IMG/VR virus record: IMGVR_UViG_3300028841_000327 | Direction: 5' to 3' (one strand) | Origin: a virus | DNA: 40,443 bases | Shown: positions 1-40,443 of the stretch, piece by piece | How the letters are laid out: each line of letters starts with the position of its first letter | Position numbering within the stretch: the first letter of the stretch is position 1 | Program-made: the position numbers and the translations under genes | Notes under the pieces: generated by a model | Databases searched by the model: none | Seen by the model: only the letters and a program-made list of their open reading frames with translations | Told to the model about the DNA's origin: nothing

Positions 1-100
1 CGCGCGTCAATGGCGCACGGCGCCGGCGCAGCATATCGTGTCGTGGGTGTCAAGCCGGCGCCGTCGTTTCGGTGTTCTCGATGCATGGTTACGCTCCTTG

Positions 101-1321
101 TCAAGCTGTTTTCGGTGCAAACGTCGGCCGCGGCATGGATCGGAACCGTGCCAAAGCCTCCGCCGTCTTCCGGGCGCGCTCCTCGGACTCTGGCGTGGTC
201 TTTGCGATGGGTCGACGCAGCTCGAGAGCTTCCGCTCGCTTCGGATCGACCCTCCTTACGAACGACAACGCCTGCGCCTTCGTCCTCAGCACTTCGTCCA
301 CAGACCGCCTTCCCAATCGCTCTCTCCGCCAAGCCACGGTCATCACGCCGTGGAACGCCATGCAGAGGTCGGAGGTGCTCAGTCCTTCACCCAGGACCGC
401 GTTGATGCGCTCGATCGACCCGTCACCAGCGGGAGCTCGGCAGATGGTCGCGTGTGCAGCCACCACCTCCTCGACGGCCAGGTTGCGCGGGACGGCGGCG
501 GCGGCCTTGGACTCGGCCGTGAACGGGAGCGCGAGCTGGTGGGTTGCGAGGGCCTCCTCTGAGGTCTGCTTGAGAGTCTCCTTAGGCGGCAATGGCGTCC
601 GGTTCCCCGACGCGATTTGTCCGCTATGGGACAGGTTGGATAGACCTACGAGGCCGAAGCGGGGGGTCGCCTTCAAGATCCGGCTGGGCGCCTGCTCGCC
701 GAAGCGGGCCTGCGGGCGCTTGGTGACCACGTGGCCGAGCTGGACGAGGTGGTGGAGGGTGGCGGAGACCGTCCTGGTGGCCAGGCCCGTCATGGCGGCC
801 ATGCGCTCCACCCCGGGGAAGCACCAGCCGTTCTCCCCCTCGTGCAGCAAGACCATGGCCAGGACCGCTCGAGCGCTCGTCTTGAGCAGGACCTTGCTGT
901 CGAAGGCCAGCACCATCGCCCCACGAAGCCCGCGGACGTCGCCCTCAGGCAGCTCCCCGATGGTCAGGACGACCCGACGGCCCACCGTGACCGTGCCGTT
1001 GGGCAGCTCACCGCCGCGCTCCACGACGTGGGTCACCAACAACCCAGCGGTCTCGAGCGTCCGGATCGCCCGCCGGACGGTCCGGGTCGTGCTCCCTGTC
1101 GCCTGGGCCAACTCGTCCTCGGTCGCCCAGCAGACGCGCTCCCTGGGCTCCCCGGGGGCTGGCGTACGGCTGTGCAGCACGGCGGCCGCCAGCGTCATGC
1201 GAGCGGCTGGCTTGAGGCCGAGGCTGGGCACGAACGCCCTGGCGGCGTACGTCGACGCCCCGACGAGCGCGTCGCTCACCGGCGCACGCAGGATGGGCAT
1301 GATGTCCCGGAGGGCCTTCAT
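101..1321 (-). CDS. Tandem helix-turn-helix protein, phage/plasmid replication-initiator-like (406 aa)
   Basis: Two HTH_36-like motifs: CWATEDELAQATGSTTRTVRRAIRTLETAGLL and WCFPGVERMAAMTGLATRTVSATLHHLVQLGHV. Confidence 0.65.
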   Translation of the reverse strand: MKALRDIMPILRAPVSDALVGASTYAARAFVPSLGLKPAARMTLAAAVLHSRTPAPGEPRERVCWATEDELAQATGSTTRTVRRAIRTLETAGLLVTHVVERGGELPNGTVTVGRRVVLTIGELPEGDVRGLRGAMVLAFDSKVLLKTSARAVLAMVLLHEGENGWCFPGVERMAAMTGLATRTVSATLHHLVQLGHVVTKRPQARFGEQAPSRILKATPRFGLVGLSNLSHSGQIASGNRTPLPPKETLKQTSEEALATHQLALPFTAESKAAAAVPRNLAVEEVVAAHATICRAPAGDGSIERINAVLGEGLSTSDLCMAFHGVMTVAWRRERLGRRSVDEVLRTKAQALSFVRRVDPKRAEALELRRPIAKTTPESEERARKTAEALARFRSMPRPTFAPKTA

Positions 1322-1341
1322 GCAGGCACCCTTCCGGCGGC

Positions 1342-1361
1342 TTGCAAGATTTCACTTGCAA
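1342..1361. promoter_or_regulatory. Palindromic operator-like site upstream of the HTH replication gene
   Basis: TTGCAAG-ATTTCA-CTTGCAA perfect inverted repeat ~20 bp upstream of the start at 1321, in an AT-richer intergenic region. Confidence 0.45.
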
Positions 1362-1702
1362 CCGTCTGTACTTCGGGCGTACAGTTCACCCGTAACCTCC
1401 CCTCTTGTTTGCGAGAGCAGAAGGGGTCGTCGCCTGGAAGCGAAGGTTCACGTCGGCCCGAGAGTTGAACGCTCCTCGGGCCGACATCTTTTTGTCGTTG
1501 ATCAGGTCCTGGTGGATCTTGGCGCACTCGCGGGCAGGAACCTGAGCTGCGGTGGTGGCCATGGCGGACCTACCATCATCCACAGTGCCCCGGGCGAGTC
1601 AACATGGACATGGCGGGGATGTCGTGCATCGCCAGAGCACTGCTCAAGCGGGCCACATGTGGGTCTGGACTGACCCATGAACAGACCATGTCGACCGTGT
1701 CG

Positions 1703-2164
1703 CTACTTCTTGTCGCGCTCGTTCTTGAACCACGCGAGGCGCTGCCCGACCCTAAGACCCTCAAGTGGCGAGCGCACGGCTATGCAGTTCAGCCGCCACC
1801 CGTGCATGTTGTGGCCTCGCATGGCCTCACGCACCGGTGCTGCGTAGTCCTCACCTGCGAGCACGACCAGTTCGTACGGCCCCGCCTTGAGCATGTGGTT
1901 GATGACAGCGTTCGCAGCGACCTGTCCCCACTGCTGCCGATCCTTGGGGCCCAGCCGCACCTCGTATGGCTCGACGACGGTCTCCGGATCCAGCAGGCCG
2001 AACTTCGCAGACAGGATGAACCACCCGTCGCACTCGGCCGCCCACCTCGACGCGGCCACGAAGAGCGAACCCGTGTAGAGCTGGCGCGCGGGCGCCGCGT
2101 GGTCGAGCTTGCTCTTGCCACACCCCACCAGCACGATCGTTAGAGGGCTCAGCACCGTATCCAT
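1703..2164 (-). CDS. DUF6884-like (YaaA-related) protein
   Basis: IVLVGCGKSK...APARQLYTGSLF...WFILSAKFGLL...EPYE...LAGEDY...PLEGLRVGQRLAW; GAGGAGG RBS. Confidence 0.75.
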   Translation of the reverse strand: MDTVLSPLTIVLVGCGKSKLDHAAPARQLYTGSLFVAASRWAAECDGWFILSAKFGLLDPETVVEPYEVRLGPKDRQQWGQVAANAVINHMLKAGPYELVVLAGEDYAAPVREAMRGHNMHGWRLNCIAVRSPLEGLRVGQRLAWFKNERDKK

Positions 2165-2343
2165 CGTCCACCTCCTCTTAGGTTCTTGCGCAGCCGAAGG
2201 ACGTTATCTACACAATGATCCTCCGTCGGCGAACTGCGCTCGCCGTAACTCGTGGTCATGATTCCATGGCACTCGAGAACCTTCTTTGGATGGATCGCAG
2301 GCTAAGCAGACCTCTGAGGCTCCATGTGCAAGAACATCTTCTC

Positions 2344-3072
2344 CTATGCGTCTGCCAGTTCGCCATCGAACCGTGCCCCGAGCTTGCGAAGGATGTCGCG
2401 AGCGAGGATCGTGCGGTGGCATCGGTTGTGGTCCATGCAGTAGCAGGTCAGCACGCTGCGCTTGCGCGCGAGCAGCTCGTCCCACACCGAACGGTTCGCC
2501 AGGTAGCTCGAGCGCATCTCGTCGAGGTACCCGAGCTGGTACGCCTTCCAGTCCTCGTCGGTGAGCTCACCGCCCTGCTTGCGCTTCTCGAGGAACGGAC
2601 CGAGCAAGTTCCACGACGGCGCGAACACGTCGACGCCGCTCTTGCGGCTGACGTTGTAGACGTCGGGATCGCGACTGCTGATGCGCGCCGTCAGGACCAG
2701 CGGCCGCTCGAACGTCAGCACCTGGCCGAGCTTCCCCACGGAGCGCGCGCGCTCGACGGTGTTGTTCGTGCCGCTGCTGTAGCCGTCCCAGATGGCGTGC
2801 ACGATGTCGGAGTCGAGCACGATGGTCGCGTTGCGCTTGTAGCCAGCCCCCCTGTCGAGGACGCCGTCCCCCTTGGGGTACCAGTTCGCGGGGTGCTCCT
2901 TGAACTCGAGCCCTCGTCGCTTCGCCGCCCGGACCGCCAGCGTGTCGATGCCTGGGGCAGCGCCGCTCACCACGACGTCGCCAACCTCGAGCGAAGCCAC
3001 CAGCTGCTCTACCAGTCGCGCGCCTTCCTTGGTCGGCCATCGGCTGCCGACGACGCCGACCCGACGGCTCAT
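2344..3072 (-). CDS. SLOG-superfamily (YspA/DUF2493-like) domain fused to DUF488-like domain (242 aa)
   Basis: N-term VGVVGSR...VVSGAAPGIDTLA...AGYKRNATIV...AIWDGYSSGT; C-term FAPSW...Y..Y..EM...LTCYC....CHR; start coupled (ATGA) to upstream HTH gene. Confidence 0.7.
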   Translation of the reverse strand: MSRRVGVVGSRWPTKEGARLVEQLVASLEVGDVVVSGAAPGIDTLAVRAAKRRGLEFKEHPANWYPKGDGVLDRGAGYKRNATIVLDSDIVHAIWDGYSSGTNNTVERARSVGKLGQVLTFERPLVLTARISSRDPDVYNVSRKSGVDVFAPSWNLLGPFLEKRKQGGELTDEDWKAYQLGYLDEMRSSYLANRSVWDELLARKRSVLTCYCMDHNRCHRTILARDILRKLGARFDGELADA

Positions 3073-3362
3073 CCTCGAGCCCTCGTCTCCACGGTTGCTC
3101 GAGCCCGCCGCTCCTTCGCGGTGGACCATGAGGTCGCCGGAATCGTTCCGTGCGACCAGGTCTCGATGTTGTCGCGGTGCGCGCTCGAGGGGCGCCTCTG
3201 ACCAGAGGCCCAGTAGTGCACCGCCACGCGCGTGACGGGCAGCTGGTCGGTGCCGAGCGCATCGGCGACGTCCTGCGCGGAGAGTCCCTCCTCGGCCATG
3301 CGCTGCGCGAGCGCGCGACTGCCGTCGGTGTGGACCCGCTTCTTGATCTTGGTCTTGGCCAT
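3069..3362 (-). CDS. Cro/XRE-like HTH DNA-binding protein (97 aa)
   Basis: GLSAQDVADALG...VTRVAVHYWASGQRRPS; TGATG coupling. Confidence 0.7.
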   Translation of the reverse strand: MAKTKIKKRVHTDGSRALAQRMAEEGLSAQDVADALGTDQLPVTRVAVHYWASGQRRPSSAHRDNIETWSHGTIPATSWSTAKERRARATVETRARG

Positions 3363-3970
3363 CAGGACCCGCCAGGCTTGTCTGCTGTGGCGATCGCTGC
3401 GCGCATCCTCTGCTGGATGGCGGGGAGAGCGTGCTCGAACTCGGCTTCGACACAGCGCCGGTAGGTCTCTTCGCTCTTGTACGGCAGCCCACTCACCGAG
3501 TATCCGATCAGCATGTGGAACAGATCCCAGTCGTCTTCGGTGGTCTCGGTGATGCCCTTGGGCGAGCCAAACCACGGCTCGATGTGATCGAGGTCCACCC
3601 GCCCCGCCGCCACGAAGAGGTCACGGATGGCGATGCCTCCGTGGTCGATGAGGTAGCGGACGATGGGGTTCGTGGCTGCCAGCGCGTAGAGCTGCTGCCA
3701 GTCGTCGACCGTGGCCGATGTGACCAGGGCCCGCGCCTTCTCCGCCTGCTGGATCATCTCTGGCCGCGCGTGCTGGCGTTTGCACTCGTGCGGGTTCGGG
3801 TCGCAGCCGCCCGCGACGAGGTGCAGTTCGGTGAGGTGGAGGCGGCCGCAGTCGAGGAGATAGCGGACCAACGGGTTCGCCCGGAACCGGAGGACGTCGC
3901 CGTCCCACACCATCGGTGGGAGCCGATACCATGAGGAGGGCAGTGGGACCGGGGGGATGATGGCGTCCAT
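3362..3970 (-). CDS. Phage hypothetical protein with an internally duplicated domain (202 aa)
   Basis: NPLVRYLLDCG...DDWQQLY and NPIVRYLIDHGG...DDWDLFHMLIGYSVSG; TAATG coupling to mom. Confidence 0.6.
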   Translation of the reverse strand: MDAIIPPVPLPSSWYRLPPMVWDGDVLRFRANPLVRYLLDCGRLHLTELHLVAGGCDPNPHECKRQHARPEMIQQAEKARALVTSATVDDWQQLYALAATNPIVRYLIDHGGIAIRDLFVAAGRVDLDHIEPWFGSPKGITETTEDDWDLFHMLIGYSVSGLPYKSEETYRRCVEAEFEHALPAIQQRMRAAIATADKPGGS

Positions 3971-4755
3971 TAGTGGATCTCCATCTTGGGGTAGGGCTTG
4001 CTGGTGGGCAGGAACCGTCGGTCCCGCTTCGAGAGGGCCCAGACGTACTTGTGGTTGCCCGGGTGTCGGGTGCACCGCGCGGTCGACTCGAGGGCTTGCC
4101 GGAGCCACGCGGCAGAGTCCTCGGTGCTGGTCAGGGCCGGGACGCCGAAGCGCTCGAGCTGCGCCGCCGCGTACCGCCACCCGCGCTCACGGTTCCGGAT
4201 CTTGGAGGCGGCCCTCGCCGAGAACACGGTCCCATCGGGGAGCATGTGCAGGGTCCTGCGGCTCCCCCGCCCGACGTAGACGGCGTTGAAGGCCTGGTAG
4301 ATGGTCCCGACGTGCCCACCGAAGACGACGCTTCCTGAGGCGTCCTGGCGGGGGAGCGGGTCCGAGAAGGACACTACCCCGACCACCTCCCCACGGAGCT
4401 GCTCGAACGCGCGCGCGAGGAACCACGTCTCCCCGTTGGACGGGACGTCGTCCAGCAAGACGAAGCGCCCGAGCTCCACCGAGTCGCCCGGGTCCCCCGG
4501 CAGCGGCTTCAGGACGCCGTTGGACATCGGCTGGGAGAACACGGCGACGCCGACGAGGTCCCCGCCGCGGTAGAGCCCGAAGCGAAACCGGGCCGCCGGG
4601 TAGGACCCCGAGTAGTGATGATCGAGGACGAACCGCTTGGCGACGGTGTCGCTGGCGATGGACGCCACCTCGTAGTCAGAGGTGCGGATGGTCTCGCCGA
4701 GGGGGCGGTAGGAGTCGCGGCGATCCTTCCACCGCTGGACCTGGTCGACGATCAC
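3970..4755 (-). CDS. mom: Mom-family adenine-modifying GNAT-fold enzyme (261 aa, GTG start)
   Basis: FVLDHHYS...FGLY...LVGVAVF...VELGRFVLLDDVPSNGETWFLARAF...VVSFSDP...GHVGTIYQAFNAVYVG. Confidence 0.8.
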   Translation of the reverse strand: MIVDQVQRWKDRRDSYRPLGETIRTSDYEVASIASDTVAKRFVLDHHYSGSYPAARFRFGLYRGGDLVGVAVFSQPMSNGVLKPLPGDPGDSVELGRFVLLDDVPSNGETWFLARAFEQLRGEVVGVVSFSDPLPRQDASGSVVFGGHVGTIYQAFNAVYVGRGSRRTLHMLPDGTVFSARAASKIRNRERGWRYAAAQLERFGVPALTSTEDSAAWLRQALESTARCTRHPGNHKYVWALSKRDRRFLPTSKPYPKMEIH

Positions 4756-5006
4756 GACTCCCTCCGGAGCTTCACCCAGCGCACCCACTTGTGGGCCGGG
4801 GCTCGCTCGACGAGGCGCAGGCGCAGGAAGCCGCGCGTCGCGCCCATGAGCACGGCGACCTTCATGGCGAGGCTCGGGGTCTTGACGATCGTGTCGACGA
4901 GGTCGAGCACAGACCGACTCCCCTTGCGGATGTGGAACCCTTCCATCGCACCCAACGTGAACGCGAAGGCGACCGTGACCTTGGTGTTGTTGATCTCGTC
5001 TGACAT
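4752..5006 (-). CDS. Hypothetical protein (84 aa)
   Basis: GAAGGAG RBS, stop overlaps mom start. Confidence 0.6.
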   Translation of the reverse strand: MSDEINNTKVTVAFAFTLGAMEGFHIRKGSRSVLDLVDTIVKTPSLAMKVAVLMGATRGFLRLRLVERAPAHKWVRWVKLRRES

Positions 5007-5015
5007 GGCTCTCCT

Positions 5016-5672
5016 TCAACGTCGCAACGTGATGTCCTCGGCCGAGGCGGCCGATGTCCAACGGTGACCGCAGCTCGAGCAGGACAAGTGTAGGTGAGGG
5101 CGCTGGTTGTGCAGCAGCGCCGACACGACGTTCTGCTGCATCCAGCTCAAGGTCTCGAGCCACTCTTTGCTGGACATGTCACCGTCCGGTAGGATCCATG
5201 GGCGCGCCTTCGGGAACAGTTCGGCGCAGGCCTCGCGATGCTGGTCTGCTGTGCAGCAAGCTGTCCTGACGTCGCCGATGGTCGCGAGCTCAGGGGCCGC
5301 CACGTAGCTGCACACTGGGCATGTCCACTTCGCTCCACGGTACAACCGGCCCGTCACATCGGCGCCGACGATGTCGTGGTAGCCGCCGCGCGGCATGGAC
5401 ATCGCGTCGCGAGTCGCGTCCGCGCCATCGAGCGACCGCTCCTCCCAGTAGAGGGCCTTGGCGGGCGGCATCGCCGCCGCGTGCTCGATGGCCTGTGCAA
5501 CGACGACCCCGACCGCGGTGGGATCACGATACGGGTGACCGACAGCGAGTAGGGGGACACGCCGCCGCTTGAGGCGACGAAGCGTCCCGAGGATGCTGTC
5601 ATGGTAGACGACGCCGATGCAGAGGCCCACGACGGAGCCCGCACCAGCGACCAGCAGGAGCAGGGCGCTCAT
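5016..5672 (-). CDS. Membrane-anchored protein with Zn-ribbon motifs (218 aa)
   Basis: Hydrophobic N-terminus SALLLLVAGAGSVVGLCIGVVY; CPVC and CSSC pairs; ATGA coupling. Confidence 0.55.
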   Translation of the reverse strand: MSALLLLVAGAGSVVGLCIGVVYHDSILGTLRRLKRRRVPLLAVGHPYRDPTAVGVVVAQAIEHAAAMPPAKALYWEERSLDGADATRDAMSMPRGGYHDIVGADVTGRLYRGAKWTCPVCSYVAAPELATIGDVRTACCTADQHREACAELFPKARPWILPDGDMSSKEWLETLSWMQQNVVSALLHNQRPHLHLSCSSCGHRWTSAASAEDITLRR

Positions 5673-6547
5673 GATGTGGACCTCTCTATGGTCACACCAT
5701 CGAGCGCCCTCGCCGCCGCGTGCAGGGAATGGTCCCAAGTGTTGTAGGCGGCTCGGCGCGTCCTGTAGAGGTCGTTGGCCCAGTTGCCCGTGGGCACCGC
5801 GGTCACCGCCACCCAGCGGGTGAGGAGGCTACGGTCTCGAGGTCGGATCGAGATGCCTGGCATCACGACACCGCACCGCCTGTTGCCATGCTGGAAGATG
5901 GCGGCGAAGTAGACGGGCGAGTCCCCTTCGTCCACCGACGCCTCGATGCGCTCGACAGACAACTCCTCGACCGGTTGGCTGACGCCTCCGCGGATGACGA
6001 TGTCGTGCCTGAACCATTGCAAGAGCAGGCGCGCGGCAGCCGCAGCGGACGCCGAGTCCGTCACCTCGACCGACAGATCGTCGGCACGGGCACGTCGCGC
6101 CGTGCGCTTGCTGGCTGCCTTCTTGGTCGCCGCGCCCTTCTTGCCCTTCTTCTTGTCATCGGGGGGCGGCACGGGCTGCAGGGCCTGCTTCGGGAGAGTC
6201 CCCGGATCGACGACCGCCACGCCGCGGAGAACCGATGCGCGTACCGCCTGGGTCGACCAAGCGACGCTGCCGTGCTTCGTCGCCCGGCTTGGCTTGCTCG
6301 GGAGCACGATCATCCAGCCTGTGCCTCCCTGAACCTGCGCCCGAACCACCCATCCGGTGACCGGCTCCTTCGGGCTGAGGCGCAGAGGCACCGCAGCGAG
6401 CAGGTGCCCGCAGTAGTGGTGATACGGTGCGCAAACGCGACTCAGCCACGCCACGGGCTCGCCCGCGTCCAGCGCGGTGATGGTCATGTCACGAGCCACA
6501 GAGATGACGTCGGCGATGGTCGCGGTCGACATGGTCGCGGTCGACAT
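5669..6547 (-). CDS. Hypothetical protein (292 aa)
   Basis: Co-oriented ORF, Lys-rich central linker. Confidence 0.55.
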   Translation of the reverse strand: MSTATMSTATIADVISVARDMTITALDAGEPVAWLSRVCAPYHHYCGHLLAAVPLRLSPKEPVTGWVVRAQVQGGTGWMIVLPSKPSRATKHGSVAWSTQAVRASVLRGVAVVDPGTLPKQALQPVPPPDDKKKGKKGAATKKAASKRTARRARADDLSVEVTDSASAAAAARLLLQWFRHDIVIRGGVSQPVEELSVERIEASVDEGDSPVYFAAIFQHGNRRCGVVMPGISIRPRDRSLLTRWVAVTAVPTGNWANDLYRTRRAAYNTWDHSLHAAARALDGVTIERSTS

Positions 6548-6551
6548 GGGG

Positions 6552-6848
6552 TCAGCCAGGGACCTGGGCGACCTCTTCTGGGGTCGCGAGCCTGGTGTGG
6601 ATCTCGGGGAGGAACGGTCCCCCGTTGGGGTTCCACCATTCGACTTGGGTCACCACCAAGAAGAGCGGCTTCGTGATGTCCGCGGGGATGGGGGAAGGGT
6701 AGCCGGCTGGCCGGACGTAGTGCTTCTGGTGTGGGAAGATGTGGAGCATCTCTCCTACGCGAGGGATGAGGCCGTGGCAGAAGGAGAGTCCGATCACGTC
6801 CTCTCGGCCGGGCACGGTGACGGATACCTCGACGACGTTGCTGAGCAT
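6552..6848 (-). CDS. Hypothetical protein (98 aa)
   Basis: TGATG coupling to exonuclease gene. Confidence 0.55.
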   Translation of the reverse strand: MLSNVVEVSVTVPGREDVIGLSFCHGLIPRVGEMLHIFPHQKHYVRPAGYPSPIPADITKPLFLVVTQVEWWNPNGGPFLPEIHTRLATPEEVAQVPG

Positions 6849-7885
6849 CAGCCACCGCCCTTCGGCTCGAACGACGGCGCGGGGAGCGCGCGGATGTGCG
6901 CGGCCGCGTTGTGGACGACACCTCGCCCCGATGCGCCGCTGGCGACGTTCTCGCCGCTGGCGATCTCGCGCTTGGCCTGCTCGATGGCCTTGGCGCACCG
7001 CTCGCGCTCGCCCATCGCGATCTCCATCCACGAGGTGGGCGGCGCGGGCGCGTCGACCTCGGGTGCCACGGGCTTGGCCGCTTCCTCCACGGGGGGCGAC
7101 TTCCATCCGAGCTGCCGGTGATCCCAGCAGAGCGGGGGCATGTGCATCACGCCGTTGCCGGCAGACTCGGAGCAGCCGGGGCAGTAGGCCATCCCTTCTG
7201 CGTCGAGCGGCGGGTCGAGCGTCGGGTCCGGGAGGTTGGCGAGGAACCTCGCCATGTCGTTGGCCGAGAGGTCTCGAACGTTCGGCTGGTCGAGACGCAG
7301 CCGGGTGCGCAGCGCCAAGCTGCGAATCGCATGGGCGCAGCGCTCGCGCTCTCGGAACGCGACGGCCTGCCAGCTGGTCGGGGTCTGCGCCTCGAACCAC
7401 GCGAGGAGTCCGTTGTGGTAGCGACGGATCTGCCGAGCGTCGGAGACGGCCTCGTGCTTCGCCAGCTCGCGTTCCTCGAACTGCTTGAGGTCGCCGGTGA
7501 AGCCGACGTTCTTGGCGAACTGCTTGACATCGTTGCAGTAGTGGGGGAACGACTTCGGCAGGTCGACCATGCGGCCCCACAGCTGGCAGAACAGGACCCA
7601 GTCGTAGGCGCTGTAGTAGCCGTAGAACTCGATGCGGTCGTCCTCGGCGAGGAACGCTTCGATGGCGTCGCGGGCGTGGGCTCGAGTCACCCACGTGTTG
7701 GTGGGCGGGAGGTGCGGCAGCACGTTCTCGACCAGCCAGTGGCTGGCGTGGGCGACGACCCACCCGTCCGAGAAGGTGAACGAGAGGCTCGCGCCGTCGT
7801 CGCGCACGAGTCCAAGGGAGATGAGCTCGATGGGGTAGTCGGGCCCCCGCTCGTTGAACTCGGTGTCGAGGTAGTACCGGGCCAT
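6848..7885 (-). CDS. DEDDh 3'-5' exonuclease, Rv2179c/RNase AS-like, with C-terminal extension (345 aa)
   Basis: YYLDTEF...ELISLGLV...WLVENVLPHL...YYSAYDWVLFCQLWGRMVDLP...DVKQ...HEAVSDAR; extension has two ERERCA motifs. Confidence 0.8.
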   Translation of the reverse strand: MARYYLDTEFNERGPDYPIELISLGLVRDDGASLSFTFSDGWVVAHASHWLVENVLPHLPPTNTWVTRAHARDAIEAFLAEDDRIEFYGYYSAYDWVLFCQLWGRMVDLPKSFPHYCNDVKQFAKNVGFTGDLKQFEERELAKHEAVSDARQIRRYHNGLLAWFEAQTPTSWQAVAFRERERCAHAIRSLALRTRLRLDQPNVRDLSANDMARFLANLPDPTLDPPLDAEGMAYCPGCSESAGNGVMHMPPLCWDHRQLGWKSPPVEEAAKPVAPEVDAPAPPTSWMEIAMGERERCAKAIEQAKREIASGENVASGASGRGVVHNAAAHIRALPAPSFEPKGGG

Positions 7886-8181
7886 CAGTCGATCCCGAGG
7901 TCGTCGGCGAGCTTGACGATCGCCTGGTAGGTGGGGGGGATGGCGGCGATGGCGGCGAGAGTCTCGGCGTGGTGGGCCTCCTCGCTGAGCGCCTCGATGT
8001 TGCGGTCGCGCTGCTCGAGCCGCATGAACGCCTCGACGTGCCGCGGGTCGGTCTTCTTGGCGGCCTTGCGCACGGCCTTGTCGATCGACTTGTCGTCGAT
8101 GATGTCGCTGAGGGCGAGGATGATGCGGCGCTTGCGGTTGGTGACCGAGAGGATGTCGTCGTCGTCTTCGTCGTGGAGCAT
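7885..8181 (-). CDS. Hypothetical protein (98 aa)
   Basis: Co-oriented, coupled ORF. Confidence 0.6.
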   Translation of the reverse strand: MLHDEDDDDILSVTNRKRRIILALSDIIDDKSIDKAVRKAAKKTDPRHVEAFMRLEQRDRNIEALSEEAHHAETLAAIAAIPPTYQAIVKLADDLGID

Positions 8182-8209
8182 GGTGGTGAAGTCTCTCTTG
8201 GGCTGGTGG

Positions 8210-8611
8210 TCAGAAGGGTCGACTGTCTTTTTCGACGATGGTGCCTCCCGGCACCTCGCCCGGCTCGAGGGGGGCGGTGCCTGGACGGAGCGGCCCGAAG
8301 GCCACCCACAGCCGCACCATGCCGCCCGGCTTGTTGCTGATGGAGCGGAGCGGCTCCCACGTGAGCCCCTCGGACTTCATGCGTTCGCGGAGGAGATCCC
8401 AGGCGTCCGGGCCAGGGTCGTTGTCCTCGTGGCCGCCCCCCTCGTCGATGTGCGCGATGTACTGGCCGTGTCCGGCCGCGTCCATGACGGCGCGGTTCAG
8501 GCTCTGCCAGAGCGCCTCGGCCGCCGCGTGGACGCGCGCGTCGTCCTGCGTCTTGGCACTAGCGTTGGTGTCGTCGGCCTTCTTCTTGGCCAGGTCGGCG
8601 AGCTTCTCCAT
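8210..8611 (-). CDS. Hypothetical protein (133 aa)
   Basis: Co-oriented, TGATG coupled. Confidence 0.6.
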   Translation of the reverse strand: MEKLADLAKKKADDTNASAKTQDDARVHAAAEALWQSLNRAVMDAAGHGQYIAHIDEGGGHEDNDPGPDAWDLLRERMKSEGLTWEPLRSISNKPGGMVRLWVAFGPLRPGTAPLEPGEVPGGTIVEKDSRPF

Positions 8612-9351
8612 CAGTCACCCCCTCGACGGTGAGGGTCGATCGTCAGGTGTCGCGCGCCGCGAGCGCGCTCGCTGATCCGCACGTCGATGACTCGACGGAT
8701 CGTGTAGCCGCTGGTCTTGACGAGGCGTCCCATCGCGCCGAGGATGGCGTACAGTTCGGCTTCGGAGTAGGTGTCCGTCGTCGCGAGCCAGTCGAGGTAA
8801 TCGACGCGATCGGTGTCGGTGATCTCTCCGGTCCGGATCTCTTGGCGCAGTTCTTGGGCCTGGGCCTGCGCCTGCGCCTGCACATCATCGAGGCTGCGGT
8901 CGGACAGGCCTGCGCCATCGCAGGCGCGGAGCTTGTCGTACAGGGGGGCACCGGTCTTGGGATCCTCTCCGCTGGATGAGCGGAGGAGCGCGATGCCGAT
9001 GGTGGTTCGTGCGATGTCGTGGGGCAGCTCGCCGAGGTAGATCGTGAGGGAGCCCAGCGGCGGAGGACGACCCACAAGCGCGCCGCTCCCCGGAGGAGGC
9101 GGCGGCGTGTTGGGGATGCAGAAGATGTGCTCCACCGCGAGCCGATGGACGATGTTCGAGATGTCGCCGCACGCATCTGCCTCCGCGCGGGTCATCGTGA
9201 ACTCGGTGCGGTCGGGGGAGTCGGCCGCCTTGCTGGTGATCCAGCGCACGACGTTCTGGAAGCATTCGTCGTTGCGACTGTCCCTCGTCTCGAGGCGACG
9301 CTTGAGGGCTTCGTTGCGCAGCCGGGTGCCGAGCGGTTCTTGGTCGGTCAT
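8611..9351 (-). CDS. Hypothetical protein (246 aa)
   Basis: AGAAAGG RBS, ATGA coupling. Confidence 0.55.
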   Translation of the reverse strand: MTDQEPLGTRLRNEALKRRLETRDSRNDECFQNVVRWITSKAADSPDRTEFTMTRAEADACGDISNIVHRLAVEHIFCIPNTPPPPPGSGALVGRPPPLGSLTIYLGELPHDIARTTIGIALLRSSSGEDPKTGAPLYDKLRACDGAGLSDRSLDDVQAQAQAQAQELRQEIRTGEITDTDRVDYLDWLATTDTYSEAELYAILGAMGRLVKTSGYTIRRVIDVRISERARGARHLTIDPHRRGGD

Positions 9352-9923
9352 CGTAGGTACCTTTCTGGTTCGTGGGCGGGACAGCCGACAGGACCGCCTG
9401 CGGCGGTGGACATGCGAGCGCAGGCGGGGCACGGCGCGCCCTTGGGGGTCGTCCGCGCCTCGCGCGCCTCCATGATCATCTGCTCGGCCCGCGTAGGACC
9501 GACCGCCTGCACGAGCGCGGCCCTCGCGACCTCGTGCGCCGCCTCGAGCGCCTTCTCAGCTACACGCAGGTGCTTCTCGAGGTTGTCTTGGTGAGGGTCG
9601 ACGACCCCCTCACGGAGGTCGGCCGCGAGCGCGAAGAGGTTGTGCGCGAGCGAGACGCGGATGTCCTGCGGGATGCTCTGGAACCGCTCGTGCACGACCG
9701 TGAGCAGCGTCGCGAGCGGCACCCCGATGGCGAAGCGGAACGAGCCCCGCTCCCCCGGAGCATCTGCCATGTGGACCACGAAGAAGGCGTCGCTGTGGCA
9801 GACGCCCGCGGCGACGGCGTCGGCGGGCGTCATGTGGATGGCGAACACCTGGTGACCGCCGAACGAGAAGAGGGTTGCAGTGCGCCGTGCGGCAGTGCGC
9901 GTGGCGGTCGGTTCAGCGTTCAT
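9348..9923 (-). CDS. Hypothetical protein (191 aa), C-terminal Cys cluster
   Basis: Coupled ORF; CPAC...CPAH. Confidence 0.55.
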   Translation of the reverse strand: MNAEPTATRTAARRTATLFSFGGHQVFAIHMTPADAVAAGVCHSDAFFVVHMADAPGERGSFRFAIGVPLATLLTVVHERFQSIPQDIRVSLAHNLFALAADLREGVVDPHQDNLEKHLRVAEKALEAAHEVARAALVQAVGPTRAEQMIMEAREARTTPKGAPCPACARMSTAAGGPVGCPAHEPERYLR

Positions 9924-10189
9924 GGGGTCACCTTGGGGTTGACGGAGGTTGCGGACGAAGCGGCCGCCTTCGCGGCCTCCGCGTCCTCGAGTTGCTTGCG
10001 CGCGGCCTTGAGCCGCAGCTCGATGCGCGCGTTCTCCTCGGCGAGTTCCTTGTTCAGCGCATCGAGGTGGGAGGCGAAACGATCGATCCTACTCTGGACG
10101 TAGAAGGTGGCGAGCAGGACGGTGACGATCGTAACGATGCCCACGACCTGGATGGCCCGGAGAAACGTTCGCTGGTCTTGGCTCACCAT
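9920..10189 (-). CDS. Small single-TM coiled-coil protein (89 aa)
   Basis: Hydrophobic AIQVVGIVTIVTVLLATFYV followed by heptad-rich helix. Confidence 0.55.
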   Translation of the reverse strand: MVSQDQRTFLRAIQVVGIVTIVTVLLATFYVQSRIDRFASHLDALNKELAEENARIELRLKAARKQLEDAEAAKAAASSATSVNPKVTP

Positions 10190-10235
10190 CGCCCCACCCT
10201 CGCCCCGATGATGGAGGCATCGAGCACCATGGCGG

Positions 10236-10490
10236 TCACCCGGTCCCCTCCGCGCCCTTGCCGAGCGCGTCGATGGCCTTGCCGATCTCGAGGCTGCCGT
10301 CGGTCGCCCGCAGGTAGGCCTGGTGGGCGAGCACCTCGCGCCCGTCCTTGTGTCGGACGACCACGTAGCTGCCGTGGGCGATCGCGGTGCGGTCCTGCTT
10401 GTCAGGGCGCCGCTGGTCGAGCGTCTTGACGTCCTCCAAGGTGCCCATCCGGACGATGGTCACCTCTCCACCGAATCGGTCGTAGATCAT
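10236..10490 (-). CDS. Hypothetical protein (84 aa)
   Basis: GAGGA RBS, co-oriented. Confidence 0.6.
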   Translation of the reverse strand: MIYDRFGGEVTIVRMGTLEDVKTLDQRRPDKQDRTAIAHGSYVVVRHKDGREVLAHQAYLRATDGSLEIGKAIDALGKGAEGTG

Positions 10491-10517
10491 GGTCCGTCCT
10501 CGCGTCCTTCTAGGCGG

Positions 10518-13500
10518 TCAGCCCGTGAGCCTCACGCTCGAGTCCTTCGTCGCGCCGAGCCTTTTCGGACGCGAGGCGCCACCTTCGAGCGCCTCGTTGT
10601 CCGTGAGCATGGCGTAGAGCTGCTTGCCGATGGAGAGGCCGACGAGGTAGCTGTCCTCGGCGACCCCGGCGGCTTGGAGGGCGGACTCGGGGTCGAGGCC
10701 GTCCGTCGCGACCGAGACGGCGACCTTCCGCATGAGGAGGTCGAGCGCCTGGGTCTGGATGGTGTTCGCGTACTTGGGGACGTAGATGGACGTCGGCTTG
10801 GTCTGCCCGATGCGGTCGACCCGGCCGATGGCCTGGCGGAACGTCAGCGGGTTGCACGCCGGGTTCTGCATCCACACCTCGGTCGAGAAGTGGACCAGGT
10901 TGTTGAGCCCCGTCTGCACCGTCACCGGGTTGGCCACGAGCACCCGCGACTTCTTGGCGATGACCTCCTTGTTGATCCAGTCCTGCCGCTTGGCGGTCGA
11001 GACCTTGTCGGCGTGGAGGATGGGGACCCGCTCGCCGATGCGTTCGGCGATGATCCGCGCGAGCCGGGGCATCAGCTTGGTGTGCCAGCCGAAGACCAGC
11101 ACGTTGCGCCCCGCCTCGAGCTCGGCCTCCACGAGGTCGAGCATCCACTGCTCCTTCGGCAGGATTGTGTTCGCGGGCAGCAGGGGCACCGAGGCCACGA
11201 TCCCACCGTCCTTCACGGTCGGCGGGTACTCGATGGCGAACTGGTCGCCGTGGTCGTTGCCGACGTCGATGGTCGCCCGATCGAGGTAGGAGGGCAGCTC
11301 GGCCAGCTGCCCCCACAGCTTGCCCGCCAAGTCCTTCTTGAAGCGGTCGGAGCGGATCTGGGCGAGCAGCTTGTTGCGCAGCGCCTGGTAGTGCTGGAAC
11401 AGTTCCCCCTCCGCCTTGAGGTCGACGTTGCGCTGCTCGCACTTGGGCAGCTCGATCGAGAGGTCGGACTTGTGGAGGGTGACCGACATGGGGAGCAGGT
11501 GGGTCATGAGGAAGAGCGGCAGCACCCCGGGGGCGTTGCCGAGGATCCGGTGGTTGCGCTCGACGCGGTCGGTCACGGAGCCGAAGGCGATGATCTCCCC
11601 GTCCTGCTTCTCCTCGACGAGGCGCTTGCGGAAGCCGTAGCGCTCGACGAACAGCGACCGGTGCTCCCGGAGGAACTCCCCACGGAAGCGGCGGCTGATG
11701 GCCCAGAAGTTGGAGAACAAGCTCTCGGCGTAGCCGTTCATGATGGTGCCGGTCATCAGGATGGTCGGCAGCCCCATGTTGGTCAGGCGGTGGGCCGAGC
11801 GCTCTTGGGCGCTCCCGTCGGTCGCGTACTCGTGCCCCTCGTCGACGATGAGGAAGTCGAAGAGCTTGCGGTGACGGCGGGAGATGAGCCGGGCGAGCGG
11901 CAGGCGGACGGGGTCGGCGACGCCCTGGTAGAGCGGCTCGTCGCAGACCGGGGAGTGCTTGAAGCGCGCGAGGGTGCAGGCGGCACGGAACGCCCGGAGC
12001 GCCATGGCTGCGGTGCCGGGGGCGTCGTCCTCGATCTTGGTCACCCCGCCCCGGTGCGAGGGGCTGAGGGTGAACGACCAGTCGGGCAGCTTGTTGCCCT
12101 TGTCGACCTCGGCGAGGTGGTCGCGGAGCTTCGCGACGGGGTTGCCGTAGCTGTCGTACCAGCGGCCGGCCATCTGGACCCTCTTCTCGGCGACCAGCTT
12201 CTCGAAGACCACGAGCGCTTGGTCGCGCTCGGCCCCCGGGGGGAGCAGCAGCAGGCACTGGGCGGCGGGGCCCGTGTCCATGCCGTACTCCTTGAGCCCG
12301 AGGTGGTGGATGGTCTCGACGATCAGCCGAGGGTTGGCGAGCGCGAGGAGCGACAGGCAGAGGGCCCGCACCGCCTTCTTCGTCACCTCGGGGATCGTGG
12401 ACTCCACCTCGTTGCGCAGGAGCCGGGTGCACTCGAAGATGATGTGGTGGAAGGGGCTGGACCGGTCGGCGACGATCGGCAGGCCCGACCAGCCCGTGGG
12501 CACGGTCCAAGCGGGCTTGCGCTTCCGCTTCTCGTTGCGCATCAGGTAGGCGTCGCCCCGGGTCTGGGCCATGCGGCCGTCGAGCAGCGCCGCGACGTTG
12601 GGATCCGCCGGGTAGTGGGGCTGCAACCGGATCGCGAGCTCCACGACCGACTCGGCGAGCCGGTCCTTGGGGTGCCGCGTCTGCGCCTTGCAGCGGGCCC
12701 GCGTCTTGGCGAAGTCGCCCCCGTGGAGGGGAGCCCCGCACTTGGGGCACCCGCTGCCCTGGACACCCACGTAGGCGTGCCCGAGCTTGGCGGCCTCACG
12801 GGAGAGCAGGCCGACCACGGGGCGCTCCGGGGCGGCCTTGACGGCCTTGGCGAGGCGCTCGAGGTCGAGCACGTCTCGGAGGACGTGGACGTCGACATCG
12901 GGGGCGATGGCCTCGAACTGTTCCTGCCACGAGGCGAGGAGGTGCGGGGGGCAGAGGATGAGGAGCCGCTTGGCGCCGAGGCTCCGGGCGGCGACGACCG
13001 ACACGGTGCTCTTGCCCGATCCGATCTCGCCGAGCAGGATGGCGGCCCGGTCGGGCTGTGCGAGCAGGCGCACGAGGGCGCGGGCGGCGTGGGCCTGGGC
13101 GGCGAAGAGCTTGCGGGGGGAGGGGTGGAGGGTGACGGCGTTCGCGTGGTAGCGCGGGTCGTAGAGCACCGGGCACTGCTGCTCCATGACGCGCATCAGC
13201 GAGGTCGAGTAGTGGGACAGGAGGTCGGCCGCGGTCATCTCGCAGACGGCGACCTTGCCCGGGGTGATGTCGGTGCCGGCCTTGAGGGTGTGGTAGGCGT
13301 AGGTCGAGAGGTCGAGGACGGTGGTGACCATCTTCGGCTGCTGCACCTGCACCTCGCCGACGACCTCGCCGTCCCTGTTGACCTTCTCCTCGATGGTCCG
13401 GTATTCGCGGTCGAAGACACCCTTGACCAAGAGCGGGGGGAGGTGGGAGCCCGGGTTGGGCTCGACGCGCGCCCCGTTGAAGATCCCGGAGGCCATCCCG

Positions 13501-14396
13501 GCCGCGATGTGGGCGGGGCGGGGCGGCACGGCGACGGGATAGACCCGGCGCATGAGGTCGACGGGGGCGACGCTCGGGACGAAGGCCTCGAGATCCTGGG
13601 CGGCCCCGGCCTTGTTGGTGATCGACCAGGGGCGGAGCTTGGCGAGGAGCGCCTTGGTGTCGACGTGGTCGATCTCGAGGTCAGAACTCCTGCTGTAGAG
13701 CGAGGACGGGCTCAAGGCAGGGACCGCGGTGCGCGTGCGGCACGCATCGCCGAGGACGGGAAGGGAAGCGGGGTCCAACGCCCAGGTCCGCACGAGGAGG
13801 GCGACCGAGCTGTCGGGCGCGAGCGGCTCGTCGACGACGCGCTTGGCGACGAGGACGACCTGACGGTAGGCCTTGAAGTCGTCGTCCGGGAACCGAAAGC
13901 ACCGGAGGTCGGTGTAGCTGCGGGCGAGGGTCTCGGCCGAGGCGGCGAGCGCGTAGTGGGGGACGACGAAGACGAGGACGCCGCCGCTGGCGAGCGAGTC
14001 GGTGAAGCGGGCGAGGAACCGTTCCTCGAGCCGCTCGTGCTCCCGGTCGAGGTCGTAGGGCGGGTTCAGGTACAGGAGCGAGGCGAAGGGCTTGGTCCAG
14101 CGGGCGCGGAAGGCGTCGGCGTGGTGCGCGTTGCCCACGGTGCGCGTGAGTGCGGTGAAGCGCGACTCCTCCATCTCGATGGCGACCCACTTGGGGGCCT
14201 TGGCGCCGAGGCGCTTGGTGAGCTCGACGAGGGCGGCGCCGTCCCCGGCGCACGGGTCGAACGCCACGACGCGGGGGCGAGAGTAGTTCTCGGCCTCCCG
14301 TTCCTCGGGCGGCACGAGCAGCTGCGCGATGAGGGGGATCAGGTGCGGCGGCGTCGGGTAGTACCCGGCGACGGCGACGCTCTCGAGACGAGCCAT
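10518..14396 (-). CDS. Amino (N6A/N4C) DNA methyltransferase (DUF6094-like) fused to SF2 SNF2/DEAH-type helicase (1292 aa)
   Basis: MTase: AGYYPTP, FDPCAGDG, LYLNPPYD; helicase: GEIGSGKS, ILCPPHL, LIVDEGHE, MTGT, TGLNNL, QAIGRVDRIGQ; GAAAGG RBS. Confidence 0.85.
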   Translation of the reverse strand: MARLESVAVAGYYPTPPHLIPLIAQLLVPPEEREAENYSRPRVVAFDPCAGDGAALVELTKRLGAKAPKWVAIEMEESRFTALTRTVGNAHHADAFRARWTKPFASLLYLNPPYDLDREHERLEERFLARFTDSLASGGVLVFVVPHYALAASAETLARSYTDLRCFRFPDDDFKAYRQVVLVAKRVVDEPLAPDSSVALLVRTWALDPASLPVLGDACRTRTAVPALSPSSLYSRSSDLEIDHVDTKALLAKLRPWSITNKAGAAQDLEAFVPSVAPVDLMRRVYPVAVPPRPAHIAAGMASGIFNGARVEPNPGSHLPPLLVKGVFDREYRTIEEKVNRDGEVVGEVQVQQPKMVTTVLDLSTYAYHTLKAGTDITPGKVAVCEMTAADLLSHYSTSLMRVMEQQCPVLYDPRYHANAVTLHPSPRKLFAAQAHAARALVRLLAQPDRAAILLGEIGSGKSTVSVVAARSLGAKRLLILCPPHLLASWQEQFEAIAPDVDVHVLRDVLDLERLAKAVKAAPERPVVGLLSREAAKLGHAYVGVQGSGCPKCGAPLHGGDFAKTRARCKAQTRHPKDRLAESVVELAIRLQPHYPADPNVAALLDGRMAQTRGDAYLMRNEKRKRKPAWTVPTGWSGLPIVADRSSPFHHIIFECTRLLRNEVESTIPEVTKKAVRALCLSLLALANPRLIVETIHHLGLKEYGMDTGPAAQCLLLLPPGAERDQALVVFEKLVAEKRVQMAGRWYDSYGNPVAKLRDHLAEVDKGNKLPDWSFTLSPSHRGGVTKIEDDAPGTAAMALRAFRAACTLARFKHSPVCDEPLYQGVADPVRLPLARLISRRHRKLFDFLIVDEGHEYATDGSAQERSAHRLTNMGLPTILMTGTIMNGYAESLFSNFWAISRRFRGEFLREHRSLFVERYGFRKRLVEEKQDGEIIAFGSVTDRVERNHRILGNAPGVLPLFLMTHLLPMSVTLHKSDLSIELPKCEQRNVDLKAEGELFQHYQALRNKLLAQIRSDRFKKDLAGKLWGQLAELPSYLDRATIDVGNDHGDQFAIEYPPTVKDGGIVASVPLLPANTILPKEQWMLDLVEAELEAGRNVLVFGWHTKLMPRLARIIAERIGERVPILHADKVSTAKRQDWINKEVIAKKSRVLVANPVTVQTGLNNLVHFSTEVWMQNPACNPLTFRQAIGRVDRIGQTKPTSIYVPKYANTIQTQALDLLMRKVAVSVATDGLDPESALQAAGVAEDSYLVGLSIGKQLYAMLTDNEALEGGASRPKRLGATKDSSVRLTG

Positions 14397-14429
14397 GGTG
14401 GTCGGGTCCTTTCGGGGGTTGGGGGTGGA

Positions 14430-14939
14430 CTACTTCTTCTTGTAGAGATCGGCGGCTCGGTTGCCCGTCGCCGCGGCGGCCGCGTTCACCCGCTTGCCAG
14501 CCAAGGTGGCGCGGCGGACCTTGCGGCCGTGCTCGCGCTTCGCCTCGATGACAGCGCGCTTCGTGGCGACCACGTGCTTCTGCTGCATCGCCGCGAGGAG
14601 CGGGGCCATGTTGCAGCCGATGTCGGCGAAGAGGAGCATCGTCTGGCCAACCGTCAGCTCGAGCCCTGCCGCCACCTCGCGGATGCGCTGAACGTCATCG
14701 CGGGTCGCGAAGAACTTGATGTGGGCCAGTTCAAAGGACTCGGCCTTCTCGGGCGTGCCGGACAACGGGAAGATCGAGTTCGACGGCTTCGTGCTCCGCG
14801 CCGTCCGGTCGCGCTCCAGCAGACCGTGCACGCGGCCGCCGCAGCGGAGGCACATGGCGGGGGCGCTGTCGCACGCGGCTATGTGCGTCGGGCCCAGCGT
14901 GCGGTCGCACATGAAGCACGTCGGCTTCTTGGCGGTCAC
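14430..14939 (-). CDS. Zn-finger-containing hypothetical protein (169 aa, GTG start)
   Basis: CFMC...CLRC at N-terminus; GTGA coupling. Confidence 0.5.
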   Translation of the reverse strand: MTAKKPTCFMCDRTLGPTHIAACDSAPAMCLRCGGRVHGLLERDRTARSTKPSNSIFPLSGTPEKAESFELAHIKFFATRDDVQRIREVAAGLELTVGQTMLLFADIGCNMAPLLAAMQQKHVVATKRAVIEAKREHGRKVRRATLAGKRVNAAAAATGNRAADLYKKK

Positions 14940-15259
14940 GACCCGCTCCCCCGCTTCGCGCGCCCGGCCTCGTCGCGCAGGTGACGCACGACCTTCGGCG
15001 CGGGCTCGTCGAGACCGAAGGTGCGCATGACGGCCTCGCGCTCGGCCTTGAGCGGCGCTGCGTTCGGGTGGCGCGACGGCGCGACCTCGCGCGCGGCGCT
15101 GAGCACGGTGACGAGCGCGTTGCGGATCGCGTTCGTGTTGACCGGGGTCGTCGTGCACGCGGCCTCGACGTGGGCGTGAAGGACGTGGGTGAGGCGGCTG
15201 TGCTCCGAGCGACGGATGGCGCGGAGGTTGCGACGATGGCGGCGGGCACGAGGGTTCAT
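14936..15259 (-). CDS. Basic hypothetical protein (107 aa)
   Basis: ATGA coupling. Confidence 0.5.
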   Translation of the reverse strand: MNPRARRHRRNLRAIRRSEHSRLTHVLHAHVEAACTTTPVNTNAIRNALVTVLSAAREVAPSRHPNAAPLKAEREAVMRTFGLDEPAPKVVRHLRDEAGRAKRGSGS

Positions 15260-15741
15260 GAGGAGAGGCCTTCCTGGTCGAGCGGGTTCTTGGTGTGCGG
15301 TGGGAGGAGCAGTTCTCGCCGACGCTTCATGTTGGCGTAGGCCTCGGCCGCACCTCGATCAGCGTGGTCGACGAGGTCGCGGTGGACCTTGTCGATGTGC
15401 CGCGCTGCGTAGCGTTTGGCGATGTAGGCGGCGACGCCGCAGAGGCAGAAGACAAAGGTGATGTTCATGACGATGCCCATGCCGATGCCGAACCGTTGGC
15501 GCATGAAGTCGCTGGAGAAGATTGCGACGGCCACGGCTACGATGGTCATAGAGAGGGGCGTGTAGGCCTTGTTGCGCAGGCACTCGGTGGCCTTGAGGCG
15601 AACCACCCAGCTGAGGTACGTGCGATTCGCGCGCTCGATCCCCTTGAGGTACTCCACCTCCGACTCGGCGATGATGAGGCGGCGCGACGACACGCTCAGG
15701 CCGTCGCTCAGGCTCGCGGCCAGGTCTTCGTCTAGGCTCAC
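15256..15741 (-). CDS. Two-TM membrane protein (161 aa)
   Basis: Hydrophobic LSMTIVAVAVAIFSS and IGMGIVMNITFVFCLCGVAAYIA segments. Confidence 0.6.
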   Translation of the reverse strand: MSLDEDLAASLSDGLSVSSRRLIIAESEVEYLKGIERANRTYLSWVVRLKATECLRNKAYTPLSMTIVAVAVAIFSSDFMRQRFGIGMGIVMNITFVFCLCGVAAYIAKRYAARHIDKVHRDLVDHADRGAAEAYANMKRRRELLLPPHTKNPLDQEGLSS

Positions 15742-15809
15742 GGCCGCTTCTCACGCTTCGCGGAGTAGGGCCAGTACAGGATGCGGAAGAACACGTTCCA
15801 GAACAGCAT
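15738..15809 (-). CDS. Small aromatic-rich peptide MLFWNVFFRILYWPYSAKREKRP (23 aa)
   Basis: AAGGAGG RBS 5 nt before ATG; stop overlaps next GTG start; below ORF-track cutoff. Confidence 0.5.
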   Translation of the reverse strand: MLFWNVFFRILYWPYSAKREKRP

Positions 15810-15822
15810 GGGGGCCTCCTTG

Positions 15823-15842
15823 TGCGCTAACGCATGTTAGCA
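15823..15842. promoter_or_regulatory. 20-bp palindromic operator, copy 1 (GCTAAC-N4-GTTAGC)
   Basis: Reverse complement TGCTAACATGCGTTAGCGCA is 18/20 identical to 21454-21473. Confidence 0.6.
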
Positions 15843-15859
15843 CATGGGTCGAACATGGG

Positions 15860-16732
15860 CTAGTGACGACGGGCGGGCGGTCGGCCGGGGGTGCCGGTCT
15901 TCTGGACGAAGACGGTGGTCTCGGCGGCCAGCAGGGTCTCGAACTCCTCATGCTTGGCCTTGAAGGCGATGGCGCCCCCGAAGCCAGCCTCTGTGGCGCC
16001 CTCGACCACGAACGAGTCGAACTCGGCGGCGTAGCCCAGCGGTCGATGGTCGTGGTACCCGTACCCGCTCGGGCGCTTGTCGCGCGCGAACCCGGCGAGT
16101 CCATCGCGCAGGCAGGCGAGCAACAGGTGCAGGTAGAACCGTCCGTCGGCGAGGATGGGGCAGCGGGTCCGCCGGTCGAGGAACGCGGCGAACAGGTACG
16201 AGAGCGGGGCGAGCCGCATCAGGTGGTCATCGGTCAGCTGGTCGAAGCCGATGCTGGTGACGTAGCGGACCATCATCCGGTAGGTGTCGCGCAGCTCGCT
16301 GGCCTCCGCGCGGTCTTCGGGCTCTTGGTGGAGCCAGGCTGCCCGCGGGAGGGTGACGAAGCGGATCGCGTCGGGGTCGACCATCCCCGGGTCGATGCGG
16401 AAGAGGTCGGGGATGCAGACCGTGGCGATGGCGCCCTCGGTCTCGCGCTGGGTGAACACCTGGTAGCCGCCCGACCGAAGGAACTCGACGCGGACCTTGT
16501 CGCGTCGGGAGCCACCATCGAACTCGGCCTTGCGGCCCAGCTGGAGGTTGGTGACGAACGGTCGGAGCTCGGCGTCGCCCGCCGCGAACACGGCGAGCAC
16601 GGGGCGCACGACGTCGCTGTTGGGCGCGAGCGGGGACAGGCAGTCGGCCTGCACCATCGCCAGGCACATCGCCCGGAAGGAGCGGCCCTTGCCTTCCTCC
16701 TTGGGGGCGATGGTGATGCCGCGGGGCTCCAT
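15860..16732 (-). CDS. Hypothetical protein (290 aa)
   Basis: Co-oriented, TGATG coupling, globular composition. Confidence 0.65.
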   Translation of the reverse strand: MEPRGITIAPKEEGKGRSFRAMCLAMVQADCLSPLAPNSDVVRPVLAVFAAGDAELRPFVTNLQLGRKAEFDGGSRRDKVRVEFLRSGGYQVFTQRETEGAIATVCIPDLFRIDPGMVDPDAIRFVTLPRAAWLHQEPEDRAEASELRDTYRMMVRYVTSIGFDQLTDDHLMRLAPLSYLFAAFLDRRTRCPILADGRFYLHLLLACLRDGLAGFARDKRPSGYGYHDHRPLGYAAEFDSFVVEGATEAGFGGAIAFKAKHEEFETLLAAETTVFVQKTGTPGRPPARRH

Positions 16733-16893
16733 CAGGAGACCCCCCGCGGCGGGACGTCGTTCCAGTCGACGAGCCACCGCGCGAGCAGCTCGAGCGCCTT
16801 GGATTCGGGAGCGACCCCCTGGTCGCTGAGGGTGACCTCGGCGTCGCCAGTGGGCTCGATGGGCTTGGTCTTACGGGTCCGCCTGCGGCGCAT
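16732..16893 (-). CDS. Hypothetical protein (53 aa)
   Basis: AGAAAGGAG RBS; MRRRRTRKTKP...; TGATG coupling. Confidence 0.5.
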   Translation of the reverse strand: MRRRRTRKTKPIEPTGDAEVTLSDQGVAPESKALELLARWLVDWNDVPPRGVS

Positions 16894-17014
16894 GATGCGC
16901 TCCTTTCTTGGTTGTCAGCGACTGTGGGAGTTCGGGCCGCTTGCGTTCGCCGTGGGCGATGAGCCAGACGAACGCCGTCAGCACCGCCGCGAAGAGGAGG
17001 ATGTCGAGCAGCAT
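16871..17014 (-). CDS. Small single-TM protein (47 aa)
   Basis: MLLDILLFAAVLTAFVWLIAHG...; TGATG coupling. Confidence 0.45.
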   Translation of the reverse strand: MLLDILLFAAVLTAFVWLIAHGERKRPELPQSLTTKKGAHHAPQADP

Positions 17015-17268
17015 CAGAGGACCTTGACGCTCTTGGTGATGATGCCGTCGCGGACGACGTCATCGGTCTCCGCGGGGCGCGTGCACCAAGTGCAGTGCTC
17101 GCGCGAGGCCAAGACGGTGTGCTTGCACACCTTCGGCCGATCGATGCCCCACCGTTCCATGAGGCCAGCGATCGAGTCGTTCGAGGCCCCGAGGGCCACG
17201 GCGTCCCGCACGGCGGCGATCAGTAGCGAAGCGTTCTTGCGGGTGATCTTGTTCTCGTTGCGGCTCAT
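17014..17268 (-). CDS. Hypothetical protein (84 aa)
   Basis: GAGG RBS; CxH...CxxC motif. Confidence 0.55.
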   Translation of the reverse strand: MSRNENKITRKNASLLIAAVRDAVALGASNDSIAGLMERWGIDRPKVCKHTVLASREHCTWCTRPAETDDVVRDGIITKSVKVL

Positions 17269-17276
17269 GGGACCTC

Positions 17277-18287
17277 TCACGCGGCCTTCGACCGCTTGGT
17301 CTTCGGTTTGGTGGACGCCACCGGCTTCGCGACGGGCGCGGGGCCGACCCGCACGAGGTCAACGGCCCCCGTGAGGGCACGCTGGGCCACGTTGGCGTTG
17401 CTCTGGCACAGGAAGCGGATGTGCCCCTTGCGGGTGGGGGCGTCGCTCCAGTGGAGGGTCAGGGCCGCCTTGTAGACGGGGGGCAGGCGGCGGACGGGGC
17501 CGTAGAGCGGGCGCATGTCGCGGGCCCGCACGGTCAGCCCCGCCCGCTGCTCGAGCTGCTCGGGCTCGTACTCCTCCCAGTCGGCCTCGTCGACGACGTC
17601 GGCGCGCTCTTGGAAGGGGAGGCTGGTCTTGGGGCGGACGATCTGCGCCTCTTGCACGACCTCCCAGGTCACCCGCCCCTTGAAGGTGGCGTCGACCCCG
17701 CAGGCCCGCATGTGGCTGCGCACGAGGCGCAGCGCGGCCACGACGTCGGTCCGGTGCAGCACGAGCACCGGGTCCATGGGGGCGACGGCCTCACCGAAGT
17801 CGAGCGCGACGTCGGCGCAGCGCGCTTCCTCGAAGAGCTCGCCGAGGGCGACGATGGAGACGGCCACCTCGGGGGGCGGAGCGTCCAGGGTGCCCGGCTC
17901 GGGCTCGCGGACGATGACCCGCTGGACGATGCGCGGGGCGATGCAGGTGAGGCCCCACGTCGTGGCCTCGTGGCGCATCGTGGCCAGGTGGTCCTTGGTG
18001 GCGTCGCCGAGGAAGCGGGCGAACGTCCAGCGCTGCGCGCGGTCGAACGGGTCGAACGGTTCCCCGGCCTCCTCGGCCGCAGCGGAGGGGCAGAGCATGG
18101 CGTCGGGGGCGTGCTCGAGCGTCGCCCGGAACTGGCCCGGGGTCTTCGCGCAGAGGTCGGCCAGGGCCGCCTCGTGGTCCCTCAGAACCGCGCGGACGGC
18201 GTTGGGGCAGCCGTCCGGTCCGTTCATCGCGTGCTCGAGGGCGTCGACCGCCGCACGGGCGGCGTCGTAGCGGGCCGTGGGCGTCAT
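17277..18287 (-). CDS. Hypothetical protein (336 aa)
   Basis: GAAAGG RBS; co-oriented. Confidence 0.6.
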   Translation of the reverse strand: MTPTARYDAARAAVDALEHAMNGPDGCPNAVRAVLRDHEAALADLCAKTPGQFRATLEHAPDAMLCPSAAAEEAGEPFDPFDRAQRWTFARFLGDATKDHLATMRHEATTWGLTCIAPRIVQRVIVREPEPGTLDAPPPEVAVSIVALGELFEEARCADVALDFGEAVAPMDPVLVLHRTDVVAALRLVRSHMRACGVDATFKGRVTWEVVQEAQIVRPKTSLPFQERADVVDEADWEEYEPEQLEQRAGLTVRARDMRPLYGPVRRLPPVYKAALTLHWSDAPTRKGHIRFLCQSNANVAQRALTGAVDLVRVGPAPVAKPVASTKPKTKRSKAA

Positions 18288-18300
18288 GGTCTTGGTCCTT

Positions 18301-18711
18301 TCAGGCGGTCTTGCGATCGGCGCCCGGGGTGTAGTCGGCACCCTTGGACGAGATGCGGATGTAGTCGGTGAGGGTGATGTCCTGCGCACCGCGGACGTAG
18401 CCGATGACCTCGGCGCAGTAGAAGACGAGGTCGTAGCGCTCGGGGTTGGCGGCGACCTTCTCGCGCAGGGTGTCGGGCGTCGCGGCGTCGACCGCGGCGT
18501 TGAGGACGTCCTGCATGCGATGGGGGCTGAGGGTGGTCATCCCCCCGGTGCCGCTGTTCGAGAAGGTGCCGATGAGGAGACCAGCCTTGTCGAAGATCGA
18601 CCCCTGCCAGTAGGGGGTCTCCTCGCCACGGCCCCGCTGCTCGAAGCGGATGCCGTACTCGCCGACGGGGATGATCTTGGCGCGGCTGTACCGCGGTGCG
18701 GGCTTCGGCAT
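18301..18711 (-). CDS. Hypothetical protein (136 aa)
   Basis: Co-oriented; GTFSNSGTGG motif. Confidence 0.6.
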   Translation of the reverse strand: MPKPAPRYSRAKIIPVGEYGIRFEQRGRGEETPYWQGSIFDKAGLLIGTFSNSGTGGMTTLSPHRMQDVLNAAVDAATPDTLREKVAANPERYDLVFYCAEVIGYVRGAQDITLTDYIRISSKGADYTPGADRKTA

Positions 18712-18714
18712 GGG

Positions 18715-18981
18715 TCAGTGCTCCTTCAGGTTCAGGTTCATGGCCTTCACGTAGGCCGCGAGGACATCGGGTGGCATCGTCTCGATCGCGACTTGCAGCG
18801 CCTCTTGCAGGTCACCAACCTCGTGGTCGGGCTCCCCGCTCTCGTCGGCGTGTTTGGCGGCGGCGTCGGTGATGGCCTCGTAGACGTCGAAGCCGACGAT
18901 CACTCGCGGTTTGACGTCGATGACATGGACTCCTGGCAACGACCGCAGTGCGGCCCGGACGCTGGCAGACACCTTCGGCAT
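18715..18981 (-). CDS. Hypothetical protein (88 aa)
   Basis: GAGGGG RBS; EPDHEVGDLQEAL motif. Confidence 0.55.
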   Translation of the reverse strand: MPKVSASVRAALRSLPGVHVIDVKPRVIVGFDVYEAITDAAAKHADESGEPDHEVGDLQEALQVAIETMPPDVLAAYVKAMNLNLKEH

Positions 18982-18992
18982 GAGCGCCCCCT

Positions 18993-19235
18993 CTACTTGG
19001 TGGGCCGCGCATCCCAGAACTGGATGACGCGCCGAACGGAGTCCGCGAGCTGGGCGGAGGTGAAGTCGCGTCCGGCGCGACCGGGGTGCAACTCGGCGAG
19101 CTTGCTGCTCGCGAACCCGATGTCGACGTCGTCGCGGCCGAAGAGGTGAAGGTGGCGGCGAGCGCCGTTGTGGAAGCCAGCCACCGCGCGAAGTGCGGCG
19201 ATCTCTGCGAGGGTGGGGATGGTGGTGAAGCCCAT
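18993..19235 (-). CDS. Hypothetical protein (80 aa)
   Basis: GGAGGAG RBS. Confidence 0.5.
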   Translation of the reverse strand: MGFTTIPTLAEIAALRAVAGFHNGARRHLHLFGRDDVDIGFASSKLAELHPGRAGRDFTSAQLADSVRRVIQFWDARPTK

Positions 19236-19237
19236 GG

Positions 19238-20170
19238 CTACTCCTCCACCCCGGTCCACCGCTTGCCGAGCTTGCCGGTGCCCAAGACCCAGTTGAGGAT
19301 CCTCGTGTGCGAGGGGAGCGGCTCGTCTTCGCCCGCGTCCCGGATGTTGACCAAGAGCGCCTCGACCTCGGCCCGCTTCCGCATGCCGCGGGCCGCCACG
19401 ACACCGCCCTTGTCGTCGGCCTTGCCCTTGGACTCCTTGTCCTTGCTCTTGGCGGGCTTGCCGGTGGCCTCGCGGACGAAGTCCATCGCGGCGGCACCCG
19501 CCACGATGCCGCTCTCGTTCATCTTCGTGAGCGTCTCGACCTGCTTCTCGCGGGGGAGGTCGGCGAGCTCGATGGCGACGACCATGGGGATGCCGCCCCC
19601 GCGCTTGCCGGTGCGGTTGATCTGCTTGAGGATGGTCGGGTCGAGCTGCAGGACCCGCTGCCAGTTCTCGAGCGTGTCGCGGCTGACGCCGAAGACGATC
19701 TCGGCGTCCTCCATCGTGTTGCCGAGGGCGACGTAGCGCTCGAGCTTCTGCGCCTTGATGACGATGTCGTCGTCCTGCCGCTGCTCGTTCTCCGTGATCA
19801 TGACCGCGGTCATCGTGGAATCGTTCCCACGAACGATCTTGGCGGGGACCTTGATCAGCTCGGCGGAGTTGCCCTCCTCGCGCAGCCGACGGTTGGCCTC
19901 GCGGGCCGCCTTGACGCGCTGGCGCCCGTAGACGCACTCGACGATGCAGTGGCCGGTCGTGGGGTCGGTCCCGTTCTGGCGGACCTCGATGGGCTCTCGC
20001 ACGCCGAACTTCATGATGTTCTTGACGAGCCACTCCCTGACGGGGAGGTTCACGCGCTCGTCGTAGAGCGGGTGGGTCTTCTCCGTCACGAGGACGATGT
20101 CGTCCGGGTCGAAGAGGAAGAGATCCTGACGGCCCTTGGCGCGGTACTTCGTGAGTTGGTCGCTTCCCAT
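19238..20170 (-). CDS. ParB/Srx N-terminal-domain protein, phage type (310 aa)
   Basis: HPLYDERV...NIMKFGVREPIEV...VYGRQRVKAAREAN...ITENEQR plus HTH AEIVFGVSRDTLENW; AGAAAGG RBS. Confidence 0.75.
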   Translation of the reverse strand: MGSDQLTKYRAKGRQDLFLFDPDDIVLVTEKTHPLYDERVNLPVREWLVKNIMKFGVREPIEVRQNGTDPTTGHCIVECVYGRQRVKAAREANRRLREEGNSAELIKVPAKIVRGNDSTMTAVMITENEQRQDDDIVIKAQKLERYVALGNTMEDAEIVFGVSRDTLENWQRVLQLDPTILKQINRTGKRGGGIPMVVAIELADLPREKQVETLTKMNESGIVAGAAAMDFVREATGKPAKSKDKESKGKADDKGGVVAARGMRKRAEVEALLVNIRDAGEDEPLPSHTRILNWVLGTGKLGKRWTGVEE

Positions 20171-20187
20171 GGTGGGGGGTGTCCTTT

Positions 20188-20946
20188 CTACGTGGCGGTG
20201 TCGCCCTCGACATGGCGAAGGCTTGGGTCGATGGGAGGAGTGTCGGCCTTCTGGCGCGCGGGGATCTTGCTCGCCTCCTCGCGCAGCCGGGGCTCGAGGC
20301 CGGAGAGGCTCACGTCGCGGATGCCGCCGCCGCTGACGGCGATGGCACCCCCGTAGAGGGTGTCCTCGTCCTGGGCGAACCAGGTGACGAAGGAGACGCT
20401 GCGCAGGTACTCGCTGAACGCGCCCTGCGTCGCGAAGGTGTCGGGACGGGGGACAGGCGGCCGCCACTCGCGGTGGAACTCGTGGAGCAGTTCGGCGACC
20501 AGTTGCGGCGCGGTGTGGCGCTGGAACTTGCGGAACTCCGGCCACGAGAACCGGCAGTAGGCCTTGCGGCCCGGGGCGTTCGTGTCCCACGCCTCCCATG
20601 CGAACGCGAGGAACGGTTCCTCGAGCCGCTCACAGAGGTCGTCGAGCACAGGGACGACCTTGGGAAGCCACTTGACCAGCCGCTCGTCCTCGCCGGTCAT
20701 GTACTCGACCCGCTGAGCCATCGTGAACTTGGGGGAGTGGCGGTACGAGTCTGCGGCGTGGTTCGCGGTGGTGGCGAGCGCGTCGAGCCAGTCCAGCTCA
20801 TCCCGCGAGAGGCCGATGAGTTCGGCGCTCAGGGCGCGGGGCTTGAGCAGGTGCTGGCGGCTGATGAGCTCGTTCTCCGCGCTCCACCAGCTCGCGGGCT
20901 TCGGCGCCATGAGGGGATCGGGATCGAAGGTGAGGCGTCCGGGCAT
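20188..20946 (-). CDS. Hypothetical protein (252 aa)
   Basis: GGAGG upstream; co-oriented. Confidence 0.55.
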   Translation of the reverse strand: MPGRLTFDPDPLMAPKPASWWSAENELISRQHLLKPRALSAELIGLSRDELDWLDALATTANHAADSYRHSPKFTMAQRVEYMTGEDERLVKWLPKVVPVLDDLCERLEEPFLAFAWEAWDTNAPGRKAYCRFSWPEFRKFQRHTAPQLVAELLHEFHREWRPPVPRPDTFATQGAFSEYLRSVSFVTWFAQDEDTLYGGAIAVSGGGIRDVSLSGLEPRLREEASKIPARQKADTPPIDPSLRHVEGDTAT

Positions 20947-20948
20947 GA

Positions 20949-21416
20949 CTACAGGACCTCCGCGGGCATGTCGGCGATGCACTCGGCGCCGAGGTCGGCG
21001 CGCTCGATCGCGCCCGCGACGCGGCGGATCGCGCGGATCGTCTCGTCGTCGTTGGGCCACGCCGCGGTCATCTGGCCGTTGCGGTCCTCACGCATGGGCG
21101 TGCCTTCGCGGCGGACGTTCTCCACGAGGTACCCGGCCCGCACGGGGCGGAACCCGCGGTGCTGGCCGCCCGGCCCAGCGACCTTGCCGCCGTAGACGAC
21201 GCGGCGCCCGTTGATGTCCTCGCGGACGCGGATGTACCACTCGGTGTTTGCCTGACCGGCGACCTTGCCGTCGTGTTCTTCGGCCGTCGCGATGACCGGC
21301 CACTCGTCGATGGCGACCTGGATCGGGCGGCGGTCGCTCATCGCGATGGTGACATATTCGCGGCCGACGGTGACGGTGGCGTCGCTGTCGCTGGCGGTTT
21401 CGGTGGTGGTGGTCAT
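20949..21416 (-). CDS. Hypothetical protein (155 aa)
   Basis: AGAAGGA RBS. Confidence 0.65.
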   Translation of the reverse strand: MTTTTETASDSDATVTVGREYVTIAMSDRRPIQVAIDEWPVIATAEEHDGKVAGQANTEWYIRVREDINGRRVVYGGKVAGPGGQHRGFRPVRAGYLVENVRREGTPMREDRNGQMTAAWPNDDETIRAIRRVAGAIERADLGAECIADMPAEVL

Positions 21417-21453
21417 GGTAACGGTTCCTTCTGGTGGTGGTGGGTGGTCGAAC

Positions 21454-21473
21454 TGCTAACAGGTGTTAGCGCA
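21454..21473. promoter_or_regulatory. 20-bp palindromic operator, copy 2 (TGCTAACAGGTGTTAGCGCA)
   Basis: 18/20 identical to reverse complement of 15823-15842; at a gene boundary. Confidence 0.6.
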
Positions 21474-22068
21474 TGATGACGGAGCCGTCCAGTGGCAGCT
21501 CGTGTTGGTTGGTCTGGCGCAGCGTGTCGGCGAGCGTCAGGGCCTCGTTCGTGGCGACCTGCTCGAGCGTGACCAGCTCCGCGTCGCAGATGCCGGCGAT
21601 CGTGACCGCGTAGATCCCGGCCGCGATGTCGCCATCGGAGACCGTGGTCCACGAGACCTTGACGACCGTGCGGTAGGCGTCGTCACCGAGCAGGGCCGGG
21701 GAGCGCCACTTCACCAAGAACCGGTGAAGGACGCGGGCGACCAGATCCGGCTGCTCGATGCCGTGGTCGTCGATCACGTCGGACCAGTAGAAGTGCACGG
21801 TGTGGCTGAGCGGCGCGCCACGGAGGTGGACCGTCTCGGCGGCGAAGACCGACTCGTCGAAGGCGACGGTCGCGAACCCGGGGCGCGTCATCCACTCGCC
21901 CGTTTGCTTCTTGGCGTACAGCTCGTCGAGCAGCTCGACGGCCTCGGGGATGGGATCCGCACAGCACTCGGGTGCCGCCAGCGTGTCGACGAACCGACAG
22001 AGCCAGCGGTGCTCGAGTTCGGTCAGCGCGACGTTCGCCTGCAAGGCTTGGATGGCGGTGGTGCTCAC
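21466..22068 (-). CDS. Hypothetical protein (200 aa)
   Basis: GGAGG RBS, GTGA coupling. Confidence 0.55.
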   Translation of the reverse strand: MSTTAIQALQANVALTELEHRWLCRFVDTLAAPECCADPIPEAVELLDELYAKKQTGEWMTRPGFATVAFDESVFAAETVHLRGAPLSHTVHFYWSDVIDDHGIEQPDLVARVLHRFLVKWRSPALLGDDAYRTVVKVSWTTVSDGDIAAGIYAVTIAGICDAELVTLEQVATNEALTLADTLRQTNQHELPLDGSVIMR

Positions 22069-22253
22069 AGCGCCTCCATGAGCCGGTCGGCCATCTGATC
22101 GGCCTCGGTGGCCTGCGTGGCGAACTGCTCCGACATGCGCGTGTCGCCGCTCTTGGCGAACCCGTCGCGGTCACGCTCGTACGCCGTCTTGGCGGTGAGG
22201 AGCGCGTTGACGACGGAGAGCAGCTCGGATTCGGTCAGCGTGACGTTGGGCAT
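22065..22253 (-). CDS. Hypothetical protein (62 aa)
   Basis: AGGAGG RBS. Confidence 0.55.
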   Translation of the reverse strand: MPNVTLTESELLSVVNALLTAKTAYERDRDGFAKSGDTRMSEQFATQATEADQMADRLMEAL

Positions 22254-22732
22254 GAGGCCTCCTGCGGTTGGGCCGTGGGGGTCGCCCCGGCGTCTGCCAT
22301 TCGCTTCCGAGCGCCCGCCATGAGCGCCTCGAACACTTCCGGCTCGAGCACCTCCTGCGCCTCCGTGATGAAGTGGTGGCGCAGGTCGGCGGCCGCCAGG
22401 TGACGCGGGTGGGTGCGTGTGGCCTGGATGGCCTGCGAGAACTCGCGTTCCATCGCGAGCTTGACGCCCGCGGTCCGCGACAGAGCGGTCCGGCAGTGCG
22501 TGAGCAGGTCGTTGGGCTGGCCGCCCTCGCCCGCCGCGAAGCGAGCTGATGCCTTGCTGACGAGCGCGGACAGCCGCTTGGTCGCCCCGGACAGACCTTG
22601 GATGTGCGCCTCGAACGCCAAGCGATCGTGGCTCGGCTGCGTGATCTGCATCCGGTGGAGCTCGTGGAGCGCGGACTCGAGCTGACGAGTCAGAAGCTCC
22701 GTGGGCGGCTCGACGACACGCAGGCGGCTCAT
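22235..22732 (-). CDS. Helical hypothetical protein (165 aa)
   Basis: ATGA coupling to methyltransferase stop. Confidence 0.55.
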   Translation of the reverse strand: MSRLRVVEPPTELLTRQLESALHELHRMQITQPSHDRLAFEAHIQGLSGATKRLSALVSKASARFAAGEGGQPNDLLTHCRTALSRTAGVKLAMEREFSQAIQATRTHPRHLAAADLRHHFITEAQEVLEPEVFEALMAGARKRMADAGATPTAQPQEASCPTSR

Positions 22733-24735
22733 TGCAGGGCGGCCTCCTCGGCCGCTGCCCCGGAGATGATCCACTCGGACTCGCGCTCCTCGTCCGCGGA
22801 GAGGAAGCGGGCCCAGCCAGGCGCGATGGCGTCGGGCGCGTCCACCCAGACGCCGGTGTCCCCGTTGAGGCTCCACGCGCCCGTGGCACCTCCCACGAGG
22901 GTGACCAGCATCCGCGTGGCGATGGCCTTGGCGGTGGGGGGCGGCACGGCGTTGCCGATGCGTTCCCGCCACGCCGAGGACGACTTGCCGTGGAAGCACA
23001 GCGGCTTGCCGTCGACGTGCGAGGGCATGCCTTGCAGCATGGCCAGCTCGTAGGTGGTGAGCGGGCGGTGCCAGCACCCGTCCTCGGCGAGGATGATGGG
23101 CACGACCTCGGGGGCGTCCTTCGGGTTCGCCGGAGGAACGAACACCTGATGGTCGGGGACCCGGGGGTCGGCCACGGAGTAGGCGCCCTGGCCGGGGTGG
23201 GAGCCCGCGGCGACGGTGGGGCTGGGCTCGCGCCAGTGCAGGACCCCGTAGCCGTGGTCGTAGGCCTTGGAGACGCACAGGATGGGACGCCCTTCCTCGA
23301 TCCGAGGGTCGGCGACCGCCGCGGTGGCGTTGTCGATCTTCATGTGGCCGGTGATCGTGCGCGCGGCCTCGCGCCACCCGAGGAGCCCGTAGGCCCCCGC
23401 GCGCGGCTCGCACCCGAGGCGCACGTCGGCGACCGCGAACCGGCCGGTGCTGATGCCCGCCCCGCCGGTGACGGTGGCCGAAGGCTCGTCCCACCCGTTG
23501 ACGCCGTAGACGCCATGGAAGGCAGCGTCCACGCGCACGTCGGCGACCGCGAACCGTCCGGTGCTGATGTTCGCCCGACCGGTGACGGTGTCCGAGGGCT
23601 CGTCCCACCCGTTGACGCCGTACACGCCGTTGAAGGCGCCATCGAGCGTGAGGCGGGGGTCGGCGACGCTGACGGCTCCGCTGCTCGGAGCAGGGGAGGA
23701 CGTGACCGTGGGGGCAGCCTGGTCCCACCCGGTGACCCGGTCGACGTTGCCGAAGGCGTTGTCCTTCCCGCCGACCAAGAGGTCCCTGCTCGCGCCATCG
23801 AACTCGAGCCGCGGGTCGGCGATGTTGTTGACCGCGTTCGAGCCGGAGCCCGCGATGGTGGCGGCGGGCTCGTTCCAGCTCTCGATGCGGTGTCGACGGT
23901 GAAGCGTTCGGCGCGCCTGACCTTCGGCGAGGACGCCCGGGATGTCGCGCCAATCGCCCCCGGCGGGGATGAGCGCGAGGCGCACCCAGTTCAGCCAGGA
24001 GATGGTGGGCAGCCGGTGCATCGGCCCCCCTGCGGCGTCCTCGGGCATCGGCAGCTCGCGGAGCACGGCGCCGCACGGACGGACCTTGAGCTTGGGGGGC
24101 TCGTACAGGAGCGCGGGGGCACGCTTCGGGAGGCGAGCGACGAGCAGGTAGCGCTGGCGGTGCTGGGCCAGAGCCCCGATCTCCCCGCAGTCGTGGAACC
24201 CGTCGCTGAACACGTAGCCCTTGGCGCGCAGGACGGAGCGCAGCTCGCGCACCATGTCCGCGGCGCGCTTGCGCAGGCGGGGGACGTTCTCGAGCAGGAT
24301 GAGGGCGGGCCCTTCCGACCAGGCCTCGAACATGAGCTTGGTCCAGACGACCGCAAGGCGGTTCATGTCCTTGTACTTCTTCGTCTTGGCCTTCTCGGCC
24401 GAGAGGAGCCCCGACGCGCCCTTGCAGGGCGGGCTCATGAACACGACGTCGGGGGCCTTGTCCCCGGCGAACGCGCGGAGCATCTTGGCGGTGAGCTTGG
24501 GCACCTTGCGGCGGACCCAGTGCGGGGGCGGGGCGTCGCCGACGTAGGCGTTCAGCGCCGGGCTCTTGGTGAGGTACTCGAAGTCGTGGCACCCCGCGGT
24601 GTCACCATCGATGCCACCCACAGAGCGGAAGCTCGCGGTGACCCCGCAGACGGTCACCTGGGCGTTGAGGAAGCCGAGCGCCCCGGCGCCGAGACCGCAG
24701 AAAGGGAACAGCGCCGTGAAAACATGGTGGTTCAT
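22729..24735 (-). CDS. C5 DNA cytosine methyltransferase with repeat-expanded variable region (668 aa)
   Basis: Motifs I FCGLG, IV SPPCKG, VI LLENV, VIII QHRQR, IX RPLTTYELAMLQG, X RIGNAVPP; several ...W.EP..TV...VADPR repeats between VIII and IX. Confidence 0.9.
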   Translation of the reverse strand: MNHHVFTALFPFCGLGAGALGFLNAQVTVCGVTASFRSVGGIDGDTAGCHDFEYLTKSPALNAYVGDAPPPHWVRRKVPKLTAKMLRAFAGDKAPDVVFMSPPCKGASGLLSAEKAKTKKYKDMNRLAVVWTKLMFEAWSEGPALILLENVPRLRKRAADMVRELRSVLRAKGYVFSDGFHDCGEIGALAQHRQRYLLVARLPKRAPALLYEPPKLKVRPCGAVLRELPMPEDAAGGPMHRLPTISWLNWVRLALIPAGGDWRDIPGVLAEGQARRTLHRRHRIESWNEPAATIAGSGSNAVNNIADPRLEFDGASRDLLVGGKDNAFGNVDRVTGWDQAAPTVTSSPAPSSGAVSVADPRLTLDGAFNGVYGVNGWDEPSDTVTGRANISTGRFAVADVRVDAAFHGVYGVNGWDEPSATVTGGAGISTGRFAVADVRLGCEPRAGAYGLLGWREAARTITGHMKIDNATAAVADPRIEEGRPILCVSKAYDHGYGVLHWREPSPTVAAGSHPGQGAYSVADPRVPDHQVFVPPANPKDAPEVVPIILAEDGCWHRPLTTYELAMLQGMPSHVDGKPLCFHGKSSSAWRERIGNAVPPPTAKAIATRMLVTLVGGATGAWSLNGDTGVWVDAPDAIAPGWARFLSADEERESEWIISGAAAEEAALQ
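23421..23637. repeat. Near-identical 114-bp-period (38-codon) tandem duplication inside the C5 methyltransferase
   Basis: 23421-23523 vs 23535-23637, each encoding AFxGVYGVNGWDEPSxTVTGxAxISTGRFAVADV. Confidence 0.85.
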
Positions 24736-24822
24736 GGTGTCCTTGCAAGGGGCAGCGGCATGCCGCCCCGAGGTGGATGTTGAAGGGTGCAGCATGGCCG
24801 TGTTCGGACCATGCTGCAAGAG

Positions 24823-25035
24823 CTACTTGCAGCTGGGCAGGCTGCTCGCGACGGGGGCCGGTGGCGGGTCGTGCGCCACGCGATAGCGGGCGTAGGCGAC
24901 CATGGCAGCCGGGCACCCGAAGACGATCAGCGCGCCGACGTGCGCGGCGAAGCGGCGCCGTGAGAAGATCACGATGCTGCAACCGCCGACCATACCCACG
25001 ACCGTGAGCAACAGGGTGAAGAAGGGCGTCATCAT
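24823..25035 (-). CDS. Small two-TM membrane protein (70 aa)
   Basis: AGGAGG RBS; two hydrophobic segments. Confidence 0.55.
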   Translation of the reverse strand: MMTPFFTLLLTVVGMVGGCSIVIFSRRRFAAHVGALIVFGCPAAMVAYARYRVAHDPPPAPVASSLPSCK

Positions 25036-25044
25036 GACCTCCTG

Positions 25045-25221
25045 TCAGTCCTCGACTTCGCAGCCTTGCTTGACGGCGGCGTCGGACACGCCGTGCACGA
25101 CAGACGCGAAGCGGAGTTCAGCGATGAGCGTCGAGGCGCTCCTGGAGTCGTCCGAGATGGCGAGGACACCATCGACGATCTTCTTGGCTAAGGCTCGTCG
25201 TCGAAGAGGCTCGGTCGACAT
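25045..25221 (-). CDS. Hypothetical protein (58 aa)
   Basis: TGATG coupling. Confidence 0.5.
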   Translation of the reverse strand: MSTEPLRRRALAKKIVDGVLAISDDSRSASTLIAELRFASVVHGVSDAAVKQGCEVED

Positions 25222-25457
25222 CAGTTCTTCCTGATCGTCTCGACGAAGGCGGCGATTCCGTCGGCGAGCTTGGCTTCGTCGGCGCCTTCCTTGAGCAGCC
25301 GGTGGCCCTCGGCGAACACCTTGGACGTGTCCATGATGTCGATCTGGATGTTGGCGCACCGCTGGCGGTACACCTTGTCGATGAGGTCCTGGGCGGCCTT
25401 GTGGGCACGCTTGGCGGCGCGGTCGGAGGTCGTGGCGGTCTTCGTGGTGGTCTTCAT
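25221..25457 (-). CDS. Hypothetical protein (78 aa)
   Basis: GAAAGGA RBS. Confidence 0.6.
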   Translation of the reverse strand: MKTTTKTATTSDRAAKRAHKAAQDLIDKVYRQRCANIQIDIMDTSKVFAEGHRLLKEGADEAKLADGIAAFVETIRKN

Positions 25458-25477
25458 GGCGAACGGTTCCTTTCGGG

Positions 25478-26086
25478 TCAGCGGGTCTTCCACCAAGGCG
25501 TCCAGCCCTCGAGCATCGCCTTGGACTTGCGGACCTCGGCGCCGGAGGCGTCCAAGGCGTTGACGGAGGCCATGCGTGCGACGGTGGCGATGGCGTCGGG
25601 GCCGTCCTTGGTCTCGCCGCACCCGACGGCGATGCCGTCTCGGCGGATGTAGACCGCTTGGGCCTTCCCGTCTCGAACGCGGTAGCGGATCTCGTCCTCC
25701 TTGTCGTGCATCGGCACCGGCTTGGAGGGTGCCACCGGACCGCGGCCGTCGACGACGCCTTGGGCGTAGGCCATGGCGAGTGCGAACGATGGGCCATCGA
25801 TGGACCAGTCGGGTGCGTCGCCTTGCAGGTTGAGGCCGTCGCCCTGGGTGTGGGTCTTGGTGAGTGTCGAGAGGTAGTAGCGCGAGACGAACTGTCCGCG
25901 CAGGGTCTCCCCGACGGGGTCGTGTGGGTACCGACCGTCGTAGAACTCGACCATCGGCTCGTCCTCGTTGTGAACGCAGGCGTGCTTGCCGTCGCGATAG
26001 AGGCCGTAGCCGTCTCCGCGGAAGACGACCCGCACGTGGAACGGGATCCGCTTCCCGTTGGTCTCGGAGGTGACGGTGAGGGTCAT
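25478..26086 (-). CDS. Hypothetical protein (202 aa)
   Basis: EPMVEFYD.RY...GQFVSRYY.STL...GLNL.G....W.I motif; ATGA coupling. Confidence 0.6.
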   Translation of the reverse strand: MTLTVTSETNGKRIPFHVRVVFRGDGYGLYRDGKHACVHNEDEPMVEFYDGRYPHDPVGETLRGQFVSRYYLSTLTKTHTQGDGLNLQGDAPDWSIDGPSFALAMAYAQGVVDGRGPVAPSKPVPMHDKEDEIRYRVRDGKAQAVYIRRDGIAVGCGETKDGPDAIATVARMASVNALDASGAEVRKSKAMLEGWTPWWKTR

Positions 26087-26349
26087 GCGATCACCCGCTT
26101 GCGCAGGTCGCGCACGTTGGTGATGCGCGAGCGGACCTTGGCGCGCGCCGCCTCGAACAGCGCGGCGGACTCCATGTCCTCTTGGTCGACGGCGATGGTG
26201 TGACCGCGGTTCGCACGGCGAGCATTGCTCTCGAGCGCGAGCACGTGGTCGTGCAGCGCGGCTTGCAGCATGCGGATGTCCGCGGGCGAGAGGAAGACGG
26301 CGAGGAGCCGTCGGTTGCGCTTGGTGGACGACGTCTTGGAAGTGGCCAT
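26083..26349 (-). CDS. Hypothetical protein (88 aa)
   Basis: AAGGAG RBS. Confidence 0.6.
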   Translation of the reverse strand: MATSKTSSTKRNRRLLAVFLSPADIRMLQAALHDHVLALESNARRANRGHTIAVDQEDMESAALFEAARAKVRSRITNVRDLRKRVIA

Positions 26350-26452
26350 GGTGTTCTGCTCCTTGGCGGCGCCCGGTCGGCGCCGCGGTTGGTTTGAATG
26401 GTTCCGTGCACTCGCGTGCGTGCAGTTGCTACTGAACCCGCAAGTAGCAACT
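26350..26452 (-). promoter_or_regulatory. Structured intergenic element: 10-bp hairpin, A/C-rich linker, GCGG..CCGC hairpin abutting the SD
   Basis: AGTTGCTACT/AGTAGCAACT (26424-26433/26443-26452); GCGGCGCC-GACCG-GGCGCCGC-CAAGGAG on minus strand. Confidence 0.55.
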
Positions 26453-26821
26453 TCAGATCCGGCCGAGGGCCCGACGGATCTTGATGCCGAGTTCGGGCGA
26501 GGCCTTTGCGGTGGCGTCGAGCACGGTCTCCAGTTCCGCCGTTGTGAGGCCGAGGAAGGCCTGCATGCGGACGTGGATCGCGTTGAACTCGGCCATGGTC
26601 GGCCGGAGCATGGGGTGGTCGTTGCTCACGGCGGTGATGTGCAGCAAGTCGGGGCTCCGCCGCCCGTCGGCGTTCACGCCGATGACCGCAGTGGACCCGT
26701 CGGTGAAGCACTCGACGATGTAGTGCGCGTATGGCCGAGACTGCCACCCCTCGGCGCAGCGGACGCAGACGAAGTGGCGTTCGATGGCGGCGCCGCAGTT
26801 GGCGCACTTGCGCGGGCTCAC
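26453..26821 (-). CDS. Zn-finger hypothetical protein (122 aa, GTG start)
   Basis: CANC...CVRC; GTGA coupling. Confidence 0.5.
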   Translation of the reverse strand: MSPRKCANCGAAIERHFVCVRCAEGWQSRPYAHYIVECFTDGSTAVIGVNADGRRSPDLLHITAVSNDHPMLRPTMAEFNAIHVRMQAFLGLTTAELETVLDATAKASPELGIKIRRALGRI

Positions 26822-27477
26822 GAGCCGCCTCGCTTGACGAGCCTGTGGCGCGTCCCCTTCGTGGTGGACCCCGCGTGTGTCACGAGGAGCGTGTCGTCGC
26901 CGATCTGTTCGACCTGCGGCGCTATCGCGAGCGAGGGAGCCTCCTTCGGCCAGTCCCTCTTCGTGCGCACCTGGATGGTGCCGTCTCCGTTGGAGATGGC
27001 GCCCTCGTCGACAGTGCTTCGGAGGTTCGGGCGCTTGGAGAACGGATCGGTGGTCTCCTCGACGTAGACGATGACCGTCTGGTCGTGGAGGCGGTAGAGC
27101 TTGCGCGGATCGATCCACAGGTCCTTGGCGCGATCCTTCGGGGCCAGGAAGATGTCGGGCTTCCCATCCCAGCCGGGGTGGCTCCCGAGTTCGCCGACCC
27201 CGAGGTCGACGATGTCGCCGACCTTCGGGCGTTGCGGGACGATCTTCAGGAAGGCGTCGCCGAGGTGGCCGCTGTCACGGACCTCGACGACCTCGACGGT
27301 GAGCCGCACGCGCTTGCCCTCCAAGCGCTTGAGGAGCGCCTTGTCGTACTTGACGACAGCGGAGCCTGCCTTGGGGTTGAAGGGCGTGTCCGAGAGATGG
27401 ATCGAGCCGTAGCGCGAAGTGCGCCGCTCGGTGCCGTCCCACCCGAAGATGCCCTTGGCGAGAATCTGCTTGCTCAT
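26818..27477 (-). CDS. Hypothetical protein (219 aa)
   Basis: GAAGGAG RBS, ATGA coupling. Confidence 0.6.
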   Translation of the reverse strand: MSKQILAKGIFGWDGTERRTSRYGSIHLSDTPFNPKAGSAVVKYDKALLKRLEGKRVRLTVEVVEVRDSGHLGDAFLKIVPQRPKVGDIVDLGVGELGSHPGWDGKPDIFLAPKDRAKDLWIDPRKLYRLHDQTVIVYVEETTDPFSKRPNLRSTVDEGAISNGDGTIQVRTKRDWPKEAPSLAIAPQVEQIGDDTLLVTHAGSTTKGTRHRLVKRGGS

Positions 27478-27644
27478 GCGGTCTCCTTCGTGGCGGCGCG
27501 CCGCCGATGGGTCTTGAGGGTGAGCGCCTCGGCGGCGTCCGCCTCGGCCTTGAGCGCCGCGAGCCACCGCGGGTCGTCGTACGCGATGGACTCGTCCTTG
27601 AGCAGGGCGTCGACCTCGAGCCTTGCCTTCTGGAGTGCGGTCAC
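27474..27644 (-). CDS. Hypothetical protein (56 aa)
   Basis: Coupled start/stop at both ends. Confidence 0.45.
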   Translation of the reverse strand: MTALQKARLEVDALLKDESIAYDDPRWLAALKAEADAAEALTLKTHRRRAATKETA

Positions 27645-29026
27645 GAGTCCCCCTTCGCCAGCGCCGCGGGGCGTTCGGCGAGGAGCGCTCGCGCCTCCTT
27701 CTCGGCGCCATCGCAAAGGCGCTGGTGCCCGAGGGCGGCCTTCGCGGGCGTGCTCTCGTCGAGCATGACGATCGCGTCGACGATCGCGAGGCCGTTCGGC
27801 TCTCCGCGGAGCGCGCGGCGGCGCCACACGTCGGCGACCCGTTCGCGAGCCAGCGCGACCTCGCCCGGGGTGCAGGCCCCCGGCACGGGGACGTGGAAGA
27901 TCGGGAAGTGGTGCTGGAGACGCTGGACCCGAACGACGGCCGAGGGCCGGTCGTGCTCGAACGTGGCCACGACGTTCGCCGGACTGGTCGGGAGCCGCGC
28001 CTCGGCGCGGTAGCTGGTCATCTCGCCCTGACGCAGCAGTTGAAACGCGCTGTCGAGCGCGGGGCGGCGGAACTCGTCGAGCTGGTCGAGGAGCAGAACC
28101 CCCCGGTGGGCCAAGGAGACCTCGCCGAGGCGCATCGCGCGCGTCGCGAGGTTCCCGATGAGGCCCTGGTCGCTGACGGTGTGGTGGGGCGCCCGGAAGG
28201 GCCTGGACGAGACCGCACCATTCTCGAGCCCCATCGCCGCCGAGTGCACGGAGGTGACCTCAGTCCTCTCCTGCACCGAGAGAGGGGGCAGGAGGTGGAT
28301 CAGGCGCCGCGCGCAGAAGACACTCATCCGTCCGCTGAGCAAGAGGCCTGCCCCGGAGGCGGCCGCGATCTCGAGCACCCGGAGGGTCCGCGGGCTGAGG
28401 TGGGCGTGACCGTCGAACGACGAGTCGTCGTCGGGCATCGTCAGGGGCGGGGGCGGCGGGAACATGAAGCCCTCGGGGATCCCCTCGTGACGGCGCAGCT
28501 CGGTCAGGAGGTCCTGCACCGAGGCGACGTCGAGGAACCGAGACCCCGTCGGCTCCGCAGACCAGGCCTCCGCGGCGTTTCCGCGGGGGATGATCCAGAG
28601 GGCCCGGACCGCCGACCCGAGGGGGATGTTGTGCATCCGGCAGTAGGCGCCGCGGACGGGCTGGATGGCCCCGCTGAGGCTGACCGATCCGAACGAAGCG
28701 ATCTTCTCGAGGGCCGGCCCGATGCTGGTGGTCGGGTTGGGGATCTTGCCGAGGTGGGCGAGTACGCCGATCAGGACCGGGAGGTCGAGGCCGTGTCCGC
28801 CGCCATCGGTGGAGAGCGTGGGGATGGAGATCCCGATGCGCTCCGGGTCGATCTCCAGGCAGTGGAGGACGGAGCGAATGCGGATGCGCAGCTCCCCGGC
28901 CGCGTTCTCCGAGAGGCCGGTGATCTGCATCGAGGGGCCGTTCTCGGGGGTGAAGATCAGGATGGGGACGAGCTTGGCCTGGATGCCAACGAGCTCGACG
29001 CCGTACACACGGGTGGTGGTGGTCAT
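27641..29026 (-). CDS. ComM/YifB (Mg-chelatase-related AAA+) homologue with degenerate ATPase motifs (461 aa)
   Basis: ITGL...ELRIRIRS...GLDLPVLIGVL...GSVSLSGAIQPVRG...IIPRGN; LEIAAASG, LPPLS, RPFRAPHHTVS, GEVSLAHRGVLLLD; P-loop replaced by SGRMSVF, Walker B DE to DQ. Confidence 0.8.
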   Translation of the reverse strand: MTTTTRVYGVELVGIQAKLVPILIFTPENGPSMQITGLSENAAGELRIRIRSVLHCLEIDPERIGISIPTLSTDGGGHGLDLPVLIGVLAHLGKIPNPTTSIGPALEKIASFGSVSLSGAIQPVRGAYCRMHNIPLGSAVRALWIIPRGNAAEAWSAEPTGSRFLDVASVQDLLTELRRHEGIPEGFMFPPPPPLTMPDDDSSFDGHAHLSPRTLRVLEIAAASGAGLLLSGRMSVFCARRLIHLLPPLSVQERTEVTSVHSAAMGLENGAVSSRPFRAPHHTVSDQGLIGNLATRAMRLGEVSLAHRGVLLLDQLDEFRRPALDSAFQLLRQGEMTSYRAEARLPTSPANVVATFEHDRPSAVVRVQRLQHHFPIFHVPVPGACTPGEVALARERVADVWRRRALRGEPNGLAIVDAIVMLDESTPAKAALGHQRLCDGAEKEARALLAERPAALAKGDS

Positions 29027-29082
29027 GGTGCTCTTTCTGCTGCCCTTGCCTGGGCAACGTCAGGGATGGTGGTCGTGGTCGG

Positions 29083-29421
29083 TCACAGCTGAGCGAGGAG
29101 CGCCTCCAGGGTGGGGCGCAGGGTCGTGTCCTCCGCGAGGTACTCGTCGGGGTCTTCGTCGAGGTAGAACGTGGCGGCGTCCCGCGCGAGGCCTCGGATG
29201 GCCTCGGGCAGCACGCTGGGTGCCTTCATGCCGTTGCACCAGTCGATCGCCTCTTGGCACGTGGCGATGGCCTCGACATCGGCGGGGTCGTCGGCGCCCG
29301 GGTCCCTGACGAACCCGTCCGACCGGTAGTGGGAGTCGGCGAGACGCCAGTACATGTAGCTGTCCAAGGCCTCCGCGAGGGCGGGGGCCTCGTTCGTGGT
29401 CAGGGTGATGGGCTTGGGCAT
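29083..29421 (-). CDS. Acidic hypothetical protein (112 aa)
   Basis: AGGAGG RBS. Confidence 0.6.
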   Translation of the reverse strand: MPKPITLTTNEAPALAEALDSYMYWRLADSHYRSDGFVRDPGADDPADVEAIATCQEAIDWCNGMKAPSVLPEAIRGLARDAATFYLDEDPDEYLAEDTTLRPTLEALLAQL

Positions 29422-29431
29422 GAGGCGCCTC

Positions 29432-30109
29432 CTAGTGGCAAGCCTGCTTCTTGTTCAGGGTGGAGATGACGCAGCTGGACCCGGAGACGGTGCAGCTGTC
29501 GAGGAGCTTGCCGTTCGTGCCGCAGGCCGGCAGGGAGTCCTGCCAGTAGCCGCCGACCGAGCAGAAGGCGCCCACGACCTTGCAGGTGAGCAGGACGTTG
29601 CTCCAGCGCTCCTCGACCTTCCCGCTGCAGTTGTAGTCCCAAGACGATCCACCCGTAGGCGTCGTGTACGGGACGTCGAAGAAGGTCGTCTGGCCGACGA
29701 ACACGTCCTTGTTGCCGTCGTGGCAGTCCGTGCCACCGCACCGTGCGTCGGTCTGCCCGTCGCCATCGAGGTCGGGGCACGGGCCATCGGGCACGCCCGA
29801 GTCGATGGGGGGAGTACCGGTGTCGATGGGCGTGGTGTCGGGCGTCCCGGTGTCGAGCGTCCCCGTGTCGAGCCCGGTGTCCGGGGCGATGCCCGTGTCC
29901 GGGGCGATCCCGGTGTCGGGCTTGCCGGTGTCGGTCGGGAGGGCGTCGGGCGCGTCGGCGGCGTCCGCGTCGGCGCTCACGGCGCCCGTGTCGTCGGAGG
30001 TCTCTTCGGCGTCGTCCCCCCCGGAGTCGTCGCGCGCGGTGCCCACATTGAAGTCGGCGCCGCCGCAACCCACGAGCAGGAGCATGGTCAGGATCATGGT
30101 GGTCTTCAT
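29432..30109 (-). CDS. Myxobacterial-type lipoprotein with D-T-G repeats and putative metal-binding (MopE-related) Cys motif (225 aa)
   Basis: Lipobox MKTTMILTMLLLVG-C; DTGIAPDTGIAPDTG linker; CPDLDGDG...GTDCHD...WDYNCSG. Confidence 0.75.
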   Translation of the reverse strand: MKTTMILTMLLLVGCGGADFNVGTARDDSGGDDAEETSDDTGAVSADADAADAPDALPTDTGKPDTGIAPDTGIAPDTGLDTGTLDTGTPDTTPIDTGTPPIDSGVPDGPCPDLDGDGQTDARCGGTDCHDGNKDVFVGQTTFFDVPYTTPTGGSSWDYNCSGKVEERWSNVLLTCKVVGAFCSVGGYWQDSLPACGTNGKLLDSCTVSGSSCVISTLNKKQACH

Positions 30110-30112
30110 GGG

Positions 30113-30694
30113 TCACTCCTCGGAAGTCAGGAAGGGGCGGGCCTTGTCGGGATCCTCGACGTAGATCGCCGAGTACCAGTGGGTGCAGGCCTCACTGTAG
30201 AGGCCAACGGCGGTCAGCGCACGCCGGAGAGCCTCCGCGACGTGGAGCGAGAACTTGTCCTCGGGCTCGAAGAAGGAGCGGAGGTTGCCGCCATCGTAGA
30301 CGACGATGAGCAGGGAGGTGCCCCCGTACTGTTCGCCTCGCTCGCGCCAGCGCTTGGGCGAGTAGAAGCTGGTGCAGCCGCCCGTCCAGAACTTGGAGAC
30401 GGGCTCCGGGGCCATGTGGGAGGCCATCTGCTCGATGATGGTGCGCCAGGCGAGCTTGCCGAGCGGATCGAGGTCGGCGGGCATCGCGCTGGTGGTCTCG
30501 GCCATGTCGCGCACGAGCGACAGGTGGCGCTTCAGGACGCCCCACTCGCGATCGTTCTCGTCGAGCATCGCGCGGAGGCTCTTGACGGTGGTGTTCATCT
30601 CCGCCGCGACATCGGCCAGCAGGCCGCTGCTGCGCGGCAGTCCCAAGGCACGCACCTCGGAGACGAACCGGACCAGATCCTTGCGCGCGTTCAT
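30113..30694 (-). CDS. Hypothetical protein (193 aa)
   Basis: GGAGG RBS; TGGC..FYSP..W..RGE.YG..SLLIVVYDGG motif. Confidence 0.6.
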   Translation of the reverse strand: MNARKDLVRFVSEVRALGLPRSSGLLADVAAEMNTTVKSLRAMLDENDREWGVLKRHLSLVRDMAETTSAMPADLDPLGKLAWRTIIEQMASHMAPEPVSKFWTGGCTSFYSPKRWRERGEQYGGTSLLIVVYDGGNLRSFFEPEDKFSLHVAEALRRALTAVGLYSEACTHWYSAIYVEDPDKARPFLTSEE

Positions 30695-31128
30695 GACCGA
30701 CCTCCGAGGCGGAAGGTGGGCTGCGTGTCGAACGCCAGCGCTGCTACGCGCTCGTCGGCGAGGGCCGACGACGTGGAGAACGAGAGCCCGAGCGGCCACG
30801 GATCGTCCACGGCGAACGTGACCTTGACCGCGGTCCGCGGCTGAGCCTCGTCGCCGAGGAGCGCGAAGGCGTCTTGGACGCACTGGGCCTTCAGCGTCTC
30901 GATGCGCTTGGCGCGCCGATCGCTGGCCCACGACCGCTGGCCCACGACGAGGTCGGCCAACGTCTGGCCGTTGCGGTGGATCCGCATGATGATCTCGGCG
31001 ACCTGCTGGGCCTGTTCGGCGGCGAGGAAGTCGGCCCGAGCTTCGGGCCCGGTCTCGGCCTTGGCGCGGATTCGGGCGACGTAGGCGGCGAGCGTCGACA
31101 TGGCGACGCACTGGGCTGTGCTGGGCAT
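30691..31128 (-). CDS. Hypothetical protein (145 aa)
   Basis: Preceded by CCGCAGAAAGG element. Confidence 0.6.
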   Translation of the reverse strand: MPSTAQCVAMSTLAAYVARIRAKAETGPEARADFLAAEQAQQVAEIIMRIHRNGQTLADLVVGQRSWASDRRAKRIETLKAQCVQDAFALLGDEAQPRTAVKVTFAVDDPWPLGLSFSTSSALADERVAALAFDTQPTFRLGGRS

Positions 31129-31160
31129 GATGTGGCCTTTCTGCGGGGTACGGCCCGCGT
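31129..31160 (-). promoter_or_regulatory. Minimal start-associated element (hairpin C + SD)
   Basis: GCGGG-CCGTAC-CCCGC-AGAAAGG-CCACATC-ATG. Confidence 0.6.
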
Positions 31161-31178
31161 CCGATGTGGCAGGAAGTG

Positions 31179-31412
31179 TCAGGAGTTGAGAAACGCGCGA
31201 ACCGCCGTGAGGGTGGGGCTGATCCCACAGGCTTTGGCGGCGCGCTTCATGGCGGGGCCGGTGCTGGCGTTGCCCTTGGCGTACGCAGGGATCATCTTGG
31301 CGACGACCTGCGGCACGCCGTCCACCGTGTAGGCGTAGTCGTCGGGCTTGGTGGTGACGAAGTGGGTCAGCGCCTCGGTGTAGGCGGCGGCGAAGCGTTC
31401 GGTGTTGGTCAT
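31179..31412 (-). CDS. Hypothetical protein (77 aa)
   Basis: GAGGA RBS. Confidence 0.6.
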   Translation of the reverse strand: MTNTERFAAAYTEALTHFVTTKPDDYAYTVDGVPQVVAKMIPAYAKGNASTGPAMKRAAKACGISPTLTAVRAFLNS

Positions 31413-31427
31413 GTGGACGGGATCCTC

Positions 31428-31955
31428 TCAGGGTTTGACGAACTCGCGTTCCGCCACCGTCAGCGTGGCCCACCCTGGGCGCAGGTGACGGTCGTCGCCG
31501 AGCAGGACCGTCTGGCCACACCCGGAGACCACGTACTGCTCGCCGCGCCTCGCCTGGACTTTGGCGGCGTGCTTGCGGATGCTCTCGACGAGGTCGGCCC
31601 GGATGTCGGGCTGCTCCTCCAGCTTGAGCGTGGCGAAGCACAGGAACGCGAGGCGCTTGTAGTCGCCGTGCACCTCGACGGTGCGATCGGCGTACACGAG
31701 GCCGGTGCTGAACACGCCGATGAACAGCGGGTCGACCTCCGGCTCGGGCTCGGCCGGGCGGGACTGCCAGCTGATGGTCTGCCCTTCCGCGAGCCGCTTG
31801 GTCTCGGCGCGCGTGAGCTTGCGGCACGGTGTGCCCCCGGACTTGCGCTTCGCGCTGCACTTCGTGCAGTACACGAACCCCTTGTTGTCGATGTGCGTCA
31901 CGGCACCCTCGCAGGTCTTCTCCATGTCGCACTGGAGCTTGTCGGTGGTGATCAC
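31428..31955 (-). CDS. Hypothetical protein with N-terminal Cys cluster (175 aa, GTG start)
   Basis: CDM..TC...VTHIDNKGFVYC..C; GGAGG RBS, GTGA coupling. Confidence 0.55.
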   Translation of the reverse strand: MITTDKLQCDMEKTCEGAVTHIDNKGFVYCTKCSAKRKSGGTPCRKLTRAETKRLAEGQTISWQSRPAEPEPEVDPLFIGVFSTGLVYADRTVEVHGDYKRLAFLCFATLKLEEQPDIRADLVESIRKHAAKVQARRGEQYVVSGCGQTVLLGDDRHLRPGWATLTVAEREFVKP

Positions 31956-32494
31956 GGGATGTCCTCCACGTCTTCTAGTTCGAGCTGCGCGGCCGTCTCG
32001 GCCCGCGCGACCTCTTCGTTGTCGAAGCGGACCGCGGCCTCGCGCGCTTCGGCGCAGCCGGACGAGCAGAAGCGCTCGTCCTCCAAGTCCTGCATCATGT
32101 AGCTCTCGACGGGGAGCAGCTCGCCGCACTGGTCACACTTCGGCATGCCGTCGCGGATCTTCTGGGCCCGCTCGAGCGCGTTCTCTTCGGTGACGTCCGG
32201 GAAGGGACAGGTGGCCCCGGCCGTGAATCCGAAGCCGAGTTCGATCGGCTCGTCCGGGTCACCCCCGGCCTTGCGGAGCGAGACCCACGCCTTGCGCACC
32301 GCGATGGCGGCCTCGACGGCCTCCACGGGATCGCGGAAGGTGCGGCCCTCCCCAAGCGCCTTGAGAGCGCGGTGTGGCGTGAGTTCCCCGGGGTTGGAGT
32401 AGTTGGGGCCGCCCTGGGCGACCTCGACGGAGAGCGTGCCTTCCGGCCAGGCGCGCTGGCGGGAGACGTAGAACTGCATGATGTCCTTGCTCAT
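31952..32494 (-). CDS. Hypothetical protein with C-terminal TRASH/MYM-like Zn finger (180 aa)
   Basis: CDQCG...RFCSSGC; GAGG RBS. Confidence 0.6.
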   Translation of the reverse strand: MSKDIMQFYVSRQRAWPEGTLSVEVAQGGPNYSNPGELTPHRALKALGEGRTFRDPVEAVEAAIAVRKAWVSLRKAGGDPDEPIELGFGFTAGATCPFPDVTEENALERAQKIRDGMPKCDQCGELLPVESYMMQDLEDERFCSSGCAEAREAAVRFDNEEVARAETAAQLELEDVEDIP

Positions 32495-32502
32495 GGTGGA
32501 CC

Positions 32503-32712
32503 TCACGTGTGGATGTGGCCGTCGTTCTCGACGCCGACGTACATCCCGTGCCGGTAGAAGAACCAGTTGCAGTTCAGGGTGTCGTACTTGATCTCCGCGA
32601 GGATCGCGTCTGCGTCGGCGGGGTACGCCTTGCGGATCGAGGCCTGGACGGCCTCGTCGGGGATCAGCGGACTGCCGGCCTTGATGGCCGCGACGATCTG
32701 GGCGTGTTGCAT
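32503..32712 (-). CDS. Hypothetical protein (69 aa)
   Basis: Preceded by CCGCAGAAAGG element; C-terminal GMYVGVENDGHIHT. Confidence 0.65.
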   Translation of the reverse strand: MQHAQIVAAIKAGSPLIPDEAVQASIRKAYPADADAILAEIKYDTLNCNWFFYRHGMYVGVENDGHIHT

Positions 32713-32844
32713 GGGAACCGTTGCCTTTCTGCGGGTGTTGACCGCGCCGAAGCACCCGACGCCGCCCCGGGGGGGGGAGGGAACGACGTCGAGTGCTTCG
32801 GTGCGGTGGCGAGCGGGAAGAACACCATGAGCAGACCGCTCGCC
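32713..32844 (-). promoter_or_regulatory. Full A-B-C intergenic structural element with C-rich apical loop
   Basis: A GGCGAGCGG..CCGCTCGCC; B ACCGCACCGAAGCACTCGACGTCG..CGGCGTCGGGTGCTTCGGCGCGGT; C GCGG..CCGC then AGAAAGG. Confidence 0.7.
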
Positions 32845-32871
32845 CCGAGACCGTAAGCACCTCCTTTCTGC

Positions 32872-33054
32872 TTAGACGACAGAGCACGAAGAGCCGATGA
32901 GACGACACGTGAAGCACGCCGAGTCGTGCCACGTGTAGATGGCGAAGCGGCAGTGTGGCCGCCCGCACACGGGAACCTCCGGGTAGCACACGTCTCCGTG
33001 TGCCATCGCCGTTGCGGTGGCCTGCTCGGGGCGCGTGAGCTTGGCGACGAACAT
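32872..33054 (-). CDS. Small Cys-rich protein (60 aa)
   Basis: TGATG coupling and GC-rich third positions, but the region is also strongly self-complementary. Confidence 0.4.
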   Translation of the reverse strand: MFVAKLTRPEQATATAMAHGDVCYPEVPVCGRPHCRFAIYTWHDSACFTCRLIGSSCSVV

Positions 33055-33368
33055 CACTCGGCCGCCTGGTCGACGGGCTGGTTCGCCTTGACCACGGACC
33101 CGAGGAGGTCGAAGAGCCCGGCCAGCGCATGGCCGGCCTTGACCGCGGCCATGAGTTCGGACCAGTGCTCGTCCGCGTCCTCCGTGCGGGCGAGGAACGC
33201 CAGCTGGTGGACGATGAGCCGCACCGCGGGGTCCTTGGCGGGCTGGACGCCCTCGTCGCGGGCGGCGTTGGCCGCGCTCACGAGCGCATGGGCGATGCCG
33301 CTGATGTTGCAGGCGCCGCCTTGGATGCCCTCGGCGGCGTAGAAACGACTGCGGGTGAACTGGATCAT
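33054..33368 (-). CDS. Hypothetical protein (104 aa)
   Basis: Preceded by element; Q.ACN.SGI...DPAVRLIVHQLAFL motif. Confidence 0.65.
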   Translation of the reverse strand: MIQFTRSRFYAAEGIQGGACNISGIAHALVSAANAARDEGVQPAKDPAVRLIVHQLAFLARTEDADEHWSELMAAVKAGHALAGLFDLLGSVVKANQPVDQAAE

Positions 33369-33484
33369 GATCGTGGCCTTTCTGCGGGATGGGCCCGCGA
33401 CGAAGCACGCGACCCCGCTACCCCGGGGGGGTGTGGGGAACAGACAGTCGCGTGCTTCGTCGCGAGGGCGACCCGAGGTCGCCC
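33369..33484 (-). promoter_or_regulatory. Full A-B-C intergenic structural element with C-rich apical loop
   Basis: A GGGCGACC-TCG-GGTCGCCC; B 20-bp CTCGCGACGAAGCACGCGAC/GTCGCGTGCTTCGTCGCGGG; C GCGGG-CCCAT-CCCGC then AGAAAGG. Confidence 0.75.
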
Positions 33485-33491
33485 CCACCGG

Positions 33492-33986
33492 TCAGGCGTC
33501 AGTTGCAGCTTGGAGCTGCGCCCCGAGCACTTGGACCGCATCGGCGGCCGACTTCGCAGCCTTCGCGGCCGCCTCCTTCGCGAGCCGCACCTTGACCACC
33601 TTGATGATCATCTGGAGTTCCTGCACCTGCTCCGGGCGGAGACCCGCCGCGAAGCGCTCGAGGAACAGTTCGGCCTTGTCGAAGTCGTATCCCGAGAGGC
33701 CGTGCCAGTGGACGTGGCCCTTCTCGTCCTTGAACATCGCCCCGAAGGGGTTGTACGTCGAGGCGTGGGGCTTGTTCCAGAACTCGCCCTCGCGCTTCGG
33801 ATTCGTGGTCTGCGAGACGAACCGAGTCCCCTTGCGCGGGTGGACGTCCAGCCAGTAGCGGATCTTGCACCGAAGCGAGCGGCCGTATGGGTAGTCCTCC
33901 ACCAGCAAGGCGGTCTCGGGCGAGTAGTGCCCGGAGAGGACTTCGACGACGTTCGCGAACGGATCGGGCTTGTCTCCGATGATCAT
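33492..33986 (-). CDS. Hypothetical protein (164 aa)
   Basis: GHYSPETA.LV.DYPYG..LRC.IRYW...GTRFV.QTTNPK....WNKP.ASTY motif; preceded by element. Confidence 0.7.
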   Translation of the reverse strand: MIIGDKPDPFANVVEVLSGHYSPETALLVEDYPYGRSLRCKIRYWLDVHPRKGTRFVSQTTNPKREGEFWNKPHASTYNPFGAMFKDEKGHVHWHGLSGYDFDKAELFLERFAAGLRPEQVQELQMIIKVVKVRLAKEAAAKAAKSAADAVQVLGAQLQAATDA

Positions 33987-34016
33987 GACGTGGGCCTTTC
34001 TGCGGCGGAGCCGCGC
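33987..34016 (-). promoter_or_regulatory. Minimal start-associated element (hairpin C + SD)
   Basis: GCGG-CTCCG-CCGC-AGAAAGG-CCCACGTC-ATG. Confidence 0.6.
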
Positions 34017-34724
34017 TCAGAACTGGGGCCGAGCAGGCAGCGGCGCCTGCTCGATCATGGCGAGCACCTCGGCGGCGCTCGCGGGGGGAACGGGGAGCGC
34101 GCCGACCTTCGGGCGCCCGTAGGCACACGACACGGCGGTGTCGATGTCGGCGAGGCAGCTCGGGTGTCCCGAGCACCGCGCGAGGCCGACGTAGTGTCGA
34201 TCGCGGTACAGGCCCTCGGCCTTCTGCGTCGCGGCGCGGGCCGCGTGAACGTTCGTGGCCGCGTCCCACTGCCTCCGCGAGAGGGGCGAGGGGTACTTGC
34301 GGTCCTCTGGCGGGGTCTCGATCCAGGCGAGGATCTGGTCGCGGAGCTTCATGCGAAACTCCGACTTGAGCTTGGCGCCGAGGAGGGCGCAGGCGGTGGC
34401 GCGCTCGACGCTGCCGCCGATCCGCTTGAGGCCGCGCTGCCACGCCTCGGGCCATCGGGGGTCGGCCCAGGCCCACACGTACTTCCAGTCCACCACGGAG
34501 CCGACCCACTCCTCGGGCTTGAGCCACGAGGGGAGGACGACGTCGTGACGCTCGTACTTGTGGCACTCGACGGGCATGTCGAAGTCGAAGCCCGCGCAGT
34601 AGGTCGCCATGACCTTGAGCAGCGGCTCGTCCTCCGCGCGCCAAGGGCGCAGGGGACTCGCGGGCGTGGGGGCGTTCTCCCCGTCCTTCACGAAGAGGAA
34701 CGAGGTCGCCGTGAACAGGGCCAC
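34017..34724 (-). CDS. Hypothetical protein (235 aa, GTG start)
   Basis: Co-oriented; KSEFR..LRDQI..W..TPPE.RKY.SPLS.RQW motif. Confidence 0.6.
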   Translation of the reverse strand: MALFTATSFLFVKDGENAPTPASPLRPWRAEDEPLLKVMATYCAGFDFDMPVECHKYERHDVVLPSWLKPEEWVGSVVDWKYVWAWADPRWPEAWQRGLKRIGGSVERATACALLGAKLKSEFRMKLRDQILAWIETPPEDRKYPSPLSRRQWDAATNVHAARAATQKAEGLYRDRHYVGLARCSGHPSCLADIDTAVSCAYGRPKVGALPVPPASAAEVLAMIEQAPLPARPQF

Positions 34725-34734
34725 GGCGACGCCC

Positions 34735-35013
34735 TCAGTGCCCCGCCGAGCGGTCGACCCGCTCCGCGAAGTAGCGGCCGCGGTTCGCCCGGTCGGGCCA
34801 GAACGCGACGATGGGGACGTTGTCGCCCTCGCCCTCGACGATGCCGAAGGCCGCGTAGACGGTCTCGCCGCCCGCGAGCTTGACCGTCCGGTGCATGAAG
34901 GCCGGGGGGAGCATGTCGAGGAACTCGTCGGCGAGCCCCTCCGTGACCTCCACCCGCTCGCCCTTGCGGATCGCTTCGTAGAACGCCTTACGGTCGCCAT
35001 CGCCGGTGAACAT
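34735..35013 (-). CDS. Hypothetical protein, possibly DUF1419-like (92 aa); internal start in the 34735-35286 frame
   Basis: Own CCGCAGAAAGG SD; EVTE..ADEFLDMLPP.FM...FG..EG.....AFW...GRYF. Confidence 0.5.
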   Translation of the reverse strand: MFTGDGDRKAFYEAIRKGERVEVTEGLADEFLDMLPPAFMHRTVKLAGGETVYAAFGIVEGEGDNVPIVAFWPDRANRGRYFAERVDRSAGH

Positions 35014-35286
35014 GGTGGGCCTTTCTGCGGGACTTCCCCCGCGTGGTTCTGCGTCGGAAGGGGAGCACCCCCATGCCTTGAAGGCCAGACCGTAGTCTGT
35101 CCCTTCGGCCTTGCGGATCGTGACGAGCGTGTTCCAGCACGCGCCGTCCACGTCGACGCCATCGTCGGTGTCGACGTAGACGTGCTCGGTGCCAGCGCGG
35201 GCGATGAGCCCGGCCCGCTGGCATGCATCGGTGATCTGGCCGACGAGGGTCGGACCGGTCCACGCCCGGATGCGGAAGCGGGCCAT
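34735..35286 (-). CDS. Read-through fusion ORF (183 aa) spanning a degenerate intergenic element
   Basis: TGATG-coupled start at 35286; no stop before internal SD/ATG at 35013. Confidence 0.45.
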   Translation of the reverse strand: MARFRIRAWTGPTLVGQITDACQRAGLIARAGTEHVYVDTDDGVDVDGACWNTLVTIRKAEGTDYGLAFKAWGCSPSDAEPRGGSPAERPTMFTGDGDRKAFYEAIRKGERVEVTEGLADEFLDMLPPAFMHRTVKLAGGETVYAAFGIVEGEGDNVPIVAFWPDRANRGRYFAERVDRSAGH

Positions 35287-35576
35287 CAGCTGGCCCTCTG
35301 CGCGTCCTCGACCTCGGCCTCGCGGCGGGTCGTGGCGACCGTGACGACGGCCACCGGGGACACCTTGCGGATGTCGACCCAGAGCGAGCGGGCGTCACCC
35401 AGCGTGTGGCTGTTCCCCGTCGAGAAGTAGACGGCCTGGGGTTTGAACCAGAGCCGCGTGACCCCGTCCGGGGACGTGGCGTGCGGCACCTTGAGGGGGC
35501 CAGAGATGGCCCACCCGGTCGCACGGAGGTGCGCGATCAGTTCCTCGCGCGCCTTGGCAAAAGTCTTCTGCGACAT
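35286..35576 (-). CDS. Hypothetical protein (96 aa)
   Basis: Preceded by element; LKVPHATSPDG..RLWFKPQAVY motif. Confidence 0.65.
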   Translation of the reverse strand: MSQKTFAKAREELIAHLRATGWAISGPLKVPHATSPDGVTRLWFKPQAVYFSTGNSHTLGDARSLWVDIRKVSPVAVVTVATTRREAEVEDAQRAS

Positions 35577-35660
35577 GACGTGTCCTTTCTGCGGCGAAGC
35601 CGCGCCGAAAGGCTCCACGAGGTGGAACCCTTCGGTGCGGGGGCGAGCGCTGGGCTCGCC
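35577..35660 (-). promoter_or_regulatory. Full A-B-C intergenic structural element
   Basis: A GGCGAGC..GCTCGCC; B CCGCACCGAAGGGTTCCAC-CTC-GTGGAGCCTTTCGGCGCGG; C GCGGC-TTC-GCCGC then AGAAAGG. Confidence 0.75.
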
Positions 35661-35668
35661 ACACCGTG

Positions 35669-36037
35669 TCAGGCCGCCCGAACCGTGGCCGCAAGCGCGA
35701 CCAGGAGCGCGGCCAGCTCGCGTTCGTACACGTTCAGCGTGCGCTGGATGCTCGGCATGATGCGTTCCGAGACGATGAGGCTGCGACAGAGGTTCCCGAT
35801 CGTGTTCGCGATCAGGTACTGCGTCGACATGTACGGGCTGCCGAGGCGCGCCATGTCGGCGGCCCCGGTCAGGTAGGACAGCCTTCGGCAGAGTTCGGCG
35901 TCGGGATCGTTCTCTTCCTGGCCGATCGGCCGATGCACGGCAGACCACTCGACGGGGTCGGAGAACCCGAGGTCGTACCAGTCCGTTCGGAGGCGATCGA
36001 GGAACACTCGGATCACTTCGCGTTCGTCATGCGTCAT
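35669..36037 (-). CDS. Hypothetical protein (122 aa)
   Basis: ATGA coupling, GGAAGG RBS. Confidence 0.55.
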   Translation of the reverse strand: MTHDEREVIRVFLDRLRTDWYDLGFSDPVEWSAVHRPIGQEENDPDAELCRRLSYLTGAADMARLGSPYMSTQYLIANTIGNLCRSLIVSERIMPSIQRTLNVYERELAALLVALAATVRAA

Positions 36038-36435
36038 CGGAAGGCCCTTCCTGCCGCGCTCCGCGCGCGGCGCTTGCCCTTGGGCGCTTCGCGCACCGGG
36101 GGCGATGGGGTCGGCTGCGTCGCGTCGTACGCGAGGGTGGCCGACATGTAGAGGTAGCCGTAGGAGCGCCGCGGGCTGTACCGCAGCCGATAGAGGTCGC
36201 CCTCGATCGAGTAGGTGTTGCTGTCCGACGGATCGGGCAGGTTCGCGCGGAGCAGTGGCAGGGCCTTGCTGTTCAGCCAGGCCGCCATGGACTCGCGTTC
36301 CGCTTGGGAGGCTTCGCCCTCGACGCCGCTCCGGTCCAACAGGATGTCGAGGGAGCCGTCCCGAAGGATGGCGCGCGCCGACCAGTGGAACCGAGGGTCG
36401 CCCTCGGGTTCGAGCCCCCAACCCTTGGGAGGCAT
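36034..36435 (-). CDS. Hypothetical protein (133 aa)
   Basis: TGATG coupling; SP..SYGYLY motif. Confidence 0.6.
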   Translation of the reverse strand: MPPKGWGLEPEGDPRFHWSARAILRDGSLDILLDRSGVEGEASQAERESMAAWLNSKALPLLRANLPDPSDSNTYSIEGDLYRLRYSPRRSYGYLYMSATLAYDATQPTPSPPVREAPKGKRRARSAAGRAFR

Positions 36436-36638
36436 CAGTAGCCCCCGCGCTCGTCACGATCGGCGCAGCGGTCGCACTGGTAGCCGCGCGCCTTGTCGGC
36501 GGGCGTCAGGCGGTTCGGCGCCTTGCACGTGGGGCACGGGAGGTTGCGAGGGTTGGACCTCGACGCCGCCCGGAGAGCCGAGTGTCCCCTGGGGTCCGCG
36601 AATTCGAGATCCCCGCCGTCATCGTCATCGTAGTACAT
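36435..36638 (-). CDS. Small Zn-ribbon protein (67 aa)
   Basis: PRNLPCPTC..PNRLTPAD..RGYQCD.CAD; preceded by element. Confidence 0.7.
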   Translation of the reverse strand: MYYDDDDGGDLEFADPRGHSALRAASRSNPRNLPCPTCKAPNRLTPADKARGYQCDRCADRDERGGY

Positions 36639-36737
36639 GGCTTCCTTTCAGCGAGCCGAATGCCCGCGCCTCGACCCCGGAACCGGATGGTGTCCAGGGT
36701 CGAGGTGCGAGGGCGAACCGTTGGCCACCGGTTCGCC
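36639..36737 (-). promoter_or_regulatory. Full A-B-C intergenic structural element
   Basis: A GGCGAACCG..CGGTTCGCC; B CTCGCACCTCGACCCTGGA..TCCGGGGTCGAGGCGCGGG; C GCGGGC-ATTCG-GCTCGC then TGAAAGG. Confidence 0.75.
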
Positions 36738-36751
36738 TCGGAACGAAAACG

Positions 36752-36850
36752 TCAGTGCCCAGCCTTCCCCCCGTTCAAGGGCGCGCGGACTGGCTTCCCT
36801 GGGCACTGGCATGCGGCCGTCAGCCGCGTGTGTCTTCTGCGGTCGAGCAT
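36752..36850 (-). CDS. Possible 32-aa peptide MLDRRRHTRLTAACQCPGKPVRAPLNGGKAGH
   Basis: GGAGGA RBS, but overlaps a perfect 10-bp stem; may be non-coding. Confidence 0.3.
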   Translation of the reverse strand: MLDRRRHTRLTAACQCPGKPVRAPLNGGKAGH

Positions 36851-36873
36851 GAGTCCTCCGCTTGGGTGGTCGG

Positions 36874-37032
36874 TCACTCGATCGAATTGAACGCTTCGCG
36901 CAACTCGCGCCGCGCCTCGTGCCGCTCGCGCCGCCGCTGCGCCGCGCCGTGCCAAGCCAGGCACGGATCCTGATGACGCAGCCGAACCGAACGATCGCGC
37001 CGACGGTGGCGCGGCTTCTCACTGTGGAACAT
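36874..37032 (-). CDS. Small arginine-rich protein (52 aa), candidate RNA-binding factor
   Basis: MFHSEKPRHRRRDRSVRLRHQDPCLAWHGAAQRRRERHEARRELREAFNSIE; preceded by CCGCTGAAAGG SD; below ORF-track cutoff. Confidence 0.55.
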   Translation of the reverse strand: MFHSEKPRHRRRDRSVRLRHQDPCLAWHGAAQRRRERHEARRELREAFNSIE

Positions 37033-37332
37033 GGGTGCCTTTCAGCGGAGCAGTGGAGCCCCGCGTGAGACACCCCGAGACGTTGTCGGCGTCCGGCCGG
37101 ACCCACCGACGGAGCGACTGGAGAACCGTTCGACGGCGAAGGCTTCCTCAGTTTCCACACGTTGGGCTGCTCGTCCCATCGCCCCATGCCGCGGCACGGT
37201 TTGATTGTTGGGAGTCGCCAAGGCCACGATGGGCATGAGGAAGAGGAAACCCCTTCCGTGTCATGAACGGCGCTCGCTTGCGCCCACTACGTCTCAGGAT
37301 GTCTCACGCGAGGGGGAGCGCGAACGCTCCCC
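37033..37332 (-). promoter_or_regulatory. A-B-C element whose 23-bp stem B encloses a 207-nt insert
   Basis: Arms 37290-37312 and 37060-37082 pair completely with three G-U pairs on the minus strand. Confidence 0.75.
37083..37289 (-). ncRNA. Putative structured ncRNA of unknown family (207 nt)
   Basis: Nested helices GAGCG/CGCTC, CCGTTC/GAACGG, GAAGG/CCTTC, CTTCCTCA/TGAGGAAG, CCCATCG/CGATGGG; 3' hairpin; no SD-led ORF. Confidence 0.55.
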
Positions 37333-37339
37333 GCGCGTG

Positions 37340-37528
37340 TCAGCCAGTCTTGGCCGAGGTGTAGATGTTGAGCCCGAGCTTGACGTTCTCGCGGCCGGGG
37401 ATCGAAACCGAACCCTCGGTGCTCGCGACGATCTTGGACTTGCCGGAACTCGACATGCCGAAGTTGCGCGTGAGATCCACACGCACCACCAACACGTCAC
37501 CATCGATCTTCATGTCGACATTCTTCAT
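37340..37528 (-). CDS. Small beta-rich conserved hypothetical protein (62 aa)
   Basis: MKNVDMKIDGDVLVVRVDLTRNFGMSSSGKSKIVASTEG...KLGLNIY; GAGGAG RBS; resembles a widespread uncharacterised family (recollection only). Confidence 0.75.
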   Translation of the reverse strand: MKNVDMKIDGDVLVVRVDLTRNFGMSSSGKSKIVASTEGSVSIPGRENVKLGLNIYTSAKTG

Positions 37529-37623
37529 GGCGTTCTCCTCTCGCGGGGGAAAGGCCCGCGTGAGACACACCGAACCCGTGCGGCTCAGGATGTCTCACGC
37601 GAGGGGGAGCGCGAACGCTCCCC
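37529..37623 (-). promoter_or_regulatory. Full A-B-C intergenic structural element
   Basis: A GGGGAGCG-TTCG-CGCTCCCC; B CTCGCGTGAGACA..TGTCTCACGCGGG; C GCGGG..CCCGC then GAGAGGAG. Confidence 0.75.
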
Positions 37624-37628
37624 ACCCG

Positions 37629-37877
37629 CTACGCCTTGTCGTGCCCCGGGCGGCTCAGGGCGCGATGACGCCGCGCCTCCCGAAGATGGGCCTGTGCGAC
37701 CGCGAGGGAAGCGTCGACGAGGCGACTGTACGCCCTCCCGACGAGACCGTTCGCCCCGGCCGAGCGGCGCAGGTGACGCCGCGCATCCGCCAGAAACCGG
37801 GCCGCCGTGCGCTCCACGCGCGCCGCGTACCCCACACGGTCGACCTTCCGAAGCGACTTCCGCTGTGCTCGTGCCAT
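37629..37877 (-). CDS. Basic Arg/Ala-rich helical protein (82 aa)
   Basis: Preceded by CGCTGAAAGG element and followed immediately by hairpin A. Confidence 0.6.
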   Translation of the reverse strand: MARAQRKSLRKVDRVGYAARVERTAARFLADARRHLRRSAGANGLVGRAYSRLVDASLAVAQAHLREARRHRALSRPGHDKA

Positions 37878-37978
37878 GGTTGCCTTTCAGCGTTGCCCAC
37901 AACGGGCCCCGCGCCACGACCCCGGAACCGACAGGCGGATCCAGGGTCGAGGTGCGAGGGGGAGCGCGAACGCTCCCC
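37878..37978 (-). promoter_or_regulatory. Full A-B-C intergenic structural element
   Basis: A with TTCG loop; B CTCGCACCTCGACCCTGGA..TCCGGGGTCGTGGCGCGGG; C GCCC..GGGC then TGAAAGG. Confidence 0.75.
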
Positions 37979-37982
37979 GCTC

Positions 37983-38324
37983 CTACGTGGACTGCTCGAT
38001 TTCCATCAGGAAGGGCAGTGCCCACCCCGGAGTCGATTGCGCGGTGTAGAACGCATCGGCCTCGACGCGCTTGCCCTCGCGGAGACACCCGGAGACTTCG
38101 TTCGGGGTGCTCTCGTCATACATGGCGACGTCGAGTTCCCCGTTCGACATGATCCGCACCGAGATACACCCCCGCATGTTGGGTCGGCCGATGACGGCCA
38201 GCGTGGTGCTCTCAGCGCGGAGACGCCACCCTCGCCCCATGGGGTCGGTTTCGCGCGTGTGCCCCCCGCCCCATGGGAACGTGCCTTCCCACGACTGCTT
38301 GGCGGAGATCGAAAACTCCATCAT
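37983..38324 (-). CDS. Hypothetical protein (113 aa)
   Basis: Bracketed exactly by two elements. Confidence 0.65.
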   Translation of the reverse strand: MMEFSISAKQSWEGTFPWGGGHTRETDPMGRGWRLRAESTTLAVIGRPNMRGCISVRIMSNGELDVAMYDESTPNEVSGCLREGKRVEADAFYTAQSTPGWALPFLMEIEQST

Positions 38325-38416
38325 GGCTGCCTTTCAGCGGGCCCACCACGGGCCCCGCGCCACGACCCAGGAACGGATCCAGGGTCGAGGTGCGAGGGGG
38401 AGCGCGAACGCTCCCC
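38325..38416 (-). promoter_or_regulatory. Full A-B-C intergenic structural element
   Basis: A with TTCG loop; B CTCGCACCTCGACCCTGGA-TCCGT-TCCTGGGTCGTGGCGCGGG; C GCGGGGCCC..GGGCCCGC then TGAAAGG. Confidence 0.75.
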
Positions 38417-38422
38417 ACCACA

Positions 38423-39265
38423 CTACTTGCGACGCAGCCAGCGCTGGCCCGCGCCGAACGAATCGTCGCGCGCCTTGCCTTCCAAGTTGGCAGGCCGGTT
38501 CGGGGCGAGAACCACCCCGCCGCGACGTTGCACCATGTCCGCACCCGGACGCAGCTTGCCGAACTGCTCGCCATGTTCGTTCGACCACGCGAGGTTCGCG
38601 GCATTCGAGTCCAGCGCCGCTTGCGCAACGTTGTGACGCACCGACTGATACATGATCTCGACATCGCGGAGCGATCCGCCCCGTTCCATCCGAAGCCGCG
38701 CCCGAAGCGCGGTGTCGGGGTCGTGTTCCGCCATGAATTTGAACATGGCGTCGAGACTCACCCCGACCGCTTCGCGCTCCGGCTTCGGCTCCTCGCCGAT
38801 CGGGAGCATGGTCGTGTGATAGACCGGCCGCGTGAGAACGCTTCCGACGGATGCACACGTCTGACCGACGAGAGCCCCGGGCCTGTAGGCCGACGCGCTA
38901 CCGCGCCGACAGACGCCCAGTTGCTGAACGGACACCGCGTAGGCGAGCCGTTCGAGCGGTGTCGCGCCGTGGCCGAGGAGACGGAGCCCGCAACGCGAGC
39001 CGCCCCGCCGACACCCGACGCGGACCGTGGTCCGCACGTAGACTTGCCGCATGACGCCGCCCGGTTTCACCTCGCGATCGGTCGCTTCCGCGACGACCGG
39101 GGTCACCGTGGCCACGACCGCGACCGGGACAGGCGGAGGTTTGACCTCGACCTTCGGCGCCTTGGGCGCCTTGCGCTTGACCGGTTCGACCGGTTCGGGA
39201 GCAGCCGCCACGAGGCTAGGCCTCAGAGCCGCGGACCCCTGCACAATCCTGCGCATTGCACGCAT
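38423..39265 (-). CDS. Hypothetical protein (280 aa), first gene of the minus-strand unit
   Basis: CCGCGAAAGGAAACC-ATG start at 39265; Pro/Val/Lys-rich N-terminus. Confidence 0.55.
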   Translation of the reverse strand: MRAMRRIVQGSAALRPSLVAAAPEPVEPVKRKAPKAPKVEVKPPPVPVAVVATVTPVVAEATDREVKPGGVMRQVYVRTTVRVGCRRGGSRCGLRLLGHGATPLERLAYAVSVQQLGVCRRGSASAYRPGALVGQTCASVGSVLTRPVYHTTMLPIGEEPKPEREAVGVSLDAMFKFMAEHDPDTALRARLRMERGGSLRDVEIMYQSVRHNVAQAALDSNAANLAWSNEHGEQFGKLRPGADMVQRRGGVVLAPNRPANLEGKARDDSFGAGQRWLRRK

Positions 39266-40085
39266 GGTTTCCTTTCGCGGGCCCACCTTGGGCCTCGCAC
39301 CAAAACCCCGGTACTGCGCTTGCAGTCCAGGGCTTTGGCACGAGGGCGAATCTTGCGACTCGCCCCCGCACCAATCGAGGCTCACAACCTCGACAGGCCG
39401 GGGCACGTTACCGTGCAGACATGGGCCTTTGCTTTCGCGTTACCGCCCCCGTAGGGTTCACATACCAGCGACCCGCGACGCTTGCGCATCTAGCAGGCTC
39501 GCCGCTGTGATTTTGCGGCACCCGGGGCTCACAACCCCTTTCCAATCGTCAGGGCACGTCACCGTGCAACATAGACGCTTTCGCGACCGCCTCTTACGAG
39601 CGATTGCCTTGCAGCAACCCTTTGCGGTACCCGGCCTGTTCGACCGTTCCCGGACTCCCGCTAGGCCAGCCGGGGCTCGCAACCCTGACTTCCTAGACGG
39701 ACCGTGCCTGTAGCGCGCCGACCTTTGGCGTTTCCATGCTGCTAACACAAGCGCTCGTTTCCGAGGGGCGCGGGTGAAGCATGGCCCGGAACGATTCCGG
39801 GTGAAGCGTTGCACACCATATGCAACCGGTCGACACGACGTGACGTATGTAGCCTGTACGTAGGCCAGTCGCTATCCGCGTTGTTCGCGTTGTGAGAGGC
39901 CGCGGGGTAATCCCGTGGCATCGCGCCGCTTGCTTCGCTTGCGCACCGTAGAACCGGGCCCCTGTCACGGGGGGCCGAGTCTTCTAGGATGGAACCAAAC
40001 CACCCTAGATGTGCCTGTATTGCCGCCGCATTACCCCTATGGCGGGGGGGAGACGCTTAGTCGGAAACCGACAGTCAACGTCTAC
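39266..40085 (-). ncRNA. Putative ~820-nt structured leader / large ncRNA ending in an A-B-C element
   Basis: Dense hairpins with GNRA (GCAA, GTAA, GTGA, GAAA) and UNCG (TACG) loops and G-U pairs on the minus strand; three repeated units; lower GC; six CTAG in 39490-40092, rare in coding DNA here. Confidence 0.6.
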
Positions 40086-40113
40086 CAACTAGCGTTCCAT
40101 CGGACCAAACCCT

Positions 40114-40208
40114 CAAAGCAGAGCTTCTAACTCTGCAATGCAAAGCCAAAGCAGAGCTTGACAAAGCTCTGCCATGACCAAAGCAGAGTTTCTTGCGAAA
40201 GCAGAGCT
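40114..40208. repeat. Array of (C)AAAGCAGAG boxes, operator- or iteron-like, in the divergent region
   Basis: Direct copies at 40114, 40147, 40179, 40198; inverted CTCTGC at 40131 and 40167; palindrome GCAGAGCTT-GACA-AAGCTCTGC (40151-40172). Confidence 0.75.
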
Positions 40209-40360
40209 ACTGGTCGGGCGGTTAGGTAGTATGCGCGTTCAGGCACACGCTAGCGGAACGCGAGGCGCGCGGCAAGTGTCGAATCGTTCGCGCTCGATCG
40301 TGCGAGTGTCGCGCGGCGCATCGCTCGCACGTGGCGCGCGTGGTCGGCTACCATGTTCGC

Positions 40361-40443
40361 ATGCGTACGTGGCAGAAAGTAGCAATCGGTCTCGGAACCC
40401 TCGCCATGATCGGCGTGGCCGTGACGTGGACGAGCGAGGCGCG
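40361..40443 (+). CDS. Start of a divergent gene with signal-peptide-like N-terminus (truncated by window edge)
   Basis: MRTWQKVAIGLGTLAMIGVAVTWTSEA..., open to window end. Confidence 0.45.
   Translation, partial: MRTWQKVAIGLGTLAMIGVAVTWTSEA

Follow-up and report, generated by a model that had tools for sequence, protein, structure and literature searches.

In natural transformation of Gram-negative bacteria, branch migration is driven by the product of comM, a gene that is also a favourite insertion target of mobile elements. To our knowledge, no protein antagonist, mimic or non-catalytic paralogue of ComM has been described. The question raised by the locus considered here is what a large phage-like element does with a ComM/YifB homologue that has kept its frame and lost its motor. 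The window, that is, the whole stretch of DNA analysed, is the viral record IMGVR_UViG_3300028841_000327 of 40,443 nt. The original prediction, made from the letters of the window, saw selective loss of catalytic residues in an open frame and offered two readings, a dead subunit poisoning the hexamers of the host or a repurposed scaffold. The gene, its parts and its closest surroundings are as follows.

27641–29026, minus strand: gene of the ATPase-dead ComM/YifB homologue (P0002), 461 aa (Pfam, NCBIfam, PDB sequence search, codon GC, AlphaFold/Foldseek/VIA)
28517–29026, minus strand: Lon-protease-like N domain, aa 1–170 (PF13541, VIA-align to 8rxs, per-domain identity)
28304–28345, minus strand: remnant of Walker A, aa 228–241, LLLSGRMSVFCARR, with a three-residue deletion and without Gly-Lys-Thr (alignment)
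28181–28204, minus strand: family signature RPFRAPHH, kept, aa 275–282 (alignment)
28070–28126, minus strand: Walker B strand GEVSLAHRGVLLLDQLDEF, aa 301–319, Asp kept, catalytic Glu replaced by Gln (alignment)
28034–28048, minus strand: sensor-3 position AFQLL, aa 327–331, Arg (R316 of Lp ComM) replaced by Phe328 (alignment)
27884–28018, minus strand: pre-sensor-1 hairpin and sensor-1 strand, aa 337–381, without the Asn, NPCPCG/CxC and the LLDRID Arg (alignment)
27641–27883, minus strand: C-terminal (lid) domain, helical and shortened, with Asp417 in place of the VARTIADL-helix Arg (Pfam, alignment, AlphaFold, VIA)
29031–29038, minus strand: weak Shine-Dalgarno-like sequence AGAAAGAG, 4 nt 5' of the ATG
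27474–27644, minus strand: 56-aa ORF, its GTG start sharing a GTGA with the stop of the ComM-like gene
26818–27477, minus strand: 219-aa protein of an uncharacterised, widespread family, with an ATGA overlap with the stop of the 56-aa ORF and an AAGGAG ribosome-binding site

The gene comprises 461 codons, starting from the ATG at 29026 (ORF list and translation). Its GC content at the three codon positions is 0.70/0.51/0.92, the window as a whole having 68% GC, and this identifies the minus strand as the coding one. The plus-strand ORF at 27623–29092 (489 aa) was considered and rejected as a shadow of the ComM-like gene, since the codon-position GC favours the minus frame.

In Pfam, P0002 matches Mg_chelatase (PF01078, E 4.1e-28), covering just positions 12–150 of the 207 in the profile, and the Lon-like ChlI N domain (PF13541, E 1.4e-7). 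The PDB sequence search yields ComM 8rxd with E 4.5e-25. The NCBIfam scores are below the curated cut-offs, 116.5 bits versus 362.4 for TIGR00368 and 77.9 bits versus 530 for NF007365. Mg_chelatase_C (PF13335) has no Pfam match in P0002, and about 100 residues are missing in the alignment; the structural alignment reaches model residue 454. The AlphaFold model built from an alignment of 149 sequences has pLDDT 91.1 and pTM 0.91, and was used instead of the one built from 12 sequences, which had pLDDT 59. The top Foldseek match of the model is ComM (E 2e-27, TM 0.66), and VIA-align superimposes it with Legionella ComM 8rxd_A at Z 28.4, with 424 residues aligned (model residues 2–454), and with the ComM Lon ring 8rxs at Z 19.7 (rmsd 2.9, 177 residues). 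The model keeps the three-tier layout of ComM, namely the Lon-like ring domain, the AAA+ shell with both pore hairpins and the helical lid. Given these Foldseek and VIA-align matches, the ComM architecture survives in the modelled P0002 except for the zinc finger and a part of the lid, and the intact 461-aa frame with an N-terminal Lon-like domain, as originally described, is confirmed and lies on the minus strand. Neither P0002 nor the neighbouring proteins have matches in PADLOC or PHROG, the ESM Atlas search with P0002 retrieved generic ComM/YifB clusters only, and no fused or longer forms of ATPase-dead ComM were found. P0002 is a ComM/YifB homologue that falls outside the family in the functional sense of an active helicase, being a non-catalytic relative of known proteins.

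P0002 has a small clade of relatives. In a search of 5.8 billion proteins these were P0003 (82% identity), P0004 (66%), P0005 (61%), P0006 (60%) and a fragment, P0007, the next matches being canonical YifB proteins with at most 41% identity. An exhaustive search of representatives added a sister, P0009, which matches over the full length at 39% identity, also lacks the P-loop, and is joined to the clade with 98% support in the FastTree phylogeny. The best canonical sequence matches to P0002 are the Myxococcota ComMs. The clade itself is not nested within the named Myxococcota ComMs but forms a long branch, and in the Lon domain it shares only about 30% identity with them. Recent capture of the gene from comM of a myxococcotal host was considered and is disfavoured by this placement, FastTree with long branches being weak evidence. 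Scans of genome contigs and IMG/VR gave no related loci. The tblastn search against plasmids and phages retrieved canonical YifB only, at no more than 36% identity, and the phage records inspected proved to be bacterial comM-dprA flanks or a 5' fragment of comM.

Two loci show comM in the company of mobile elements. The complete genome of the Evtepia phage NatCom_42594 (PV036445.1, locus L002, 4205–5104) contains a 5' part of comM, encoding 299 aa with Walker A intact; this piece stops at SLAHHGV, just before Walker B, and resembles the portion borne by a comM-integrating element. The metagenome scan for loci related to the window produced L001 only, which is an unrelated Tn7-like insertion: TnsA-like and TnsB-like genes adjoin a short comM fragment (JACCDN010144004.1, 5480–8327), comM being the insertion target.

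What remains of the ATP site? The Walker A region of P0002 reads LLLSGRM---SVFCARR versus LLSGAPGSGKTMMAKR in ComM (aa 228–241), so that the original reading of this motif as reduced to SGRMSVF holds, and GK[ST] is absent in all six clade members as well as in P0009. The Walker B strand ends in LLLDQ, with D314 kept and the catalytic Glu replaced by Q315, again as first read. This position is DQ in P0002, P0003, P0004 and P0007, DE in P0005 and P0006, and DA in P0009. The family blocks reported as kept are indeed there, RPFRAPHH at 275–282 and GEVSLAH.GVL, here GEVSLAHRGVLLLD, at 301–314; R278, P280 and H281 of the former are invariant across 149 homologues. The sensor-1 Asn and the C4 zinc motif (NPCPCG...CxC), likewise reported as absent, are replaced by ATFEHD, and one of the four cysteines is left, at 385. 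The LLDRID Arg was said to have given way to LQHH. The Arg is gone, but the aligned segment reads FPIFHVPV, LQHH lying just before it in a region where the alignment is loose.

Further losses are those of the sensor-3 Arg (R316 in Legionella pneumophila ComM, Lp ComM), which became Phe328, and of the Arg of the C-terminal VARTIADL helix, which became Asp417, both replacements being invariant in the clade. The roles of the respective ComM residues, sensor-3 R316 and arginine finger R463, are taken from the ComM cryo-EM paper (PMC11612176); we infer that the VARTIADL-helix Arg is the R463 of that paper from its position, not from alignment to the solved chain. Hence, judging by the alignment, all five ATP-site elements checked (P-loop, Walker B Glu, sensor-1 Asn, sensor-3 Arg and finger Arg) are lost in P0002. 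The ATP-site losses are common to the four full-length relatives (60–82% identity) and P0009, whereas the Walker B residue varies, as P0005 and P0006 have DE. A regained Ser-Lys dyad of the Lon type was also considered and rejected, as the site, inspected by eye, reads GLDLP like in other ComMs.

An open frame with a dead active site could be a pseudogene in neutral decay that has happened to remain open, as stop codons are scarce in DNA of high GC content. At 68% GC, the window has many long ORFs that arise by chance, and even the antisense frame is open for 489 codons. However, the codon-position GC of the gene is that of a coding gene, and the model is a confident one (pLDDT 91). All indels among the full-length clade members are in frame in the alignment, and the 39% sister carries only in-frame indels too. 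In a neutral simulation of point substitutions alone on P0002's own gene, at divergences well short of the P0009 split, the runs still free of stops made 31% at 87% amino acid identity, 3.3% at 69% and 3.0% at 63%. Moreover, the conservation is uneven. In the deepest clade pairs the Lon-like domain has 79% identity and the AAA+ core 68%, and the figure for the linker, hairpin and C-terminal parts is 42–47% (42–45% for the C-terminal ones). Frameshifts and neutral decay in the homologues, by which the original prediction would have recognised a pseudogene, were not seen, and we consider this explanation very improbable.

The distribution of constraint differs from that in the family. The Lon-like domain is the most conserved part of the clade, with 114 of 170 positions invariant, and it contains clade-specific invariant loops, GKIPNPTTS.GPA.E (aa 93–108) and NA.EAWS. 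Canonical ComMs of the Myxococcota type at a similar overall divergence show the opposite pattern, 48% identity in the Lon domain and 66–78% in the core. In the clade the constraint has thus moved away from the ATPase core and onto the Lon-like domain, which inverts the canonical pattern. Together, the exclusively in-frame indels, the rarity of stop-free runs in the neutral simulation and the strongly uneven conservation argue that the ComM-like gene is kept under selection and that the selected function is probably centred on the Lon-like domain. The alignment with the ComM/YifB family, suggested as a check at the outset, demonstrates homology, the motif losses and their sharing within the clade. 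The losses common to the clade, the in-frame indels and the non-neutral conservation bear out the selective loss of catalytic residues in an open frame. The repurposed scaffold, one of the two initial readings, also fits, as a selected, catalytically dead ComM/YifB derivative, since the gene resides on a phage-like or mobile element.

Such a protein could bind DNA or another protein. The pI of the clade is 6.5–7.1 versus 8.6–9.5 in canonical ComMs. Of the lysines by which the Lon pore of Lp ComM contacts DNA, only K64 has an invariant equivalent in the clade (R63), whereas the equivalents of K43 and K46 vary (G/T/K/R/K and R/R/R/S/W, respectively), and the hairpin Arg (R328 in Lp ComM) is not conserved. 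Both pore hairpins are kept, and the helix-2 insert, longer by two residues, contains an additional conserved Arg, R296. Since the pI is near neutral and two of the three Lon-pore contact positions, as well as the hairpin Arg, are not conserved, it seems likelier that P0002 binds protein rather than DNA. Still, the retention of the pore hairpins, R63 and R296 makes ATP-independent DNA binding possible.

The window is tightly packed: frame analysis shows about 57 genes, of which nearly all lie on the minus strand and many have ATGA/GTGA overlaps. Those with recognisable products are listed below.

101–1321: Rep-like initiator (HTH_36, RP-C; PHROG replication initiators)
1703–2134: DUF6884 protein
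2344–3000: SLOG and DUF488-N3a protein
3970–4755: Mom-family protein
6848–7885: exonuclease-like protein (PF16473 at 24.1 bits, under its cut-off of 27 bits)
10518–14396: 1292-aa protein, DUF6094 methyltransferase and SNF2-type helicase
22729–24735: C5 DNA methyltransferase, 668–696 aa
36034–36435, minus strand: 133-aa protein, weakly similar to the CbeA type IV antitoxin family at a sub-threshold E of 0.0015

The DNA-modification genes are dense within one run (1703–4755, 10518–14396 and 22729–24735). This gene set, replication and DNA modification, would suit an early region of a phage or a leading region of a plasmid. The immediate neighbours of the ComM-like gene have no matches in Pfam, PHROGs or PADLOC. 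The GTGA overlap of its stop with the GTG start of the 56-aa ORF suggests that the two are translationally coupled. The 219-aa family numbers 160 homologues, of which some come from contigs as long as 659 kb, and has no annotation in Pfam, PHROG or the ESM Atlas, where the search with the neighbour itself also retrieved nothing; the IMG/VR scans with two neighbour proteins revealed no related loci. Some members of this family come from contigs of 13,116 and 32,229 bp, and these are the sizes of the contigs bearing P0006 and P0005, respectively. From this agreement, the 219-aa gene and the dead-ComM gene probably travel together in these two relatives.

The loss of the P-loop is not restricted to the clade. 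About 26 of the 150 library representatives scoring best with the clade profile lack G.GK[ST], the list being biased toward degenerate sequences by the query profile, and many of these also lack the sensor-3 and finger arginines. The loss has occurred in at least seven independent events if well-supported FastTree branches are counted, and in about twenty by parsimony. There are at least two other multi-member groups without the P-loop, P0231/P0244 and P0165/P0198/P0208, in the latter of which P0198 retains the lysine of G.GK and lacks the Ser/Thr. As many of the P-loop-less sequences are singletons from short assemblies, some of them may be errors or pseudogenes. Pfam shows no informative domain fusions in these other relatives. 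With about 26 such sequences among the best 150 and at least seven independent losses, pseudo-ComMs (proteins P0122–P0266) may be a recurrent, hitherto undescribed theme. A chromosomal YifB with partial degeneration is P0063 from Sorangium sp. So ce590 (546 aa). Its LLDR Arg is changed to Cys and the VARTIADL helix is replaced by an unrelated Arg/Gly-rich tail, so this copy may be frameshifted or decaying.

The explanation that we prefer, and hold to be probable, is that the gene encodes a selected, non-catalytic ComM/YifB derivative, a pseudo-ATPase that acts by stoichiometric binding. As the elements for ATP binding and hydrolysis are lost, P0002 would be a binder rather than a motor: it would not translocate DNA, and would engage its target probably by the Lon-like domain with the clade-specific invariant loops. 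It may act early after the element has entered the cell, since the gene is about 10 kb into a 39-kb run on one strand. In the likeliest sub-mechanism, P0002 would sequester a host protein or a DNA intermediate of the ComM/RadA recombination pathway and would not join the host hexamers. The proposal that it antagonises, or acts as a decoy for, a host recombination factor or intermediate is itself a tentative one, with well under even chances, and somewhat less than half of that figure belongs to the mixed-hexamer model considered next.

In the mixed-hexamer model, put forward in the original prediction, dead subunits enter hexamers of the host ComM/YifB and poison branch migration, and thereby transformation or recombinational curing of the element is blocked. 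The retained ComM fold with the Lon-like ring domain, the best canonical matches being myxococcotal and the Glu-to-Gln change in Walker B, a classic trap mutation, are all consistent with it. Antagonising ComM would also be profitable for mobile elements, as they are known to target comM by insertion (review PMC12378983; L001). However, ComM depends on ATP for DNA binding and hexamerisation, forming hexamers mainly when ATP and DNA are present; with the P-loop mutation K224A it has no activity in vivo and is a poor binder of ssDNA (Nero et al.; PMC11612176). The Lon–Lon interface of ComM is small and weak (PMC11612176). P0002 lacks the ATP interface in both its cis half (P-loop) and its trans half (sensor-3 and finger Arg), so it can neither work as a motor nor use the canonical ATP-bridged interface on either side, and the mixed hexamer is structurally disfavoured. 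The low identity to any canonical ComM, in the Lon domain particularly, and the position of the clade on a long branch away from the named myxococcotal ComMs also argue against it, and neither the review (PMC12378983) nor Nero et al. describe a ComM dominant negative. Moreover, blocking of recombinational curing presupposes a resident element, of which the window shows no sign. We therefore regard this model as quite unlikely. A different possibility, still unlikely but less so, is that P0002 serves the DNA machinery of the element itself, be it replication, recombination or DNA modification, as a non-catalytic partner or adaptor, stacking on or regulating an active AAA+ protein or helicase. 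The run does include the Rep-like initiator, the SNF2-type methyltransferase-helicase, the exonuclease-like protein and DNA-modifying enzymes; the ComM-like gene is coupled by overlap to the genes downstream, and the 219-aa neighbour seems to accompany it on two related contigs. On the other hand, the methyltransferase-helicase is the sole P-loop protein of the window and is encoded 13 kb away, no active ComM is seen in the window, and the 219-aa family is much broader than the dead-ComM clade and hence is not a dedicated partner.

The pseudo-ATPase acting by binding may have a more specific and bolder form. An element-encoded ComM mimic might sequester a partner or cap a DNA intermediate, and in this way disarm branch migration of the ComM/RadA type in the host or a defence relying on this step; we give this rather long odds, between those of the adaptor and of the mixed hexamer. 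If true, it would be the first protein-level inhibitor of the branch-migration motor ComM and one case of a wider unrecognised class, as P-loop loss recurs among divergent metagenomic ComM-like proteins. In any case, a conserved motor-less ComM on a large phage-like element is a candidate for a new way to interfere with host recombination or, alternatively, for a non-motor role of the Lon-plus-AAA+ scaffold that would be new. A review from 2025 on how competence and mobile elements come into conflict covers insertional disruption of comM, homologues of Rok and RocR, and nucleases, and contains neither an element-encoded ComM mimic nor the word "dominant" (PMC12378983). A full-text search found no literature joining pseudo-ATPase, AAA+ and phage, and in papers mentioning both YifB and phage, yifB is an integration site or a branch of the AAA+ classification.

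Among known systems, the closest is ComM/YifB itself (TIGR00368, NF007365; Legionella pneumophila, PDB 8RXD/8RXT/8RXS; Vibrio cholerae), with the same three-domain architecture and fold (Z 28.4). P0002 shares with it the Lon-like N domain, RPFRAPHH, the Walker B strand, the helix-2 insert and the pre-sensor-1 hairpins, and differs in having no P-loop, catalytic Glu, sensor-1 Asn, C4 zinc motif, sensor-3 Arg or finger Arg. It also differs in the shortened lid, in a neutral rather than basic pI, and in that the strongest constraint is on the Lon domain instead of the ATPase core.

In Mg-chelatase, the active ring formed by BchI has a degenerate AAA+ ring, that of BchD, as its partner. The BchD/ChlD AAA+ module, which is from the same AAA+ clade as ComM, is like P0002 a degenerate helix-2-insert AAA+ domain that has been retained. 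However, P0002 has no vWA/integrin-I domain and no identified active partner, and the likeness is in logic only. Finally, the mobile elements known to counteract transformation, by comM insertions, the Rok homologue of pLS20 or the Legionella sRNA RocRp, act by disruption or repression of expression (PMC12378983). P0002 would resemble RokLS20 in being a host competence or recombination factor of which an element has its own copy.

Follow-up and report, generated by a model that had tools for sequence, protein, structure and literature searches.

A repeated three-hairpin RNA element ahead of the small early genes of an uncultured phage: a putative RNA processing signal

The small early genes of a large uncultured high-GC phage are preceded by a minus-strand element composed of three consecutive hairpins (A, B, and C), the central one of which, stem B, is conserved as a duplex rather than as a sequence. 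In the window, i.e., the whole stretch of 40,443 nucleotides analysed here, the element is present in nine full and three reduced copies at the 12 gene starts listed in Table 1 and is absent elsewhere. Each copy lies on the minus strand between the stop codon of the upstream gene and the next start codon, downstream of one long structured leader; the array corresponds to the first 8 kb of the small early genes, and the elements end there. All 12 sites were read and folded, and both the shared architecture and the copy number of the original prediction were recovered. We tentatively interpret the elements as RNase III-type processing signals whose putative cleavage would yield hairpin-capped products, an interpretation whose probability we set somewhat below even. 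We infer that the run is transcribed as a single polycistronic early RNA, which would be cleaved and its products stabilised, possibly with an effect on translation.

The motif CGC[A/T]GAAAGG occurs 11 times (0.13 expected), 10 of them on the minus strand between positions 31136 and 38339, at a distance of 5–11 nt from start codons. GAAAGG is found 19 times on the minus strand and three times on the plus strand; 18 of the 19 minus-strand occurrences stand directly ahead of a start codon with an ORF, the exception (at 39542) having no ORF. The string GGGGAGCG-TTCG-CGCTCCCC followed by CTCGC was retrieved four times, always on the minus strand, with zero occurrences expected, in agreement with the four TTCG-loop copies of hairpin A previously claimed. 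Hairpin A begins 4–8 nt past the upstream stop codon in most copies, its tetraloops are UUCG and GCAA, and it is not followed by a U tract; that of IG10 is kept, with a UUCG loop, in a related phage (L151). The identical 20-nt hairpin A was found 42 times in metagenomes and is followed there by a T tract in 25 cases, versus none of the four copies in the array. Some details of the original prediction required adjustment: hairpin C has the form GCGG...CCGC in most copies, IG1–IG3 using a GGGCCC type; the (A/T)GAAAGG ribosome site holds for most copies and not for that at 37529; and the element at 35014, listed as a gene start, is present, but inside a longer ORF.

Table 1. Location and components of the 12 copies of the element (A, B, and C, hairpins)
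Copy	Type	Coordinates	Strand	Start	Hairpin A	Stem B	Hairpin C and ribosome site	Covariance model score
IG1	full	39263..39372	-	39265 (280-aa gene)	loop GCAA	arms 39344-39326 and 39312-39294	GGCCC type, then GAAAGG	95.2 bits
IG2	full	38322..38418	-	38324	GGGGAGCG-UUCG-CGCUCCCC, 38416-38397	arms 38396-38378 and 38372-38354	GGGCCC..GGGCCC, then CGCUGAAAGG	105.9 bits
IG3	full	37875..37980	-	37877	as in IG2	family as in IG2; arms 37958-37940 and 37926-37908		105.4 bits
IG4	full	37526..37626	-	37528	as in IG2	family 2; arms 37603-37585 and 37573-37555	loop CCUUUCC; ribosome site GAGAGGAG	85.7 bits
IG5	full	37030..37335	-	37032	as in IG2	family 2; arms 37312-37294 and 37078-37060 around a 215-nt insert		two partial matches, 28.5 and 16.5 bits
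IG6	full	36636..36740	-	36638	GGCGAACCG..CGGUUCGCC	family 1; arms 36711-36693 and 36681-36663		86.4 bits
IG7	full	35574..35663	-	35576	GGCGAGC..GCUCGCC	arms 35641-35623 and 35617-35599	GCGGC-UUC-GCCGC, then AGAAAGG	held out; 35.8 bits, E 1.3e-7
IG8	reduced	35011..35042	-	ATG 35013 (in frame within 183-aa ORF 34735-35286)			GCGGGG-GAAG-UCCCGC, AGAAAGG	16 bits
IG9	reduced	33984..34014	-	ATG 33986			GCGGC..GCCGC, AGAAAGG	
IG10	full	33366..33488	-	33368		arms 33466-33448 and 33412-33394, extended to ~24 bp	GCGGG..CCCGC, then AGAAAGG	held out; 47 bits, E 1e-10
IG11	full	32710..32848	-	32712	loop of 18 nt	arms 32807-32789 and 32759-32741	GCGG..CCGC, then AGAAAGG	held out; 43.2 bits, E 1.1e-9
IG12	reduced	31126..31158	-	ATG 31128			GCGGG..CCCGC, AGAAAGG	

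Anchored at CUCGC/GCGGG, stem B pairs without gaps over 19 bp or more in each of the nine full copies, with a measured range of 19–24 bp in place of the 13–24 bp first proposed. Pairing is 94% canonical in register versus 28–51% out of register, the complementarity of the two arms is 0.92 within a copy versus 0.61 between copies (permutation p = 5e-5), and the only mismatches are of the 1x1 type (A-C at position 5, U-U at positions 8 and 15). Double-sided changes affect 12 of the 19 pairs among five sequence families, the number of covariation events being small because the copies are paralogues falling into these families. The compensatory changes and the permutation test confirm that structure rather than sequence is conserved in stem B. 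Moreover, a covariance model, the check suggested together with the original prediction, was trained on five copies and recovered all three full copies held out, with E values from 1e-10 to 1e-7, as well as the two halves of the split copy; in the rest of the window, it retrieved only two weak minus-strand matches (E > 3). In the alignment, which was itself fitted to the model, 94.4% of the cells pair versus 75.7% in shuffles (none of 500 reaching the observed value) and 16 of the 27 pairs are changed on both sides; slid controls are 39–49% paired. As claimed, stem B contains G-U pairs on the minus strand, which outnumber A-C mismatches (20 versus 5; 14 versus 0 outside two conserved positions), indicating that folding takes place in the transcript-sense strand. 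The minus-strand RNA fold is the more stable in six of the nine full copies, the sum being ~55 kcal/mol.

The base of stem B overlaps hairpin C, so that the helix x:y (CUCGC:GCGGG) competes with y:z (GCGGG:CCCGC). The competition is limited to the basal 4–5 bp of B (2–3 nt in IG1–IG3), the upper 14 bp being retained in the B-full as well as the C state; hence, the mutual exclusivity of B and C originally claimed applies to the basal pairs and not to the upper ones. The energy gap between the two states is at most 1.7 kcal/mol in six of the nine copies. The 5' base of B is also able to pair with the 5' flank of A (w:x), a helix absent from the original prediction. When a cut was simulated, in most copies x paired with the flank of A within the upstream product, and C formed in the downstream one; no consistent rise in the exposure of the ribosome site was observed.

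No sigma-70-like promoter was found in the region 30500–40443, and the hairpins of the elements (A, B, and C) all lack a U tract downstream. A terminator scan of the same region gave three matches, none of them corresponding to A, B, or C and fewer than the shuffle mean (5.4). This, in turn, implies that any separate messages from within the array would need processing. The element might then act as a cis-acting signal of the polycistronic early transcript, in which hairpin A would cap the 3' end of the upstream message and stem B, a two-turn duplex, would most likely be cut by an RNase III-type double-strand-specific endonuclease. After the cut, the basal 5-bp x:y helix, still joining the two products, would be replaced by two intramolecular helices, one formed by x and the 5' flank of A and the other, hairpin C, by y and z. 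Both products would thus end in a hairpin, and C would directly abut the AGAAAGG ribosome site, a sequence complementary to the very 3' terminus of many 16S rRNAs. Helices that are GC-rich and perfectly paired can be poor substrates of E. coli RNase III, which counts against a processing role, as do the inconsistent exposure of the ribosome site upon simulated cleavage and the lack in B of an asymmetric internal loop of the T7 type. The length of stem B in all nine copies is that of a typical RNase III substrate, two helical turns being the primary reactivity feature of such substrates (PMC1540722), and makes it a putative one.

Hairpin C and the AGAAAGG site are kept at orthologous sites in three relatives (L012, L013, and L151; 55–90% identity). 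In the orthologues of IG9 in all three, the stem is kept and the loops differ, while the orthologue of IG8 in L013 starts after GCGGC-GCA-GCCGC, with a compensatory G-C to C-G swap. The same module recurs as an array of 15 copies in an unrelated huge phage of 46% GC (G001) and is present in more than 100 other viral contigs of 38–71% GC; this widespread occurrence had been missed in the original prediction. In 185,579 genomes, the pattern gave single, chance-level matches only, one per contig. In the G001 array, the middle hairpin is only 8–9 bp long, true U-tract terminators are present, and B and C do not overlap; the short middle hairpin implies that the C module does not need a long duplex to work.

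Several of these observations would fit passive spacers, acting without cleavage, that block 3' exonucleases and Rho loading and provide a uniform ribosome-site context (C, then single-stranded AGAAAGG) whatever the upstream gene. The ribosome site is mostly unpaired in the uncut fold too; hairpin C and the ribosome site stand alone at three sites of this phage (IG8, IG9, and IG12) and occur without any B in many unrelated phages; and, in viral contigs, the hairpin-forming C motif is at least five times commoner than a same-composition non-hairpin control and precedes an ORF in 75% of cases versus 45%. Nevertheless, such spacers would leave unexplained both the roughly two-turn length of B in every copy and the overlap of its base with both A and C, and we consider them a possible but doubtful explanation. 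A joint reading, rather unlikely in our opinion, links two ideas: C and AGAAAGG would represent a widespread undescribed translation-start module, and this module would be embedded here in a processing-coupled refolding unit. In that case, the short GC hairpin would stack end-to-end on the helix formed by the ribosome site with the terminal bases of the 16S rRNA (..CCUUUCU-3') and would also cap the 5' end, and a cut in B would trigger the exchange of the shared 5-bp helix, releasing two hairpin-capped messages. The same overlap might instead work as a regulatory switch or protein operator, the alternatives x:y and y:z (and w:x) acting on initiation at the next gene in response to translation of the upstream gene or to the binding of a putative phage or host protein. 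The nearly isoenergetic states, the position of A within reach of the terminating ribosome, and the pairing of the ribosome site with the CCUUUC loop in the B-full state of IG4 agree with a switch, which we nonetheless judge improbable: exposure of the ribosome site does not change consistently between states, the overlap is missing in the G001 array, and no RNA-binding domain was found in 20 array proteins. Furthermore, x, y, and z are all conserved in sequence, so covariation supports neither helix.

At the DNA level, the elements might represent cassette boundaries, i.e., patches of homology for the gain, loss, and shuffling of small genes, for which the PeSL of T4-type phages are a precedent (PMC2839356). 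The 113-aa and 62-aa genes are flanked by identical stretches of 40–43 bp (A and the 5' arm of B), the break in one assembly falls within such a repeat, and in L013 a different gene lies downstream of a conserved C and ribosome-site element. However, exchange by homology needs identity and not pairing, whereas B comprises five families that have kept their complementarity; the G-U asymmetry points to one strand; and no structural variants were seen in the six contigs examined out of 14 with an identical gene of this phage. It is improbable that boundaries are the selected function, and this role is probably a side effect. Two further explanations appear very improbable. One is that the elements act in series as terminators or pause sites, which antitermination set up on the leader would overcome; a long structured leader does precede the array and hairpin A is identical to ordinary intrinsic-terminator stems found elsewhere, but intrinsic termination needs a U tract even in high-GC bacteria, and A, B, and C all lack it. 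The other is that of selfish palindromic repeats (REP- or MITE-like) without function for the phage. The elements are indeed palindromic, multicopy, and intergenic; yet they are strictly placed between stop codon and ribosome site, on one strand only and within one 8-kb block, their length is conserved and their changes are compensatory, and the matches of the motif in genomes are, as reported above, single.

Phage early operons embed many small takeover genes that have to be expressed independently from one promoter, a problem solved in T7 by RNase III sites and in T4-type phages by a promoter and a terminator for each gene. The phage studied here would represent a third and more elaborate design, with a fixed three-hairpin unit, overlapping helices, and clear covariation. 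If cleavage and refolding do occur, the unit would act in high-GC hosts as a compact, naturally occurring insulator of polycistronically expressed genes and would merit its own Rfam family; under the joint reading, it would parallel in nature the synthetic RNA insulators with which operon genes are made independent. Moreover, a small hairpin touching AGAAAGG in more than 100 viral contigs points to a general, testable rule that would govern either the ribosome-binding sites of phages or the stability of their mRNAs.

The claim that the element belongs to no described family stands: the whole window contained no Rfam match reaching the gathering score, and the region 31000–39500 none with E ≤ 1 (the covariance models of twister, hammerhead, pistol, hatchet, and HDV-like ribozymes included), and literature searches retrieved nothing matching it. 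RNase III processing signals are found in the early region of phages T7 and T3 (R0.3, R0.5, R1, R1.1, and R1.3) and, likewise, at early sites of the Bacillus phages SP82 and SPO1. The elements resemble T7-type sites in being hairpins that separate cistrons within a co-directional early run (presumably a single transcript here), in their duplex of about two turns, and in the proposed outcome, i.e., products predicted to end in stabilising hairpins. T7 sites differ in sharing a sequence and an internal bubble that gives single-strand cuts, whereas B is nearly perfect, GC-rich, and of five unrelated sequences, and lies between a separate 3' hairpin (A) and a separate 5' hairpin (C), whose helices overlap its base.

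PeSL are repeats of about 100 nt that, similarly, span the interval between the upstream stop codon and the next ribosome site, lie beside small orphan early genes, contain GGGG..CCCC stems, and bracket single genes with identical copies; they differ by their strong sigma-70 promoter and functional terminator (PMC2839356), neither of which is detectable here. PeSL are more closely approached by the G001 array, which has U-tract terminators and whose middle block is conserved, than by the elements of this phage. Like the element, the SAS/ESAS of cluster K mycobacteriophages occur in a single orientation and place an asymmetric, conserved ribosome-site motif shortly before the starts of non-structural genes, some copies having an inverted repeat upstream; the SAS is a 13-bp consensus, GGGATAGGAGCCC, located 3–7 bp before the starts (PMC3203893), versus CGC[A/U]GAAAGG at 5–11 nt here. 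The departures seen in ESAS repeats give no support to pairing in the RNA, and for these repeats a role in DNA binding has been proposed (PMC3203893). In the present case, 12 of the 19 stem pairs covary.

Intercistronic REP/BIME hairpins shield upstream segments from 3' exonucleases, and a 5' stem-loop beside the ribosome site, as in the ompA leader, protects against 5'-end-dependent decay. These are single hairpins, whereas here a fixed three-part unit with overlapping helices is repeated at each gene. Integron attC sites are also imperfect palindromes with conserved mismatches that bound small promoterless cassettes and fold as single strands; B has CUCGC/GCGGG at its base in every copy, without the R''/R' core sites (RYYYAAC / GTTRRRY), and no integrase was seen in the window. 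Unlike an attC site, the element has the following gene's ribosome site as its last part. According to these comparisons, it is an undescribed variant alongside the known T7-type early processing sites, PeSL, and SAS/ESAS.

Nine full and three reduced copies of the three-hairpin spacer element (hairpin A after the upstream stop codon, stem B, and hairpin C abutting an AGAAAGG-type ribosome site; copies IG1–IG12) were found when the minus strand was read and every spacer folded, so that the shared minus-strand architecture described earlier for about 12 gene starts was recovered at all of them. The sequence of hairpin A followed by CTCGC occurs four times against 0 expected by chance, and CGC[A/T]GAAAGG 11 times against 0.13, ten of the 11 lying on the minus strand within the array; GAAAGG is sometimes used also by genes further down the operon, without hairpins there. 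No stop codon separates the gene starting at 35286 from the hairpin C, ribosome site, and ATG (35013) of the gene that follows; thus, both a 183-aa fusion protein and a 92-aa protein made on its own may be produced. The copy at 35013 heads a real gene, since the orthologue in L013, a fragment from a related phage, starts immediately downstream of a hairpin C and ribosome site of its own.

Coordinates of the element copies and of associated features in the window
Feature	Position	Strand	Description
Non-coding leader	~39400-40200		Operator-like repeats
Full copies (IG1–IG7, IG10, IG11), gene starts	39265, 38324, 37877, 37528, 37032, 36638, 35576, 33368, 32712	minus	A, B, C, and ribosome site
Reduced copies (IG8, IG9, IG12), gene starts	35013, 33986, 31128	minus	C and ribosome site only
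82-aa gene behind IG3	37629-37877	minus	Full element and ribosome site present; absent from the JGI gene calls of the identical contig L145
Insert between the B arms of IG5	37079-37293	minus	215 nt; folds as a long nested rod; also open as a 64-73 aa in-frame ORF with an ATG start
Possible 32-aa ORF	36752-36850	minus	GGAGG site; between the 52-aa gene and IG6
10-bp stem CAGUGCCCAG..CUGGGCACUG, then ACGUUUUCGUU	36742-36809 region	minus	After the 32-aa ORF; the array's only U-tract terminator-like structure
183-aa ORF	34735-35286	minus	Contains the copy at 35013 in frame
Gene of the 164-aa array protein	33492-33986	minus
AGAAAGGAGGTG	32858-32869	minus	Directly after a stop codon; behind it only a GTG frame overlapping other genes

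The window has a G+C content of 68%, with nearly all genes on the minus strand, and sequences identical to it occur in JGI 3300028898 and in the Logan runs SRR108237xx. Matches to PHROGs include a helicase, a methyltransferase, a ParB-like protein, an RNase H, and a replication initiator. About 20 small proteins are encoded in the first 8 kb after the leader; probing 20 array proteins with Pfam gave no trusted match and neither an RNase nor an RNA-binding domain. For the 164-aa protein, environmental phage contigs supply 894 homologues at E ≤ 1e-10, and not one of these carries a name or a Pfam domain; the protein is an uncharacterised phage early protein of wide distribution.

Stem B is a helix under selection. 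With its conserved base as anchor, gapless pairing extends over at least 19 positions in all nine full copies, with 94% pairing in register versus 28-51% out of register. The arms fall into five families (IG1; IG2/3/6; IG4/5; IG7; IG10/11), and their complementarity is 0.92 to their own partner versus 0.61 to the partners of other copies (permutation p = 5e-5). As MAFFT alone misaligned three copies, a covariance-model alignment was used, the model being trained on five copies with three full copies held out. The held-out copies were recovered at E = 1e-10 to 1e-7, as were both halves of the split IG5; the rest of the window's minus strand gave only two weak matches (E > 3), and the plus-strand matches were the same palindromes with much lower scores. 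In the model alignment, which had itself been fitted to the covariance model, 94.4% of paired cells are complementary versus 75.7% in shuffles, both sides change in 16 of 27 pairs (12/19 in B, 4/8 in A), and the covariation score is 0.59 versus 0.20; none of 500 shuffles reached any of these three values, and slid controls gave 39-49% pairing. The copies being paralogues, the independent covariation events are few. The original reading that structure rather than sequence is conserved in B is borne out by these data, both in the arm families that keep pairing and in the covariance-model alignment.

The strand that folds can be read from the same stems. G-U pairs outnumber A-C mismatches in B by 20 to 5, in line with the G-U pairs noted earlier on the minus strand; all five A-C mismatches fall at one conserved position, and without that position and one conserved U-G the ratio becomes 14 to 0. 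Moreover, the RNA folding energy is better on the minus strand in six of the nine full copies (about 55 kcal/mol summed), UUCG and GCAA loops occur in A, and in the relative L151 the orthologue of one hairpin A is also a UUCG hairpin. This fits a gene-sense RNA (or a single DNA strand) as the folding molecule, and not a duplex DNA site. That the element represents a real family of structured RNA elements is strongly supported.

Segment y (GCGGG) serves both as the 3' base of B and as the 5' arm of C, being complementary to both the 5' base of B (x, CUCGC) and the 3' arm of C (z, CCCGC); furthermore, the G-rich stretch flanking A on its 5' side is a possible pairing partner of x. In constrained folds, the state with full B and the state with C differ by no more than 1.7 kcal/mol in six of nine copies. 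B and C had been proposed to be mutually exclusive: the sharing of y holds, but the exchange is limited to 4-5 bp at the base of B (2-3 nt in IG1-3), the upper 14 bp persisting in both states. Since x, y, and z are invariant, neither overlapping helix can be tested by covariation. The computed exposure of the ribosome site showed no consistent change or gain between intact and simulated-cut RNA. After a simulated cut in the middle of B, in most copies x pairs with the A flank in the upstream product and C forms in the downstream one; because of this refolding, we infer that the overlap would be a way of separating and capping two products, and not an on/off gate.

No sigma-70-like promoter was found in the array, and a scan of 30500-40443 returned three terminator-like sites (shuffles gave more, 5.4 on average); no hairpin A, B, or C in the present definition is among them. 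JGI metagenome contigs contain the 20-nt hairpin A at 42 sites; in 25 of these a T tract follows, which makes them ordinary terminators, and the search retrieved such generic terminators only and no relatives of the phage. In the window, CTCGC follows in all four copies of this 20-mer. Rfam gave no match either at the gathering score or at E ≤ 1, which excludes known self-cleaving ribozymes and agrees with the view that the element belongs to no described family.

As for relatives, megablast found nothing matching the array among 50,697 phage records, and hairpin A with the start of B is absent from IMG/VR. Other samples yielded three fragments related to the phage: L012 (90% nucleotide identity), L151 (85% protein identity), and L013 (55% protein identity). 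In all three, hairpin C and AGAAAGG are retained at the orthologous positions and the loops differ; ahead of the 92-aa gene, pair five of C has changed from G-C to C-G, and in L013 a different gene follows one element. None of the relatives found is long enough to display a complete orthologous copy, and the six examined contigs with an identical protein carry no microdiversity information, being 100% identical to the window. The architecture is absent from L001-L011 and L152-L155, contigs found via two array proteins (40-64% identity). One of them, L154 (Logan SRR24472961), a 51%-GC phage fragment sharing the 164-aa protein family, has its own repeat, TCCCATCAA, in most spacers ahead of small genes.

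Hairpin C extends further. The pattern GCGGG..CCCGCAGAAAGGC gave only single, chance-level matches in genome_contigs and 11 loci in IMG/VR, of which L014 alone is an array. It belongs to IMGVR_UViG_3300018050_001860 (G001), a viral contig retrieved by the pattern scan (74.9 kb, 46% G+C, 19% complete according to CheckV) that is unrelated to the window, with zero shared proteins. It harbors 15 copies of a unit, all on one strand and placed before small genes (34899-45720; loci L014, L157, L158), in the order U-tract terminator, conserved 8-9 bp hairpin (CCCGCUCC..GGAGCGGGG), linker, hairpin C (GCGGC..GCCGC or GCGGGR..UCCCGC), (A/UA)GAAAGG, and ATG; no promoter was identified in the unit. Contigs L254 and L265 are related to G001. 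When long stems preceding C were sought at all loci by MFE, GC-rich coding DNA produced too much noise, and a single useful case emerged, L198 (IMGVR_UViG_3300013121_000036; viral, 110.8 kb, 63% G+C). This contig has two multi-hairpin elements on the reverse strand (~11360-11490 and 13010-13140), both ending in GCGGC-CUAGU-GCCGC and then GAAAGG; the covariance model scores one at E = 0.005, and one L198 protein is similar to an ORF of the window (35% identity over 105 aa).

GCGGC-N3-5-GCCGC-AGAAAGG is present in at least 119 IMG/VR contigs; the matches listed span 38-71% G+C and represent 100 distinct contexts, 75% of them followed by a start codon and ORF, versus 25 independent sites (45% with an ORF) for a non-hairpin control pattern of the same composition. 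At 103 other AGAAAGG-type starts in contigs among the matches listed, a GC hairpin ends exactly at the junction in 11 cases, versus 2-6 at shifted positions. Judged from sequence, the G001 array, L198, this census against its control, and the junction counts point to hairpin C plus ribosome site as a recurrent phage start-site design, a module for which we found no description in the literature. Hairpin C as the 5' end of primary transcripts is not generalisable, a strict sigma-70 promoter lying just upstream in only two of 93 viral contexts. AGAAAGG is the complement of ..CCUUUCU-3', the 16S rRNA end in many bacteria, and a hairpin ending there could hypothetically stack on the rRNA-mRNA helix. 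AGAAAGGAGGTG is a full, perfect 12-nt complement of CACCUCCUUUCU and may represent a STAB-SD-like ribosome docking site.

The best explanation that we can offer, tentatively, is RNase III-type processing, in which a putative cleavage would leave hairpin-capped products. The main rival, a passive insulator or stabiliser, appears rather unlikely. RNase III substrates have a duplex of two helical turns (PMC1540722), as does B, and the T7 early-gene RNase III sites, located likewise between genes, are the most similar in function; unlike the element, they have an internal bubble and a shared sequence, and cleavage here is putative.

The element is not a PeSL (PMC2839356), since it has no promoter or terminator; the G001 array, with its PeSL-like look, is nearer to that type. 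The placement of SAS/ESAS is similar, but their inverted repeats show no covariation and DNA binding has been proposed for them (PMC3203893), in contrast to the covarying stems described here. The core sites of integron attC are absent, and REP elements are dispersed, whereas this element is not. Compared with these systems, the three-part unit with its overlapping helices and the C module found also in other phages are novel variants.

Follow-up and report, generated by a model that had tools for sequence, protein, structure and literature searches.

Early gene row and its intercistronic modules

The window analysed here is a stretch of 40,443 nucleotides from a metagenome contig (JGI 3300028826, 68% GC) in which the credible genes all lie on the minus strand. 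A Pfam scan of its gene content identified a RepC/HTH-like protein, a DUF6094 methylase-helicase, a C5 methylase, and a ComM-like protein. The DUF6094 protein (10518-14396) is 1292 aa long and combines a methylase with a SNF2-type helicase. Among its full-length relatives the best is encoded in LR745208.1, a 485-kb uncultured phage (41.5% identity over 99%), and weaker, partial relatives occur on conjugative plasmids. From about position 39265 a row of small genes runs leftwards, and the spacer between two of these, g4 and g5, contains a conserved non-coding stretch of about 250 bases (37059-37313, hereafter the insert) that is closed by a 25-bp RNA stem. The genes and features of this row are as follows.

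39265-38423, minus strand: g1, 280 aa
38324-37983, minus strand: g2, 113 aa
37877-37629, minus strand: g3, 82 aa
37557-37601, minus strand: short "stem B" hairpin ahead of g4, in this lineage only
37528-37340, minus strand: g4 (P0002), 62 aa, upstream of the insert; missing in the lineage of L052, L053, and L021
37313-37332, minus strand: hairpin T (GGGGAGCG-UUCG-CGCUCCCC), directly 3' of the g4 stop codon
37289-37313, minus strand: 5' arm of the closing stem P1; 25 pairs, 23 of them invariant across three variants
37084-37288, minus strand: conserved non-coding interior of the insert (207 nt, 37083-37289, as delimited in an earlier note on this DNA)
37236-37253, minus strand: CU-rich tract GGGGUUUCCUCUUCCUCA, with two possible registers against GGAAAC-N-GAGGAAG (37143-37156)
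37200-37217, minus strand: A/C-rich apical loop, 18 nt, predicted to be unpaired; 3 of the 14 variable columns
37092-37113, minus strand: predicted 3' side hairpin with a UGGGU loop, in a three-way junction with P1; invariant in all variants
37059-37083, minus strand: 3' arm of P1, the proximal half of which is also part of the g5 leader retained in L018
37033-37058, minus strand: g5 leader, with a small hairpin (GGGGC-UCCACU-GCUCC) and then a GAAAGG Shine-Dalgarno (SD) sequence at 37038-37043; common to the insert-free L018
37032-36874, minus strand: g5, 52 aa, Arg-rich, directly downstream of the insert
36638-36435, minus strand: g6, 67 aa

Judging from its substitution pattern, g5 is a real conserved gene under clear purifying selection in four lineages, since 20 of the 33 distinct substitutions in its 159 nt are synonymous (11.2 expected, P=0.0003). 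Its product has 14 Arg in 52 aa, including AAQRRRERHEARRE, and no family match in Pfam or PHROG; most gene callers missed the gene. The g4 product is one of a widespread group of related proteins, 58-63 aa in length (MKNVDM...SSSGK...ASTEGN...GLN.Y), for which Pfam has no family. Its relatives are encoded on bacterial chromosomes, beside carotenoid and UvrA-like genes, and these chromosomal genes in other contexts gave no anchors for homologs of the insert. No relative of the g1 protein was found in the viral contig collection. The spacer between g5 and g6 (36639-36873) contains a short ORF rich in Arg (MLDRRRHTRL...), accompanied by a strong SD (GGAGGA), and, at about 36760-36815, the sole classical terminator-like hairpin with a U-tract. 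The related locus L018 retains this hairpin, but neither L014 nor L043 has it. In L052 the spacer is likewise shorter, by about 64 nt.

The small genes are separated by a repeated module, which consists of hairpin T after the stop codon, a middle stem, a small hairpin, and GAAAGG-N5-ATG. Four identical copies of hairpin T are present in the window, each just past a stop codon (0.06 expected by chance), and the hairpin is identical in relatives; a scan of the viral contig collection for its pattern matched only unrelated terminator hairpins. The middle stem of the other modules is a 16-bp hairpin, stem A, and in the g4-g5 spacer the long duplex occupies that slot. Copies of stem A were compared at 39290-39350 (ahead of g1) and at 38355-38395, 37915-37960, and 36665-36710. 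Relative to the other copies, the one upstream of g1 (GUGCCAAAGCCCUGG ... CCGGGGUUUUGGUGC) has several two-sided changes in which pairing is kept, with G·U on the minus strand, suggesting that the middle stems, as a class, are selected as RNA.

The earlier note had described the interior of the insert as cargo carried in the loop of one stem B. Comparison with relatives reverses this direction. The "stem B family" has two members in the window, and its short form is confined to the window lineage and absent from all relatives, which have the long form only, so the stem belongs to the insert. At the site of stem B, L014 has a stem A, and in L052, L053, and L021, which are without g4, g3 is followed by hairpin T and then directly by the long stem. 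The short stem B hairpin therefore appears to be a derived copy of the insert's stem, which probably arose by recombination at 43-48-nt repeats (family D2).

Single genes of the row are gained or lost between identical repeats of 43-48 nt (hairpin T plus the first stem arm). For example, g2 (37983-38324) is absent in L017 (L017:1816-1924) and swapped for an 88-aa gene in L014 (L014:6855-7330), g4 (37340-37528) is lost in L052, L053, and L021 (L021:300-400), and L052 has an extra mini-cassette past g1 (L052:1190-1260). Repeat exchange of the same kind as that proposed for stem B would explain the loss and swap of g2 and the L052 mini-cassette.

Conservation and coding potential of the insert

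Loci of relatives were recovered from other assemblies through protein look-ups, and four lineages carry the insert, in each case at one constant position immediately ahead of g5. The element is represented in assemblies from JGI 3300028826, 3300049436, and 3300048561, from SRR10823751-64, and from ERR1879320. Loci L014/L042 (in which the g1 protein is 84% identical) and L043 carry it at the same locus position. The three diverged variants have a star-like relationship with 96.0% to 96.4% pairwise identity (14 of 255 columns are variable), whereas g3, g4, g5, g6, and g7 are 72% to 92% identical, and the flanking genes of the window and L014 are 72% to 89% identical. In L052, L053, and L021 the insert is identical to that of the window over 300 nt, and their genes are 92% (g2), 91% (g6), and 98% (g3 and g5) identical; relative to L052, g5 differs at 3 of 159 positions and g2 at 26 of 342. 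The insert thus changes several times more slowly than adjacent neutral sites. However, part of this conservation may reflect exchange, since the region is mosaic: the backbones of L014 and L043 are 97% to 98% identical, yet these loci differ by 3.6% in the insert and by 13% in g5.

In a fifth lineage, L018, g5 is retained with a leader that starts midway along the 3' arm, and the insert is replaced by a 71-aa gene and a different stem of about 13 bp. It follows that g5 does not need the insert in cis. The locus bears on a reading in which the segment is purely a cis-acting 5' leader of g5, the stem and interior controlling g5 translation or stability in the manner of the RNase III-sensitive lambda N leader, with no released RNA that has a job of its own. 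Such a role would be consistent with the position of the insert, which in each of the four carrier lineages is immediately adjacent to the leader and SD of g5, with the continuity between the P1 3' arm and the leader retained by L018, and with the presence in L018 of another long stem at the same place. However, about 205 nt at 96% to 100% conservation exceed the need of a stem-based switch, g5 in L018 works with a quite different upstream segment, and no pairing that would sequester the SD of the g5 ribosome-binding site (RBS) occurs in the minimum-energy or consensus folds. We regard a purely cis-acting leader as doubtful.

Beyond these loci, a blastn search of phage and plasmid collections with the insert gave no match. 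Exact-pattern scans did not find the insert in the metagenome contig and viral contig collections, nor the stem arm in the viral contig collection, and an 18-mer of the insert had 17 matches in species-genome contigs, all of them attributed to chance. On the evidence of these searches, the insert is known from one narrow group of phage-like elements. It was not found in the more distant g6 relatives L044-L050. A different conserved non-coding segment of about 170 nt is located directly upstream of the g6 homolog in several of these (L047:1760-1943, L048:410-592, L049:415-585, and L050:290-469).

These data can also be compared with what would be expected of a mobile or recombining non-coding cassette, a MITE-like passenger in the operon with terminal inverted repeats of 25-33 bp. 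Inverted repeats do enclose a non-coding core here, neighbouring cassettes vary among relatives, and the insert is missing in L018. However, the insert occurs as a single copy at a constant place in the window and in each related locus, has no target-site duplication at its ends, and is more conserved than the adjacent coding DNA; the phage and plasmid collections gave no match and the contig scans gave chance 18-mers only. An origin of this type is therefore very unlikely.

On the minus strand, a 64-aa frame (37042-37236) extends into the insert and is open in all three variants; its ATG is replaced in relatives by TTG, which is still a start codon. Four of its 8 substitutions are synonymous, which would be in keeping with a coding function, but this number is not above chance (2.65 expected, P=0.27). 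The GC content of the insert is flat over the three codon positions (0.63-0.68; 0.68/0.65/0.66 at positions 1, 2, and 3), while GC3 of the genes is 0.77-0.87. The absence of an SD-led ORF in the insert, as first described, is borne out, the ATG of the frame being 15 nt past the nearest AAGG. Further, the ORF overlaps both the g5 RBS and the P1 arm, none of the gene callers predicted it, and its product has no homolog among 1.84 billion protein representatives and no match in Pfam or PHROG. By these measures the insert is non-coding, and it is highly improbable that the segment encodes the 64-aa protein.

Closing duplex and predicted fold of the interior

The 23-bp duplex recognised in the earlier note (37290-37312 with 37060-37082) exists, and RNAalifold extends it to the 25 bp of P1. 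The P1 arms constitute the longest inverted repeat within 36300-39500 (33-nt arms, 85% Watson-Crick). Bacterial RNase III acts on about 20 bp or more of double-stranded RNA; the precursors of rRNA, the early mRNAs of T7, and the leader of lambda N are all processed by it. With 25 pairs and no bulge on the gene-sense strand, P1 is long enough for such an enzyme (about two turns, at least 20 bp of near-perfect double-stranded RNA). On the minus strand the duplex includes three G·U pairs, for which the plus strand has A·C, and at column 243 of the alignment (window position 37076) a G·U is replaced in relatives by A-U, so that the pair is kept. Folded as RNA, the whole element reaches -132.1 kcal/mol on the minus strand (z -5.1 relative to shuffles; z -4.7 in a second estimate) and -115.8 kcal/mol on the plus strand (z -3.6; second estimate z -2.5). 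The better fold of the minus strand accords with these G·U pairs, in place of which the opposite strand has A·C mismatches.

This folding signal comes from the closing stem. Within it, the nested helices named in the earlier note are all found, and 98.6% of their cells pair over the three variants; letter by letter, the anatomy given there is mostly correct. To describe the interior as a structured RNA was nevertheless an overstatement, since the 207 nt alone have z values of -0.91 (minus) and -0.18 (plus) relative to dinucleotide shuffles. With the closing stem held fixed, 18% of interior shuffles fold as well as the natural sequence. Of the outcomes that the earlier note had named as speaking against its reading, folding no better than shuffled controls thus applies to the interior and does not apply to the whole element. 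The interior has 36 pairs that span at least 80 nt, compared with 16.4 +/- 8.6 in shuffles, a number reached by 1.5% of them; its rod-like topology alone is mildly unusual (P about 0.015).

The RNAalifold consensus is composed of P1, a three-way junction with the 3' hairpin, and a long irregular arm that ends in the 18-nt loop. Both the unpaired A/C-rich tract and the 3' hairpin of the earlier description recur in the predicted folds, as this loop and at 37092-37113, respectively. The A/C tract was also considered as a seed and rejected, being the most variable part of the element. Two duplicated tracts, UUCCUC-UUCCUC and AUGGGG-CGAUGGG, are present in the arm and allow alternative registers. 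The duplicated UUCCUC tract can pair in different registers, which account both for what had been taken for a pseudoknot (GTTTCC/GGAAAC) and for the CTTCCTCA/TGAGGAAG helix; RNAalifold picks a register other than that of the earlier note. In the register of the earlier note, A-U is replaced by U-A at columns 83 and 169 (37236 and 37150); in that of RNAalifold, the 37236/37150 change repairs a U·U mismatch.

Among the changes, two preserve a pair by turning G·U into A-U, three or four disrupt pairs of the predicted fold, and three are in the apical loop. The covariation analysis yielded one candidate compensatory pair, a count reached by 164 of 500 shuffles, and statistics from three variants are too thin to carry weight. 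Since the covariation count is not above that of shuffles and some predicted pairs are broken, the fold of the interior is neither supported nor refuted.

As DNA, both strands of the element fold significantly (z -3.4 plus, -4.5 minus), as might be expected of a site that acts at the DNA level, such as a cruciform or single-strand hairpin site, a phage-specific promoter, or a protein-binding or replication site. The equal conservation of paired and unpaired parts and the thermodynamically ordinary interior would also fit such a site. However, the three G·U pairs are A·C mismatches on the plus strand, the template that an entering-strand promoter would need, no sigma-70-like boxes, AT-rich tract, or iterons were found inside, and the position in the module is that of an RNA hairpin. 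A DNA-level function is accordingly improbable.

Proposed processing module and comparison with known systems

Neither a sigma-70-like promoter nor a U-tailed terminator was found inside the insert, and co-transcription with the flanking genes is therefore the simplest assumption. The insert is non-coding, gene-sense, and constrained, and its duplex is long enough for a double-strand-specific RNase; from these properties the excision of a discrete RNA can reasonably be inferred. We propose, with a probability of roughly 0.45, that the insert is an enlarged intercistronic processing module, in which the duplex is an RNase III-type site that frees an RNA of about 230 nt as well as the 5' end of g5. 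Segment 37059-37313 would be a non-coding part of a long early transcript of minus-strand sense in an uncultured phage-like element of high GC content, and the middle-stem slot would hold a 25-bp RNA duplex around about 205 conserved nt instead of the 16-bp stem A. A host double-strand-specific endonuclease of the RNase III type would cut both strands of the duplex. The cut would part the messages of g4 and g5; hairpin T would then protect the former at its 3' end, and the latter would begin with a leader of defined 5' terminus. The RNA of about 230 nt would be liberated with a residual terminal stem.

Consistent with a processing module, the credible genes share the minus strand, the intercistronic modules recur, the G·U pairs of P1 are biased towards one strand and one of them changes to A-U in relatives, and the insert is constrained and constant in its position upstream of g5 in four lineages. 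Arguing against it are the z of -0.9 for the interior, the three or four broken pairs compared with one that is possibly compensatory, the possible mosaic exchange, and the presence of g5 without the insert in L018. If the duplex is cut, the phage operon would make a discrete conserved RNA in the manner of rRNA, beside a small Arg-rich protein, which may provide an entry point to RNA-based host take-over by uncultured huge phages of high-GC bacteria. It is distinctly unlikely, as a more specific proposal, that the RNA of about 230 nt represents a new class of phage non-coding RNA that forms a ribonucleoprotein with a lambda-N-like g5 and, soon after infection of a high-GC (possibly myxobacterial) host, reprogrammes the transcription or translation of that host.

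The RNase III sites of T7 early genes and the flanking stems of rRNA precursors are well established. As in the gene row described here, the T7 sites are hairpins or duplexes between the cistrons of one long transcript, and they leave a stable hairpin at the 3' end of the upstream message, to which hairpin T is comparable. In rRNA precursors a long duplex of distant flanks encloses and releases a functional RNA, and P1 likewise encloses an RNA. In contrast to both systems, the modules of this row are three-part, near-identical repeats, and their cleavage is predicted only. In phage lambda, the Arg-rich N gene is preceded by a leader that contains nutL and a stem sensitive to RNase III. This leader shares with the insert a structured segment of about 200 nt with a long stem, located directly upstream of a small Arg-rich gene in an early operon. 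The arginine-rich stretch of g5 presumably recalls the arginine-rich motif of lambda N, although it is internal in g5 and N-terminal in lambda N.

Elements of the nut type have been described (PMC2724277), as have the boxA consensus GYTCTTTAANA and the Myxococcus xanthus boxA GCTCTTTGAAA (PMC5725501; bioRxiv 10.64898/2026.07.09.737519). A candidate boxA in the A/C tract, ACTCCCAACAA, was rejected: it mismatches GYTCTTTAANA at its G and over the T-run, and in the T-run it also fails to match M. xanthus GCTCTTTGAAA. A relaxed boxA motif was not enriched in the window, and no boxB hairpin with a GNRA-like pentaloop was found among the predicted loops (UGGGU, CGCG, AAGCGA/GAGCGA, and the 18-nt loop). 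By the published consensus the element lacks a boxA, and none of its loops resembles boxB, so that a nut/N system is a lead rather than a finding.

The comparison with Rfam that the earlier note had proposed assigned the insert to no known RNA family: at E<=10, the four hits that cmscan returned for 36950-37450 were spurious and did not include 6S, and the whole window had no hit at the gathering threshold. Two functions suggested in that note, a 6S-like RNA polymerase decoy and an anti-SD small RNA against the g1 RBS, can be considered in this light. The insert resembles 6S RNA (Rfam RF00013) in its length (about 230-250 nt), its long closing stem, and a partly rod-like fold. However, it has a three-way junction instead of the central open-promoter-like bubble with its conserved nucleotides, and its sole large unpaired tract is the 18-nt apical loop. 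The anti-SD proposal is based on the complementarity of tract GGUUUCCU to AGGAAACC at 39266-39273, but this is a single 8-nt match to one RBS, of which an estimated 0.7 or so would be expected by chance, and GGUUUCCU is located in a paired tract inside the element. Neither function has more than a very slight probability.

Other RNAs and repeats share single properties with the insert. The Correia repeat enclosed elements of Neisseria have a non-coding core between long inverted repeats and are co-transcribed with their neighbours, and their repeat hairpin binds RNase III and is cleaved by it (PMC2649163). The insert also has a non-coding core between long inverted repeats; in contrast to Correia elements, which are mobile and dispersed in many copies, it occurs as a single copy in a syntenic position and exceeds its neighbours in conservation. 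CJnc190 of Campylobacter is a regulatory RNA that results from RNase III cleavage of a longer structured precursor (PMC8687705). Small RNAs of this type are stand-alone genes with known targets, whereas the insert is intercistronic and its release is inferred. A retron msr-msd RNA was considered and rejected, as the neighbours are proteins of 62 aa and 52 aa and no reverse transcriptase domain was found among the Pfam-scanned proteins. The insert can be described as a well-delimited conserved non-coding element without a known family, a candidate RNA whose fold is predicted.

Outside the gene row, in the region that separates the leftward operon from a divergent plus-strand gene (40100-40210), AAAGCAGAGC occurs five times, with both orientations represented. 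From its arrangement, this array looks like an operator or iteron array.

Follow-up and report, generated by a model that had tools for sequence, protein, structure and literature searches.

A conserved, strand-specific RNA structure heads a long minus-strand gene run in an uncultured giant phage

Introduction

What lies in the gene-free block of ~1.1 kb that closes a fragment of phage DNA on the minus strand, and what might it do for the long run of genes that follows? The fragment, hereafter the window, is the whole stretch of DNA that was analysed (40,443 nucleotides, IMG/VR record IMGVR_UViG_3300028841_000327). Relatives' contigs of up to 200 kb show that it is part of the genome of a high-GC giant phage, as yet uncultured, that occurs in wastewater-type samples. 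If neither folded nor protected, an untranslated RNA of a kilobase lies open to Rho and RNases. Natural RNAs longer than ~500 nt with conserved, intricate folds are rare, and OLE, GOLLD, ROOL and raiA have each opened questions about protein-free RNA. An initial annotation, made from the letters alone, had proposed that positions 39266-40085 hold a new large structured non-coding RNA or an antitermination leader for the downstream genes.

Results

Setting of the gene-free block

On one side of the block is a plus-strand gene for a membrane-anchored protein (family P0003 in relatives), with its start near 40352; on the other is the first minus-strand gene, gene 1, which has GAAAGGA just upstream of its ATG. 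The block is oriented as the downstream genes are and directly adjoins them. Codon-phase GC was flat (~0.6-0.65 in all three phases) from ~40260 to 39266 and strongly periodic from 39260 downwards. Nearly all high-GC3 ORFs between 101 and 39265 lie on the minus strand, as expected from the 39-kb single-strand run described initially; nothing found here joins them into one transcription unit. The earliest genes of the run are small and without assigned function, and they look like early genes. For gene 1, a family search gave no match, and in a set of 5.8 billion proteins its product is represented by just two clusters. Family searches of the window identified methylase-helicase, DUF6884 and RepC-like genes. 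The features of the locus are collected in Table 1. We refer to the non-coding stretch between the candidate promoter and gene 1 as the leader, a term of position.

Table 1. Features at the head of the minus-strand gene run, in window coordinates
Feature	Position	Strand	Details or basis
Candidate host-type promoter, TTGCCG-N17-TAGCGT	40247..40275	-	-35 at 40275-40270, -10 at 40252-40247
Array of four direct AGCTCTGCTTTG boxes (spacing 33, 32, 18) and two inverted half-sites	40114..40211	-	Repeats
5' domain of structured core, ~19 local helices	39705..40086	-	Compensatory changes and folding
CUCACAAC, probably within a large hairpin loop	39889..39896	-	8-nt perfect complement of the G-UUGUGAG heptaloops
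Unit 1	39547..39704	-	Long hairpin capped GGG-UUGCGAG-CCC (loop 39682-39676)
Unit 2	39396..39538	-	GGGG-UUGUGAG-CCCC (39538-39524) and 70-nt GCAA-capped hairpin (39523-39454)
Unit 3 heptaloop hairpin, GUCGAGG-UUGUGAG-CCUCGAU	39374..39394	-	Absent in L001/L002
Gene-start element copy	39266..39368	-	Hairpin A, stem B and hairpin C plus Shine-Dalgarno; repeat families D2 and D3
Gene 1, 280 aa, no known family	38423..39265, ATG 39265	-	Coding GC periodicity begins here

The block is non-coding and folds strand-specifically

Positions 39266-40085 were folded as minus-strand RNA, which gave a minimum free energy of -399.5 kcal/mol against -354.7 +/- 7.7 kcal/mol for dinucleotide shuffles (z -5.8). 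The antisense strand was also more stable than its shuffles (z -4.5), with a fold ~40 kcal/mol weaker than the sense fold. For the whole leader, sense and antisense energies were -406 and -360 kcal/mol in the window and -604 and -503 kcal/mol in the distant relative L010. The structure consists of ~30 mostly local helices, many with GNRA caps. In 39266-40085, GNRA loops cap stems of at least 3 bp in 11 sense-strand hairpins and in 2 antisense ones, a density of 13 per kb compared with ~2 per kb over the remainder of the window. Requiring stems of at least 4 bp left 6 and 0, and mononucleotide shuffles averaged 0.57. The GC content of 39266-40085 was 0.626, as opposed to 0.686 elsewhere in the window. 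All ten hairpins that the initial annotation had listed are present on the minus strand, each where it had been placed, and both the GNRA loop bias typical of folded RNA and the departure from coding composition that it described were reproduced.

Two overlapping ORFs, 39458-39814 (118 aa) and 39693-39968 (91 aa), had been named at the outset as the features whose conservation as protein would speak against an RNA. Both are interrupted by stops or a frameshift in the relatives L001/L002, and substitutions are spread across the three codon positions (14/8/12 and 10/8/3) with no third-position bias. The minus strand of 39266-40085 is non-coding, folds in a strand-specific manner and carries a conserved RNA structure at the head of the gene run. 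Because GNRA hairpins and the tolerance of G-U pairs favour the minus strand, we infer that this is the transcribed strand.

Compensatory changes maintain the helices

Relatives of the leader were taken from contigs of the gene 1 protein clusters and from variants of the divergent neighbour protein. This yielded homologues in L001, L002, L013/L015 and L014, together with L003 and L004, which are identical to the window; L001, L002 and L013/L015 are close relatives in other metagenomes. Identity of the leader to L001 equals or exceeds that of flanking coding DNA, reaching 0.95 per 200 nt, and most leader differences among the close relatives are compensatory.

When the structure was predicted from the window only, double-changed pairs were kept rather than lost in the ratio 9:0 in L001 and 8:0 in L002. 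For one-sided changes, pairing was kept or lost in the ratio 10:7 on the sense strand versus 5:15 on the antisense strand. A structure of 238 local pairs was derived from 3-4 closely related sequences, the same ones that score covariation, and 98.9% of its cells pair in these sequences. Eleven pairs were changed on both sides, compared with 3.6 +/- 1.5 in shuffled alignments (0/500 reach this number) and 0-1 in slid controls. Examples include GGUGG/CCAUCC to GGCGG/CCGUCC, CCCGG/CCGGG to CUCGG/CCGAG and CUCG/CGAG to CCCC/GGGG. GNRA loops were replaced solely by GNRA loops (GCAA to GAGA, GUAA to GCAA and GCAA to GAAA). These changes argue that the helices are maintained by compensation. We regard this as well supported rather than proven, since the relatives are 3-4 close ones and the structure was derived from them. 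Covariation among homologues, the lack of which had initially been listed as a sign against a folded RNA, is in any case present well above the shuffled level.

A candidate promoter and a box array precede the structured body

The candidate promoter has a -10 hexamer, TAGCGT, that is invariant in seven aligned relatives and has variable flanks. At the same relative place, L010, L012, L017 and L007 carry TTGACA-N16/17 with TATGCT, TATCCT, TAAGGT or TACGGT. The candidate is weak by E. coli consensus and was not flagged by a strict sigma-70 scan. The conserved non-coding block reaches ~40275. The predicted transcription start is probably ~40240-40238, upstream of the box array, and, judged from the sequence, the leader would be transcribed from there together with gene 1. 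The Logan contig L004 ends at 40238, nine bases past the -10; we take this as a hint only.

Within the box array, 40173-40150 forms a palindrome or hairpin, and 40136-40118 may form a second hairpin. The AGCTCTGCTTTG boxes are found nowhere else in the window and are invariant in close relatives, with variable spacers. Other lineages have other boxes at the same place, ACGGCAGACTT in L010/L017 and TGCGCAG in L005. Such lineage-specific box sequence points to a co-evolving DNA-binding protein, and the array is probably the operator of a phage regulator. If transcription starts at ~40240, the boxes would lie within the transcript or serve as downstream operators.

One relative, L016, keeps the promoter and the boxes and departs from the window at ~40082. 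Its leader is ~330 nt long and has another body, in which GNRA and UUCG loops again abound; its first gene differs too. Since L016 diverges at ~40082, this position is a mosaic breakpoint, and the 5' boundary near 40085 is a mosaic junction and probably not a transcription start. The start that the initial annotation had placed near 40085-40110 is probably wrong, as the best promoter candidate puts it near 40240. Because the body is swapped or shortened in L016 behind the same promoter, no single fold is essential at the locus. The extent first given to the RNA, 39266-40085, needs correction at both ends: the 3' ~110 nt are recurrent, and the conserved block runs to ~40275.

Between 38900 and 40443, two terminator-like sites were found on both strands combined, and 1.3 are expected from shuffles. 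The terminator-like hairpin at 40173-40150 is on the leader strand and belongs to the box array, and stem B of the gene-start element is followed by just UUUU. No canonical terminator was found between the leader and gene 1, and no mutually exclusive alternative pairing in the leader was supported by covariation. A long-range closure between GGUUUCC (40068-40062) and GGAAACC at the ribosome site, suggested by RNAalifold, was rejected, as 85/200 shuffles do likewise.

The structured body consists of a 5' domain and tandem units

The 5' domain (40086-39705) is unique within the window. Its helices with compensatory changes lie at 40086-40048 (one pair), 40009-39983, 39801-39785 and 39784-39734, and the second of these is the hairpin UCUAGGGUGG/CCAUCCUAGA of the minus strand. 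A CCCC...GGGG hairpin at 40047-40034 is missing in L001. The site CUCACAAC is invariant in the window, L001, L002, L013 and L015.

Downstream of this domain, a 148-nt periodicity reflects two or three tandem units. Unit 1 continues after its capped hairpin with an ACGGUCG hairpin, then GCAA, GUAA and GAAA hairpins, and ends with copy 1 of an internal-loop hairpin (39577-39547); two pairs of helix 21 and one of helix 24 are changed on both sides. Unit 2 goes on with CCC-UACG-GGG and copy 2 of the internal-loop hairpin (39427-39396). The heptaloop hairpin of unit 3 is replaced in L001/L002 by an unrelated insertion. An internal-loop hairpin followed by a heptaloop hairpin forms a two-hairpin module of ~56-70 nt, present in 2-3 tandem copies. 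Neither unit 1 nor unit 2 has the architecture of the gene-start element described below. Both units end in GAAAG-N-AUG, followed by mini-ORFs of 4-10 codons.

The 3' end is a recurrent gene-start element

The gene-start element was defined as hairpin A, a long stem B, hairpin C and (A/U)GAAAGG 4-9 nt upstream of a start codon. Within the leader, only 39368-39266 fits this definition, with hairpin A at 39368-39341 (containing GGGCGAGUC-GCAA-GAUUCGCCC), stem B at 39339-39299 followed by UUUUGG, hairpin C at 39298-39277 and the Shine-Dalgarno sequence GAAAGGA at 39276-39270. Three compensatory pairs were found in this copy. Repeat families D2 and D3 tie it to copies near 36693, 37895-37963 and 38341-38401, and ~9 other genes in the 31-38.4 kb region are preceded by copies of the three-hairpin element. 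The same Shine-Dalgarno motif stands before the starts at 38324, 37877, 37032, 36638, 35576, 35013, 33986, 33368 and 31128. The last ~110 nt of the leader are a recurrent gene-start feature, separate from the unique body. The UUUUGG after stem B occurs in this copy only, unlike in the other gene-start elements.

Distant lineages share a layout and two small hairpins

More distant contigs (L005; L010 and L012; L007 and L017-L020) were reached through relatives of the neighbour protein at ~60% identity. They have a common layout, in which a divergent gene is followed by TTGACA-N16/17-TANNNT, then by repeat boxes in direct and inverted orientation, a GNRA-rich gene-free stretch of 0.65-1.05 kb, and finally a gene-start element with small genes behind it. 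In neither L005 nor L010 is the first gene a clear homologue of gene 1. Leader lengths across all relatives range from 330 to 1050 nt. The distant leaders are unusually stable (z -4.6 for L010 and -4.4 for L005), and the asymmetry of GNRA hairpins between sense and antisense recurs in both. A consensus fold of L010/L012, fitted to their alignment, shows 12 double changes with every pair intact, and broken pairs remain when either L010 or L012 is folded alone.

BLAST at word size 7, shared 8-mers and collinear chains between the window leader and those of L005/L010 were not above shuffles. A covariance model of the 136-nt 5' domain (R1) gave no significant match at the expected places and hit only palindromic hairpins on the wrong strand. 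Because this model failed to find the 5' domain, we claim homology across lineages only for the internal-loop and heptaloop hairpins.

The shared internal-loop hairpin is ~31 nt long, with a 4-bp outer stem, a YAUGU(C)Y/YCY internal loop, a 5-bp inner stem and a GNRA loop. A second model (R2), built from the two window copies and one L001 copy, matched the leader strand of L010 (E 1e-5), L012 (1e-4) and L017-L019 (5e-3). Five of the nine pairs covary across three lineages, and the unpaired bases are kept.

The UUGYGAG heptaloop hairpin was found in leaders only and on the sense strand only, among loci totalling ~115 kb; the window has three copies, L001/L002 have two and L010/L012 one. Its stems vary (GGGG/CCCC, CGG/CCG, GAGG/CCUC and CCCG/CGGG). 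L010/L012 carry CGCAAC or UGCAAC inside a shared motif, CAACGCGA, that matches their own UUGCGAG loop. Relative to the window, the loop has changed from U to C and the target from A to G, and the L010 match alone is within chance expectation. A loop-target pairing of the heptaloops with CUCACAAC fits these sequences.

The leader matches no catalogued RNA family

A search of the whole window against Rfam 15 at the gathering threshold gave no matches, and in a permissive search the best scores were 17-20 bits against thresholds of 58-59. In L005, L010, L016 and L017, no match was found at E<=1, and the GOLLD and ROOL models gave none even at E<=10. At gathering, there was no membership in GOLLD, ROOL, raiA, OLE, HEARO, group I/II introns, RNase P, tmRNA, 6S or riboswitches, which agrees with the initial view that the RNA is no group I/II intron, RNase P or tmRNA. 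The c-di-GMP-I-GGC candidate scored 17 bits against a threshold of 59, was not repeated in other lineages and was rejected.

Neither the leader nor 19-24 kb of its flanks gave a BLAST match among the INPHARED phages or the PLSDB plasmids. Nothing similar was found in pattern and protein-anchored scans of IMG/VR or in scans of GTDB genomes, and no description of such an RNA was found in a literature search. The leader is known from a handful of metagenomic contigs of uncultured phages. With strand-specific GNRA bias, compensatory changes, no coding signal and no catalogued family, the description as a new large structured non-coding RNA or leader is supported.

Antitermination signals were also sought. 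A boxA (GCUCUUUA-like) with at most one mismatch was absent in 7/7 leaders, although the consensus used may not be that of the host's boxA. Only when a 2-nt insertion is allowed do the repeated AGCUCUGCUUUG boxes resemble boxA, and in other lineages they are wholly different. No put or nut family was matched in the Rfam searches, whose library possibly lacks a put model.

Discussion

A cis-acting leader as the preferred reading

We favour the reading that the ~0.85-0.97 kb minus-strand non-coding RNA is a cis-acting 5' leader of the long gene run, and give it about an even chance of being right. Host RNA polymerase would start at ~40240 from TTGCCG-N17-TAGCGT and traverse the box array, the structured core, the gene-start element copy and gene 1, with the RNA acting in cis during its own synthesis. 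The dense fold would compact the long untranslated leader and leave little free RNA for Rho and RNases. The modules, each made of an internal-loop hairpin (YAUGUY/YCY) and a UUGYGAG heptaloop hairpin, may dock on the distal CUCACAAC or, alternatively, bind a factor or the polymerase, and this docking or binding would set the level of transcription or translation into gene 1 and beyond. Counted against a cis-acting leader are its size and ornateness, which far exceed the needs of known cis antitermination and attenuation elements, the weakness of the candidate promoter and the replaceable body in L016.

One version of the cis-acting leader is processive antitermination of the put/nut type, which we consider unlikely. 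Like HK022 putL/putR, lambda nut and the rrn leaders, the leader would sit downstream of a promoter and ahead of the first gene in a long phage operon. HK022 put is comparable in size to the ~56-70 nt two-hairpin modules with their conserved unpaired bases. Unlike put, nut (boxA and boxB) and the rrn leaders (boxA/boxB/boxC), the leader is ten-fold larger, is without boxA and has its modules 2-3 in tandem. No canonical terminators that antitermination would overcome were found in the scan of 38900-40443.

Alternative explanations

A stand-alone, trans-acting ornate RNA, serving as a scaffold, a decoy or an RNA-only assembly, is possible but doubtful, though it fares best among the alternatives. 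Processing or termination would release such an RNA from the leader transcript, perhaps just behind stem B and UUUU at ~39299, where the UUUUGG peculiar to this copy lies. The 2-3 UUGYGAG loops, facing a single complementary CUCACAAC, could join molecules in the way of ROOL/GOLLD kissing loops, and a length of at least 700 nt with ~30 helices and 11 GNRA loops suits tertiary packing better than a simple switch. The lack of a canonical terminator, the gene-start element that adjoins the ribosome-binding site of gene 1, and the absence of similarity to the GOLLD, ROOL, raiA, OLE or HEARO models speak against it. So do the replaceable body in L016 and the near absence of sequence conservation across lineages, which would be unusual for an RNA machine.

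GOLLD (RF01998) and ROOL (RF03087) are large ornate RNAs of phages, prophages and bacteria, and GOLLD has been reported near phage tRNA sets (PMC5737381; 10.1101/2024.12.08.627333). The RNA described here resembles them in being phage-borne and several hundred nucleotides long, with many helices and possible loop-mediated contacts. It differs from them as an operon 5' leader that abuts a ribosome-binding site, is modular, has its body swapped between close relatives and is limited to a handful of metagenomic contigs, with a match to neither model. By kind, GOLLD and ROOL are nearest; by position, the phage antitermination leaders are nearest; the leader belongs to neither group.

The leader might instead be an evolutionary by-product, made of inter-cistronic modules left over from lost gene cassettes, without function as a whole and with generic roles only, such as stabilising or processing RNA or insulating translation. 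The true gene-start element copy at its 3' end, the mini-ORF ends of units 1 and 2, the varying unit number (the third heptaloop being missing in L001/L002), the range in length and the mosaic body all fit this origin. Units 1 and 2 differ from the gene-start architecture, however, and the 5' domain is without a counterpart in the window. Leader identity is as high as that of coding DNA and comes with compensatory changes, and the internal-loop hairpin is kept in three lineages, unpaired bases included. On balance we find this origin distinctly improbable.

It is very improbable that the locus works at the level of DNA, as an iteron origin, a packaging or partition site, or an integron-attC-like site with hairpins in single-stranded DNA. 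The adjacent direct-repeat boxes do look like iterons or operators, and the site lies where two gene blocks diverge, with a mosaic breakpoint at ~40082. The boxes, however, are outside 39266-40085, the GNRA bias is confined to the strand of the downstream genes and G-U pairs are tolerated there only, and RNA folding differs by 46-100 kcal/mol between the strands. No recombinase, Rep or terminase gene adjoins the site among the families searched. The related idea of a plasmid leading region or single-stranded DNA promoter, linked to the methylase-helicase, DUF6884 and RepC-like genes, was rejected: the relatives are giant phage, and the structure is RNA-like and strand-specific.

That the 118-aa or the 91-aa overlapping ORF is a real small gene is close to inconceivable: both are open in the window, but they are broken in relatives, lack GC3 periodicity and coincide with no gene called on any relative's contig.

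Possible loop-target pairing and other phage leader elements

Going beyond the cis-acting leader in general, the RNA may be a modular self-docking one whose UUGYGAG heptaloops kiss CUCACAAC within or between molecules. The product would be a particle or a polymerase-riding platform that enables the long early run on host polymerase. We offer this as a speculation of low probability. In phage P4, seqB of the CI RNA pairs with seqA and seqC, and the c4 RNA of P1/P7 is likewise a leader-derived immunity RNA. As in P4 CI and P1/P7 c4, a hairpin sequence of the leader (UUGYGAG) is complementary to another leader site (CUCACAAC). Unlike in P4 CI, there is one target and there are up to three loop copies, the reverse of the P4 arrangement, and the pairing here is predicted. 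The phage also looks like a large virulent-type genome and no satellite, unlike P4. Neither processing signals nor tRNA-like mimicry of the kind seen in P4/c4 RNAs was found in the leader.

T4-type phages reportedly have promoter-early stem-loop (PeSL) cassettes, described by Arbiol, Comeau and Krisch in 2010. The gene-start element, and that part of the leader only, is like PeSL in being a repeated regulatory stem-loop that flanks small early genes and could mediate shuffling. It is unlike PeSL in its three hairpins and GAAAGG Shine-Dalgarno sequence, its lack of an evident promoter and its other sequence, and the ~700-nt unique body is left unexplained by this comparison.

Significance

The leader is well delimited at a defined regulatory position, in the order promoter, operator-like boxes, RNA and first early gene. 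Its conserved sub-elements, namely the internal-loop hairpin, the heptaloop and its complementary site, are small and mutable, and the natural variants of 330-1050 nt behind the same promoter form a ready comparison set. If the modular self-docking RNA were true, it would be a case of RNA-based control at the start of phage infection. If the RNA acts in trans, it would be a new ornate RNA. Control of early transcription by this RNA, if confirmed, would reveal how giant phages of high-GC hosts spare a kilobase of untranslated RNA from termination and decay.

Mosaic leader locus

Comparison of the window with L016, a relative sharing its candidate promoter, showed that the promoter and the array of AGCTCTGCTTTG boxes were near-identical between the two (L016, 1933-2440, minus strand; window, 40082-40300). 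Beyond approximately window position 40082, L016 contained another leader, which was hairpin-rich and ~330 nt long, and its first gene (224 aa) differed from gene 1, the first gene downstream of the window's leader. Judged from this sequence comparison, the 5' edge of the window's leader body (~40082) is a clean mosaic junction.

Repeat-box arrays were also found at the equivalent place in contigs of more distant lineages (L010, L005 and L017), with a box sequence that was lineage-specific and a position that was common. The box copies were both direct and inverted, with a spacing of ~32-33 bp in the window. The arrays look like operators or iterons, which would co-evolve with a putative binding protein, and the inverted copies, as RNA, could form hairpins, one of them terminator-like.

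Each of the conserved internal-loop hairpins in the window's leader holds an AUG opening a mini-ORF of 4-10 codons. The encoded peptides (MLHGDVP* and MSAR* in the window; MLLREGLRP* in L010) were not conserved, but AUGU was kept, indicating that the hairpins are conserved at the RNA level.

Long gene run

The long minus-strand gene run of the window encodes several recognisable proteins, a set suggestive of anti-restriction and early functions. The large methylase ORF contains a tandem repeat (window 23419-23637) with a 114-bp unit, present in 1.9 copies that are 90% identical.

A three-hairpin element ending in (A/T)GAAAGG recurs 5' of about nine small genes (window 31128-38324), and its copies share long identical stretches of 40-48 bp. 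In this, the gene-start element recalls the cassettes by which T4-type phages shuffle genes.

Coordinates of features in the window and related contigs
Feature	Location	Strand	Detail
DUF6094 methyltransferase fused to SNF2/helicase	10518-14396	minus	1292 aa
C5 cytosine methylase	22729-24819	minus	696 aa
ChlI/ComM-like ATPase	27641-29026	minus	
DUF6884 protein	1703-2164	minus	
RepC-like HTH protein	101-1321	minus	
Genes preceded by three-hairpin element	38324, 37877, 37032, 36638, 35576, 35013, 33986, 33368, 31128		gene starts
Mini-ORFs	39573-39550, 39422-39408		
Box array, window	40114-40211		AGCTCTGCTTTG
Box array, L010	~5790-5870		ACGGCAGACTT
Box array, L005	~5470-5640		TGCGCAG
Box array, L017	~2290-2370		ACGGCAGACTT

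Predicted transcript start

Just past the predicted start lies a segment of ~30-40 nt that is rich in C and poor in G (window 40212-40240; L017 ~2375-2410) and is partly common to lineages (CUGAACG...CCGCCCGACC). It could be a Rho-loading or factor-binding stretch. L004, a contig assembled from SRR10823764 and identical to the window, spans the leader and the first two genes after it, and its end at 40238 falls exactly 9 nt past the candidate -10 hexamer in the downstream direction. If SRR10823764 is an RNA run, this end would mark the transcription start.

Follow-up and report, generated by a model that had tools for sequence, protein, structure and literature searches.

We describe here a structured RNA module carried by the gene-free leader of an uncultured phage contig; as judged by sequence comparison, this module is a previously undescribed, strand-specific RNA, supported by covariation and held at a fixed genomic position. 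It consists of an arm with an AUGUY/YCY internal loop and a GNRA-capped hairpin, accompanied by a downstream hairpin of the UUGYGAG type. As it stands, the module is a solid new motif with a narrow distribution and a putative function. A first-pass annotation of the window (the whole stretch of 40,443 nt that was analysed) had claimed structured RNA domains that are repeated, with stems that co-vary around constant loops; this is supported by our comparison, and the module is found conserved in diverged relatives.

The contig that hosts the leader is high-GC and phage-like (G+C of 65–72% in the window, where coding-like frames lie almost all on the minus strand), and the leader heads a long minus-strand early gene run (Table 1). 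A methylase-helicase, a C5 methylase, a ParB-like protein and a ComM-like protein are recognisable among the products of the window; comparison of the neighbouring proteins with Pfam and PHROG returned no family, and ARAGORN returned no tRNA or tmRNA. The 5' limit of the leader was placed from the point where homology to the clade E contig L045 (see below) stops, at about 40074. Between 39266 and 40098, no ORF has coding-like GC3. The 861-nt stretch 39250–40110 folds with an MFE z-score of −4.4 against shuffles, and the minus strand of the leader carries six GNRA hairpins whose stems measure 4 bp or more, against a shuffle mean of 0.6, the plus strand carrying none; their density reaches 7.2 per kb in the leader versus about 1.0 per kb elsewhere. 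Given this strand bias, the G.U pairs in co-varying stems, the fold z-score and the lack of a coding signal, we infer that the stretch 39266–40098 behaves as a minus-strand RNA, with predicted transcription and predicted transcript ends. At the 3' end of the leader, compensatory pairs are found at alignment columns 782/789 and 847/859, and the short hairpin abuts a GAAAGGA ribosome-binding site. The clade B leader has the same layout at its 3' end; neither clade B nor clade D has the U-run.

Table 1. Positions in the window of the leader, its structural parts and its flanking features.
Feature	Position	Strand	Details
First minus-strand gene	38423-39265	-	280 aa, no family; ATG at 39265-39263
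Gene-free structured leader RNA body	39266..40098	-	~830 nt, from the box array to the first-gene start codon; limits predicted
Leader 3' end	39280..39367	-	GCAA-loop hairpin (39367-39342), long stem with UUUU, short hairpin at the ribosome-binding site
Unit 3	39366..39447	-	Tandem duplicate of unit 2; alignment z = 13
Long local hairpin between units 2 and 3	39458..39510	-	UCACA...GCAA loop...UGUGA; RNAalifold consensus
Unit 2, ancestral core	39515..39603	-	Two small GNRA hairpins, AUGUU arm, UUGUGAG hairpin
Unit 2, Pf/Hb arm	39547..39577	-	Pf stem (CGUC/GACG), internal loop U-AUGUU / CCU, Hb (5 bp, GUGA loop)
Unit 1	39658..39700	-	UUGCGAG hairpin (39687-39671) enclosed by the outer stem CCG(U)CUAGG / CCUAGCGG
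CUCACAAC, candidate loop partner	39889..39896	-	Exact 8-nt complement of GUUGUGAG; invariant in the window, L043, L001 and L002
Phased array of CTCTGCTTTG boxes	40114-40208		Between the divergent gene and the leader
Divergent gene	starts near 40353	+	Far side of the gene-free stretch

Searching with the leader by blastn gave no match in the phage and plasmid collections, the leader was not found in IMG/VR and the first downstream protein has no relative in IMG/VR. Relatives were found via exact-protein look-ups of two flanking genes and of their 90% clusters, and they form five groups: clade A, with the window (identical to L040–L042), L043 (97% identical) and L001 and L002 (81–85% over the leader); clade B, with L008, L020 (the same as record L032), the L030 group and others; clade C, with L003; clade D, with L026–L028 and L046; and clade E, with L045. 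A gene-free stretch of about 1.0–1.3 kb is kept at the leader position in every clade. The first downstream genes show no homology between clades, so the module is tied to a position and not to one gene product. The leaders themselves are strongly diverged: by blastn, that of clade A has no similarity to those of clades B, C and D, and those of clades B and D share 68% over a 425-nt alignment. The control region of clade E is 90–93% identical to that of clade A up to about window position 40074; past it, L045 carries on its minus strand (750–1720) a leader of about 950 nt that is unrelated to window 39266–40074 and equally structured. Because L045 shares the control region and then continues into an unrelated leader, whole leader bodies seem, from the sequences, to be swapped between phages as exchangeable cassettes. 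The L045 leader holds one GUUCG-UUGUGAG-CGAGC hairpin and a CCCUGACGA..AUCACA remnant.

The starting point in the window is a set of three minus-strand hairpins, CGAGG-TTGTGAG-CCTCG (39392–39376), GGGG-TTGTGAG-CCCC (39538–39524) and GGG-TTGCGAG-CCC (39685–39673). All sequences and coordinates of the first-pass annotation are correct, those of the three hairpins included, and the string GGCGGT..CGCGAAAGC..ATGT..GCACG-GTRA-CGTGCCC does precede the two 3' hairpins in the window. The motif GTTGYGAGC occurs three times when both strands of the 40.4-kb window are counted (1.05 expected), always on one strand and within 310 nt. The annotation had spoken of three structural units; these are really two repeats and one similar hairpin. 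Units 2 and 3 are repeats of each other with a period of about 150 nt (z = 13 in global alignment; 0 of 300 shuffles), whereas unit 1 is like them only in its hairpin (z = 1.1 and 1.8 against units 2 and 3, respectively, not significant beyond the hairpin).

In unit 2, the small GNRA hairpins are CGCUC-GUAA-GAGGCG and CGC-GAAA-GCG; they are followed by the arm, which reads stem/AUGUU/GCACG-GUGA-CGUGC/CCU (39577–39547; covariance-model score of 47.3 bits), and then by the hairpin GGGG-UUGUGAG-CCCC. Unit 3 has the corresponding parts: GGCGGU.., an AGGCC/GGCCU stem, a C-AUGUCU / CCCC loop, GCACG-GUAA-CGUGC and CGAGG-UUGUGAG-CCUCG, with a covariance-model match of 52.4 bits at 39429–39394. Unit 1 has no AUGUY/GNRA arm and no covariance-model match. 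Its inner stem co-varies in relatives (GGG/CCC, GGGG/CCUC, CGG/CCG and, in L043, CAGGG/CCCUG), its outer stem co-varies among them too, and its loop varies C/U.

The architecture of units 2 and 3 is found once in clade B and once in clade D, and it is the comparison of these copies that defines the module. A stem (CGUC/GACG, AGGCC/GGCCU, ACGGUC/GACCGU or CCGGUC/GACCGG), called Pf, encloses an asymmetric internal loop with (Y)AUGUY on its 5' side and YCY on its 3' side, together with Hb, a 5-bp hairpin capped by GUGA, GUAA or GCAA on stems as different as GCACG/CGUGC, GCUCC/GGGGC and GCCGC/GCGGC. Over the Pf/Hb arm, 95% of the cells of our eight-row alignment are paired and 6 of the 11 pairs show compensatory changes; none of 500 shuffles reaches the observed covariation score, which collapses in slid controls, these statistics being thin as there are only five to six independent sequence types. 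The covariance model covers only the Pf/Hb arm; the linker that follows measures 12–38 nt, and whole units are unalignable across clades by MAFFT. With this model, the nine known copies score 46–56 bits, and everything else stays at or below 14 bits in 86 kb of sequence, including the whole window, L003 and L045. The scan of the whole window gives exactly two copies (47–52 bits) and nothing else above 14 bits; by the same measure, there are two copies in clade A, one in clades B and D, and none in clades C and E.

Around the arm, one or two GNRA-capped hairpins stand upstream in clades A and B, and a UUAG-capped hairpin in clade D; the UUGYGAG-type hairpin lies 12–38 nt downstream. This hairpin appears, in clades B and D, to belong to a three-way junction closed by GAGAGGC/GUCUCUC (B) or GGGAGGC/GUCUCCC (D). 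Scanning larger collections with a degenerate pattern gave nine matches in IMG/VR, all due to chance (eight identical coding stretches and one other, with non-complementary stems), four in the JGI metagenomes, of which only L020, a 93% relative of L008, is real, and four in the GTDB genomes, all due to chance. Across these three collections, the module is so far confined to one phage group. We also considered the conserved AUG of the internal loop as the start of a leader peptide and rejected it: it lacks an upstream ribosome-binding site, and 1-nt indels in the AUGUY loop put the copies into different frames.

The UUGYGAG loop can be read in more than one way. Its stems co-vary (GGGG/CCCC, CGAGG/CCUCG, CCCG/CGGG, GUUCG/CGAGC), and RNAfold prefers a U.G and a U-A pair with a GYG triloop. 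The aligned hairpin of clade D is CGCGCC-GCGA-GGCGCG, a canonical GNRA hairpin closed by a C-G pair, and GCGAG is invariant between clades B and D. With a plain GCGA tetraloop at the aligned position in clade D, the most economical reading of UUGYGAG is a bulged U followed by a U.G-closed GYGA tetraloop of the GNRA class, which fits every copy of clades A, B and E. One has to keep in mind that every copy in these three clades keeps both U residues on the 5' side of GYGA, and that neither the bulge nor the triloop explains this.

The units do not share the same history. Between the window and L001/L002, for which the identity of the leader is 81–85%, unit 2 is 97.8% identical, the unit 1 domain 72%, with changes that are compensated, and unit 3 only 33%. 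Unit 3 is rearranged in L001 and L002: a long insertion replaces the first small hairpin, the GNRA loop has grown to GAAAGGAA, and the UUGUGAG hairpin has been lost. The single copies of clades B and D, moreover, share their architecture with unit 2. Given these identities and the rearrangement of unit 3, unit 2 is the ancestral, strongly conserved functional copy; unit 3 is a clade-specific, recent tandem duplicate, partly dispensable and decaying in close relatives, and unit 1, whose loop is of the same type, is a hairpin of separate standing.

What could such a module do? Our preferred reading, to which we give a probability of about 0.45, is that of a cis-acting, compactly folded leader module in which GNRA tertiary contacts would lock a rigid platform for the early transcript. 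The leader would be a long, compact 5' RNA, transcribed from the minus strand ahead of the long early gene run; the core of the module, three or four hairpins (the capped hairpin or hairpins, the internal-loop/GNRA arm and the downstream UUGYGAG hairpin), would be held together by intramolecular tertiary contacts of its tetraloops, for which the conserved internal loop is the obvious candidate receptor. The module would thereby become a rigid domain, serving for recognition in cis or as a stabilising platform that a protein or the transcription machinery might bind, and additional copies would add redundancy or avidity and not make up a cooperative pair. No co-variation was seen between the loop type and the internal loop. 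Since the leaders of clades C (L003) and E (L045), about 1 kb long and at the same place, lack the module, the latter would be replaceable or not essential.

GNRA tetraloops and their receptors organise folded domains such as P4–P6 of group I introns and the GEMM-I c-di-GMP aptamer. The leader resembles these domains by its several short GNRA hairpins beside a conserved asymmetric internal loop, and by stems that co-vary around fixed loops. It differs from them in that AUGUY / YCY departs from the canonical 11-nt receptor (CCUAAG / UAUGG); docking is putative here, and the leader is not recognised by the Rfam models of group I introns and c-di-GMP riboswitches. Structured RNAs of large uncultured phages are almost unexplored, and this leader offers a workable entry to the role of long leaders in early transcription: the core of the module is small, well defined and supported by covariation, and nature provides copy-number variants with one copy, two copies, or two copies plus a decayed one. 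If this core binds a protein, a polymerase or a ligand, it would represent a new regulatory RNA family. A bolder version, which we hold to be a long shot, would make the AUGUY/YCY arm and the GYGA hairpin the core of a new class of phage riboregulators heading a 39-kb operon, by polymerase reprogramming or by sensing a host signal; the duplicated loops of clade A might in addition clamp CUCACAAC, thereby folding or multimerising the 0.8-kb RNA.

Another reading, unlikely in our eyes and yet worth keeping in mind, is that the hairpins are operators for a phage-encoded RNA-binding protein that would read the loop and the bulged U, with the copy number setting avidity. Protein operators, such as boxB for N, those of coat proteins or iron-responsive elements in tandem, typically combine a constant loop, stems that vary, a bulged nucleotide and a copy number that is not fixed (1–3 here); a hairpin with the loop described here recurs in the otherwise unrelated leader of clade E. 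A 52-aa Arg-rich protein (36874–37032, minus strand) is also encoded 2.3 kb downstream. Its 54%-identical homolog in L003 (763–879, minus strand), however, belongs to clade C, which has no module, and the loci of clades B and D are too short for its co-occurrence to be followed there; no partner protein was found, and clade D has a plain GCGA tetraloop instead of the loop. The first-pass annotation had proposed tandem aptamers or protein-binding domains: the structured, repeated domains are there, whereas the aptamer half of the proposal is weakened by the decay of the second copy in close relatives and by the single copy of the sister clades.

Antitermination RNAs of phage leaders, such as lambda nut (boxA/boxB) and HK022 put, offer a related comparison. 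As in these RNAs, small stem-loops with conserved unpaired nucleotides stand at the start of a long phage operon, and Hb resembles lambda boxB as a 5-bp stem with a GNRA loop. Unlike in lambda nut, no boxA-like element was recognised beside Hb, the only conserved 5' element being AUGUY, and no N-like partner is linked to the module. The terminator scan found 6 intrinsic terminators in the gene run for 8.3 expected; this is no excess, and so gives no support for a need of antitermination.

The first-pass annotation had also suggested that the UUGYGAG loops pair with the distant CUCACAAC, or with shorter complements nearby, in a pseudoknot, a kissing contact or a contact joining several RNAs, and we consider this improbable. 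The 8-nt complement is present as announced (CTCACAAC on the minus strand at 39896–39889); it is exact and invariant in clade A, and a loop complement of 8 nt within the leader is reached in only 15 of 2000 dinucleotide shuffles, a figure that is nominally unusual, although the match was found post hoc. In the thermodynamic ensemble, CUCACAAC is left unpaired at about 60%, and its pairing with the loop region of unit 2 accounts for about 30%. RNAalifold instead assigns the CUC of CUCACAAC to a putative, invariant long-range helix with the GAG of AAGAGGCGGUCGCG. Against the pairing stands the fact that CUCACAAC does not change while the unit 1 loop varies C/U: no column of the clade A alignment co-varies with this change in a complementary context, and it is thus left uncompensated. 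Co-variation of loop and partner in homologs, by whose lack the annotation had proposed to refute its own idea, is absent as far as the data reach. Three loops would, moreover, share one partner.

Outside clade A, the loop complements of clades B and E are only 6 nt long, which is the chance level; CYGCAAC, the candidate of clade B, is part of a local hairpin (CYGC-AACGCGA-GCGG). The UUGYGAG loop is altogether missing in clade D, and clades B, D and E have no equivalent of CUCACAAC. The CAACGCGA shared beside the candidate partners of clades A and B was considered as a sign of homology and set aside, its structural positions being different in the two clades. The two short complements are accounted for by local pairing, which compensatory changes support. 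TCACAGC forms the 5' side of a 53-nt local hairpin (39510–39458), in which UCACA/UGUGA of the window becomes UCACG/CGUGA in L001 and L002, a compensatory change from A-U to G-C at columns 596/640; TCGCAA belongs to the stem and the GCAA tetraloop of the local hairpin at 39367–39342, whose stem co-varies (columns 782/789). From the alignments at hand, a pairing of CUCACAAC with the loops may occur in clade A, without comparative support.

Could the RNA of about 0.8 kb instead be free-standing, as an ornate non-coding RNA like GOLLD or ROOL, possibly multimeric? This seems to us hardly probable. A structured, tetraloop-rich, phage-carried RNA of 0.6–0.8 kb is indeed what the leader has in common with GOLLD and ROOL (Rfam; PMC12286853), so that its size, GNRA hairpin density and phage context fit; the idea of an oligomer echoes their kissing-loop assemblies, and has a precedent in the homo-oligomers formed by GOLLD, ROOL and OLE (PMC12286853). 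The RNA could terminate ahead of the first gene, at the stem and U-run, and leader bodies appear to be swapped as cassettes between control regions that are otherwise 90% identical. The U-run, however, is not conserved, and the leader differs from GOLLD and ROOL in that no sequence or structure match links them, in that it stands directly before a gene with a ribosome-binding site, and in that only a narrow group of uncultured, high-GC phages is known to carry its module. Rfam 15, which includes GOLLD, ROOL, OLE, HEARO, raiA, group I and II introns, T-box and pRNA among the families covered, gave 0 matches for the whole window at gathering thresholds and only chance-level ones at E up to 10 for the window and the leaders of clades B and D.

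Least probable of all, and by our estimate very unlikely, is that units 2 and 3 are tandem ligand-sensing aptamers of a riboswitch controlling the stem and U-run before the first gene. The layout does suggest it, with tandem homologous folded domains upstream of a terminator-like stem, and unit 2 alone weakly matches the c-di-GMP-I-GGC riboswitch model (RF03167; 17.3 bits, E = 0.54). This score is far below the gathering score of 59 bits, and RF03167 has no match at E up to 10 in the leaders of clades B and D, whose modules thus lack the likeness. In tandem cooperative riboswitches, both copies should be conserved across relatives; here, unit 3 is rearranged, the second copy having decayed in L001/L002, and clades B and D have a single copy. 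The junction nucleotides also vary between clades, the downstream genes differ, and clades B and D have no U-run. The likeness itself spans 39549–39617 on the minus strand, where AAGGCAA..GNRA hairpin..CGCGAA resembles the 5' half of the model; as it is not repeated in clades B and D, we judged it to be due to chance. Finally, ToxI-like RNAs of type III toxin-antitoxin systems form several direct repeats of about 34–36 nt adjoining an endoribonuclease toxin gene, and the leader has instead two repeats with a period of about 150 nt and neighbours without a Pfam or PHROG family.

A few observations on the periphery of the leader are worth recording. A 25-nt segment (CCCCCCGCCAUAGGGG.., within 40000–40048 on the minus strand) forms a variable hairpin at the periphery, which L001 has lost by deletion but L002 and L043 retain. 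The divergent gene encodes a 426-aa protein (L001, 1561–2841, minus strand; in the window, from about 40353 on the plus strand) with a signal- or membrane-like N-terminus, whose central domain of about 200 aa has no Pfam match and hundreds of uncharacterised bacterial homologs, one of them in a Polyangiales MAG; a profile search with this protein reached only this widespread bacterial domain and no further leaders. The box repeats are clade-specific, with CTCTGCTTTG in clades A and E, GGCAGAC in clade B (L008, about 3230–3350, minus strand) and TGCGCAG in clade C (L003, about 2950–3120, minus strand), and each clade carries several direct and inverted copies of its own box, like clade-specific sets of operators or iterons.
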